DNA of 63,062 nucleotides, the filler included, from Octopus bimaculoides (taxonomy: Eukaryota): assembly GCF_001194135.2 (NCBI RefSeq). It is 6 parts of 6 records of this genome, joined end to end, with 100 filler letters (N's around TTAATTAATTAA, not from the genome) between each part and the next. Parts side by side here need not be neighbours in the genome. Positions count along the whole stretch, not along the records: positions 16,591 to 35,818 come from NC_069008.1; 5 more parts are not named here. The stretch is one strand, 5' to 3'. The notes beneath the pieces were generated by a model that saw only the letters and a program-made list of their open reading frames with translations, was not told where the DNA came from and ran no database searches. Of this stretch, positions 1 to 63,062 are shown in pieces (within the stretch, counting starts at the first letter, position 1; each line of letters starts with the position of its first letter). The position numbers and the translations under genes are program-made.

Positions 1-14744: not shown

Positions 14745-15489
14745 GCTTCCTTCTGATCCACACACGCACATACGATCTACCATCACCACACAACTCTTCA
14801 CATGCCGCCAAACATGACAGATGTCTCTCTGGATTCAGTCTCTATTTTAGATTCTTTCACCTAATACCATAAACAGTTCAACCATTCCTACTCATTTTCT
14901 AATCTTCGTAAAATATTCAAGACATGAAGAATCCAAGATCTGATGCTGTAATTACTACTTGCATTTTATCGCTAAAATTATCAAATTGTGTTCATTAAAA
15001 ACAAAGTACTTCAAATAATTATTTCTCTTGAACACTATGACGCTATGGTAACTTAATGTTGGGCGAGACAGGCTGTAATACCGAATGAGGAAACAGACTG
15101 CAGATCGGTGGAAGACTTCATAGAATGTTAGCTATTTCCACTGTCGTGGAGAGTGGAAAGTCCAATTACGACGAGCAAGAGAAAACGGTAATTGAAATGT
15201 ATCTCACATTCCAGGAACTCGACATCTTCACTTTTCGCTGGCGAAGCAAAACTGTACCGGAAGTCATACAGCAGCAGCGGTAGCAGCAGCAGCGGTCGCA
15301 GCAGCAGCGGTAGCAGCAGCAGCAGCAGCGGTACCAACTGTACCAGCGGTAGCAGCGGTAGCAGCGGTAGCAGCGGCAGCAATGAGAACAGCATTAAACG
15401 AATCAACGGTTTATTAGTATGATATATTCATATATATCGTAACTGTTTTATTACATATGTCTGACGAATGGTTACTTGAAACTCTGAGT

Positions 15490-15870
15490 AACAGGTTGTG
15501 TCTAAGGCCGTGCGGGAAGATAAATAGAGGCATAACATTGCCATCACTAGTGATCGCTCCAAACACTGTGATGTTGACTTCGTAATCACCATTAGACTCA
15601 TCCAACTCTTTCGGAATCCTCTGCACTGTTTCAGATTGACATCCAAACACTCTGAAATGTTCGTATTAGAGCTTCCGGTGCGAATACCAAGAAGTACAGT
15701 ATGTTGTTTATAAATTTCTGGCGGTGTGAATTGCATCATGGTGCTGTTTTTCTCAAAGACGATGCCCATCTGACCCTGTTATACTGTGTATTCGACAAAA
15801 TCTAAAATAAACTACGCGCATGCGCGAAATTAAAAGCATAAAATCGCGACAATTTACTCTTTGCATCCTG
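15490..15870 (-). mobile_element. Internally deleted Tc1/mariner (maT/DD37D-like) transposon remnant
   Basis: Minus-strand frames give an HTH N-terminus (MQFTPPEIYKQHTVLLGIRTGSSNTNISECL..VQRIPKELDESNGDYE) fused directly to the catalytic-domain motif ITVFGAITSDGNVMPLFIFPHGLR, with frameshifts. Confidence 0.65.
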
Positions 15871-16060
15871 ATGGACTACTACTGTCAGTTTCCGTCCACG
15901 AAATCCACTCACACGTCTTTGTAGAAGACATTTGCTCAAGGTACCGCACAATGGGACTGAACCCGGAAATATGTGGTTGAGAAACAAGCTTCTTACCACA
16001 CAGCCACACCTGCGCCTATCAATATATATACATATTTACAATATATATACATTTGCACAC

Positions 16061-16101
<41 letters not shown>

Positions 16102-16446
16102 CAGACAGAAAGAGAGTATGTGTGTGACAGAAAGAAAAAGAGAGACGCAGAGACAGAGAAACTGAAAGACAGGCAAACAGAGAGACAGACGGACAGACAG
16201 GTAAATAGATAGAAACAATTAGATCGGTGCCTCTTTGTCGCTGGCCCAAAATAGACGTTGTATATATAAAATGGCACTGAGCTTCAAGTGACATCAGCAG
16301 ACTATTAAATGCGATATTTCGGCGTTAATTTGTCTCCTCAGTCGTAATACTACTCCTTTATTCGGAGATATGCCATTTGCATTCCAGCATGCAGGATCGT
16401 ATGAAAACAGATGTGCATATAGTTACTTTCATGCACTTAGGCTTTC

Positions 16447-16490
<44 letters not shown>

Positions 16491-16534
16491 NNNNNNNNNN
16501 NNNNNNNNNNNNNNNNNNNNNNNNNNNNNNNNNN

Positions 16535-16546
16535 TTAATTAATTAA
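16535..16546. other. Assembly linker TTAATTAATTAA between N runs (also at 35863, 41256, 49120, 58095)
   Basis: The same 12-mer with stops in all six frames, embedded in Ns five times; artificial. Confidence 0.9.
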
Positions 16547-16616
16547 NNNNNNNNNNNNNNNNNNNNNNNNNNNNNNNNNNNNNNNNNNNNATAAATATAT
16601 AGTTTTAGGGAAAAAG

Positions 16617-17072
16617 AACCAAGTTTCATGAACTCATCGATGAAAATCCACTATCACATATAGAAAAATTAATAATTAAAAGCACAATAAATGAGTATAA
16701 TATAATACAAAGTAAATATCATAAGATAAAGATAATAAAATGACTACACGTGTTTCATAACTAATTTTCAAATACAAAGGAAATTTAAATCGATTAGAAT
16801 CAATTAAAATTATCGAAAATAAATTCTATTCAAAAATACAGTTAATCGTCAGGTCTTAAATAGAACTGAAGTACGGAAAAATATGGATAAGTTCTATTTT
16901 TACTTTGCTAAATGATTTTCTACTATTTGAAAATAATATGTATTCTTGTTTTTTTATATTATTCATTTGGTTTTTTTTGAAACCAAGTTTCATGAACTCA
17001 TCGATGAAAATCCACTATCACATATAGAAAAATTAATAATTAAAAGCACAATAAATGAGTATAATATAATAC
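16617..17072 (+). repeat. Two identical 92-bp direct repeats (16617-16708, 16981-17072), end of a dispersed repeat family
   Basis: Exact duplication read by eye. A diverged inverted homologue lies at about 30885-30950, also next to (TA)n. Confidence 0.8.
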
Positions 17073-17074
17073 TT

Positions 17075-17107
<33 letters not shown>

Positions 17108-17217
17108 CTCAAACACACGCACACACATACATACACACACATACATACACACACACGTACACTTGTATCACACATTCGTACGTGCATATATGTATGTGTA
17201 TATGAAATATAATTGGT

Positions 17218-17286
<69 letters not shown>

Positions 17287-17317
17287 TGTGTGTGCGTACG
17301 CGTGCGAGCGCGACTGC

Positions 17318-17389
17318 GATCCGGAATACAATGGCTGTAAACAAATCACCTCATTGCTCAAAGAACTGAAGTTTGAACCGAGGAACTAA
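17318..17389 (+). pseudogene. Caspase C-terminal remnant (DPEYNGCKQITSLLKELKFEPRN*)
   Basis: Homologous to the last codons of the neighbouring caspases, with a 12-nt deletion. Truncated 5' by a (TG)n tract. Confidence 0.85.
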
Positions 17390-17483
17390 GATATTTAAGG
17401 TGCGGCATTCCTTAAATGAATATGGATCTTCTTACGGTTAGAATTTCTGATGCATGTGCATATTTTGAGTTGGAAGCCAGGAT

Positions 17484-17505
17484 TTGGATTTCGTTAACGC
17501 ATGCG
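17484..17505 (+). promoter_or_regulatory. Invariant 22-bp element upstream of caspase paralogue 1 (TTGGATTTCGTTAACGCATGCG)
   Basis: Identical at 20763-20784 and 23732-23753, about 90-100 bp before each ATG. It overlaps an NRF1-like CGCATGCG motif. The regulatory role is inferred. Confidence 0.5.
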
Positions 17506-17592
17506 TATTGATTGATAGCAATTTGAGAGGACAGAAATAATATATAATACACGGAACTACATTCAGCTCATCACATTATTACATTGACTACT

Positions 17593-18336
17593 ATGGCCGC
17601 TGGAAGTGCAAACGTTGGGACAGGCGTTCAGTCATCAACTGGCGATGATCTCAATAAATATTTCGCTGAATATGATATGAAAGATAAAACACGTGTTGCT
17701 TATATAGTCGACTCTGAGTGTTTATCAAACGATGCAATAGATTTTGGAAGGGCATTAAAACGTATTGGATTTAAATATGTCACTATTTCTAACATTTATG
17801 AAATGATGTGCAAAGATTGGAAAAAGTTTAACGAAGATAAACGTTATGGTAATATTGGTTGCTTTGTTTTTGTAATTATAAACTATGATCTTAAAAACGA
17901 TGGATTTGACGAAGTTGCACTAATTTCTAATCTGACAGCCGATAAGGGTCCATCTTTAGCAGGAGTACCTAAATTAATTTTTATTGAACCAAGTCGTGTA
18001 GATAGAGGACGCCACAAAACTGATGGACCTGAACCCGAACCTACGCAACGTAAAATCCCAATTACGGCAGATCTGTTGGTTTTTCGTTCGTGGTGGAATG
18101 AATTTCTGCCAATCAGCGGCGGACATGGAGATTCGCCGTTTATGAAAACATTAAGCAACGTTTTCATTAAGTATGGCACTGAATATGAAATCATGAAACT
18201 ATTAACAGCTGTCTCAAACTATATTGCCTCTTGTAAATTCCAAAGTTCGGATAATTCGGAAAACAATGGTTGTAAACAAATAACTCGGATCATGTCGACA
18301 TTGCTCAAAAAACTAAAGTTTGAACCGAGGAACTGA
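17593..18336 (+). CDS. Intronless caspase-3/7-like pseudo-protease (catalytically dead), 247 aa
   Basis: Caspase p20/p10 motifs (GVPKLIFI, KIPITADLLVF, IMSTLLKKLKF). QACRG is EPSRV, SHG is NYD, and both S1 arginines are absent. The frame is open and all indels versus the active paralogue are in-frame. Confidence 0.85.
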   Translation: MAAGSANVGTGVQSSTGDDLNKYFAEYDMKDKTRVAYIVDSECLSNDAIDFGRALKRIGFKYVTISNIYEMMCKDWKKFNEDKRYGNIGCFVFVIINYDLKNDGFDEVALISNLTADKGPSLAGVPKLIFIEPSRVDRGRHKTDGPEPEPTQRKIPITADLLVFRSWWNEFLPISGGHGDSPFMKTLSNVFIKYGTEYEIMKLLTAVSNYIASCKFQSSDNSENNGCKQITRIMSTLLKKLKFEPRN

Positions 18337-20469
18337 AATATTTCAAATGTGGATCCTTAAATAGAAATGCAGCTTCTTACGGTGAGAATTTCTGATGCAT
18401 CTACATATTATATGAAAAGAATATATTTTAGATATTCATACATCTAAAAATTCAAAGGGTGTATATTTTAAGAACTCATACATCTACAAATAAATACACT
18501 ATTTCACGTGTAATACCTACAACAGAAATTGATAAATAAATAAATGTAATATTTTTAACTAAATAATTACTAATACGATTGCAAACTTGATTTTAGTTTA
18601 ATTAATATCCTCTTACATTTTAAGATGCTTAACTAAAACTATTTCCTAAGAACGCCAGCGCTTTATTGGTACATTCTAAATTACAAACTAATTCTTCCCT
18701 CAGAAAATTGAACTAACATTCTTTTATATACAACTAAATATGAACAATATTAATATGTAGGCTATTTTATCCATGTGCTTTCATATATCGCTTGATTTGT
18801 AAAAGTTTATCTGCGAAAGAGAAATTATTTTTCTTGCTTTTCTTATTGCATTATACTATCTCAGCACCATTGCGTAATGTTTTTTTTTTCCAATGATTCT
18901 GCTATTTTTTTTACTCTGGTGGTTAATCTCACAATAAAATTTGTCTTTTATTAACATATAGTCTCTGAATTACCAACAACATAATAAAGTCTATCAGTTT
19001 TTACGTTGTTTCTTAATTTATTAAAATATATAAAGTGTGAATGAATGCTTAATTTATAAATGAATAAAGTTCTTTTCAAAAATTTCTTAAGTATTCCGAT
19101 GTTTTCATTATTGAAGTTTACGATTTTGCANNNNNNNNNNNNNNNNNNNNNNNNNNNNNNNNNNNNNNNNNNNNNNNNNNNNNNNNNNNNNNNNNNNNNN
19201 NNNNNNNNNNNNNNNNNNNNNNNNNNNNNNNNNNNNNNNNNNNNNNNNNNNNNNNNNNNNNNNNNNNNNNNNNNNNNNNNNNNNNNNNNNNNNNNNNNNN
19301 NNNNNNNNNNNNNNNNNNNNNNNNNNNNNNNNNNNNNNNNNNNNNNNNNNNNNNNNNNNNNNNNNNNNNNNNNNNNNNNNNNNNNNNNNNNNNNNNNNNN
19401 NNNNNNNNNNNNNNNNNNNNNNNNNNNNNNNNNNNNNNNNNNNNNNNNNNNNNNNNNNNNNNNNNNNNNNNNNNNNNNNNNNNNNNNNNNNNNNNNNNNN
19501 NNNNNNNNNNNNNNNNNNNNNNNNNNNNNNNNNNNNNNNNNNNNNNNNNNNNNNNNNNNNNNNNNNNNNNNNNNNNNNNNNNNNNNNNNNNNNNNNNNNN
19601 NNNNNNNNNNNNNNNNCATGGCTTGTGTGTGTGTAAGTGTGTGTGTGTTTGCGCGTCAAGTGCTTTACCATTAAGCTAAACTGCCCAGTAACGAATTCAT
19701 CTGTAATTTTAGAACTTATAAATTTAGTTTCATAAAGTTCGAGTCTCATGGCTGGCCGGTAGCGTATTTTTCTGCAATGTATGGATATTTTATCCTTCTC
19801 ACGCTATTTATTAGCATTATATTTTTTCAATTTTAAACTTTGAGAAGAAAACGCCCAATGTCACTCCTCAGACAATTTCCTGATTTCCAAAACTACAAAA
19901 CTCCGTATATTGTACGTATTGGGTGTGATCCTTTCAGCTAGCACAGATTTCCCCAGAAAAGTAGAAGGAAAAGATCAACCCCCTCACCAGAAAACTGGAT
20001 ATGCTAGAAATAAAAACTGAATGGGAAAATATTATTTCCTCGGCTTAACTACATCTTGTTTTTCGATTAACTCCAGCAAAGTACTCCAAGTTTAGTCTCT
20101 GGCCATATCCATCCCAGCACCATTCCACTGAAGAAAACTACACACACACGTACGCACACACAGATACACACACATTCGCACACACGCATACACACGCACA
20201 TTTTGGAAAAAGAAATTGTTTTGCGATAGAAACTGGAAGTGACATCAGAGACATCCTGTAATTCCATCTGAACTACATGTGATGTCATCGTCCCCGTAGT
20301 CATTATCATCGACGTGGTCGAAGAAAATATCGAGTTTGCAGTGTTATGTAGTGTTATCCGGGATGTTGATAGATACGACAACATTGAGAAGAGAGGATAC
20401 CTGCAAAATGTTCCGCACAGAAAAGCAGAGACAAATGAGGCATCCATAATGCAAAGTGTGGAAGTACAC

Positions 20470-20683
20470 GGAGGATTTATCTCTTGGCAGGGCAGTGACT
20501 TTTATGCAACGTTTAAGGAAATTTTTTAAGGAAATATGGCACTGAATATGATATCATGAAATTTTGAACCGCCGTCTCTATGTTGCCTCACTTGAATTCC
20601 GAAGTTCAGATAATCCGGAAAACAATGGCTGTAAACAAATAACCTCATTGCACAAAGAACTAAAGTTTCAACCGAGGAACTAA
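20470..20683 (+). pseudogene. Frameshifted caspase small-subunit remnant
   Basis: FMQRL..KYGTEYDIMKF..VASLEFRSSDNPENNGCKQITSLHKELKFQPRN* across frameshifts; carries the same 12-nt deletion as 17318-17389. Confidence 0.85.
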
Positions 20684-20762
20684 AATATTTCAGATGTAGC
20701 AACCTCAAATGAATATGGATCTTCTTACGGTGAGAATTTCTGACGCATGTGCATATTTTGAG

Positions 20763-20784
20763 TTGGATTTCGTTAACGCATGCG
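20763..20784 (+). promoter_or_regulatory. Invariant 22-bp upstream element, paralogue 2
   Basis: Identical to 17484-17505 and 23732-23753. Confidence 0.5.
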
Positions 20785-20947
20785 CATCAGTAGCAAACTT
20801 ACGTTAGTCAGATGGGAGGGCAGAAATAATATATCATACACGTAACTACATTCAGCTCATCACATTGTTATATTGATTACTATGGCCGCTGGAAGAGCAA
20901 ACGTTGAGACAAGCGATCAGTAGTATTCACCAATTGACGAAGCTCTC

Positions 20948-21646
20948 ATGGAATATTCCGTTGAATATGATATGAAGAATAAAACACATGTAGCTTATAA
21001 AGTCGACTCTGGGTGTTCATCATACGATGCAATAGATTTTGGAAGGGCATTAAAACGTATTGGATTTCATTATGTCCTTATTTATGACGATTTTAAAATA
21101 ATGTGCAAAGGTTTGGAAATTTTTAACGAAGATTGTAATATTGGTTGCTTTGTTTGTGCAATTACGAACCATAATCTTAAAAACGATGGATTTGACGAAG
21201 TTGCACTAATTTCTAATCTGACAGCCGATAAGTGTCGATTTTTAAAAGGAGTACCTAAATTAATTTTTATTGGACCAAGTCGTGTAGATAGAGGACACCA
21301 CGTAACTGATGGACCTGAACCCGAACCTACGCAACGTAAAATCCCAATTACGGCAGATCGGTTGGTTTTTCGTTCGTGGTGGAATGAATTTCTGCCAATC
21401 AGCGGCGGACATGGAGATTCGCCGTTTATGAAAACATTAAGCAACGTTTTCACTAAGTATGGCACTGAATATGAAATCATGAAACTATTAACAGCTGTCT
21501 CAAACTATATTGCCTCTTGTAAATTCCAAAGTTCGGATAATTCGGAAAACAATGGCTGTAAACAAATAACTCGGATCATGTCGACATTGCTCAAAAAACT
21601 GAAGTTTGTTCCGAGGAGGCAAAATATTTTAAATGTAGATCCTTAA
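20948..21646 (+). CDS. Second intronless caspase-like pseudo-protease, 232 aa (ancestral ATG at 20882 is cut off by an in-frame TAG at 20921-20923)
   Basis: Paralogue of 17593-18336. QACRG is GPSRV; His is retained (NHN) but Cys is Ser. It may be a young pseudogene or may initiate at 20948. Confidence 0.75.
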   Translation: MEYSVEYDMKNKTHVAYKVDSGCSSYDAIDFGRALKRIGFHYVLIYDDFKIMCKGLEIFNEDCNIGCFVCAITNHNLKNDGFDEVALISNLTADKCRFLKGVPKLIFIGPSRVDRGHHVTDGPEPEPTQRKIPITADRLVFRSWWNEFLPISGGHGDSPFMKTLSNVFTKYGTEYEIMKLLTAVSNYIASCKFQSSDNSENNGCKQITRIMSTLLKKLKFVPRRQNILNVDP

Positions 21647-23080
21647 ATAGAAATTAACATATAGTCTCTGAATTACCAACAACATAATAAAGTCTATCAG
21701 TTTTTACGTTGTTTCTTAATTTATTAAAATATATAAAGTGTGAATGAATGCTTAATTTATAAATGAATAAAGTGTGAATGAAGGCTTCATCTATGAATGA
21801 ATAAAGTGTTATTAAATGCTTCATCTATAATTTTGTTTGCCTGAAACGCAATATTTGGATGATGTTTACAATCCTATCATTTTCTTGTCATTTTCTTGCA
21901 GCTAATTGTTCGGCAATTTCCGTAAATAATTTCTTAATAATTTACCATCATTTCATATCCTGTTGAAGTCGATATTTGCTTTGAAGTCGTTGAGGTGGGC
22001 AAAATGAGACACTGAAGCTAGGAGCGAGTACACAAAAAGGCACCCGCATACTCACACGCACGCCTAGAATACAAATTTGCAANNNNNNNNNNNNNNNNNN
22101 NNNNNNNNNNNNNNNNNNNNNNNNNNNNNNNNNNNNNNNNNNNNNNNNNNNNNNNNNNNNNNNNNNNNNNNNNNNNNNNNNNTTTTTAGTTTTCAACATG
22201 AAACAAAACTAACATAAAGATGGAAAATAATGTTTATTTTTGTATATTTACATTAGAAAAGTTTTCTCCAATGTTTTTTGAATACAAAGTCCCAGAACAG
22301 ATCCTCACTATGGCACCGTGAATACTTTGAAATTATATTTCCGATTTCAAATAAACTACTTTGAATGTTATTGTAGCAAGGTTAAAGTGATTTCTTTTGT
22401 GATGTAAACCATTTACCATTTCTGCGGTGCCCCTACTTCCCTTGATACTCTAATCCTTATTTTGCTTAACGGTTAATCTAGCGCTGCCGATAATTTACAC
22501 TACAATCAGGAATTTACACTAGATTTAGGAATCTAATTATTTTATAATCAAATTTTTCTGCTAATAACAAAACTACATAAGAATCTTTCGTTCACACTTG
22601 AAATATTTTCATAGATTAAGACCTAACGTAAAAGCTAATATATTTTATTATTTCGTTGTCATTTCAGAGACTTTATGTTGTATATAAAACAATGTTAGTT
22701 CAATTTTCAGAGTGAAGAATTATTTTGAAATTTACAATATTCCTAGAAGGCACTGGTGTTCTAAGTAAAATTCATGGTAGGAAATAGTTTTAGTTAAACA
22801 TTAAAATGTTAGAGGTTATTTATTTAAGCAAATCAAGTTTGTAGTCACATGAAGAATTTTTTAGGTGCAGACATATTTATTTATCAATTTATGTTGTGGG
22901 TATTACATGTGAAAATATTTTATTTATTTGTAGGTGTATGAATTCCTAAAATATATACCTTTGCATTTGTGAATGTATGCGTGTCTAAAATATTTTTTTT
23001 TCGTATAATATACACATGCATCAGAAATTCTCACCGTAAAAATCTCCGTTTCTCTTTAAGGATCCCACACCGGAAATATT

Positions 23081-23351
23081 TTAGTTCTTTGGTTCAAACT
23101 TTAATCTTTTGAGCAATGTTGACATAATCTGAGGCATTTGTTTACAGCCACTGCATTCCGGATTATCCGGATTTTTGAATTCAAAAGAGGCAACACGTTT
23201 ACAGACAGCAGTTAACAATTTCATGATTTCATAGTCAGTGCCATATTTCACCAAAATTTTACTTAAAGTCTGCATAAAACACGAACCGTTACGTTTATGC
23301 ATGATTGACGGATGTTTATTATACGACGAATGGAAAACCAACATATCTGCC
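23081..23351 (-). CDS. 3' part of an inverted caspase-3/7-like paralogue (5' part presumably in the gap at 23352-23451)
   Basis: Open frame ADMLVFHSSYNKHPSIMHKRNGSCF...IMSTLLKRLKFEPKN*, running into Ns. Its 3' flank mirrors the 3' flank of the 23851 gene. Confidence 0.8.
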
Positions 23352-23540
23352 NNNNNNNNNNNNNNNNNNNNNNNNNNNNNNNNNNNNNNNNNNNNNNNNN
23401 NNNNNNNNNNNNNNNNNNNNNNNNNNNNNNNNNNNNNNNNNNNNNNNNNNNAGATTCTTATGTAGTTCTGCTATAAGCAGAAAATTTTGTTTGTAAAATA
23501 ATTAAATTCCTAAATCTAGTGTAATTTATCAGTTGCACTG

Positions 23541-23695
23541 GATTGCATTGTTGGCACTCCGTCGCTTACGACGTCGAGGGTTCCAGTTGATCCGATCAAC
23601 GGAACAGCCTGCTCGTGAAATTAACGTGCAAGTGGCTGAGCACTCCACAGACACGTGTACCCTTAACGTAGTTCTCGGGGATATTTCACCGAAAA
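23541..23695 (-). mobile_element. 3' fragment of tRNA-derived SINE, family C
   Basis: ttggcactccgtcgcttacgacgtcgagggttccagttgatcc... is nearly identical to 62175-62310. Confidence 0.85.
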
Positions 23696-23731
23696 TTATT
23701 TTCAGCTATGCTTTCACTTTGAAGCCAAGAG

Positions 23732-23753
23732 TTGGATTTCGTTAACGCATGCG
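23732..23753 (+). promoter_or_regulatory. Invariant 22-bp upstream element, active caspase
   Basis: Identical to the copies upstream of paralogues 1 and 2. Confidence 0.5.
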
Positions 23754-23850
23754 CATTAAATAATAATCTGATTTTAATCGGGTGAGATGACGGGAATGAT
23801 ATATCTAACAGGAACTAGATTCAGCTTGTCGCATTGCTGCATCGACTACT

Positions 23851-24620
23851 ATGGACGCTGTAAGTGTAAATGGTAGTACAGGCGCTCAGTTCCATTTACC
23901 AACTGAGGAAGATTTAATGAAATGTTTCGAAAAATATGACATGACACATGAAAAGCGAGGTGTTGCCTACATCTTCAACATGAAAAATTTCAGTGACCCA
24001 AAACTTCAAACTCGTCACGGCTCATCGAAAGACACAAAACATTTAAAAAGGGCTTTAGAAAATCTTGGTTTTCATGAAGATGATATCAACATATGTAAAG
24101 ATTTTACAGCCAAAGAAATGCTCGGGGCTTTGGAAGAATTTGACCTAAACAATCCTAAAATTAATATTGATTGCTTTGTTTGTGCAATTCTGAGTCATGG
24201 TGGTAAAAACGATATCATATGTGGATACGAAGGTAAAGTTGAGCTAGACGAATTGCTTTCTTGCCTGAGACCCGATCGCTGTCCATCTCTAACAGGAGTA
24301 CCTAAATTAATCTTTATTCAAGCATGTCGTGGAAGTAAGATTGATGTTGGAGTCGAAAAAAACGATGCTGCGGAAACAGAATCTGAAAGAAAGTCACCCA
24401 AAATTCCAATTATGGCAGATATGTTGGTTTTCCATTCGTCGTATAATAAACATCCGTCAATCAGGAATGAAGACAAAGGTTCGTGGTTTATGCAGACTTT
24501 AAGTACAGTGTTGATGGAACATGGCACTGACTATGAAATCATGAAATTGTTAACTGCTGTCTGTAAACGTGTTGCCTCTTTTGAATTCAAAAATCCGGAT
24601 AATCCGGAATGCAGTGGCTG
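23851..24620 (+). CDS. Intronless effector caspase (caspase-3/7-like) with an intact active site; the last ~21 codons fall in the gap
   Basis: RHG (S1 Arg, 24013), SHG (His, 24196), QACRG (Cys, 24325) and SIRNEDKGSWF (second S1 Arg, 24463) are all present. Short prodomain; Asp in the inter-subunit linker (EKND/A). Confidence 0.95.
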
Positions 24621-25182
24621 NNNNNNNNNNNNNNNNNNNNNNNNNNNNNNNNNNNNNNNNNNNNNNNNNNNNNNNNNNNNNNNNNNNNNNNNNNNNNNNN
24701 NNNNNNNNNNNNNNNNNNNNNNNNNNNNNNNNNNNNNNNNNNNNNNNNNNNNNNNNNNNNNNNNNNNNNNNNNNNNNNNNNNNNNNNNNNNNNNNNNNNN
24801 NNNNNNNNNNNNNNNNNNNNNNNNNNNNNNNNNNNNNNNNNNNNNNNNNNNNNNNNNNNNNNNNNNNNNNNNNNNNNNNNNNNNNNNNNNNNNNNNNNNN
24901 NNNNNNNNNNNNNNNNNNNNNNNNNNNNNNNNNNNNNNNNNNNNNNNNNNNNNNNNNNNNNNNNNNNNNNNNNNNNNNNNNNNNNNNNNNNNNNNNNNNN
25001 NNNNNNNNNNNNNNNNNNNNNNNNNNNNNNNNNNNNNNNNNNNNNNNNNNNNNNNNNNNNNNNNNNNNNNNNNNNNNNNNNNNNNNNNNNNNNNNNNNNN
25101 NNNNNNNNNNNNNNNNNNNNNNNNNNNNNNNNNNNNNNNNNNNNNNNNNNNNNNNNNNNNNNNNNNNNNNNNNNNNNNNNNN

Positions 25183-25462
25183 CAGACACGTGTACCCTTG
25201 ACTTAGTTCTCGGGGATATTCAGCGTGACACTGTGACAAGGCTGACCCTTTGAATTACAGGCACAACAGAAACAGGAAGTAAGAGTGAGAGAAAGTTGCG
25301 GTGAAAGAGTACAGCAGGGTTCGCCACCATCCCCTGCCGGTGCCTCGTGGAGCTTTAGGTGTTTTCGCTCAATAAACACTCACAACACCCAGTCGGGGAA
25401 TCGAAACCGCGATCCTATGACCGCAAGTCCGCTGCCCTAACCACTGGGCCATTGCGCCTCCA
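25183..25462 (-). mobile_element. tRNA-derived SINE, family C
   Basis: Matches 62275-62548; the head reads gtggaggcgcaatggcccagtggttagggcagcg on the minus strand. Confidence 0.85.
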
Positions 25463-26042
25463 CAGCACTGGATTAACCACTAAGCAAAATAGTCATGTGC
25501 TTAGGGTATCAAGGGAAGTGGAGACACTAGAAAAATGGTAAATGGTTTACATCACAAAAGAAATCACTTCAACCTTGTTACAGCAACATTCAAAGTGGTT
25601 TATATGATCGGAAATATATTTTCGAAGAGTTCATGTCGCCGTAGTGAGTATCCGATCGAGGACTATGCAATTAAAAAACGCAGGAGAAAACTTTTCCAAT
25701 GTAAATAAAGTGGTTGTACACAGAAATAAACATTATTTTTTCATATTACTGGTAGTTTTGTTTCATTTCAAATATAGACATTATTTTATAGTTTGTTATT
25801 GTTTATATTTCGAATTACATATATATGGGGATACCAAACAGCCTTCTCTCATCACATAGATGAAGAGGCTAATCTAAAACTGAGGCTGAATGACGTCCTC
25901 TCCTCATACCGACACTCTGGAATTCAATACCGAAGGATCGCTCTTATTTTCATACAAAATTGTTTTCGTATTGTTTTTATAAAAAAATAACAAATAATTC
26001 ATACTGAAAACTTCATAACCTTTTAGTTATATTTCATTCGTA

Positions 26043-26300
26043 AGGCAGCGAGCTGGCAGGATTGTTAGCACGCCGGACGAAATGCTTAGCGGCATTTCGT
26101 CTGTCGCTACGTTCTGACTTCAAATTCCGCCGAGGTCGACTTTGATTTTCATCCTTTCGGGGTCGATAAATTAAATACCAGTAAGACACTGAGGTCGATG
26201 TAATCGACTAGGCCCCCTCCCCACAAATTCGATGTCTTGTGTCTCCAGTAGAAAAGAATCGTTAGCACGCCGGGCAATATGCTTAGCGGCGTTTCTTCTG
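26043..26300 (+). mobile_element. SINE, family B, plus a partial internal duplication
   Basis: ggcagcgagctggcaggattgttagcacgccgg...; gaatcgttagcacgccggg is repeated at about 26256. Confidence 0.8.
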
Positions 26301-26305
26301 CCTTT

Positions 26306-26443
26306 AAAAAAATGGATGCTGATTGCAAGGCCTTTGACGAAAGGCCGCTCAAAATTCCAATTATTGCCGATATGTTGTTTATTTGATATTCGTCTTTCAG
26401 GATTAAAGAGGAAGGCTCGTAGTTCATCTAAACTATGTTAGCA
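26306..26443 (+). pseudogene. Decayed caspase linker/small-subunit remnant
   Basis: KKMDADCKAFDERPLKIPIIADMLFI*YSSFRIKEEGS*FI*TMLA aligns to EKNDAAE..SPKIPIMADMLVFHSS..EDKGSWFMQTLS, with three in-frame stops. Confidence 0.75.
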
Positions 26444-27985
26444 GCAGCAGTCTACATCACTGCGATCACCACCACCACCACCACCACCACCACCACAACC
26501 ACCACCACCACCACAACGTGGCTATGTGTCGCAGCAAAAGTTACTTACACCACCAGCTTGGCATCATTAGGAGGGTGACTGCTGTTACTATTAATATAAC
26601 GCCGTCACATCATCCAGCAGCAACAGTTGTAAGTTTGTTTACATCAACGCTTAGACAGTCGGCAACATTTACTGAGTCACTGTCGCTGGTAACATAAAAT
26701 TGAGGAATGGTTTAACGGAACCTGTATTAACTAGACATTTCCGAGACTACTTTGCTTCTGAGGATTTGCCTTTCCGCCTGAAGTATACAGGTTTTGTGAA
26801 ACTTGCCGCCATTGTCAGAAGCTTTCCTGGTGGATTAAATGTGTGTGTGTGTGGATATACATAGATAGATACATAACGTTGACCACAGCACATTGAATGT
26901 CCGCGTTAGTGGTCAACGTTATATATAAAAATATACTTTAATCCCTTGAGATTGCAGATATTATTTCTGAATCTCTTTGATTCTTTAAATGTGCTAGCTT
27001 CCTGGTAATTAATCGATATTAATTAATATATGATTTTTTACCCTATGTTTTAATAGATAGATAGATAGATAGATAGATACATANNNNNNNNNNNNNNNNN
27101 NNNNNNNNNNNNNNNNNNNNNNNNNNNNNNNNNNNNNNNNNNNNNNNNNNNNNNNNNNNNNNNNNNNNNNNNNNNNNNNNNNNNNNNNNNNNNNNNNNNN
27201 NNNNNNNNNNNNNNNNNNNNNNNNNNNNNNNNNNNNNNNNNNNGGGGCCGAGCGAATGAGGAAGAAATTAATGTAGGTTATGTACTTCGAATATTTTCTA
27301 CTTAAATCAGTCAGGCTAAATAAAGGGGTTTTTTTTTTTTCCATCTATTGTCTGCTTTGAGCTTTTGGTAACCGAAATTGGTTAGTTAAAGAATATGGGA
27401 GTCGACTCTCATATAGGAACTCGTACCGAAAGATCGCCGAAAAATCTATATCACCCCACTCCCGGAGCCTCGGGAAGCTTTAGGTGTTTTTGCTCAATAA
27501 ACACTCACCACTGGCCCATTGTGTCTCCACCATGGACAACCGTATGCTGTCAACAACAAAACTAACACGGTCGGGAGTAGCAGTGGTGCCGACGATGACA
27601 ATAACGACAACAACTACCACAATGGCAACACCGGGAACGAACACACAGCAGCAGCATCAAGGGCTGAGGGGTTGGGGCTGAGGAGAAAGAGACACGGCTG
27701 CTAAAAATTATGATACACACACACACACACACACACACAGCACACATACACTCACACATACACACACACACACTCAAGGGCACAAACGCATGCGCACATA
27801 AAGATACACATCTTAGAAGAACAGAATGGAGTGGAGCAAGAACACACACGGAAACGTAAAGTGTCGCTGAAGAGGTCACAGATGTGTGACGAAAGATTTC
27901 CGGACAATGGACAAGCGTCAAAATAATAAAAATAACAGTAATAAACGAGTGAAGAAAACTATATAGTGCGTGTGCTTATTTGGCA

Positions 27986-28076
<91 letters not shown>

Positions 28077-29479
28077 GAAATGGCCGTCCCGAAGTACAAG
28101 AATATTTTAAGATTTTTGAAATATATCGCTTACCTCTCTTTATTATTTACATACCACACTCTGATCGGTTCTCTCCCCTTAACGGGGAACATTACTCTCC
28201 CTTCTATTTCTTAGTAAATTCTCTTTCTTTCCCTTTCTTACAACGAAAGCAACAGTAGGTGGCAGCACCACCAGCCTCTTGTCAAATTTTCCACGAAAAA
28301 TGCCATATCTATACAAAGTATCGCTAAAACATTTACCAGCTTCTTCTTGGCCATAGAATACTTCATCCTTGATCAACCACAAATATTCTACAAAGCCCAC
28401 ATTCCAGTCGTGTTCCCTGCAGTGTAAACCGCAGTGAAATAGCCGTCACAAGTAGCAAAAGCTGAAGGACTACTGCAATAAGTGTATGACTCTGAGAGGG
28501 GAATTTGTTGAATAAAATCATAATTAATTGATCTTTCTGCATTTCCTTTTGCTCAAAGCCAGGAACTTTTCACCACCCCTCGTATGTATTCATGCATGAA
28601 TGCATGCATGTATGTATGTATGTATGTATGCATGCAAAACAAAAGATGAGTTGCCCCACCTTGGGGCCAATAAGACATAAGAAAGGCAAAGTAATTTATT
28701 CTTTCACTTGTTTCAGTCATTTGACTGCGGCCATGCTGACATTTTGTTTAAATTTTTTGTTGAATAAAATCTATTGAAAAAAAGCCACAATAATTTTGCA
28801 CAAACCTTATATATATATTTTCCAGCTTCTTAACCTCCGTATTTTTCCACATGTATTAAAAAAATCAAATTGAGTATGATTATTTTTTAGTATTTGAACT
28901 ATTTCTGTTATTTTCGCAATTTATCCAGTACAATGCTTAAATAAGTAAATAGTATTTTCCTAAACAATAGATCCACCTATTTCGGTTAGTGACACATTCA
29001 CGAATATACCAACACTAGCGCCACTGAGGGTCATATTCTCTGTGAATGCACAAAAGCTATTTTCAGAGTTATTTACTTTGAATTGTTATTATCTCATATC
29101 TGATTAGCCTGTTATTACGTAACATGCTTCACAATTTTAGTATACATACTTTATTAGTATTTCCCCCTATGTTCTATATACTGTGGGAATGTATTAAACC
29201 CCTTTTCGGGGCTACTTTATTTGAATTCTTACTATCAGGTAATTAATTTCATGTTATTACATAACTGACTTCACAATTTGGGTATTCATAACTTACTGGG
29301 AATTCCTAAAAACAAGATCCTGTGTAAGACAGTTCGGTATTCTCAATAAATGCACAAAAGCCGTTTTAAGGGCTACATACTTTGTATTGTTACTGATTAG
29401 TGAAACAATTATGAGAACAGAACCGCTTTCCCAGGATTACCAGGTACGTCAACTAGTATATATGTATATATATATATAT

Positions 29480-29890
29480 ATACACAAAAAGACCCATCAA
29501 GCCAAGTGAAAACGTAGTCATGAGTAATGACGGTGTCATGTAACTGGCACGCAAAAAGCACCTTTCAAGCGCTGGGCCTAACAGAGGTGATGATATATGA
29601 CAAAGATCTTTGTCAATATGCCATGCTTGAGTGGAAGACCCATCAAGCCAAGTCAGAATTGTAATGATGGCAGATAATGGTGTCATGAAACTGGCACCCA
29701 TGCTGGTGGCACAGAATTGCACCCATTACACTCTCAGAGTGTTTGGTGTTAGGAAGGGCATCCAGCCTTAGAAACAATGCCAAATCAAACTGGAGTCTAG
29801 TGCAACCCGTCAGCTTACCAGCCCTGGTCAAATTGGCCAACCCATGCCAGCATGGACAACAGATGCTAAATGATGATAATGATGGTGATA
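29480..29890 (+). mobile_element. Dispersed repeat, family D (SINE-like, GAT-repeat tail)
   Basis: cccattacactctcagagtgtttggtgttaggaagggcatccagc...catgccagcatggacaacagatgctaaatgatgat; related copies at 34165, 35290 and 62925. Confidence 0.75.
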
Positions 29891-30001
29891 CACACATACA
29901 CACACAGAGTAAATTTCAAAAATAAATAGAGTCAATCATTTTTTTGAAGGATTTATTTTGAGAAAGAAAATAATGCTATCTGATGCATTTAAATAATTCA
30001 T

Positions 30002-30460
30002 TTAGGATTTAGTTGACGTTTCTTCTGAAGGTCTTAATGTTTTAACCCATTTGGCTCTCTCTACCACCTTATTTGTCCTATCCTTTGGATATCTGTGGGT
30101 CAAAGAGGGTTTCCTTCTTGCTACTTTACCGTAGTAGCCAAGTTGATGAAGATACCTCACAGAAGTTCTCCGACTCTTTTGGAGTTGCTCTGCAACATCA
30201 GCTGCCTTACAATGGGGATTGTTTTCAACAATCTGTTCAACAGTCTGAAGACATTTATCAGAGGGCCCAGGTCGACCTGAGCGGGAGGCAGTTGATTCCT
30301 TTCCTTCGCTGGTGAACTGTACAATCACTCTGTTCACTGTGGCAAGAGGAATTCCAAGGCTTTGTGCAATCTTACGCTGGCTACGTCCACTATCAGACTG
30401 ACCCACGATACGTCCTCTTTGAAAATCTGACAATTCTTTCGCGTCTGGTGTTCGTGGCAT
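30002..30460 (-). CDS. Truncated Tc1-like transposase (DNA-binding domain only), copy 1, 152 aa
   Basis: [36 protein letters not shown] are Tc1 N-terminal motifs; no DDE domain. Confidence 0.8.
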
Positions 30461-30774
30461 GACCAGTTGCTATAAACAATTAATATACTGTAATCTGAAA
30501 TGAAAAATAATAGTACTTTTAAGAAGTGGGGGCGAGGCAATGTATTCATTTTTAAGAAGTCTGTTTATATATGAGGATGTGCTAAAGAGACAATACTGGA
30601 AGATCAGTTAATAATGATTTCATTCAACATATTCTCCTCTCAGATTCACACACACTCTGCAGTGGTCCTTCAGTTTTTCTAAGCACTGTAAAGGAACTTG
30701 GAAAATTAGGGCTCCAACCAGGCCTTTCACAATATCTTTAAAGCCAGGAACTTTTCAGTATCCCCTCCTATGTG

Positions 30775-30808
<34 letters not shown>

Positions 30809-30940
30809 CACATAGGAGGGGATACTATTAGGGACAAAATCCAAAATTACAGGTAAAAAACTCAATTAAAATCAATTTATAAAAAATTAATATAGTGGAT
30901 TTTCATCAATGTGTTCTTGAAAATTGGTTATTTTCCCTAA

Positions 30941-30982
<42 letters not shown>

Positions 30983-31155
30983 TATAATTGTAAACATAAT
31001 TATAATAAGGGGGTCAACTAATTGCTTCACCACATTCCGAATTTAGAAATAGCAGTTAAAAACTCCTTTTCTACTATGGTAAGAATCTCCCAGACGGCAA
31101 TACACTCTTTTACGAAGGCAAAAAGAGAAACAATGAATCCACATGACTCCGATTA

Positions 31156-31217
31156 GCCACATACGGGTTTCGAGATTAAAGTACATTTAATTACTTATTT
31201 CTCATCATCAGTGTAGC
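31156..31217 (-). ncRNA. Near-intact minimal type I hammerhead ribozyme (Penelope-type)
   Basis: gctaca-CTGATGA-t-GAGA...AAGTA(loop)TACTT...TCTC-GAAAC-cc-GTA-tgtggc: 6-bp stem I, bipartite stem II, 2-bp stem III and a GUA cleavage triplet. Confidence 0.65.
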
Positions 31218-33419
31218 ATTTCAAATATTAAATTTGAAAGTGCTGGGGTTAAATATGTGCACGATAGAGCGTCATCGAGCGAAAGATAGTTGAGCTCTGA
31301 TTGGCTGTATGCAAATGAGTTCATAACTGGGGTCCGGAACGCTCGTGGGGAAAAAACTACGCGTCCCGCTTGTCTTCCACGGGCCTATCCAGTATTTATG
31401 TTATTTAACAGCAAGGTAACTTATGTTGCTGTACTAGTCCCCCTTAATTTTATTTAGTTTTTTAATATCCCTAAACTGAAAAATTACCCCTTTGTGTATA
31501 TTCTAGATATCTTTTCAATTATGCTAATATTTAATAAAATACTTCCTTCTCCCAACATCGTTTCCTTTTAGAATACATATTTTTTAAACGACACTATACA
31601 AAAAGTATGCTTTCGAGAATGTAGATTACGTAATGTAGATGTTTGCGATAGAAAAATCAAGGGGGAAAAATATGAAAATTCCCAACAGATTGTCAATATT
31701 TGGGGGAGAGGAGACTAAAAGATTCATCCAAAATACAATTACTTTTTTAATATTGTCAACACAATCGTTATCTACAACCTCAAAAAATTATTTCTGCAAA
31801 GCGTTATTTACAAATACAACAAATTTGAGAAAATTTCGCGAAAACAAATTCGTGGGGCACTAAAGTGTAGAAATACCTTTAGTTGTCGCTGTTAAATTGA
31901 AAGATATCCTGCCAGTGGGATTCGGTTGAAAACTGTAAATAAGTCAGTCGTGTATATAACTAATGACGTTAATTGGGTGTTCCCATTTAATTAGTTGTTG
32001 AATAAAAAAAAAGGGGGAGAAATGAAAGCGTAAAACATGCGATCACTAAAATAGAAGTGTAATGGAGGAATAAGACAGAAAGTGGATTTATTGCATTTTC
32101 ATTGGTCAGTTCGGGTCACGTGATAGGACGTAACCATGCTGCTGGTGAAGGTTCGTGTGTTTACATAAACACTAACGTATGTGCTTGCGTACGTGTGTGT
32201 GAGTATATTTATGTTTCTGCGGTGAACGCCGTTTAAGTCACGATGTGAGTGAGGCAAAAGTTCGTTGAGTATAGGAACGAATTCAATATGCAGGAAGAAG
32301 TCAGTTCTTAGATATCCTCTTATTTATCATAGTCCTCTGTGCAGGCGCAATGGCCTAGTGGTTAGCGCAGCGGTCGTAGGATCGCGGTTTCGACTCATTT
32401 CGGAGATCATGCCAATATTTATGAGTAGAAGCCCATCAAATTTAATTTTTTCACATTAAATACCTATATAACCGTGATCTACACTCTGAAAGGTATTTAT
32501 AGGAAATTTCATTCAAAAAAATTACCAATTTTTCTAAAAATTATAAATAATAAAAGCCGTCTTGTGTGAATTTTCCGAAACTCCTCNNNNNNNNNNNNNN
32601 NNNNNNNNNNNNNNNNNNNNNNNNNNNNNNNNNNNNNNNNNNNNNNNNNNNNNNNNNNNNNNNNNNNNNNNNNNNNNNNNNNNNNNNNNNNNNNNNNNNN
32701 NNNNNNNNNNNNNNNNNNNNNNNNNNNNNNNNNNNNNNNNNNNNNNNNNNNNNNNNNNNNNNNNNNNNNNNNNNNNNNNNNNNNNNNNNNNNNNNNNNNN
32801 NNNNNNNNNNNNNNNNNNNNNNNNNNNNNNNNNNNNNNNNNNNNNNNNNNNNNNNNNNNNNNNNNNNNNNNNNNNNNNNNNNNNNNNNNNNNNNNNNNNN
32901 NNNNNNNNNNNNNNNNNNNNNNNNNNNNNNNNNNNNNNNNNNNNNNNNNNNNNNNNNNNNNNNNNNNNNNNNNNNNNNNNNNNNNNNNNNNNNNNNNNNN
33001 NNNNNNNNNNNNNNNNNNNNNNNNNNNNNNNNNNNNNNNNNNNNNNNNNNNNNNNNNNNNNNNNNNNNNNNNNNNNNNNNNNNNNNNNNNNNNNNNNNNN
33101 NNNNNNNNNNNNNNNNNNNNNNNNNNNNNNNNNNNNNNNNNNNNNNNNNNNNNNNNNNNNNNNNNNNNNNNNNNNNNNNNNNNNNNNNNNNNNNNNNNNN
33201 NNNNNNNNNNNNNNNNNNNNNNNNNNNNNNNNNNNNNNNNNNNNNNNNNNNNNNNNNNNNNNNNNNNNNNNNNNNNNNNNNNNNNNNNNNNNNNNNNNNN
33301 NNNNNNNNNNNNNNNNNNNNNNNNNNNNNNNNNNNNNNNNNNNNNNNNNNNNNNNNNNNNNNNNNNNNNNNAGAATTCTTCAAACTTTATGAATTAATAT
33401 GACCACTGTTAGTAAAACG

Positions 33420-33830
33420 AAGCTACTGGAATCTTTGGACTTGAGCAAGTTATGGTGAGGGCCATGTGTGGTGTGAAACTATTGGATAAAAGGAAGGCTG
33501 AGGACCCCTGATGGGGATACAGGGGTTGGAGGAATGGGTGGAACAGCTGGTAAGGGTGAATGGGGTGCAGTGGTATGGACATGCATGGAGGATGGATGAG
33601 GATCATGTTCTGAGGAAATTGCTTGAGTTTAAAGTGAATGAACCGCGAAAGCAAGGTAAACCAAAGAAAACATGGAGGGGACAGGTAGAGGAGGAGATTG
33701 GGAGGGTGGGCTTGAGGAGGAAGGACGCCCAAAACTGGGCGAGATGGTGTGAGAGTGGTTGCTGTAAGAGTGAGGTAGATCTGGCCACCCCCATTAATGG
33801 GGACAAACCCGGATTTAAAATATAGGAATT
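33420..33830 (+). mobile_element. RTE-clade LINE 3' end fragment
   Basis: MVRAMCGVKLLDKRK..WYGHAWRMDEDHVLRKLLEFKVNEPRKQGKPKKTW is a typical RTE C-terminal region. Confidence 0.8.
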
Positions 33831-34164
33831 CACCATTTTCCTTATCCCTTTTGATATCAACTTACCTGAGACAAGCCTTGGGTCTATGATACAAATTTAC
33901 CGTTTCAAATTATCTAAACCAAAACTTGCCATTGAAATTTCATATTAATTTAGGTTCCATGCATCAGCTTCATTGGTTTCAGACCAAATTGAAATTAAGG
34001 CAGAGAATTGTTACAGAAATATGGTAACAAATGTATTCATAAGACACAGTTTTCAGCAGTGAAGAAGCAATTAAGAAGAAGCTAATTTGAACTGACCAGA
34101 AAACAACATCCAACAAATTATATAGTCATAAGATCTTAATTAAAAATTCATGGGATTTTCCTTC

Positions 34165-34460
34165 ATCACCATCATCGTCATCAGCAACATCATTTAACGT
34201 CCATTGACCATGCTGGCATGGGTTAGACAGTGTAACCAGAGCTGGAAAGCTGGAGCGATGCACCAGACTCCAGTCTGGTTTCGTATGGTTTCTATGGTTG
34301 GATGCCCTTTCTAAGGACAACCACTTTACAGAGTGTGCTGCATGCTTTTATGTGGCACCATGTGGGCGCTTTTATGTGGCACCGCACAGGCATTTTTATG
34401 TGTTGCCACACGGGCTCTCGTGTTGCTGCATGGGCGCTTTTATGTGGCACTACCATAGGT
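34165..34460 (-). mobile_element. Dispersed repeat, family D, with a short ttttatgtggcac tandem array
   Basis: Reverse complement of 29700-29885. Confidence 0.75.
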
Positions 34461-34659
34461 GCTTTACACCACCAGAAGGATCAGTCTTAACATGTCTACT
34501 GTGTGGTACGTGTCTTCTTGATGATAACGTATGATAATGATGATGGTGATACACACATACACATACACAGTAAATTTCAAAACCAGAGTCAATCATTTTT
34601 TTGAAGGATTTAATTTCAAGAACGAAAATAATGTTATATGATGCGTTTAAATAATTCAT

Positions 34660-35118
34660 TTAGGATGTAGTTGAGATTTCTTCTGTAGGTTTTAATGTTT
34701 TAACCCATTTGGCTCTCTCTACCACCTTATTTGTCCAATCCTTTGGATATCTGTGGGTCAAAGAGGGTTTCCTTCTTGCTACTTTACCGTAGTAGCCAAG
34801 TTGATGAAGATACCTCACAGAAGTACTCCGACTCTTTTGGAGTTGCTCTGCAACATCAGCTGCCTTACAATGTGGATTATTTTCAACAATCTGTTCAACA
34901 GTCTGAAGACATTTATCAGAGGGCCCAGGTCGACCTGAGCGGGAGGCAGTTGATTCCTTTCCTTCGCTGGTGAACTGTACAATCACTCTGTTCACCGTGG
35001 CAAGAGGAATTCCAAGGCTTTGTGCAATCTTACGCTGGCTACGTCCACTATCAGACTGACCCACGATACGTCCTCTTTGAAAATCTGACAATTCTTTCGC
35101 GTCTGGAGTTCGTGGCAT
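34660..35118 (-). CDS. Truncated Tc1-like transposase (DNA-binding domain only), copy 2, 152 aa
   Basis: 11 nt differences from copy 1 over 459 nt (manual count); same truncation. Confidence 0.8.
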
Positions 35119-35289
35119 GACCAGTTGCTATAAACAATTAATATACTGTAATCTGAAATGAAAAATAATAGTACTTTAAGAAGTTTAAAGGACCAGATAA
35201 TGACTGCACATTAATGATGCAAAGCAGTATGGGAAGGTGGGGGCCGGCTATTCAATTTTGAGTAATTTATTTGTTTATATATATATATA

Positions 35290-35585
35290 TATAGAAGACC
35301 TGTTGAGTCAAGTGAAGTCATTATTGTCAGGGCCAATGCCAGGAGCATGTAAAAAGCACCATTCAAGCATGGTTGATGCCAGTGCCACCTGACTGGTCCT
35401 ATGTCAGTGGCACATAAAAGGCACAGTTCAAGCGTGGCCATTACCAGTGCTGCCTGATTGGCTGCCATGCCGATGGTACATAAAAAGCACCATTCAAGCA
35501 TGGTCTTTGGCAGTACCACCTGACCAGCCCTCATGCCAGTGGCATGTAAAAAGCACCCATTACACTCTCAGAGTGGTTGGCATTT
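35290..35585 (+). mobile_element. Dispersed repeat, family D, with ~55-60-bp internal tandem units
   Basis: Repeated taaaaagcaccattcaagcatgg units ending in cccattacactctcagagtgg. Confidence 0.7.
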
Positions 35586-36059
35586 TTTTTTCTTTTTTGT
35601 TTTTGGTTTTTTTTTTTCTTACATATAATTTTAATCTCCACACAGTTATGAGGAAACAAAGCCGAGTGGTGTGAATTTTCCGCAACTTTCGAACCCATCG
35701 CCGGGAAAATTTTTTTCACATTAAAATCCAATATTATCGTAATCTGCACCATCTGAAGCGTACTTGTAGAAACTTTCATTTAAAAAATATTTATTTTTCT
35801 TAAAGTCTTGAGGAAACANNNNNNNNNNNNNNNNNNNNNNNNNNNNNNNNNNNNNNNNNNNNTTAATTAATTAANNNNNNNNNNNNNNNNNNNNNNNNNN
35901 NNNNNNNNNNNNNNNNNNTTTTGATTACTGGTCTGCCCATTCAGGAGCCAACTCTAGTTTAAAGACAACACAACAGCAACAACGAAGGGAGTTGCATGCA
36001 ATCTCACAACTTCATTGAAATAGCAGCAAAATCTCCCTCTGAGCATACCTATTTTTTTA

Positions 36060-36285
36060 TTGCCCACAGGAGGTTAAACATAGAGGGGACAAACAAGGAC
36101 AAACAAAGGGATTAAGTCGATTACATCGACCCCAGGGCGTAACTGGTACTTATTTAATCGACCCCGAAAGGATGAAAGGCAAAGTCGACCTCGGCGGAAT
36201 ATGACCTCAGAGCGTAACGGCAGACGAAATACCGCCAGGCATTTCGCCCGGCGTGCAAACGTTTCTGTCACCTCGCTTCCCTCTG
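36060..36285 (-). mobile_element. SINE, family B
   Basis: Reverse complement of 14445/26043; nearly the same as 59773-60005. Confidence 0.85.
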
Positions 36286-37145
36286 AGCATACGGTCCCGT
36301 CTCAAGAATAAGGACACGTTGTATGTAATAGATTCGTAGATAGATTATGACTAAAAATAAGACAGACTAGTCACGAATAAACGCTTTTCATCAATAACAA
36401 TATTCACCTTAGACATCAGACCACAGGGGCATTCACCTCTTTGCTTTCATATATCTACTATGGAGAAACTATGACAGTAATGGATGCTGTTCTATCACCG
36501 TCAACTGGGAACAAGATTTCATCGACATTACATCATGGTTTCAAGCTCTGATCGATGCTATCTCACTTTGATTAAACCTCCATTAGTCTTCAGAAAAGAA
36601 TTAGCATCACACATCTCTGTTTCTTGGTTCCCTTCCCTCGGTGATACTTTTCTTTCTTGGCCTCTATGTGGTCGTTCCTTTGCTAGAAATAACAGCCTTC
36701 CCTTCAAATCTACACAATATTAATCCTTTGTCTGTGCAAAACATTTTCATGAGTTGGCCCGAAACGTCCATGCTTGTTTTCAGGTTTTTAGTTACACTTT
36801 GTTTCATATGTTTTGAGTAATAGAAAGCTTTCCTTTAAAAAATCCCAAATTATTCTGGTGGTTGAAAAGAAATTGGATGTGTGCATCATATACGATGCAT
36901 GGATACAAGGGAAGTGCGCCATGTGTGTCGTATGTAATGCACAAGAGCTACCAAGAGTTAAACAAATGACACATCGGATGATTTACTCCTTGATGTATCC
37001 AAGAAAAAAATCGTGATAGCCATGACTGGAAGGGTTTTGATCAGTCCAGGTTGTCTTGAGGTTACACAACGATGACCAATGTTTAATTGCTTTCCCTTCT
37101 CCGTCAGCTGTCCGTTCAACTTAGCCTCCTCTGTATACCACCCTT

Positions 37146-37385
37146 ACAGGAGGCGCAATGGCCCAGTAGTTAGGGCAGCGGGCTCGCGGTCATAGGATTG
37201 CGGTTTCGATTCCCAGACCGGGCATTGTGAGTGTTTATTGAGCGAAAACACTTAAAGCTCCACGAAGCTCCGGCAGGGTGGTGGTGGCGAACCCTACTGT
37301 ACTCTTTCACCACGACTTTCTCTCACTCTTACTTCCTGTTTCTGTTGTGCCTGTAATTCAAAGGGTCAACCTTGTCACACTGTGA
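37146..37385 (+). mobile_element. tRNA-derived SINE, family C (3'-truncated)
   Basis: ggaggcgcaatggcccagtagttaggg (A-box-like) ... ggtttcgattccc (B-box-like). Confidence 0.85.
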
Positions 37386-37405
37386 CAAGTATATATATAT
37401 ATATC

Positions 37406-37441
<36 letters not shown>

Positions 37442-37454
37442 CGTGTATACATTT

Positions 37455-37857
37455 TTTTATTTGTTGCATTCATTAGATTGCGGCCATGCTGAGGCTCTGC
37501 CTTGAAGGGATAAGTCGAACGAATCGATCCTAGACCCCTTAAAAAAATTAACAAAAAAAAAAAAAAAAAAGATTTGGTACTTATTCTGTCGCCTCCTTTT
37601 CGTTGAACCGCTAAGTTATGGGGCATAAACAAACCAACAACGCTTGTTAAGCGATAAGGGAAGTGAAACACACACACACACACACGCATATATATGACAG
37701 GCTTCTTTCAGTTTCCGTCTACCAACTCTACTCACAAGGCTTCGGTCGGCCCAGGGCTATAGTAGAAGACGCTTACCCAAGGTGTCATGCAGTGCGACCG
37801 AACTCGGAATTGTGGTTGGGAAGGGAAGTTCTTAACACAGAGCAACGTCTGCGCCTA
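37455..37857 (-). mobile_element. tRNA-derived SINE, family A (OK-like), near full length
   Basis: Head (rc of ...gagcaacgtctgcgcc), body ttcagtttccgtctacc and tail ...gcggccatgctg; its 3' part matches 45270-45495 and 48010-48240. Confidence 0.8.
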
Positions 37858-37886
37858 TATATTCAAAAAGAGACAGACAGAGAGGC

Positions 37887-37917
<31 letters not shown>

Positions 37918-40900
37918 CTAGTCATGGTTAGAACGCTAGGTCTGTTTCGACAGAGCTTACACGGGGCTAACAGCAATCATATCAGAACTAACGGCGAAGC
38001 TTCCACGCAGTCGCTGAAATCAGCTAAAAATAGCAGCTGCTTAAAAAAACTATTAATTAAAACGATGAATTTGTTTGTGTTGTTCTTAATACAGCATGGA
38101 GAAAAAAACAAAAAAAAAAAACGAGTGTACCCTTTCATTATAGTCCTTGCTCATCCTGGGATGATCTAGAGCTTAAAGCAATAACGACCCTTACATATTA
38201 CGATTTCTATGTTAATCTGAAGGCTTTTTTTCGTTCATTCCAACTGAAATAGACCCACTTTTATCACCAGTATTTCCTTATCGACTGCAATTGTGATGTA
38301 AACATAATACGAGCGACCACATCGTGTTTCATATGCTTCGGAGAGCTGTGATGTAATATTTGTGATATGAATGTCTTTCCCTAATGTCTCATCCAGGTTA
38401 ACTATTATCGAACTGACCTTTGATCAAAAGTATTCTATCTGTGTCTTTCCCGTCTTATTTTCAGACCTAGTGTTTGGAAGAATACACTATCTAATGTAAC
38501 CCTCCTTGTGAAATTTGAAGGATATTAGCTTGCTATTTCGAGCTCTTAGATCGTGTACAGGTTATATCGATTAGCTCGATACAGGTTGTTGTTCGGCCCC
38601 ATGTCAGCCCAGGTACAACAGAGCTGTGATTAAATGTGAGACACGCCTTTAATTACAGGTCTGTCGTGACCATCCTGTCCCTTTTAAGAGTACATCTACC
38701 CTTATCCAATGTGTCTTCCCTTTTTAAAAGAAAGGAGGTGAAGATTTTTAGCTGCTGTTTCTAGCAGGACGAGCGTGCCCCATGCCGAAGGCGAAGTGAA
38801 ATGGAAGTGGATGGCAGAATCGGTAGAGCGTGAGACAAACTGCCTCCGATATTCAGTGTTCGCTTTACACTCTGCGTTTAAACTCCGCCGAAGTTACCTT
38901 TACATTTCATCCTTCCTGGAGCCCCAAAAATATAAAGCACTTAAGCCGATATATTATGATATTCGTATGAAGTATCCTAGATGTAAATGTAATGAAGAAA
39001 TGGCTCAAAGAGGGAACTGAAACTCGATCACGGATCGAATTACCGTGGAGATGGCAATATTTAAAAAATAATAATGCAAAGGATTTGTGAGCTGCTCATG
39101 CACTTTTCAAGGTCATTAGTAGTCTGAAATGTTGAGGGACCAGCATGGAATCGGAAAACCTATCACAGTCAGATTTTACGTTCTAATATTATAATCATTT
39201 ATTTTCTTTGCTCAAATGACAGAGAAAGAGATGAAATATTTATGCCTCCTTTTCTTAAAGGTATGGGTAGCGCGATAACAAAGAGGATTTGCATCAACTA
39301 AGAATCGAACCTGAGCCGGAATTTCGATTCAGCAGAAAACCTAACGTTTTTGCACCCCAATACTCGTCGAATTTTATAATAACAATGATAATTAACAACA
39401 CGTGTTACATACAAATTGAGTGTATGTAGTAAAAGTTTAGTAGCGTTGCTACATATTGATTAGCAGTTCAAATTTTGATGAAATCTGCATTGTTTTTTTA
39501 ATTCCTCCAGGGTCGATAAACCAAATACAGTGAGATCGCTTCAGTCCGAAGCACTCCTCACTCTATCAGAACATGGGCCTTGTGCCTAACCCTCCCAAAA
39601 AAACAATAAAAATCATATAATTAATAAACATATTTTATTTTCACTATCTCATTTATAGTGAAGTGCTTTTGTTATTCGTTCCACGCTTTAACTGTAATAT
39701 ACTGGCCTTAATCTGGCCTCTGCCGTCCAATCTGCGGAAGGGAAACATTTTTTCTTCTCTCTTTCCGTAAAGAGCGACAGTTAATCAGTCTCTACTATTA
39801 CTGCTACTCACACTCTTACTCCTCCTCTTTTTCTTTTTCCTCTCTCTATATTTCTCTATCTCTCAGTATTTTCTCTTCTCTCTCCCGCTTTCTCTCTATA
39901 CCTCTCTTTTTCTCTATCCACCTCTTCCCATCCCTCTAGTTTTTCTCCCTAATTTCAATTATAGCGTTTTTATTAAATTTCCTCTCACCAACACCACCAA
40001 CGCCACCACCATTAACATTACTACTACTACTACTACTACTACTTGTCTTACGATTATTTTCAGTCCCCCTCTCTCATATACTCCTTCGTTTCTATTTCCG
40101 CTCCTCCTCCTCTCTCTTTGATCGTTTCACCTCCTCCCTTCATTTCAATTATGTTGTGTTTTATATTAACTTTCTCTCTCACCCCCTTCGTTTTGCACAG
40201 CATCACTCACCTCTCTCTCTCTAAATACACACACACACACACATATATACATACATAGACGCACACATGTATGATGCGATGTGTGTATAATACAAATAGA
40301 ATAACTAGCTTGAACACAATATTGCCGTAATTTTCGTACATGTACAAGCAATCAGACATCACACGGGGGTCGACACAACTTGGAGTGAGTGCGTGATTGA
40401 GTGAGTAGAAGACAGCGTTAAGAGGACGAAAATAGTCAGTTTACAGCGGAGAGAAAGGTAAAAAAAGCATTAAAAACATAATAATAATAATAATAATAAT
40501 GATAGATATAATAGTAAGGAGCGGGAGGAAGAAAGAACGCGAGTAGAAAGAGGGTGATTGTATTATAGAAAGGTGTGTGTGTGTGTGTGTTATGATAGAG
40601 AGACAGAAGAAGAAAGCAAGGCAAAAAGCAGTGCTTGCACCTCCAGCAATTAACCGCTTCTGACTCGACCCTAGCAACACTGTTAGTGCCATTAATAACG
40701 AGTACCGCTTGCCATCAACATCACTAGGTTTTCAGTCGCTCTAATCATATAGAAACAGTAAAAAAAGAAAAAGAAAATTAATTCCCCCCTCCCCAACAGC
40801 AGCACACATATTTGACGCTGTGATATTATTACATTTTTAGTAACACGATCATTATTATTATTATCACCACTATTACTATATACATCGGTTAAAATTACTG

Positions 40901-41162
40901 ATTTCTCAACTTCATTACTGAGTTTATATTATATTCGTGTAATTGGAAATATGTAAAAAGAAAACAAACGACCACAACAAAAACAACACGACACAAAAAA
41001 GGCGAAAACGACGGAAAAAAAAAGACAATTACAATTTTTTTCTTAAACTGTTCGAGTCTTCTGCTCTTCAAAGGTAACTTCATCTCTTAACGGAATACAT
41101 ATGTATGTACAACATATTAATTTTTTTTATTGTGTGTGTGCGCATATATATATATATATATA

Positions 41163-41211
<49 letters not shown>

Positions 41212-41396
41212 NNNNNNNNNNNNNNNNNNNNNNNNNNNNNNNNNNNNNNNNNNNNTTAATTAATTAANNNNNNNNNNNNNNNNNNNNNNNNNNNNNNNNN
41301 NNNNNNNNNNNCTTGTTTTCGTTCTTCAGACTGAATATGTTTATAATGTGAGACAAATGTCTTTCCTGCGGTAGGTAAAAAGACTAAACATAACTT

Positions 41397-41453
<57 letters not shown>

Positions 41454-42229
41454 AAGAAAAACTTTCCAGAAAACACGTAAACCATCACCAAATTAAAACA
41501 AAGATGGAGAAAGCGAGATCCCCTTCCCACTTTAAAAAAAAAAGTATCTAAGCAAAAAACCAAATTGATGTTTCTACCAGATAAACGACAACTGGTAGAA
41601 AGTACGGCATAGAGTTGTAAGGTAAATAACAAGGCCGCAAAATAGCGAGTGAAAAAGAACAAAACGGTCTGAGTTAATTTCTAATAGCGTTCGTGTTTCA
41701 TTTTCTTTTCTTTTCACCGTATAATGGTTTTGTAATTATCTTTTCCTTGTTTTTCTGTCTTAAATGTATTTACACTACCGTAACCATATCGACCCCAGTA
41801 ATTGTCTAGTAATTTTCTTCTTCTTGTTTCTTTTGTAGATGTTTCTTGTTGTTCAGTCCAGAGTCAGTCATGACGAAGCAGGCCAACATTGTTATCAAAA
41901 TCCGTTCCGTTCGCGGCCATCCCATCTCCATAAGCGGTGCAATTTTGTTCGCTGAAATTATAAACAACACTATGGGTTCTTGTTAGATTTATTGGTCCGG
42001 GGATACTTCTAAGGACTGACGAGGAACAACATATATCAAAACAACGGTGTCTTATTATCTCTTATTCTAATGATTCGAGTGTTTTATAAGCACGTACTAT
42101 ATTCCCCGGCATACAAGTCGATGCACGATTAAGCGTCAACATGTATAAACGTCCAAACATCGTCACTACCTTTCCAAATTCTGCTGCATTTCATATAGAA
42201 GATTTGGTCCTGCAAATACTTGTATATAT

Positions 42230-42550
42230 ATGTGGGCGTACATGGTAGATAAATGGTGATACACATGGTGTGAAAACAGTGGTGCAATATCTGTTGCACA
42301 CATGATGATGCACATGGACAGGCACATGGAGAAGAACGTGGTGAATATCGTGAGGTGTAAATTTTTGTGCATCTGTTGTGCATATGATGATGCATATAAT
42401 AAGCCCATAGTGATGCATATAGAGATGCACATGAGACCCACATGGCAACTCACATAATGCGAAAATTGCGGTGCATCTGTCGTGCACATGGTGACCCATG
42501 GCTCTGTACACGGTAATGCGCATAATATGCACACGTTAATTGCAGGTGGT
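42230..42550. repeat. Degenerate 12-bp-period repeat (gatgcacatggt-like) inside three ~90-100-bp higher-order units
   Basis: Units such as gatgcacatgga, caggcacatgga, gatacacatggt, tctgtacacggt; the gtgca(ata)tctgt anchor recurs near 42280, 42368 and 42470. Confidence 0.6.
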
Positions 42551-43707
42551 GTTGCACATTGAAGCAGGCTCCGAAACAAAATGATACCAAATAGGAATAT
42601 AATTACATGAAACGGTAAGATATTCGTGTCGCAGACATGGTTCCATGGAATTTTGCCAAAATATTACAATGTACGTCACAGGTCCACATATAAAATTTTT
42701 TTTTATATCAACAACAACAACAACAACAACAGCAACAGCAACAGCAGCAACAACAACAACAGCAACAATTGTAGCAGCAACAGTAACGGCAGCAAGGACA
42801 GAAACAACGAAGTTATTGTAATGTCTATTTTGCAACATGGCGGAAAGTTTTTCAATGAGGTGGAAGAGGAATTGGTGGTGGTGGTGGGCATGGTGGGAGG
42901 GAGACGGAGTTGAAGGAAATGTACAAGATGTTTTGCGAATTTCACAGAAAAATATTCAATTTAGAGAACTGGAAAAAAATATTCTTCGTTTCTAATACTT
43001 CACTGTATTTGTCGAGACAGCAGAAATNNNNNNNNNNNNNNNNNNNNNNNNNNNNNNNNNNNNNNNNNNNNNNNNNNNNNNNNNNNNNNNNNNNNNNNNN
43101 NNNNNNNNNNNNNNNNNNNNNNNNNNNNNNNNNNNNNNNNNNNNNNNNNNNNNNNNNNNNNNNNNNNNNNNNNNNNNNNNNNNNNNNNNNNNNNNNNNNN
43201 NNNNNNNNNNNNNNNNNNNNNNNNNNNNNNNNNNNNNNNNNNNNNNNNNNNNNNNNNNNNNNNNNNNNNNNNNNNNNNNNNNNNNNNNNNNNNNNNNNNN
43301 NNNNNNNNNNNNNNNNNNNNNNNNNNNNNNNNNNNNNNNNNNNNNNNNNNNNNNNNNNNNNNNNNNNNNNNNNNNNNNNNNNNNNNNNNNNNNNNNNNNN
43401 NNNNNNNNNNNNNNNNNNNNNNNNNNNNNNNNNNNNNNNNNNNNNNNNNNNNNNNNNNNNNNNNNNNNNNNNNNNNNNNNNNNNNNNNNNNNNNNNNNNN
43501 NNNNNNNNNNNNNNNNNNNNNNNNNNNNNNNNNNNNNNNNNNNNNNNNNNNNNNNNNNNNNNNNNNNNNNNNNNNNNNNNNNNNNNNNNNNNNNNNNNNN
43601 NNNNNNNNNNNNNNNNNNNNNNNNNNNNNNNNNNNNNNNNNNNNNNNNNNNNNNNNNNNNNNNNNNNNNNNNNNNNNNNNNNNNNNNNNTATATATACAT
43701 ATATATG

Positions 43708-43768
<61 letters not shown>

Positions 43769-44119
43769 CATAATGCGAAAAGATAGTGAGAGAGAAACAT
43801 ACAGGCACACAGACAGACAGAGAGAGTGATGAGGAAGATGTAAAACCTTATATTAAGCCATGAAAATCTCCATCAATTGAATTTCTCGTTTGTGATTAAA
43901 TTCTGTTGGTCCAAAATATGTTTGGACGTTGCATAAAACTTCATATTCAATTACTGAAATATTCGTTTTGCTTGTTTGTATCTTTATACATAATTCGTAG
44001 TTTGGATAAGCTCCATGATTTCTTTATTTTTCACCTTTATCGAAAGAGTTGTAGATATGTGTATGCATGTATGTGTGTATATATATACATATACATACAT
44101 ACATACATANNNNNNNNNN

Positions 44120-44162
<43 letters not shown>

Positions 44163-44273
44163 TCATATGCATGTGTGTGTGTGTGTGTGTTCTTTCAGGT
44201 ATTTTTCAAACTATAGACAAAAATAATAAATATAACATGAGTGATGTTGATGATGATGATGATGGTAATAATG

Positions 44274-44322
<49 letters not shown>

Positions 44323-44444
44323 GACGAAGAAGAAGACGAAGAAGAAGAAGAAGAAAAAGAAGAAGAGAAATGTAGTTTACTGTGTTATTAAACATGGCGG
44401 ACAGCATCATGTGTTTTTTTTCAACGTTGAAATATGTATAAAAA

Positions 44445-44516
<72 letters not shown>

Positions 44517-45149
44517 NNNNNNNNNNNNNNNNNNNNNNNNNNNNNNNNNNNNNNNNNNNNNNNNNNNNNNNNNNNNNNNNNNNNNNNNNNNNNNNNNNNN
44601 NNNNNNNNNNNNNNNNNNNNNNNNNNNNNNNNNNNNNNNNNNNNNNNNNNNNNNNNNNNNNNNNNNNNNNNNNNNNNNNNNNNNNNNNNNNNNNNNNNNN
44701 NNNNNNNNNNNNNNNNNNNNNNNNNNNNNNNNNNNNNNNNNNNNNNNNNNNNNNNNNNNNNNNNNNNNNNNNNNNNNNNNNNNNNNNNNNNNNNNNNNNN
44801 NNNNNNNNNNNNNNNNNNNNNNNNNNNNNNNNNNNNNNNNNNNNNNNNNNNNNNNNNNNNNNNNNNNNNNNNNNNNNNNNNNNNNNNNNNNNNNNNNNNN
44901 NNNNNNNNNNNNNNNNNNNNNNNNNNNNNNNNNNNNNNNNNNNNNNNNNNNNNNNNNNNNNNNNNNNNNNNNNNNNNNNNNNNNNNNNNNNNNNNNNNNN
45001 NNNNNNNNNNNNNNNNNNNNNNNNNNNNNNNNNNNNNNNNNNNNNNNNNNNNNNNNNNNNNNNNNNNNNNNNNNNNNNNNNNNNNNNNNNNNNNNNNNNN
45101 NNNNNNNNNNNNNNNNNNNNNNNNNNNNNNNNNNNNNNNNNNNNNNNNN

Positions 45150-45184
<35 letters not shown>

Positions 45185-45269
45185 TATATATACATATATA
45201 TATTTATATAAATAAATATAAGTACATATATATGTATATATACATACATATATATGCATATCTATAGAC

Positions 45270-45495
45270 ATATGTGTGTTTCTGTCAGAGTTTGTCCCCC
45301 TCACAACCGATTGACAAGCAGTGTTGTTGGGTTTACGTCCACGTAACTTGGCGGTTCGGCAAAAGATACCGATAGAATAAGTACCCGGCTTAGAAGATGA
45401 GCCCTGAGTCGATTCCTTCGACTAAAACCCTTCAAGGCAGTGCCCCAGCATGGCCGCAGTCTAATGACTGAAACAAGTAAAAGATTGAAAAGATA
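45270..45495 (+). mobile_element. 3' half of SINE family A
   Basis: gtaacttggcggttcggcaaaagataccgatagaataagtac...ccagcatggccgcagtctaatgactgaaacaagtaaaaga. Confidence 0.8.
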
Positions 45496-45497
45496 TG

Positions 45498-45528
<31 letters not shown>

Positions 45529-46789
45529 GCATATATACGTGTGTATGTATAATGATAATAAGTTTACACAATATGGTATTTCGAGTTAAAAATTCTTTAT
45601 CATGCAAAAAGAGAGTTTTTTTTTTATCTTACATGAAAAAAATTTCATTCGAATTATCAAATCATGTAAATTAAATTTTATTCATTTTATGTAAAAGTAA
45701 ATCTCTGCATTATAAGGCTTCTATTTTCGTTTTTTGTTACAAATGAAAGCATGTCTACCTCGCCACCACGCTCCTCCTACATCACCCACCCCACCATTAC
45801 AACTTCGCCCCCCACCTGTTCGACCACATCAATGACCGAGAATTGTTGAGTCAACGCTGCAAACAGACCTGACTTATTCTCAACCCAAATTCCACGTGTT
45901 GCATAATATTTTTCTTGTGTTCTTGTGACAGGATCAGCAAAGTTGTGGAATAATCACGTGATTCTTTGAAGATTCTACGGATGTATAAATGGGAATTGAT
46001 TGAGGTTCCCATTGTAAAATGGCCATATATCGGAATGAATAGTTGTGCCAGGGGGAATATATTTTTCAATAATTACTAACGATCTTGTTGCAGTCGAAAT
46101 CTAGAATAATTATGGTAAATCCAATACTGTTTACTGGATGAATTCCATATCAGTGTCACCATTTCTCAAAGACTATTTTCTGCCTTTTACTTGTTGCAGT
46201 CATTGAGCATCGAGCGGTCAAACTGGGGCACTGCCTTGAAGGGTTTTAGTCGTACAAATTGGCCATAATACTTATTTTTTAAAATTCTATCGGTCACTTC
46301 AGCAGATTAGCTTACTGGAATGTAAACAAACCAACACCGGTTCTTAAGTTGTAGTAGAACACACACAAACACACACACGCGCGCGTATATTGTTGACTTA
46401 AGAATTACGTATTTTCGAGAAAAATGTGAAATTATTCTTTTTGGAACAGTCAGTCTCGAAGCACATAATGCTGTAAATAATTGCATTATAGGAAAAGTGT
46501 TTTACAACCTAATATTTAAAGGTTGTCTTTTACACCATTATGTATTCATATATATATGTATATATGTATATACATATATATACATGAATGTATACATATA
46601 TACATATATATATGCATACATACATAATATAAATATACATACAAACATCCCCCCACACGCACACATACAGAATCAGCCATTCAAGCAATGTAAAGAATTT
46701 ATCTATGGATATCATCTAGTGAATAATATCGTAATCAAATTGATTCTATTCTCTGCTGAAGAGAAGGAAGAGTGAAATTGTTCAGTTTG

Positions 46790-47610
46790 CCAAAATTATG
46801 CCAAGGGGCTGATTGCGGAACGAATCAGAAACTGCTTATATCAAAGATGAAATTAAAATTGAAGAACCAGAAACAAAGAAAGAAGCCTCAGAGATGTATT
46901 CCTTAAGCATTAGCAAAAAATTACGTCATGGATGTTAAGAATCGCTTTATAACCATTAATTACTTTGGCAGATGTCCTGAAGAGTGATGGAAAGAAATGG
47001 AAGACGTTCTTTCAAGAGGCAGTAAGAAATCATTTTACAAGAAATGAAAAAAGAAAAGATGGAATCACAAAATGAGTTTCATCAACAACAATAGGAATTG
47101 CAGAAAAACGGCAGCAGGCAGAAGTAGTAGAAGATATTGGATAGATTGAATAGGGAATTCCATGTAGCAGCCAGAAAAAAAGGTAATTATTTGAAGGAGG
47201 AATGTAAAAGAGCAGAAGAAAATCAACAGAATGGAAGGATTCGAAGCCACTCCAAGAATATAAGAGAAATTATTGGAATGTTTGTCTCTAGAATCGGATT
47301 TGTTATGTAAGTGATCGGAGATACCATTATCATACACAATGGAATGAATAAACAGAAGAGTTGCACAAAAGGGATGTGTAACACCGCGAAGAATTTAACA
47401 TCAATGAAGTGAGAGAAGAAACCAAAACATAATAGAAGCAGAAATACGTTGGACAATTTCTTGAAGAAGAACAAGAGGAAGCACAACATTCCGATGGCAT
47501 TCTCATTGAACAGTTGAAAACAGCGGATGTAGATAGCATTTATTATTGAATCATTTACAGAACTTTGACAAAATACTCAGAAGCTTTAACCAATTGCCAA
47601 GAGAGTGAAA
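46790..47610 (+). mobile_element. Decayed RTE/BovB-like LINE ORF fragment (post-endonuclease region)
   Basis: gctgattgcggaacgaatcagaaactgcttatatcaaagatgaaattaaaattg = ADCGTNQKLLISKMKLKL, like RTE PGADCGSDHxLLIAKxKLKLK; multiple stops. Confidence 0.65.
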
Positions 47611-48009
47611 CAAGTCAATATATATATATATATATATANNNNNNNNNNNNNNNNNNNNNNNNNNNNNNNNNNNNNNNNNNNNNNNNNNNNNNNNNNNNNN
47701 NNNNNNNNNNNNNNNNNNNNNNNNNNNNNNNNNNNNNNNNNNNNNNNNNNNNNNNNNNNNNNNNNNNNNNNNNNNNNNNNNNNNNNNNNNNNNNNNNNNN
47801 NNNNNNNNNNNNNNNNNNNNNNNNNNNNNNNNNNNNNNNNNNNNNNNNNNNNNNNNNNNNNNNNNNNNNNNNNNNNNNNNNNNNNNNNNNTCTTGGTGTA
47901 CCTGCTGACGAAGACTTCGCCTAGCAAATTTATTTAAAAAAGTCCAGGAAATAGATGGTAAATTTTAGAAAAATAAAAAAGAAATAAGTCGAAATTTTAC
48001 CGGTATGTT

Positions 48010-48240
48010 AAATTATAAGGCACTTGTGTATGCGTTTATTCTCACCCCAGTTTGACAACCGGTGTAGGTTTGTTTACGTCGCTCTAACTTAGTGTTTCGA
48101 CAAACGAGACCGATAAAATAAATACTAGACTTAACAAAAATAAGTACTGGGGGCGGGGGTGGGGGGCTGTCTGTTCGTTCGACTTCAGGACAGTGCTCCA
48201 GTATGGACGCAGTCAAAAGACCAAAACAAGTAAACGATAA
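48010..48240 (+). mobile_element. 3' half of SINE family A
   Basis: Same tail as 45270-45495. Confidence 0.75.
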
Positions 48241-48589
48241 AAATAATGGTTAAATGTAACAGGACTCGAAACCTTTATTTAGAAAACGACGTTACAGAAT
48301 CTGGGGATATTGAACGATTTACAGTCGGAAAAAATGGGGGTTAGACAAAATTTCTTGTTTTTCTTCTATACTTTTCAAGTTGTGCCATAAAAATACCGCA
48401 TAGAAAGATCGATGAGTTGAGATGGAAGAATTTAAAATGGCGGCCGAGACGATTAAGAGTGTGAAATAGACGGATATAAGAGCTTTGTTGGTAGAAAATA
48501 AAGGCGATATGAGAATAATGCTGGATAATGTAAGAGAAGAAACTACAAAGACTAGATTGAAAGTAAAATATCACGATTTATTAAAGTTA

Positions 48590-48920
48590 TTTGGACTTTA
48601 GATTTAAATGTATTTGAGGTGAGAGATCAGACGGTAGATGTAGTGAATGAGTTCTTGAAAGAAAAGGAAGATGGAAGATGCTGAAAAGAAATTGAAAGAA
48701 GAATTGCTCTTGGAATAGCTGCCATGATCAGACTACGGAAAATTATGAAAGATAAAAGAACGTCGCAAAGAAGAAAAGAGTGATTGTTAAAATCTATGGC
48801 ATATCTTGTAAGGATGGATGGATGGATGGATGGAAGGACGGGCGGATGGTTAAAGCGGGAGAATTTAATATACAAAGCTGAAGGAATACTTGTGGACTTG
48901 TGATAATGGTGTGGGAAAAG
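48590..48920 (+). mobile_element. RTE LINE reverse-transcriptase C-terminal fragment
   Basis: VDVVNEF..KEIERRIALGIAAMIRLRKIMKDK; collinear with 46790-47610. Confidence 0.65.
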
Positions 48921-49466
48921 ATTATTGAAAAAGAAGGCAGTTAGCTAGCCGAATCGTTACCGCGCCGGACAAAATGCATGGCGTTACTTCTTTCGGTCCT
49001 TTACGTTCTGATTGCAGATTCCGTCGATGTTGACTACACCTTTCGCCATTTCGAGCATTGGGTTCAAATAATTGGNNNNNNNNNNNNNNNNNNNNNNNNN
49101 NNNNNNNNNNNNNNNNNNNTTAATTAATTAANNNNNNNNNNNNNNNNNNNNNNNNNNNNNNNNNNNNNNNNNNNNGGGCTCTATACCCCTTTCTTATTTT
49201 TTCTGACCAGGCTCCCGTGGTTTTATGGGTTTTTCCACGTGTAACCTTTCCTTTTTCGAAGCGCCTCCCCCTTTGGGAGTTCTATTTATTTATTTATCTA
49301 TTTATTCATCTATTTATTTATTATATCTTTCTCCGTTTTCTTCCTCTGTTTAGACCAACTTTCCTACCTTTTCGGACAAAACCTTTTGTAACCTTCGTCC
49401 TGTCTTTGTCCTTATATGTTTTTAATTGATATTAGCGCTTGTGGCCAATAAAACGAATTAATTATT

Positions 49467-49507
<41 letters not shown>

Positions 49508-49852
49508 TATTATTATTAGCAGTACCCGTGGTAATTCCACGGTTATTTTAAAAATTGTTTTATGAAATTGTATATTTTTCAAACATTTGATTCTTGTGAT
49601 GTAAAAATCCACGCAGGCCGTATTGAAGTGCAATCAGTCACTCAATCAATCAATCAATCAAATTGTTTATCAATCTATTTGTCTATCTTTTATAGCCTAC
49701 TTACATTTCTGTCGATGTACGTATCTGTCTACTCTCACATTACGGATAAACATTTAAACTGAATAACTAAAAAAACTTAAACTGCGGTGCCCCAGCATGG
49801 CTTTAGAGGGAGATATATAGTTTTTTTTTTGTTTTTGTTTTTTTTTTTTGCA

Positions 49853-50208
49853 ATCCTAACGTGTATAAGCAGTGGTTAGGCAAGTTCTAGCTTCCGGAAC
49901 CTGTTGTCAAACATGGGTGTTTTGACAAGGCGATGCTCTACGTCCGGTGGAATTATAAGGGGATAATTCTTTACAAGTTCGTTCCGGACGGTCGAACCAT
50001 CGATGTACTCTGAACATCTGGAGCGGATGTATGCCATTGTGCGACAGAAATAATTGGTATTGACTATCAGAAAACCAGCTCTTCTGCAGCAAGACAACGC
50101 AAGACCTTATACTGCTCAAACAACCCACAATAAACACCAGGAACTTGAAGGAATCAAGCTGATGCCAAGTTTCATCGGATAATTACTTGTTCCGATCCAT
50201 GGCTCAAT
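49853..50208 (+). mobile_element. Mariner (DD34D) transposase fragment
   Basis: KQWLG..KAMLYVRWNYKGII..YSEHLERMY..LLQQDNARPYTAQTT..SDNYLFRSMAQ, with stops and a deletion of the YSPDL motif. Confidence 0.8.
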
Positions 50209-62548: not shown

Positions 62549-62924
62549 CACCTCCACTCATATTTTATACATAAACATTATACAGTCTATTCTTCATTCA
62601 AAAAGGAAAGACCACTCTTACCAACTCTGCTAACAGATGTCAGGTGATTCCATCAGAGATAATACCTTTCATTAAAGTATTATAATGCAACTTACACTCA
62701 GTTTTCTGAGTGTAAGTTGCTTCCTAATTGCATTCGTACAAGATTTAAGACAGGTAAATTTTCCCAAATGATAATCTTCACACGCTATTATCAATAATCT
62801 TTACCTGTATACTGCAAGTGCATATGTCTGAAAGTGTGCTGTCTCTATCTGTGTGCATGCCTGCAAGTGAGCATACATCTGTCTGCGTGCACGATCATTA
62901 ATGTTTTTATGACCCCCACCGAGG

Positions 62925-63062
62925 CGATGACTACTGACCGAGACCTTTGGAAATGTGCTGTGCATGAGAAGACCTGGCAAGCCAAGTGAGATCGTTGCCA
63001 GTGCCCCTGGACTGGCTCTTGTGCAGGTGGCACATAAGATGTACCATCCTGAGCATGACCGT
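62925..63062 (+). mobile_element. Start of a family D repeat
   Basis: aagacctggcaagccaagtgagatcgttgccagtgcc resembles 29490/35290. Confidence 0.55.

What the first reader, a model, noticed from the sequence alone, without database searches (positions are those of the whole stretch)
17318..26443. Compact array of intronless caspases: one armed enzyme surrounded by dead or re-specified paralogues (candidate caspase-decoy system)
Seen: seven caspase-3/7-like sequences in 9 kb - one intact enzyme (23851), two open-frame catalytically dead copies (17593, 20948), one inverted copy lacking an S1 Arg (23081) and three decayed remnants (17318, 20470, 26306). Known: dead caspase homologues act as regulators (cFLIP with caspase-8; C. 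elegans CSP-2/CSP-3 with CED-3), and pathogen inhibitors (baculovirus p35, poxvirus CrmA) target the active-site groove. Inference: a lineage-specific birth-and-death module pairing an effector caspase with heterodimerising inhibitors or inhibitor decoys. I cannot verify from here whether it has been described.
Basis: partly seen in the sequence, partly recalled or inferred. Interest (0 to 1): 0.9.

Follow-up and report, generated by a model that had tools for sequence, protein, structure and literature searches.

The report
Octopus caspase cluster with dead copies
This piece of the Octopus bimaculoides genome is part of a tandem cluster of single-exon caspase genes; one catalytically dead lineage has kept its reading frame and evolved unusually fast in two octopus species, so it is probably a working pseudo-caspase rather than junk, although assembly gaps blur the "intact" and "inverted" copies.

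Summary
The piece is Octopus bimaculoides chromosome CM046628.1. It is part of a cluster of at least 60 kb with three more intact single-exon caspases just outside the window.

The two dead copies (17593, 20948) belong to one old lineage with an orthologue in O. sinensis. All three share the same codon-sized deletions and lack the catalytic His and Cys and both S1 Arg. They are not neutral pseudogenes. Between species the coding sequence diverges faster than its flanks (19.8% against 11.8-15.8%). Interior indels are all in frame, and staying stop-free by chance has P of about 0.004. dN/dS is 2.1-2.9 (three-taxon test p=0.001; non-coding controls about 0.9). Fold, C-terminal strand and a promoter block shared with the catalytic copies are retained. 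A selected pseudo-caspase fits best; its partner and mechanism are inferred.

Caveats:
- The "intact" enzyme is cut by a gap at codon 256, and its RefSeq C-terminus is an artefact.
- The "inverted" copy sits on a 1.17-kb contig between two gaps. It equals the active gene except for a 57-nt patch, so it may be the same gene's missing 3' end or an allele.
- dead2 has an early in-frame stop.
- An active-site inhibitor decoy is unlikely.

The parts
17318..17389 (+). Remnant R1: the last ~24 codons plus stop of a former upstream array unit, abutting a (TG)n microsatellite
   Evidence: tblastn E=2e-5 to 4e-5 and family HMM E=4.9e-4. The same remnant with the same microsatellite breakpoint lies upstream of the O. 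sinensis dead gene, at L001 9646-9718.
17490..17505 (+). Conserved promoter-proximal block TTCGTTAACGCATGCG (NRF-1-like palindrome), 103 nt upstream of the dead1 ATG, followed by a TATA-like AATATATAATAC
   Evidence: There are exactly 3 matches in the window, one upstream of each of dead1, dead2 and the active copy, with 0 expected by chance. The block lies upstream of nearly every paralogue in both species; P0002 carries a variant.
17593..18336 (+). dead1: 247-codon single-exon pseudo-caspase (= P0026). It lacks catalytic His (NYD) and Cys (EPSR), and both S1 Arg (the L1 segment is deleted; L3 reads PISGGHGDSPF)
   Evidence: Pfam PF00656 E=5.5e-14; alignments. AlphaFold2 model pLDDT 73, pTM 0.75. 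Foldseek top hits are caspase-6, -7 and -3 with TM 0.67-0.75. The O. sinensis orthologue is syntenic. dN/dS is 2.1-2.9.
20501..20683 (+). Remnant R2: about 60 C-terminal codons with one frameshift (20517-20564 in one frame, 20552-20680 in another)
   Evidence: Family HMM E=3.5e-8 and 4.5e-3, tblastn, and 75-77% DNA identity to the 3' ends of other copies.
20769..20784 (+). Conserved promoter block of dead2
20882..21646 (+). dead2 (= P0027). The ancestral ATG is at 20882, an in-frame TAG sits at 20921-20923, and a 232-codon frame is open from ATG 20948. His motif NHN, Cys motif GPSR, S1 Arg lost
   Evidence: DNA alignment to the dead1 unit, 87% over 1,066 nt. Pfam E=8.1e-13.
22183..23351 (-). 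1,169-bp contig between two 100-N gaps. It carries the last 89 codons plus stop of a P0002-type caspase (23081-23351) and its 3' flank. The L3 loop lacks the canonical S1 Arg
   Evidence: HMM E=6e-43. Its reverse complement is collinear with the O. sinensis P0002 3' end and flank at 87.7%. It overlaps the active gene by 207 nt: 50 identical, then a 57-nt patch with 14 mismatches, then 100 identical.
23738..23753 (+). Conserved promoter block of the active copy
23851..24620 (+). Catalytically competent-looking caspase-3/7-like gene, codons 1-256 (SHG, QACRG, both S1 Arg), cut by the gap at 24621
   Evidence: Pfam E=2.8e-48. It is 100% identical to XP_014783524.1 over these codons and 87.6% DNA identity to O. 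sinensis P0002. dN/dS is 0.60 against P0002 and 0.34 against a Logan relative.
26297..26380 (+). Remnant R3: 28 codons matching the linker and first p10 strand (…KIPIIADMLF). Part of this region is used by RefSeq models as a false terminal exon of the active gene
   Evidence: HMM E=0.002, tblastn E=0.027. The P0001 C-terminus RLKRKARSSSKLC equals the end of the ORF 26232-26441.

Best explanation
The window is part of an Octopus-specific tandem cluster of single-exon, prodomain-less (effector-type) caspase-3/7-like genes. The cluster grew by DNA-level tandem duplication of units made of promoter, coding sequence and short 3' flank.

Before O. bimaculoides and O. sinensis split, one lineage lost the catalytic His and Cys. 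It also lost both S1 arginines and the L1 loop, the hairpin after the His, and three residues after the Cys motif. This lineage is sister to, and lies head-to-head with, the P0029/c52 caspase. It has been kept as a translated gene and evolves under positive selection. It is therefore a pseudo-caspase, not a pseudogene. In O. bimaculoides it was duplicated again, giving dead1 and dead2.

Shown: loss of catalytic residues, single origin, preserved frame, dN/dS above 1, retained caspase fold, retained family promoter block.

Inferred: it acts through protein-protein contacts with catalytic paralogues. Two forms are plausible. It could heterodimerise through the conserved p10/C-terminal strand, as FLIP(L) does with caspase-8 or CSP-3 with CED-3. 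Or it could compete as a cleavable substrate, because an Asp is retained in the inter-subunit linker. The likeliest partner is its fast-evolving neighbour P0029/c52 or the P0002-type enzyme at 23851. The three short remnants are inert leftovers of former array units.
For: Identity and context:
- The locus is O. bimaculoides CM046628.1.
- The wider cluster holds P0004, P0033 and P0029, all single-exon.
- The O. sinensis cluster holds three intact copies plus one dead copy, P0028.

Single origin:
- All three dead genes share the same in-frame deletions and residue losses.
- Their N-termini match P0029/c52.

Selection, from the orthologous alignment 17223-19050 against L001 9551-11355:
- Coding divergence is 19.8%, against 11.8% downstream and 15.8% upstream.
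- Coding indels are 6, 3 and 15 nt, plus a 1-nt indel four codons before the stop.
- The flanks have 15 indels, of which only 2 are multiples of three.
- Simulated neutral substitution keeps the frame open with P=0.003-0.005. P(at most 1 frame-breaking indel)=0.0013.

dN/dS:
- Pairwise codon maximum likelihood gives 2.15-2.94, p=0.006-0.02.
- The three-taxon fit gives 2.39, LRT 10.9, p=0.001.
- Flanks read as pseudo-codons give a median of 0.90, range 0.43-1.50. The same CDS read in its five wrong phases gives 0.60-1.42.
- Differences by codon position are 57/53/32, or 45/47/24 without CpG sites. GC by codon position is unchanged between the species.
- Catalytic paralogues give 0.34-0.60, and P0029/c52 gives 0.91.

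Structure and promoter:
- The dead1 model has pTM 0.75 and matches caspase-6, -7 and -3 at TM 0.67-0.75.
- The strand ...STLLK.L.F, KIPITADLLVF, GVPKLIFI and a linker Asp (HKTD/G, HVTD/G, HAVD/A) are conserved.
- The promoter block is invariant upstream of dead and active copies.
- dead1 and dead2 are held as proteins in NCBI and EukProt.
Against: - There is no expression or protein evidence for the dead clade. No transcript-derived contig encodes P0026, P0027 or P0028. The O. sinensis orthologue's accession was not found in the O. vulgaris skin-mucus proteome files (some of them cut when stored), which list other caspases.
- No O. vulgaris protein falls in the dead clade's 90% cluster. The gene may be unannotated or broken there.
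- Only three sequences from two species support the selection tests, and the p-values are 0.001-0.02.
- The near-identical 3' halves of dead1 and dead2 suggest gene conversion, so the two are not fully independent.
- dead2 has an early in-frame stop and may already be dying.
- dead1 and dead2 sit on separate small contigs, so a mis-scaffolded divergent haplotype cannot be excluded.
- dN/dS above 1 in the sense frame is arithmetically linked to dN/dS below 1 in the codon-aligned antisense frame (0.60). That frame is full of stops, however.
- Heterodimerisation or competition is inferred by analogy only.
Confidence: 0.55

Rival explanations
1. The dead copies are ordinary non-functional pseudogenes from a birth-and-death gene family. 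Their open frames are luck.
For: - The family clearly sheds copies: three remnants, further fragments at L003 1235-1643 and L001 2753-3083, and the early stop in dead2.
- dN/dS is not below 1.
- No expression evidence was found.
- For the young dead1/dead2 pair alone, an open frame is unremarkable (P=0.12).
Against: - Across the species split, chance retention of the frame has P of about 0.004 for stops and 0.0013 for indels.
- Interior coding indels are all multiples of three, against 2 of 15 in the flanks.
- The neutral value dN/dS=1 is rejected upward (p=0.001), while the non-coding controls sit at about 0.9.
- The coding sequence diverges faster than its flanks, which neutrality does not predict.
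Confidence: 0.08
2. The dead copies are decoys that soak up pathogen-encoded caspase inhibitors or proteases. This is the reader's second option, and an arms race would explain the fast evolution.
For: dN/dS above 1 with a preserved frame is the usual signature of host-pathogen conflict. The sister caspase P0029/c52 is also fast-evolving, with dN/dS 0.91 and 60% amino-acid identity.
Against: Mechanism-based inhibitors such as p35 and CrmA need the catalytic Cys and the S1 pocket (established knowledge). The dead clade has lost His, Cys and both S1 Arg, and has deleted the L1 segment and the post-His hairpin, so the groove is not mimicked. No pathogen partner is known. An exosite-binding effector is not excluded.
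Confidence: 0.12
3. The dead lineage has taken on a new binding or scaffolding role unrelated to regulating caspases, and positive selection reflects that new function.
For: The whole active-site region has been trimmed while the core fold is kept. Pseudoenzymes often gain non-classical roles; FLIP(L) also acts independently of caspases (PMC7586951).
Against: The most conserved parts are those that caspases use to pair (the C-terminal strand and the p10 core), plus the linker Asp. The gene has stayed next to its sister caspase in both species. Neither point is decisive.
Confidence: 0.15
4. Part of the 'array' is an assembly artefact. The inverted copy is not a separate inverted gene. It is the mis-oriented, misplaced 3' end of the active gene, or of its other haplotype or a very recent duplicate, and it belongs in the gap at 24621.
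For: - The contig (22183-23351) is only 1,169 bp and lies between two 100-N gaps.
- Reverse-complemented, it is collinear with exactly the part of O. sinensis P0002 (3' end and flank) that the active gene lacks. The sequence after the gap continues collinear further downstream.
- The 207-nt overlap is gapless and identical for 50 and 100 nt on either side of a 57-nt patch.
- That patch looks like a gene-conversion tract: the active version is closest to P0004 (51/57) and the inverted version to O. sinensis P0002 (52/57).
Against: Fourteen mismatches in 57 nt prove that two distinct sequences exist in the sequenced animal. Further downstream, identity between the two loci is only 78% (22198-22486 against 25766-25463), which argues for a second locus rather than an allele.
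Confidence: 0.5

Closest known systems
FLIP(L) / CFLAR, the vertebrate pseudo-caspase paralogue of caspase-8 and -10 (PMC7586951)
   Same: A caspase-fold paralogue without the catalytic Cys, encoded next to its active paralogues. The inactivating changes are conserved. It is cleavable in the linker between the pseudo-large and pseudo-small subunits, and it acts by heterodimerising with the active enzyme.
   Different: FLIP(L) has tandem DEDs and belongs to the initiator branch. The octopus dead copies have no prodomain and derive from an effector-type, single-exon, Octopus-specific family. They have also deleted the loops around the active site. No heterodimer has been shown here.
[quoted passage not shown] 2008, 2009, as cited in PMC5088569)
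   Same: Lineage-specific, catalytically inert caspase homologues without long prodomains that regulate a paralogous executioner-type caspase.
   Different: By my own knowledge, CSP-3 is essentially a small-subunit mimic. The octopus proteins keep both p20-like and p10-like halves. They are not related by descent.
Aedes aegypti CASPS18, a decoy caspase that enhances its neighbouring paralogue CASPS19 (Bryant et al. 2010; recalled from my own knowledge, not retrieved here)
   Same: An effector-type caspase paralogue lacking catalytic residues. By my recollection it arose by recent local duplication next to an active paralogue and modulates that paralogue.
   Different: It is in a different phylum and arose independently. 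The direction of any effect in octopus (enhancing or inhibiting) is unknown.
Other degenerate members of the same Octopus expansion, found here
   Same: - P0043 (XP_014774641.2, 'caspase-6', O. bimaculoides, another chromosome) has lost His and the QACRG motif.
- P0038 (Logan contigs) has lost His and has Cys to Ser.
- P0011 and P0016 have QASRG and EASRG.
- O. sinensis c52, P0002 and P0003 lack the L3 Arg.
   Different: These are separate lineages, not members of the dead1/dead2/P0028 clade. That clade is a single cluster in an exhaustive profile search: 410 bits, against 160 or fewer for everything else.

Membership tests
Peptidase C14A caspases (effector, caspase-3/7-like) | Caspase p20/p10 domain (Pfam PF00656) and caspase fold | tested here: met
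   The active copy, dead1, dead2 and the inverted fragment all pass the Pfam cut-off. The dead1 model matches caspase-6, -7 and -3 at TM 0.67-0.75.
Peptidase C14A caspases (effector, caspase-3/7-like) | Catalytic dyad: His in SHG and Cys in QACxG | tested here: met
   This row is for the copy at 23851 only: ILSHGG and IQACRGS are present. Its last ~21 codons are unread.
Peptidase C14A caspases (as active enzymes): dead1, dead2, P0028 | Catalytic dyad and S1 pocket (Arg in L1, Gln before Cys, Arg in L3) | tested here: not met
   The motifs read NYD/EPSR, NHN/GPSR and NQD/EAVE. The L1 Arg segment is deleted and the L3 Arg is replaced.
Peptidase C14A caspases | Asp-directed proteolytic activity | not testable with these tools
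   This needs DEVD-ase or other substrate assays on recombinant protein.
Pseudo-caspases (functional, catalytically dead caspase homologues: FLIP(L), CSP-2, CSP-3 and CASPS18 kind) | Catalytic residues lost while the caspase fold is retained | tested here: met
Pseudo-caspases | Maintained by selection (not a pseudogene) | tested here: met
   The frame is kept across two species (P about 0.004 for stops and 0.0013 for indels). Interior coding indels are in frame. dN/dS is significantly different from 1. This holds for dead1 and P0028. It is inconclusive for dead2, which has an early stop.
Pseudo-caspases | Expressed as a protein | tested here: inconclusive
   The promoter block and TATA-like element are conserved. 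No transcript-derived contig or peptide was found. The same resources also lack the active gene's full-length product, so their sensitivity is poor.
Pseudo-caspases | Binds or modulates an active caspase | not testable with these tools
   This needs co-expression, pull-down and activity assays.
cFLIP/CFLAR orthologues | Tandem death-effector domains N-terminal to the pseudo-caspase domain | tested here: not met
   Only about 28 residues precede the domain, and Pfam finds PF00656 alone.
Processed (retroposed) pseudogenes | Intronless copy without its own promoter, dispersed, decaying neutrally | tested here: not met
   The copies are intronless, but they lie in tandem, each with the family's conserved upstream block, and they do not evolve neutrally. 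A single ancient retroposition that founded the whole family is not excluded.

The most novel reading that the evidence does not exclude
The dead caspase and its head-to-head neighbour P0029/c52 form a co-evolving pair, in which a positively selected pseudo-caspase tunes or guards a fast-evolving executioner-type caspase in octopus innate immunity. In the same cluster, short gene-conversion patches swap the L3 specificity loop between versions with and without the S1 arginine (SIRNEDKGSW against SIMHKRNGSC), generating alleles or paralogues with different substrate specificity.
Probability: 0.2. Interest if true: 0.75.

Novelty: new member of a known kind. Interest (0 to 1): 0.5.

Why it matters
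Pseudo-caspases are few. FLIP(L) is called the only one in humans (PMC7586951), and almost all functional knowledge comes from FLIP(L) and the worm CSP proteins.

An independently evolved, effector-type pseudo-caspase in a cephalopod would be a natural experiment on how dead proteases regulate live ones. It is conserved across species and shows dN/dS above 1. It would also give a handle on cell-death or immune regulation in a lineage where this is nearly unstudied.

The Octopus expansion contains several separate losses of catalytic or specificity residues, so repeated pseudoenzyme birth can be studied within one family.

Practically, the RefSeq models here need correction. The active gene has a false C-terminus, the O. 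sinensis dead gene has a truncated N-terminus, and the 'caspase-7' names imply activity.

Tried and rejected
- **Neutral-pseudogene reading.** Rejected for dead1 and P0028 by the stop and indel statistics and by dN/dS.
- **dN/dS above 1 as a method artefact.** I checked F3x4 and F1x4 codon frequencies with kappa estimated, non-coding flanks read as pseudo-codons, the five wrong phases, CpG removal and base composition by codon position. None explains it. An early optimiser run that returned omega=1.00 was a start-point failure and was rerun.
- **An antisense gene driving the pattern.** Antisense ORFs exist at 17883-18194, 21082-21480 and L001 10273-10530. They cover only a third to a half of the CDS, and a shorter antisense ORF (24318-24527) also occurs in the active copy. 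Their phases give omega 0.72-1.42. I read them as a by-product.
- **Independent retropositions for each copy.** Rejected, because the upstream block and the 3' flank are duplicated with the CDS.
- **More dead-clade members elsewhere.** Two word-indexed searches and one exhaustive profile search found only P0026, P0027 and P0028.
- **Expression evidence.** Cluster membership, encoding contigs and the skin-mucus proteome supplements gave nothing for the dead clade.
- **Literature.** Four searches found no description of octopus dead or intronless caspases.
- **O. vulgaris orthologous locus.** It could not be reached, because the dead gene lies more than 10 kb from any annotated neighbour.

Full report
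**1. What the piece is**

The usable piece (16591-35818) is Octopus bimaculoides chromosome CM046628.1 from assembly GCA_001194135.2. Locus L003, fetched through the dead1 protein, has the same sequence and the same gap pattern (window coordinate minus 7592). The active ORF is 100% identical to XP_014783524.1 'caspase-like [Octopus bimaculoides]' over its 256 readable codons.

**2. The observation**

| Copy | Coordinates | Strand | HMM E-value |
|---|---|---|---|
| active | 23851-24620 | + | 3e-125 |
| dead1 | 17593-18336 | + | 2e-88 |
| dead2 | 20948-21646 | + | 9e-84 |
| inverted p10 part | 23081-23351 | - | 6e-43 |
| remnant R2 (one frameshift) | 20517-20680 | + | 3.5e-8 |
| remnant R1 | 17318-17389 | + | 5e-4 |
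| remnant R3 (marginal) | 26297-26380 | + | 0.002 |

Pfam confirms PF00656 for the four large ones. Alignment with relatives shows the following.
- The active copy has SHG, QACRG and both S1 arginines (…TRHGSS…, …SIRNEDKGSWF…).
- dead1 reads NYD and EPSR; dead2 reads NHN and GPSR.
- Both dead copies have lost the L1 arginine through an 11-residue deletion. In both, the L3 arginine is replaced (PISGGHGDSPF).
- The inverted fragment reads SIMHKRNGSCF at L3.

**3. Gaps, tested first**

- Gap 19131-19616 lies between gene units.
- Gap 24621-25182 cuts the active ORF after codon 256. The apparent continuation to 25206 is only X's followed by unrelated residues. No caspase C-terminus follows 25183.
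- The RefSeq and EukProt models (P0001 of 267 aa, P0030 of 268 aa) bridge this gap by splicing into the remnant near 26400. Their tail RLKRKARSSSKLC is the end of ORF 26232-26441. That C-terminus is an artefact. Orthologues end in …CKQMPQIMSTLLKRLKFEPRN.
- Gaps 22083-22182 and 23352-23451 are 100-N spacers around a 1,169-bp contig that holds the inverted fragment.

**4. The inverted copy**

Reverse-complemented, the contig is collinear with the 3' end and 3' flank of the O. sinensis gene P0002: 22625-23351 matches L002 15740-15018 at 87.7%, and 22183-22362 matches L002 16874-16690. The active gene matches the 5' flank and CDS of the same gene: 23685-24610 matches L002 14288-15214 at 87.6%. The sequence after the gap continues collinear further downstream.

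The two contigs overlap by 207 gapless nucleotides. Fifty are identical, then a 57-nt patch has 14 mismatches (12.5 non-synonymous), then 100 are identical. Within the patch, the inverted version is closest to O. sinensis P0002 (52/57). The active version is closest to the paralogue P0004 (51/57).

So two versions of one gene exist that differ only in the L3 specificity loop, probably through a gene-conversion patch. Whether they are alleles, very recent duplicates, or one gene mis-scaffolded cannot be decided without reads. The 78% identity further downstream argues for a second locus.

In the P0002 lineage the version without the Arg appears to be the older state, because O. sinensis P0002 and the Logan protein P0003 share it.

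**5. Wider context**

The window shows only part of the cluster.

In O. bimaculoides, P0004 (-), P0033 (+) and P0029 (-) lie 12-50 kb upstream. All are intact and single-exon. A minus-strand fragment lies at L003 1235-1643.

In O. sinensis (CM016888.1) the order is P0002 (-), c73 (-), c52 (-), a fragment (-), then the dead gene P0028 (+). All the full copies have single-exon coding sequences.

The dead clade's N-terminus and overall similarity tie it to P0029/c52, which is its head-to-head neighbour in both species.

Each unit carries the same upstream block, …GGATTTCGTTAACGCATGCGCAT… (an NRF-1-like palindrome), about 100-113 nt before the ATG, followed by a TATA-like AATATATAATAC. The window has exactly three matches, one per large plus-strand copy, with none expected by chance. 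The block lies upstream of nearly every paralogue in both species; P0002 carries a variant.

The remnants R1 and R2 are the 3' ends and 3' flanks of former preceding units. R1, with the same microsatellite breakpoint, is also present in O. sinensis. The family therefore expanded by DNA-level tandem duplication of compact units, not by repeated retroposition.

**6. Are the dead copies pseudogenes?**

The dead1 locus aligns collinearly with the O. sinensis dead locus over 1.85 kb. The O. sinensis frame is in fact open from an upstream ATG (L001 9911, 239 codons). The RefSeq model starts at an internal Met.

| Region | Divergence | Indels |
|---|---|---|
| CDS | 19.8% | 6, 3, 15 nt, plus 1 nt four codons before the stop |
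| upstream flank | 15.8% | part of the 15 flank indels |
| downstream flank | 11.8% | part of the 15 flank indels |

Only 2 of the 15 flank indels are multiples of three.

Neutral simulation of the observed number of substitutions leaves the frame stop-free in 0.3-0.5% of trials. At the flank indel rate, P(at most one frame-breaking indel) is 0.0013.

dN/dS results:

| Test | dN/dS | Significance |
|---|---|---|
| Nei-Gojobori, pairwise | 2.0-2.5 | bootstrap 95% CI above 1 |
| Codon ML, pairwise | 2.15-2.94 | p=0.006-0.02 |
| Three-taxon fit | 2.39 | LRT 10.9, p=0.001 |
| Flanks as pseudo-codons | median 0.90 (0.43-1.50) | control |
| Same CDS, five wrong phases | 0.60-1.42 | control |

Differences fall 57/53/32 on codon positions 1/2/3, or 45/47/24 without CpG sites. 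GC by codon position is identical in the two species. By contrast, catalytic members give 0.34-0.60, and P0029 against c52 gives 0.91.

The dead lineage is therefore a protein under selection to stay translatable and to change. For dead2 alone the evidence is weak: it has an early TAG (20921-20923), its open frame runs only from 20948, and its retention P is 0.12. The near-identity of dead1 and dead2 in the 3' half suggests gene conversion.

**7. What is kept and what is lost**

Five deletions are shared by all three dead genes:
- the L1 segment with the S1 Arg;
- four residues in the p20 region between the L1 segment and the His motif;
- the hairpin after the catalytic His;
- three residues after the Cys motif;
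- two residues in the linker.

These conserved elements remain: VAY.VD, IGCF, LTADK, GVPKLIFI, KIPITADLLVFRSW, SPFMK, YGT.YEI.KLLT, the C-terminal strand STLLK.L.F, and a linker Asp (HKTD/G, HVTD/G, HAVD/A).

AlphaFold2 gives a caspase-like alpha/beta fold (pLDDT 73, pTM 0.75). Confidence is low only at the N-terminus, the linker and L3. Foldseek returns caspase-6, -7 and -3 at TM 0.67-0.75.

**8. Mechanism**

Shown: this is a selected, fold-retaining, catalytically dead paralogue with the family promoter.

Inferred: it acts on catalytic paralogues in one of two ways. It could form half-dead heterodimers through the conserved p10/C-terminal strand, as FLIP(L) does with caspase-8 (PMC7586951). 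Or it could compete for activation or cleavage, as described for caspase-like decoys and for CSP-2 and CSP-3 (PMC5088569).

An active-site inhibitor decoy is unlikely, because the groove has been dismantled. An arms-race driver acting on another surface remains possible.

**9. Novelty**

An exhaustive profile search of 1.84 billion representatives finds the dead clade as a single cluster (410 bits), followed by catalytic octopus paralogues at 160 bits or fewer. Word-indexed searches find only P0026, P0027 and P0028.

Other, independent degenerate members exist in the expansion: P0043, P0038, and the Cys-to-Ser members P0011 and P0016. Four literature searches found no description of them.

This is a new member of a known kind (pseudo-caspases), with unusually clear selection evidence but no functional or expression data.

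**10. Verdict**

Interest is moderate at 0.5. Confidence is about 0.8 that the dead lineage is a selected protein and about 0.4 that it regulates paralogous caspases by pairing or competition, giving 0.55 for the combined statement.

Noticed in passing
window 17490-17505, 20769-20784, 23738-23753; also L001 9812, L002 2267 and 9937, L004/L005/L006 ~9900: An invariant block TTCGTTAACGCATGCG(CAT), an NRF-1-like palindrome, lies about 100-113 nt upstream of the ATG of nearly every caspase in the cluster, dead or active, in both species (P0002 has a variant). A TATA-like element follows it. One orphan copy (L004 6585-6600 = L006 4681-4696) has no annotated caspase beside it.
   Followed up: partly
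window 24464-24520 against 23245-23301 (minus strand): A 57-nt patch covering the L3 specificity loop is the only difference between the active gene and the inverted fragment over 207 nt. It has 14 mismatches, nearly all non-synonymous. The active version resembles paralogue P0004 and the other resembles O. sinensis P0002, which looks like a short gene-conversion tract that restores the S1 Arg.
   Followed up: yes
window 23851-24620 plus ~26400-26441: RefSeq and EukProt models of the active gene (P0001, P0030) splice across the assembly gap into a decayed remnant, which gives a false C-terminus (…RLKRKARSSSKLC).
   Followed up: yes
L001 9911-10630 (O. sinensis): The RefSeq model XP_029653346.2 (209 aa) starts at an internal Met. 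The frame is open from an upstream ATG and gives 239 aa with an N-terminus homologous to dead1 and c52.
   Followed up: yes
window 18950-19070 against 21653-21773: A stretch of 121 nt is 100% identical between the dead1 and dead2 units, close to a contig end. The dead2 unit lacks about 600 nt of 3' flank that dead1 and O. sinensis share. This could reflect recent conversion, collapse or mis-scaffolding.
   Followed up: no
window 20501-20612 against 17223-17322: Remnant R2 is longer than R1, yet R1's microsatellite breakpoint is shared with O. sinensis and dead1 and dead2 are equidistant from the O. sinensis gene. The order of the duplication, truncation and conversion events is unexplained.
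   Followed up: partly
L005 10001-10924 (P0029) and L002 2366-3190 (c52): The catalytic sister and neighbour of the dead clade is itself very fast-evolving. It shows 60% amino-acid identity between species and dN/dS 0.91, against 0.34-0.48 for other catalytic members. c52 lacks the L3 Arg.
   Followed up: partly
proteins P0043, P0038, P0011, P0016 (elsewhere in Octopus genomes or Logan contigs): Further independent degenerate members of the same expansion exist. P0043 ('caspase-6', O. bimaculoides) has no His or QACRG motif. P0038 has no His and has Cys to Ser. P0011 and P0016 read QASRG and EASRG.
   Followed up: partly
proteins P0037 (Graphocephala atropunctata), P0039 (Thrips palmi): These insect proteins have two caspase domains in one chain, one with an intact Cys motif and one with a degenerate motif (QAREE, QARRG). 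They amount to fused active-plus-dead pairs.
   Followed up: no
window 30002-30460 (-) and 34660-35118 (-); repeat 29870-30527 against 34531-35184: Two 152-aa ORFs have Tc1/mariner-type transposase HTH domains (HTH_29, HTH_SB, HTH_Tnp_Tc3_2) and lie in a 659-nt repeat that is 95.6% identical. The same element lies downstream of P0002 in O. sinensis (L002 19357-19815).
   Followed up: partly
window 26091-26209: A unit of about 119 nt has at least 10 copies (86-88% identity) in two arrays of the O. sinensis locus (L002 8659-9560 and 17702-18749). It is a local satellite next to remnant R3.
   Followed up: no
window 17883-18194 (-), 21082-21480 (-), 24318-24527 (-); L001 10273-10530 (-): Antisense ORFs of 69-132 codons overlap the linker/p10 region of dead and active copies alike. 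They are probably a compositional by-product.
   Followed up: partly
window 16946-17320, 27715-27773, 27986-28074, 26467-26514: There are many microsatellites: (CA)n and (TG)n directly abutting remnant R1, plus (AC)n, (AAT)n and (CAC)n.
   Followed up: no
PMC11431876 supplements: The O. vulgaris skin-mucus proteome lists 13 accessions under the InterPro caspase-domain term, several differing in abundance between wild, aquarium-kept and senescent animals. The dead-clade accession A0A6P7TX29 was not found in the held supplement files, some of which were cut when stored.
   Followed up: partly

What the first reader, a model, noticed from the sequence alone, without database searches (positions are those of the whole stretch)
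17668..21310. 31 replacement vs 2 silent codon differences between the two dead caspases, confined to the large subunit
Seen (manual codon alignment from EYDM to the linker, about 115 codons; 17668-18020 vs 20963-21307): 31 codons change the amino acid, only 2 are silent (AAA/AAG, GTT/GTA), plus one 9-nt in-frame indel. The following ~100 small-subunit codons differ at only 5 codons (3 replacement, 2 silent). Neutral decay would give roughly 3:1, not about 15:1. Inference: diversifying selection on the p20 surface of enzymes that cannot cut anything, as expected of decoys in an arms race, with a constrained or homogenised p10.
Basis: partly seen in the sequence, partly recalled or inferred. 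Interest (0 to 1): 0.85.

Follow-up and report, generated by a model that had tools for sequence, protein, structure and literature searches.

The report
Fast-evolving dead caspase pair in octopus
Two neighbouring octopus genes encode caspase look-alikes that can no longer cut protein yet change their amino acids faster than neutral DNA changes, which points to adaptive evolution of a regulatory or decoy protein; their near-identical rear halves come from recent copying between the two genes, not from constraint.

Summary
The count is correct: 31 replacement and 2 silent codon differences plus one 9-nt in-frame indel between 17668-18018 and 20963-21304. The 25 codons before it add 13:0.

The assembly gap (19131-19616) lies between the two genes and touches neither reading frame.

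The window is Octopus bimaculoides. Gene A (17593-18336) has one colinear orthologue in O. sinensis.

Codon models give dN/dS of 4-7 for the front 140 codons:
- A versus B: p 0.012 to 9e-6.
- With the orthologue added: p 2e-5 to 1e-8.
- Each of the three branches is above 1 on its own.

A neutral pseudogene is also ruled out by reading-frame retention (p 0.003), by all four indels being in frame, and by five control frames that show no skew.

"Confined to the large subunit" does not hold. Between species the small subunit also changes at about 1.7 times the flanking non-coding rate. A and B are nearly identical there because a roughly 300-bp tract (18019-18318) was recently homogenised.

For A versus B, the skew is mainly a shortage of silent changes relative to the flanks. 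This is unexplained.

Copy B carries an early in-frame stop, a new start codon and a lost stop codon.

The decoy role is plausible but untested.

The parts
17319..17389 (+). Remnant of the 3' end of an older caspase copy (DPEYNGCKQITSLLKELKFEPRN*), directly after a (TG)n run. The same remnant and the same (TG)n boundary occur in O. sinensis.
17390..17592 (+). Spacer, presumably the promoter and 5' UTR of gene A. It differs from B's spacer by 13.8% and several indels, and serves as a neutral yardstick.
17593..18336 (+). Gene A: intact single-exon ORF of 247 codons encoding a dead caspase-3/7-like protein. The catalytic His position is Tyr (17884-17886). The catalytic Cys position is Ser (AGT, 17992-17994; motif EPSRV in place of QACRG). 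The Arg87 loop is deleted.
17593..18018 (+). N-terminal peptide plus large-subunit (p20-like) part of A, which holds 44 replacement and 2 silent codon differences from B. Omega is 4-7.
18019..18318 (+). Linker plus small-subunit (p10-like) part of A. This is the tract homogenised with B 21305-21604 (4 differences in 300 nt). It is as diverged from O. sinensis as the rest of the gene.
18369..18949 (+). Downstream segment of about 580 bp, present in A and in O. sinensis but absent from B (a deletion in B).
18951..19070 (+). 120 bp identical to 21654-21773 downstream of B, a second stretch of complete A-B identity.
19131..19616 (.). Assembly gap between the A unit and the B unit. It lies in neither reading frame.
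20520..20680 (+). Longer, frameshifted and stop-containing remnant of a caspase small subunit upstream of B. It extends about 90 bp further 5' than the remnant of A and of O. sinensis.
20882..21646 (+). Gene B. The conserved ATG is at 20882. An in-frame TAG lies at 20921-20923. A new ATG at 20948 opens the 232-codon ORF 20948-21646. The ancestral stop is changed to CAA (21620-21622), which adds 8 codons. The catalytic His position is kept as His (21170-21172). The Cys position is Ser (21278-21280; motif GPSRV).
23081..23350 (-). Inverted small-subunit fragment of a C-like caspase, cut by the gap 23352-23451. It belongs to the same rearranged cluster.
23851..24620 (+). Gene C: neighbouring caspase-7-like gene with SHG and QACRG intact, running into the gap at 24621. 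Used as a control: omega is 0.6 against its O. sinensis orthologue.

Best explanation
A and B are tandem, single-exon paralogues of an octopus-specific caspase-3/7-like family in Octopus bimaculoides. They sit next to an active family member (C). Their lineage lost the whole catalytic apparatus before the split from O. sinensis: the Arg87 loop is deleted, the His and Cys are replaced, and the second P1 arginine is gone. Even so, the gene has been kept as an open reading frame with the fold's core motifs, the strand that forms the caspase dimer interface, and the aspartate of the inter-subunit linker. It is therefore a pseudoenzyme, not a decaying pseudogene. Its amino-acid sequence turns over faster than neutral DNA, with own-gene dN/dS of 4-7 in the N-peptide and large subunit and about 1.7 times the flanking rate along the whole protein between species. 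This indicates recurrent positive selection (shown statistically). The near-identity of A and B over the linker and small subunit is a recent gene-conversion tract of about 300 bp within an older duplication (shown by site patterns and flanks). Inferred, not shown: the protein acts by binding. It may pair with or compete against active paralogues such as C, or act as bait for something that targets caspases, in the manner of known caspase-like decoys. The partner that changes is what drives the replacements. B may be a damaged or N-terminally shortened version.
For: Identity and orthology: homologues are O. bimaculoides and O. sinensis caspase-7-like proteins. O. sinensis locus L001 9551-11352 is colinear with window 17223-19047 at 82% identity. 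Dead status: alignment to caspase-7 and to family members; the Pfam caspase domain is present. Selection: NG86 gives omega 6.0 for the 5' part of A-B (Fisher p 4e-4) and 2.9-3.5 against O. sinensis. Maximum likelihood gives omega 4.3-6.5 for three taxa (p 2e-5 to 1e-8) and 4.6-10 for A-B. Branch omegas are 6.3, 7.2 and 3.1, each with p about 0.015. The neutral spectrum from the flanks expects 24% silent changes. Simulation gives p 0.028 and 0.0027. The five other frames show 4-17 silent differences and 7-22 stops. Not a pseudogene: P(no stop on the A-to-S path) = 0.0027; all four indels in the reading frame are multiples of 3. Between species the replacement rate is 0.228 (5' part) and 0.212 (3' part) against 0.127 for the flanks, p 2e-5 and 1.5e-3. 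The active neighbour C has omega 0.6 and dS 0.18. Conversion: 4 differences in 300 nt, flanked by 12-16% divergence. Copy-specific versus sinensis-specific sites are 3:53 in the tract against 48:53 (5' part) and 26:23 (upstream), p 1e-8. Retained features: linker Asp144 and 40 other columns are invariant in nine family members, and the C-terminal strand IMSTLLKxLKF is conserved.
Against: Relative to the flanks, the A-B replacement rate is not significantly raised (0.156 vs 0.126, p 0.31). The silent rate is oddly low (0.029 vs 0.126, p 0.004). The size of omega for the pair therefore depends on the yardstick, and the history of the 5' part is not settled. Against silent sites of the active neighbour alone, the between-species excess is only p 0.095. 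B has a premature TAG and a lost stop codon. Replacements do not avoid predicted core strands: 3 lie in the central strand (a poor model). There is no evidence of expression, and the exact proteins were seen on one contig only. Only three sequences were available, so no site models could be run. A and B are joined across a scaffold gap.
Confidence: 0.6

Rival explanations
1. The whole coding sequence of A and B was duplicated or homogenised recently (about 3% silent divergence everywhere). Since then a burst of diversifying selection hit only the N-peptide and large subunit, leaving the small subunit alone. No separate 3' conversion tract is needed.
For: Silent divergence is the same in both halves (dS 0.029 and 0.031-0.038) and is far below the flanks. 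Third-position differences (9/139 vs 4/105) cannot separate the halves.
Against: Difference density runs smoothly from the spacer (about 10% in the last 60 nt) into the reading frame, with no boundary at the ATG. Total divergence of the 5' part equals that of the upstream flank, and its copy-specific to sinensis-specific site ratio (48:53) equals the flank's (26:23, p 0.6). Both matches would have to be coincidences. Between species the small subunit is not spared.
Confidence: 0.2
2. Both copies are pseudogenes drifting neutrally. The 31:2 skew is chance or mutational bias, picked out after the fact.
For: All catalytic residues are lost. B has a premature stop and a lost stop codon. The A-B replacement rate is about equal to the flank rate. 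Replacements occur in core strands.
Against: Omega = 1 is rejected on three branches, including the independent O. sinensis sequence. The empirical neutral spectrum expects 24% silent changes. CpG transitions are only 6 of 54 differences, and weak-to-strong and strong-to-weak base changes are balanced. The other five frames show no skew. The reading frame is kept over 140 substitutions (p 0.003), and the indels within the reading frame are all multiples of 3.
Confidence: 0.08
3. The diverged 5' part of B (or of A) was pasted in by conversion or unequal crossing-over from an unseen third paralogue. The A-B differences then measure an older divergence and a mosaic, not changes since one duplication.
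For: The cluster is visibly rearranged, with remnants of 3' ends before each gene, an inverted fragment and deletions. B's upstream remnant is longer than that of A and O. sinensis. Several gaps could hide sequence.
Against: No third close relative was found in a 5.8-billion-protein search or an exhaustive search of representatives; the next hit drops from 410 to 160 bits. A mosaic origin would not by itself create a replacement excess, so the selection inference would simply move to the donor lineage. Changes are split evenly between the A and B branches when polarised with O. sinensis (23 vs 25).
Confidence: 0.1
4. A and B are two divergent haplotypes of one locus, placed in tandem by scaffolding across the gap. 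The pattern would then be allelic (balancing) diversity.
For: O. sinensis has a single dead copy in the 20-kb locus. A and B are joined only through a gap. Both have downstream sequence matching the same O. sinensis flank.
Against: The sequences upstream of the two units share no homology. B lacks 580 bp and has a different remnant. 13% divergence is extreme for alleles. The between-species signal does not depend on B at all.
Confidence: 0.05

Closest known systems
Caspase-like decoy molecules of Diptera (Aedes aegypti CASPS18, which regulates its paralogue CASPS19; Bryant et al. 2010, as cited in PMC3141678 and PMC7768685)
   Same: An enzymatically inactive caspase homologue that arose by duplication of an effector-type caspase. 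Critical catalytic residues are substituted, it lies near or is related to an active paralogue, and it is kept as a gene.
   Different: Regulation of a paralogue is shown for CASPS18 and is only inferred here. The octopus genes have also lost the Arg87 loop and the second P1 arginine. They show dN/dS well above 1 and a conversion tract between two dead copies. I have no record of comparable selection tests for the dipteran decoys (that paper is not held in the library).
cFLIP, the pseudo-caspase partner of caspase-8 (PMC7864959, PMC13545259)
   Same: A caspase-fold protein without the catalytic cysteine that works by pairing with an active caspase through the conserved dimer interface. The octopus proteins keep the equivalent C-terminal strand.
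   Different: cFLIP has tandem death-effector domains and is recruited to a receptor complex. A and B have only a short N-peptide of about 27 residues and no recruitment domain. cFLIP is conserved across vertebrates, whereas these genes were found only in Octopus.
C. elegans CSP-2 and CSP-3, caspase homologues that block CED-3 auto-activation (from my own knowledge)
   Same: Non-proteolytic caspase relatives that act by binding the zymogen of an active paralogue.
   Different: CSP-3 lacks the large subunit altogether. A and B keep both subunits.
Gene-conversion tracts between tandem paralogues (concerted evolution; general knowledge)
   Same: A discrete stretch of near-identity, covering silent sites too, bounded on both sides by much more diverged sequence. 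The same stretch is highly diverged from the orthologue in another species.
   Different: Nothing unusual. The tract happens to start at the subunit linker, which made it look like a domain-specific constraint.

Membership tests
Caspases (peptidase family C14A) | Caspase domain recognisable by sequence, with large and small subunit parts in order | tested here: met
   Pfam PF00656 scores 52.9, 49.0 and 58.2 bits (cut-off 21.4) for A, B and the O. sinensis orthologue. Best solved relatives are caspase-7 and caspase-3 (E 7e-13).
Caspases (peptidase family C14A) | Catalytic His-Cys dyad (SHG and QACxG motifs) | tested here: not met
   At the His position A has Tyr, B has His and O. sinensis has Gln. 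At the Cys position they have Ser, Ser and Val, in motifs EPSRV, GPSRV and EAVEI.
Caspases (peptidase family C14A) | Arginines that hold the P1 aspartate (Arg87 and Arg233 in caspase-7 numbering) | tested here: not met
   An 11-residue deletion removes the TRxGS loop. No Arg aligns with Arg233, and GSWF is replaced by DSPF.
Pseudo-caspase / caspase-like decoy | Arose by duplication from an active caspase lineage, with critical residues substituted | tested here: met
   A and B lie in a tandem cluster with the active gene C (QACRG and SHG intact) and share 39-46% identity with active octopus caspase-7-like proteins.
Pseudo-caspase / caspase-like decoy | Maintained by selection rather than decaying | tested here: met
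   The reading frame is retained (p 0.003), the indels within it are all in frame, and omega differs significantly from 1. For B alone the result is inconclusive: it has a premature TAG, but omega on the B branch is 7.2.
Pseudo-caspase / caspase-like decoy | Binds or regulates an active caspase, or another partner | not testable with these tools
   Only indirect evidence: the dimer-interface strand and the linker Asp144 are conserved.
Pseudo-caspase / caspase-like decoy | Expressed | not testable with these tools
   The exact proteins were seen on one genomic contig only. No transcript data were available.
Unprocessed pseudogene | Neutral pattern of change (omega about 1, random stops and frameshifts) | tested here: not met
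   Omega is 4-7 with p 2e-5 to 1e-8. There are no stops in A or in the O. sinensis copy, and no frameshifting indel inside the reading frame.
Gene-conversion tract | A discrete tract of near-identity, including silent sites, flanked by diverged DNA and not explained by constraint | tested here: met
   18019-18318 has 4 differences in 300 nt, against 12% upstream and 16% just downstream. dN between species in the tract is 0.25. Site patterns give p 1e-8.

The most novel reading that the evidence does not exclude
The dead caspases are baits in a host-pathogen (or intragenomic) conflict. They keep the caspase fold, the dimer strand and a cleavable linker aspartate so that a caspase-directed inhibitor or protease of a pathogen, or an active host caspase, engages them. 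Their N-peptide and the outer beta2-alpha2 face are then reshaped again and again. This would be an innate-immune decoy system in a cephalopod, kept in two partly homogenised copies.
Probability: 0.15. Interest if true: 0.7.

Novelty: new member of a known kind. Interest (0 to 1): 0.45.

Why it matters
Catalytically dead caspases that regulate live ones are known in vertebrates, flies, mosquitoes and nematodes. None has been described in cephalopods, whose cell-death and immune machinery is barely studied.

A pseudoenzyme that is kept open while its amino acids turn over faster than neutral DNA is a clear candidate for a protein whose job is recognition. It gives a defined pair of genes to test against the active caspase next door.

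The case also carries a caution. A paralogue comparison suggested domain-specific constraint, but that was in fact a gene-conversion tract. Only the orthologue from a second species showed this.

Tried and rejected
- **Alternative or overlapping reading frame:** rejected. The other five frames have 7-22 stops and ordinary silent fractions.
- **Mutational bias:** rejected as the cause. CpG transitions account for 6 of 54 differences, weak-to-strong and strong-to-weak changes are balanced, and third-position GC equals flank GC.
- **Excess of double-hit codons:** not seen. There are 9 such codons against about 8 expected (my own arithmetic).
- **Structural mapping:** the AlphaFold model from nine sequences was poor (pLDDT 54). 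I used only its secondary-structure elements and did not run a fold search. Surface versus core could not be decided.
- **More relatives:** the word-indexed search found 8 proteins. The exhaustive representative search found no second dead-caspase cluster close to A, B or the O. sinensis copy. Site models were therefore not possible.
- **Literature:** nothing on octopus dead caspases. The Bryant 2010 paper is not held.
- **First neutral simulation:** timed out and was rewritten.
- **Haplotype artefact:** the flanks argue against it, but reads are needed to settle it.
Full report
**What is there**

The piece (16591-35818) is AT-rich animal DNA with (CA)n runs, transposon fragments and six internal assembly gaps. 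It holds a rearranged cluster of single-exon caspase-like genes:
- Gene A: ATG 17593 to stop 18336.
- Gene B: conserved ATG 20882; listed ORF 20948-21646.
- An inverted small-subunit fragment at 23081-23350.
- Gene C: 23851 onward, cut by a gap at 24621.
- A weak fragment near 26285-26437.

Each of A and B is preceded by the remnant of another caspase's 3' end (17319-17389 and 20520-20680) and a spacer of about 200 bp.

Protein searches identify the source as Octopus bimaculoides. The relatives are named caspase-7, caspase-7-like or caspase-3-like by their sources in O. bimaculoides, O. sinensis and O. vulgaris.

**The gap**

The gap 19131-19616 lies between the two units, 795 nt after A's stop and 1266 nt before B's ATG. 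The "ORFs" that cross it are runs of X. Both compared stretches are in uninterrupted sequence. What the gap leaves unknown is the true A-B distance, whether anything is hidden in it, and that A and B are joined only by scaffolding.

**The observation**

Between 17668-18018 and 20963-21304 there are 31 replacement codons, 2 silent codons and one 9-nt in-frame indel.

The 25 codons in front add 13 replacement and 0 silent, so the 5' 139 aligned codons stand at 44:2. The 54 nucleotide differences fall 17, 28 and 9 on codon positions 1, 2 and 3. From 18019 to the stop there are 4 replacement and 2 silent differences.

**Are the genes dead?**

Yes, by alignment with caspase-7 and with active family members:
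- The catalytic His position is Tyr in A and His in B.
- The Cys position is Ser in both (EPSRV and GPSRV in place of QACRG).
- An 11-residue deletion removes the loop carrying the first P1-binding arginine.
- The second P1-binding arginine and the GSWF motif are gone.

The Pfam caspase domain is still recognised. Gene C next door has SHG and QACRG intact.

**The second species**

The O. sinensis protein XP_029653346 (P0003) is the nearest relative outside the window. Its locus is colinear with A's unit for 1.8 kb at 82% identity. The shared features are the (TG)n run, the remnant, the spacer, the gene and the 580 bp downstream that B lacks.

It is dead too: Gln at the His position, EAVEI at the active-site motif, and the same loop deletion. 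The loss of catalysis therefore predates the species split. Its reading frame is open from an ATG aligned with A's.

**Is the skew more than chance?**

- **Neutral expectation.** A mutation spectrum from 958 aligned non-coding sites around the gene predicts 24% silent changes.
- **NG86.**
- **Codon-model likelihood.** With equal, F1x4 or F3x4 frequencies and free kappa, omega is 4.6-10 for A-B (p 0.012 to 9e-6). For the three sequences together it is 4.3-6.5 (p 2e-5 to 1e-8).
- **Per branch.** With a separate omega per branch, A, B and the sinensis branch give 6.3, 7.2 and 3.1, each with p about 0.015.
- **Other frames.** The five other frames serve as internal controls. They carry 4-17 silent differences and many stops.
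- **CpG decay.** It explains only 6 of the 54 differences.

The condition "not significantly above 1 after correction" is not met, so the claim survives that test.

**Not a pseudogene**

A neutral walk of 140 substitutions, the A-to-sinensis distance, keeps the frame free of stops in only 0.27% of simulations. All four indels inside the frame are multiples of three (6, 9, 3 and 15 nt; p 0.012). A single-base insertion in O. sinensis at the very end of the reading frame (L001 about 10625) ends its protein four codons before A's stop.

Forty-one columns are invariant across nine family members. They include the core strands, the linker aspartate (Asp144 of A) and the YGTxYEI...LLT helix. The C-terminal strand that forms the caspase dimer interface is conserved.

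As a control, the active neighbour C against its O. sinensis orthologue has dS 0.18, dN 0.11 and omega 0.6.

**The small subunit**

Between species the 3' part has dN 0.25 and omega 1.2-1.5. Its replacement rate (0.212) is higher than that of flanking non-coding DNA (0.127, p 0.0015), much like the 5' part (0.228, p 2e-5). It is not constrained.

The A-B identity is a discrete block: 4 differences in 18019-18318, with 12% divergence upstream of the gene, 12-14% in the 5' part, and 16% again in 18319-18368.

Polarised with O. sinensis, the counts of copy-specific versus sinensis-specific sites are:

| Region | Copy-specific : sinensis-specific |
|---|---|
| Tract 18019-18318 | 3:53 |
| 5' part of the reading frame | 48:53 |
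| Upstream flank | 26:23 |

The tract differs from the others at p 1e-8. This is the signature of a recent conversion tract in an older duplication. A further 120 bp downstream (18951-19070 and 21654-21773) is identical.

**What remains unexplained**

For the A-B pair, the replacement rate in the 5' part (0.156) is not significantly above the flank rate (0.126). It is the silent rate (0.029) that is low (p 0.004). Silent divergence is the same in both halves of the gene.

There are two possibilities:
- The whole reading frame was homogenised recently and the 5' part then took about 50 replacements.
- Only the 3' tract was converted, and the silent sites of the 5' part are unexpectedly quiet.

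The smooth run of differences across the ATG, and the equal site-pattern ratios in the flank and the 5' part, favour the second. Third-position counts cannot decide. In both cases omega exceeds 1.

B's longer upstream remnant suggests its unit is older than the species split, while distances group A with B. That fits concerted evolution (note 4).

**Copy B**

Fourteen codons after the conserved ATG there is a TAG (20921). Eight codons further on, AAT has become ATG (20948), which opens the 232-codon ORF. The old stop has become CAA, adding eight codons. B may be a shortened protein or newly disabled. Its branch still shows omega 7.2.

**Where the changes fall**

The structure model was poor (pLDDT 54), but its secondary-structure elements fit the caspase fold. 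Replacements concentrate in:
- the N-peptide (13 of 27 residues);
- the second strand, second helix and following loop (residues 61-86: 14 changes plus the indel);
- the central strand (3 changes);
- the vestigial active-site positions (98, 99, 132, 140, 142);
- residues 119-123.

The first helix (residues 47-60) and residues 100-118 are untouched.

**Comparison with what is known**

Enzymatically inactive caspase paralogues that regulate active ones are an established kind:
- the dipteran caspase-like decoys (cited in PMC3141678 and PMC7768685);
- cFLIP (PMC7864959);
- nematode CSP-2 and CSP-3 (from my own knowledge).

A and B meet the sequence-level criteria: duplication from an active lineage, substituted critical residues, and maintenance by selection. 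Binding and expression cannot be tested here.

No paper in the library describes dead caspases in octopus. The exhaustive protein search shows no other close cluster. More distant dead members of the same octopus family do exist (P0017, P0012).

**Verdict**

Positive selection on a maintained pseudo-caspase is supported. Confinement to the large subunit is not supported and is replaced by a conversion tract. The decoy mechanism is a reasonable but untested inference. This is a new member of a known kind, of moderate interest.

Noticed in passing
Proteins P0005, P0007, P0008 (O. bimaculoides / O. sinensis caspase-7, caspase-3-like): Several otherwise complete octopus family members carry QASRG or EASRG, with serine in place of the catalytic cysteine. 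They keep SHG, the arginine loop and GSWF. They could be serine-nucleophile or inactive variants.
   Followed up: no
P0017 = XP_014774641.2 'caspase-6 [Octopus bimaculoides]' on a 110-Mb contig; P0012 on a 1.6-kb Logan contig: More distant members of the same family that have also lost the SHG and QACRG motifs. Loss of catalysis seems to have happened more than once in this octopus expansion.
   Followed up: partly
window 30002-30460 (-) and 34660-35118 (-): Two 152-codon ORFs, about 96% identical, with a helix-turn-helix-like N-terminus ([20 protein letters not shown]...). They look like copies of a Tc1/mariner-type transposase fragment.
   Followed up: no
window 22673-23350 (-): Inverted partial caspase unit: a small-subunit fragment, 84% identical in protein to gene C, plus about 400 bp resembling the downstream flank of A and of O. 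sinensis at about 79%. It is cut by the gap 23352-23451.
   Followed up: partly
L002 3001-3819 and 7455-8285 (O. sinensis CM016888.1, 13106628-13117915, reversed): O. sinensis has two C-like active copies (73% identical in protein) 11-20 kb from its dead copy and on the opposite strand. In O. bimaculoides, C is on the same strand as A and B, so the cluster has been rearranged between the species.
   Followed up: partly
window 17223-17318 and L001 9551-9643: A (TG)n microsatellite ends at exactly the same point against the caspase remnant in both species. B has about 90 bp more of the remnant there instead.
   Followed up: partly
window 17593-18336, 20882-21646, 23851-24620: The coding sequences of this caspase family are uninterrupted by introns. 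This is unusual for animal caspases and may point to a retrocopy origin followed by tandem expansion.
   Followed up: no
window 16617-16708 and 16981-17072: A 92-bp direct repeat, 100% identical, upstream of gene A.
   Followed up: no
window 18010-18033 / 21296-21319; L001 about 10335-10355: The inter-subunit linker keeps an aspartate followed by a small residue in all copies (HKTD/G, HVTD/G, HAVD/A). The dead proteins may therefore still be cleavable by active caspases.
   Followed up: no

What the first reader, a model, noticed from the sequence alone, without database searches (positions are those of the whole stretch)
17593..18336. Active site dismantled at every position while the dimer interface is kept
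Seen versus the 23851 gene (caspase-3 numbering): the loop carrying R64 is removed by an 11-codon in-frame deletion, H121 is Y, Q161 is E, C163 is S (TGT>AGT), R207 is lost (FLPISGGHGDSPF), and there is a further 7-codon in-frame deletion. Yet KYGTEYEIMKLLTAV and CKQ..IMSTLLKKLKFEP are almost unchanged. Known: that last strand (beta6) forms the caspase dimer interface. Inference: selected for dimerisation or scaffolding, not catalysis; all indels preserving frame argues against simple decay.
Basis: partly seen in the sequence, partly recalled or inferred. Interest (0 to 1): 0.75.

Follow-up and report, generated by a model that had tools for sequence, protein, structure and literature searches.

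The report
Octopus dead caspase copy, fast-evolving
An octopus gene copied from a cell-death protease has lost all its catalytic parts, yet two octopus species still keep it as an intact gene whose protein changes faster than neutral DNA. It therefore looks like a working non-enzyme relative (a "pseudo-caspase"), although nothing shows that its dimer-forming strand is the part being preserved.

Summary
Window 17593-18336 (Octopus bimaculoides chromosome CM046628.1) is an intact 247-codon, single-exon caspase-3/7-like ORF. It lacks the R64 loop, H121, Q161, C163, G165 and R207, and differs from the neighbouring Cys-bearing copy by seven deletions, all in frame.

It is not a simple decaying pseudogene:
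- O. sinensis has an intact orthologue (XP_029653346.2) with the same inactivating deletions.
- Chance survival of both ORFs under neutrality is about 1%.
- Indels in the CDS are fewer than in the flanks and mostly in frame.
- The family's 20-bp upstream motif, TATA-like box and start context are kept.
- dN/dS in the dead lineage is 2.3 (p=0.0007 against 1). The excess lies in the N-terminus and p20. Neutral simulations never reach the pairwise value of 2.1.

In the p10 region omega cannot be told apart from 1. The O. sinensis orthologue has altered beta6 and helix 5. Non-coding flanks are as similar between paralogues as p10 is, and the beta6 motif is conserved across the whole family.

A second tandem dead copy (20882-21646) carries a premature stop.

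Best reading: a rapidly evolving pseudo-caspase that acts by binding, or as a decoy substrate (the linker Asp is kept). It is a new member of a known kind. Expression is untested.

The parts
17593..18336 (+). dead1: a 247-codon, single-exon caspase-3/7-like ORF without the catalytic or S1 residues. Key codons: Y98 (position of H121) 17884-17886; E132 (Q161) 17986-17988; S134 (C163) 17992-17994; S175 (R207) 18115-18117; R64-loop deletion junction 17718/17719; retained linker Asp144 18022-18024; beta5 KIPITADLLVFRSW 18052-18093; helix-5 motif 18169-18213; beta6 motif 18271-18327.
17486..17505 (+). 20-bp motif GGATTTCGTTAACGCATGCG, 88 bp upstream of the dead1 ATG. It is identical upstream of dead2, of the Cys-bearing copy, of the O. 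sinensis dead orthologue and of other cluster genes in O. sinensis and O. vulgaris. It is a probable promoter element.
   Evidence: 0 matches expected by chance in the window
17541..17547 (+). TATA-like box TATATAA, 46 bp upstream of the ATG, inside a block conserved between the dead and Cys-bearing copies. The start context ACTACTATGG is also conserved.
17319..17464 (+). Remnant of the 3' end of a p10 region plus its 3' flank, from an older tandem copy, lying just upstream of dead1. The same arrangement occurs upstream of dead2 and of the O. sinensis orthologue.
20882..21646 (+). dead2: a tandem twin of dead1, 92% nt identity in the CDS, with the same inactivating deletions. It has His at position 121 and Ser at position 163. 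It carries an in-frame TAG at codon 14 (20921-20923), and a 232-codon ORF restarts at the ATG at 20948. It has also lost the original stop codon and about 580 bp of 3' flank.
20765..20784 (+). The same 20-bp promoter motif, upstream of dead2.
20500..20757 (+). p10-tail remnant upstream of dead2.
23851..24620 (+). Cys-bearing caspase-3/7-like copy, with TRHGSS (R64), SHG, QACRG and SIRN (R207) all present. It is cut by an assembly gap at 24621.
23734..23753 (+). The same 20-bp promoter motif, upstream of the Cys-bearing copy.
23084..23351 (-). Inverted p10-only fragment of another Cys-type copy, cut by the gap at 23352. It is the only place in the window where the family's beta6 strand of a non-dead copy can be read. 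It is closest to the p10 of O. sinensis P0006.

Best explanation
dead1 is a pseudo-caspase: a non-catalytic, effector-type (short-prodomain) paralogue. It sits in a lineage-specific, fast-evolving tandem cluster of single-exon caspase-3/7-like genes in Octopus.

Shown:
- Catalysis was abolished by deletions shared with O. sinensis (the R64 loop, the hairpin after the His, and G165). These deletions therefore predate the split of the two species.
- The remaining catalytic residues were then lost independently. His became Y in dead1 and Q in O. sinensis, and is still H in dead2. Cys became S in O. bimaculoides and V in O. sinensis.
- Since the split, the ORF, the start context and the family's upstream motif have been kept.
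- The protein has changed about twice as fast as synonymous and flanking sites, mostly in the N-terminus and p20.

Inferred:
- It is expressed from the family promoter and works by binding rather than cutting.
- The most likely roles are a regulator or decoy for the cluster's active caspases or their regulators. It could be a decoy substrate, because the intersubunit Asp (KTD|G) is retained, or a partner in mixed dimers.
- The diversifying selection would then reflect co-evolution with fast-changing partners or with pathogen factors.
- dead2 is probably a dying duplicate.
For: - Fold and family. Pfam C14 at 5e-14. Best PDB sequence matches are caspase-7 and caspase-3. The best fold match of a weak model is procaspase-7.
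- Catalytic and S1 residues are absent.
- O. sinensis has an intact orthologue with the same deletions, in a syntenic locus.
- ORF survival under neutrality has P=0.012.
- The CDS has 4 indels, of which three (6, 3 and 15 bp) are in frame. The flanks have 15 indels, of which 2 are in frame.
- Pairwise omega is 2.1 between dead1 and the O. sinensis orthologue (p=0.006-0.007) and 3.6 between dead1 and dead2 (p=0.004).
- In the branch model, the dead lineage since the species split (crown) has omega 2.31 (p=0.0007). The branch leading to it has 0.67 and the Cys-bearing paralogues have 0.69.
- Differences are skewed away from codon position 3.
- CDS divergence (0.23) exceeds flank divergence (0.13-0.18).
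- None of 150 neutral AT-biased simulations reached omega 2.1, either without or with 5-fold CpG hypermutability.
- The 20-bp upstream motif is exactly conserved in all dead and active copies.
- The linker Asp codon is kept in all three dead genes.
Against: - There is no expression or protein evidence of any kind.
- Only three dead-lineage sequences, from two species, were available, so the omega tests rest on few synonymous changes.
- dead2 has a premature stop, and the O. sinensis copy has a C-terminal frameshift and a deletion in helix 5. Parts of the lineage may therefore be decaying.
- The structure model is of low confidence (pLDDT 55).
- Omega is about 0.7-1.4 across the whole cluster, so constraint is weak everywhere.
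- The binding partner and the mode of action are pure inference.
Confidence: 0.55

Rival explanations
1. Reader's version. The gene is kept specifically for its p10/beta6 dimer interface, so that it can pair with active caspases as a scaffold or dominant-negative subunit, as cFLIP(L) does with caspase-8.
For: - The beta6 motif and the helix-5 motif are retained in dead1.
- Between dead1 and dead2, the p10 region is 99% identical, with omega 0.35 against 6.0 for the rest.
- Most p10 changes that can be polarised (by eye, from the alignment) fall on the O. sinensis branch.
Against: - p10 omega in the dead lineage is 1.46. On the O. bimaculoides branches it is 0.91. Neither differs significantly from 1.
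- The O. sinensis orthologue changed the central beta6 residue (M to A) and KQ to ER, deleted AVSNY in helix 5 and lost the tail.
- The non-coding 3' flank (84%) and the upstream region (77%) are as similar between paralogues as p10 is (74-76%).
- The beta6 motif is conserved across the whole family and is a core strand of the fold.
- The near-identical dead1/dead2 stretch could be a gene-conversion tract.
Confidence: 0.2
2. An unprocessed pseudogene (or a pair of them) in slow neutral decay, whose reading frame is open by chance and because it is young.
For: - dead2 has a stop at codon 14, has lost its own stop codon and has a deleted 3' flank.
- The O. sinensis copy has a 1-bp indel near its end and a 5-codon deletion.
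- No purifying selection is detectable.
- There are no expression data.
- Conserved positions cluster only weakly along the protein.
Against: - Both ORFs staying open has P=0.012.
- There is a deficit of indels in the CDS, and those present are mostly in frame.
- Omega is significantly above 1, not equal to 1, and neutral simulations give a median of 0.7-0.8 with a maximum of 1.7.
- The promoter motif is unchanged, where roughly 6 substitutions would be expected under neutrality (my estimate from the divergences; motif conservation).
Confidence: 0.15
3. The dead1/dead2 pair is an assembly artefact: two divergent haplotypes or a collapsed repeat placed in tandem. Under this reading there is one dead gene per haploid genome.
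For: - The region is full of N gaps.
- A 121-bp stretch that is 100% identical (18950-19070 = 21653-21773) lies next to a gap, although the copies otherwise differ by 8-14%.
- O. sinensis shows a single copy within +/-10 kb.
Against: - A divergence of 8% in the CDS and 12-14% in the flanks, with several indels, is far above ordinary allelic variation.
- Each copy has its own upstream p10 remnant and promoter.
- In any case this would not affect the reality of dead1, which O. sinensis confirms.
Confidence: 0.1

Closest known systems
cFLIP(L) / CFLAR, the vertebrate pseudo-caspase (PMC7586951)
   Same: - It is a paralogue sitting next to its active relatives (CASP8 and CASP10).
- It keeps a caspase-like fold but has replaced the His and Cys.
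- It keeps an Asp in the intersubunit linker, at which it is cleaved.
- It regulates the protease it evolved from.
   Different: - cFLIP is initiator-type with two DEDs and acts at the DISC through heterodimers (PDB 3H13). The octopus protein is effector-type with a short prodomain.
- The octopus protein has additionally deleted the R64 loop, the post-His hairpin and G165.
- The octopus protein evolves with omega above 1.
- Heterodimerisation of the octopus protein is untested.
Aedes aegypti CASPS18, a 'decoy caspase' paired with CASPS19 (as described in PMC4840389; the primary paper was not read here)
   Same: - It is a lineage-specific duplicate of a short-prodomain effector caspase that lacks catalytic capacity.
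- It is co-expressed with its active paralogue and is proposed to modulate it.
   Different: - It belongs to the insect Decay-like lineage.
- It is reported to enhance its partner.
- Nothing is known of a partner, a direction of effect or expression for the octopus gene.
C. elegans CSP-3 and CSP-2 (PMC3591282 and references 22 and 23 cited in it)
   Same: [quoted passage not shown] They were reported to restrain the active caspase CED-3.
   Different: - According to PMC3591282, CSP-3 lacks an active site, whereas CSP-2 has a variant pentapeptide (VCCRG). From memory, CSP-3 corresponds mainly to the small subunit.
- The csp-3 phenotype was not reproduced in PMC3591282.
- The octopus gene keeps both subunits.
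Other octopus cluster paralogues with QASRG or EASRG (P0005, P0007, P0008) and the protein P0012 from a Logan assembly
   Same: - They belong to the same single-exon family.
- Cys163 is replaced by Ser.
- ORFs are intact in both species, and omega is about 1.3.
   Different: - They keep His121.
- P0007 and P0008 also keep R64 and R207.
- dead1 has lost every one of these, and has deletions as well.

Membership tests
Caspase fold / Peptidase C14A (homology) | Significant match to the caspase domain profile across both p20 and p10 | tested here: met
   Pfam PF00656 at 5.2e-14, covering residues 45-241. phmmer against caspase-7 structures gives 7e-13.
Caspase fold / Peptidase C14A (homology) | Predicted three-dimensional fold matches solved caspases | tested here: inconclusive
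   The AF2 model has mean pLDDT 54.7 and a poorly modelled p10. Its best Foldseek hits are all caspases (procaspase-7 1gqf, TM 0.57, E 2e-8).
Active caspase (enzyme) | His121-Cys163 catalytic dyad within SHG and QACxG | tested here: not met
   dead1 has NYD and EPSR (TAT and AGT codons), with G165 deleted. O. sinensis has NQD and EAVE.
Active caspase (enzyme) | Asp-binding S1 pocket formed by R64, Q161 and R207 | tested here: not met
   The R64 loop is deleted (11 codons), Q161 is E and R207 is S.
Pseudo-caspase (pseudoenzyme kept by selection) | Reading frame maintained across species beyond the neutral expectation | tested here: met
   Intact O. sinensis orthologue. P=0.012 for stop-free survival. 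Deficit of indels in the CDS, mostly in frame. Only two species were available.
Pseudo-caspase (pseudoenzyme kept by selection) | Non-neutral pattern of protein evolution | tested here: met
   Omega in the dead lineage since the species split is 2.31, p=0.0007. 0 of 150 neutral simulations reached the observed pairwise omega. The signal is positive selection, not purifying selection.
Pseudo-caspase (pseudoenzyme kept by selection) | Transcribed and translated | not testable with these tools
   Indirect evidence only: the family promoter motif, TATA-like box and start context are conserved.
Pseudo-caspase (pseudoenzyme kept by selection) | Binds or regulates an active caspase (for example through a beta6-mediated heterodimer) | not testable with these tools
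   No multimer prediction or binding assay was available. Sequence evidence for selection on the interface is negative or inconclusive.
Unprocessed pseudogene | Disabling stop or frameshift, and omega about 1 | tested here: not met
   dead1 has no disablement and omega is significantly above 1. For the twin dead2 the first criterion is met: TAG at codon 14.

The most novel reading that the evidence does not exclude
Octopus may carry a graded series of effector-type pseudo-caspases. One lineage (EASRG/QASRG) keeps an intact S1 pocket. The other is the fully gutted dead lineage described here. The gutted one may be engaged in an arms race, as a rapidly diversifying decoy. After cleavage at the retained linker Asp it could soak up either pathogen-encoded factors that target caspases or members of the expanded molluscan IAP family. 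If so, it would be an immune-type 'bait' built on a caspase fold rather than a cFLIP-like dimer partner.
Probability: 0.2. Interest if true: 0.7.

Novelty: new member of a known kind. Interest (0 to 1): 0.5.

Why it matters
Pseudo-caspases are few. The FLIP(L) review read here (PMC7586951) calls FLIP(L) the only human one, and the others I came across are CASPS18 in a mosquito and CSP-3 in a nematode. Each has taught something about how protease activation is tuned.

This would be a cephalopod example of the effector type, arising inside a fast-evolving tandem cluster and showing dN/dS above 1. It would give a natural system for asking what a caspase fold is used for once catalysis is gone. 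It would also show how lineage-specific expansions of the cell-death machinery in molluscs diversify.

It is also a methodological caution. The apparent conservation of the 'interface' comes from comparing it with an unusually fast-diverging p20 region.

Tried and rejected
- Transcript evidence from Logan assemblies. The 90% clusters of dead1 and of the O. sinensis orthologue each have a single member from a genome assembly. None of the named octopus caspases lists Logan among its sources either, so this absence says nothing.
- The O. vulgaris orthologue. By synteny it lies about 490 bp beyond the edge of the farthest locus I could fetch (L005). The neighbouring annotated gene is a spliced, repeat-derived model that I could not reconstruct for a look-up.
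- The library of 1.84 billion representatives gave no further dead-lineage member beyond the cluster represented by P0003.
- The structure model from an 11-sequence alignment was weak (pLDDT 55). I ran no further search on a deeper alignment, because a better monomer model would not test dimerisation.
- An overlapping antisense ORF (17883-18194, minus strand) as the cause of the low synonymous rate: rejected. It does not cover most of the N-terminal/p20 stretch (17593-17882) that carries most of the excess non-synonymous change.
- Compositional non-equilibrium as the cause of omega above 1: rejected by simulation and by base composition per codon position.
- Gene conversion from the neighbouring Cys-bearing copy as the source of p10 similarity: rejected. 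The dead-lineage p10 is closer to other paralogues (the FQSSDNSE.NG motif), and the NJ tree places the dead lineage next to the P0004/P0009 group.
- Literature searches found no description of octopus pseudo-caspases.

Full report
**Where this is.** The piece comes from Octopus bimaculoides assembly GCA_001194135.2, chromosome CM046628.1. It holds part of a tandem cluster of caspase-3/7-like genes, each with a single coding exon. The assembly here is broken by several N gaps. The caspase-like pieces are:
- dead1, 17593-18336 (+);
- dead2, 20882-21646 (+);
- an inverted p10-only fragment, 23084-23351 (-), cut by a gap;
- a Cys-bearing copy, 23851-24620 (+), also cut by a gap;
- two short remnants of p10 tails, 17319-17464 and 20500-20757, lying just upstream of the dead copies.

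**The observation.** dead1 is an open 247-codon frame that matches Pfam Peptidase_C14 (5e-14) and solved caspase-7 and caspase-3 structures.
- An 11-codon deletion removes the loop that carries R64.
- H121 is Y (TAT).
- Q161 is E.
- C163 is S (TGT>AGT).
- R207 is S.
- A 7-codon deletion follows the His.

There are five more in-frame deletions, including G165 of the pentapeptide. In all, seven deletions remove 30 codons. One correction is needed. The 23851 gene ends in an assembly gap, so its beta6 strand is not in the window. That motif can only be compared with the inverted fragment. Across the whole p10 region, amino-acid identity to the Cys-type copies is 52-57%, against 40% for the rest. 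The difference is real but modest.

**Relatives.** The large protein search found only octopus proteins. One of them, O. sinensis XP_029653346.2 (P0003, annotated 'caspase-7-like'), is the orthologue. Its full ORF is L001 9911-10630 (239 codons). It shares the R64-loop deletion, the post-His deletion and the G165 deletion, and it lacks Cys (V), His (Q) and R207 (H).

The locus is syntenic in the two species. Both have a decayed minus-strand caspase fragment 7-8.5 kb upstream and a p10-tail remnant just before the gene. The inactivating deletions therefore predate the species split.

The leftover catalytic residues were lost independently afterwards. dead2 still has His, dead1 has Tyr and O. 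sinensis has Gln.

O. sinensis shows one dead copy within 10 kb. The dead1/dead2 pair (synonymous divergence dS 0.03) therefore looks like a duplication specific to O. bimaculoides, although an assembly artefact is not excluded.

**Decay or maintenance.** Between dead1 and the O. sinensis orthologue there are 142 substitutions and no stop codon in either. Neutral simulation leaves both frames open in 1.2% of runs.

The flanks carry 15 indels in about 1.05 kb, of which 2 are multiples of three. The CDS carries 4 indels: 6, 3 and 15 bp, plus a 1-bp insertion six codons from the end that only trims the tail.

A 20-bp motif, GGATTTCGTTAACGCATGCG, lies about 90-115 bp upstream of the ATG. It is identical in dead1, dead2, the Cys-bearing copy, the O. 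sinensis dead gene and other cluster genes of O. sinensis and O. vulgaris. It is followed by a conserved TATA-like box and start context. Given the flank divergences, about six substitutions would be expected in that motif across the dead lineage if it were neutral (my estimate). These results argue that the gene is still selected as a transcribed coding unit.

dead2, by contrast, has a TAG at codon 14 after the ancestral ATG, has lost its stop codon and has a deletion of about 580 bp in its 3' flank. It is probably on its way out.

**Mode of selection.** Pairwise codon likelihood gives:
- omega 2.1 for dead1 against the O. sinensis orthologue (p about 0.006 against omega=1);
- omega 3.6 for dead1 against dead2 (p=0.004).

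I wrote a branch model on the tree ((dead1,dead2),Os_dead,(P0009,Os_2366)). It gives:
- omega 2.31 for the dead lineage since the species split (likelihood-ratio statistic 11.55, p=0.0007);
- 0.67 for the branch leading to that lineage;
- 0.69 for the Cys-bearing paralogues.

The excess lies in the N-terminus, p20 and linker (omega 2.87, p=0.001).

Several checks agree with this. Differences are skewed towards codon positions 1 and 2 (57/53/32). dS (0.13) matches flank divergence (0.13-0.18), while the non-synonymous divergence dN (0.26-0.28) exceeds it. Neutral simulations with the AT-rich flank composition, without or with 5-fold CpG hypermutability, give a median omega of 0.7-0.8, and none of 150 reaches 2.1.

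The family as a whole is weakly constrained. The 23851 gene against its O. sinensis orthologue gives omega 0.68, and the EASRG pair P0007/P0008 gives 1.32. The dead lineage is the extreme of a fast-evolving cluster.

**The dimer-interface idea.** The evidence that selection acts on it specifically is weak:
- p10 omega in the dead lineage is 1.46 and cannot be told apart from 1.
- The O. sinensis orthologue has IAS for IMS at the strand centre and ER for KQ before it. It has also deleted five residues (AVSNY) of helix 5 and lost the four terminal residues.
- Between paralogues, the non-coding upstream region (77%) and 3' flank (84%) are as similar as p10 (74-76%). The outlier is p20, at 66%.
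- The motif ..KQMPQIMSTLLK.LKFEP is shared by every family member.

In favour of the idea, p10 is 99% identical between dead1 and dead2, with omega 0.35. However, the changes are too few for significance, and a conversion tract would look the same. Conserved positions cluster only weakly along the protein. The longest identical run is the beta5 strand KIPITADLLVFRSW (p=0.046).

**Mechanism.** Shown: a caspase-fold protein without catalytic or S1 residues, kept open and diversifying. Inferred: it acts by binding.

Two features suggest how. First, the intersubunit Asp is retained in all three dead genes (KTD|G in dead1, VTD|G in dead2, AVD|A in O. sinensis), so it may still be cut by caspases. 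That fits a decoy substrate, or a regulator activated by processing, as with the cleavage of FLIP(L) at Asp376 (PMC7586951). Second, the core strands are kept, so mixed dimers are possible.

Diversifying selection points to co-evolution with fast-changing partners, or to host-pathogen conflict. I could not test expression, folding with confidence (pLDDT 55; best fold hits are caspases) or any interaction.

**Comparison and novelty.** The closest known cases are:
- FLIP(L) (PMC7586951);
- the mosquito 'decoy caspase' CASPS18 (as described in PMC4840389);
- C. elegans CSP-3 and CSP-2 (PMC3591282).

dead1 fits the pseudo-caspase kind on homology, loss of catalysis and maintenance of the frame. 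Expression and partner binding remain untested. I found no paper describing octopus pseudo-caspases. I rate it a new member of a known kind, of moderate interest.

Noticed in passing
window 20882-21646: A second dead caspase copy, 92% nt identical to dead1. It has a premature TAG at codon 14 (20921-20923), a lost stop codon and a deletion of about 580 bp in the 3' flank. It still has His at position 121, together with Ser at position 163.
   Followed up: yes
window 17486-17505, 20765-20784, 23734-23753; L001 9808-9827; L003 2263-2282; L004 5778-5797 and 9898-9917: An exactly conserved 20-bp motif, GGATTTCGTTAACGCATGCG, lies about 90-115 bp upstream of the ATG of most cluster genes in three octopus species. 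From memory, its GCATGCGC core resembles an NRF1/Ewg-type site. It is absent upstream of the EASRG genes on another chromosome (L007, L008).
   Followed up: partly
P0005, P0007 (O. bimaculoides, CM046619.1; P0007 is encoded at L007 3001-3888), P0008 (O. sinensis, L008 3001-3849): A separate group of family members has QASRG or EASRG (Cys163 to Ser) with His121 intact. P0007 and P0008 also keep R64 and R207. ORFs are intact in both species, and omega for the P0007/P0008 pair is 1.32. This may be a second, older pseudo-caspase lineage with an intact substrate pocket.
   Followed up: partly
L006 148-903 (Logan run SRR11869385, species unknown): A 251-aa caspase-like ORF with EASRG, its own deletion of the R64 loop, H121 replaced and R207 replaced. 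It is another gutted family member in some cephalopod.
   Followed up: no
window 23084-23351 (-) with gaps at 22083-22182 and 23352-23451: An inverted p10 fragment, 93% identical to the end of the 23851 gene and closest to the p10 of O. sinensis P0006. The contig between the two gaps may be misoriented or misplaced in the scaffold. The order and orientation of the cluster also differ from O. sinensis.
   Followed up: partly
window 18950-19070 = 21653-21773; 16617-16708 = 16981-17072: Perfectly identical repeats of 121 bp and 92 bp. The first lies next to an N gap, inside copies that otherwise differ by 8-14%. These may be gap-filling or scaffolding artefacts.
   Followed up: no
window 30002-30460 (-) and 34660-35118 (-); repeat 29870-30527 = 34531-35184 (95.6%): Two copies of a 152-aa ORF with HTH domains of Tc1/mariner (Sleeping Beauty / Tc3) transposases. 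A 152-aa ORF with the same domains sits in the O. sinensis cluster (L003 19357-19815).
   Followed up: partly
window 17883-18194 (-), 21082-21480 (-); L001 10273-10530 (-): An antisense ORF of 85-132 aa is open over the linker/p10 part of all three dead genes. This is probably a by-product of codon composition.
   Followed up: partly
window 23851-24620 vs L003 14455-15285; L003 2366-3187 vs L005 14121-14939: Even the Cys-bearing cluster genes evolve with omega 0.7-1.4 between octopus species. Several have lost R64, Q161 or R207 while keeping Cys (for example TATCRG in P0160, and EACRG with R207 replaced by Ile in P0006).
   Followed up: partly
window 16946-17369 and 27562-28214: Long (CA)n/(TG)n and (ATT/ATA)n microsatellites give rise to spurious ORFs just upstream of dead1 and elsewhere in the piece.
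   Followed up: no
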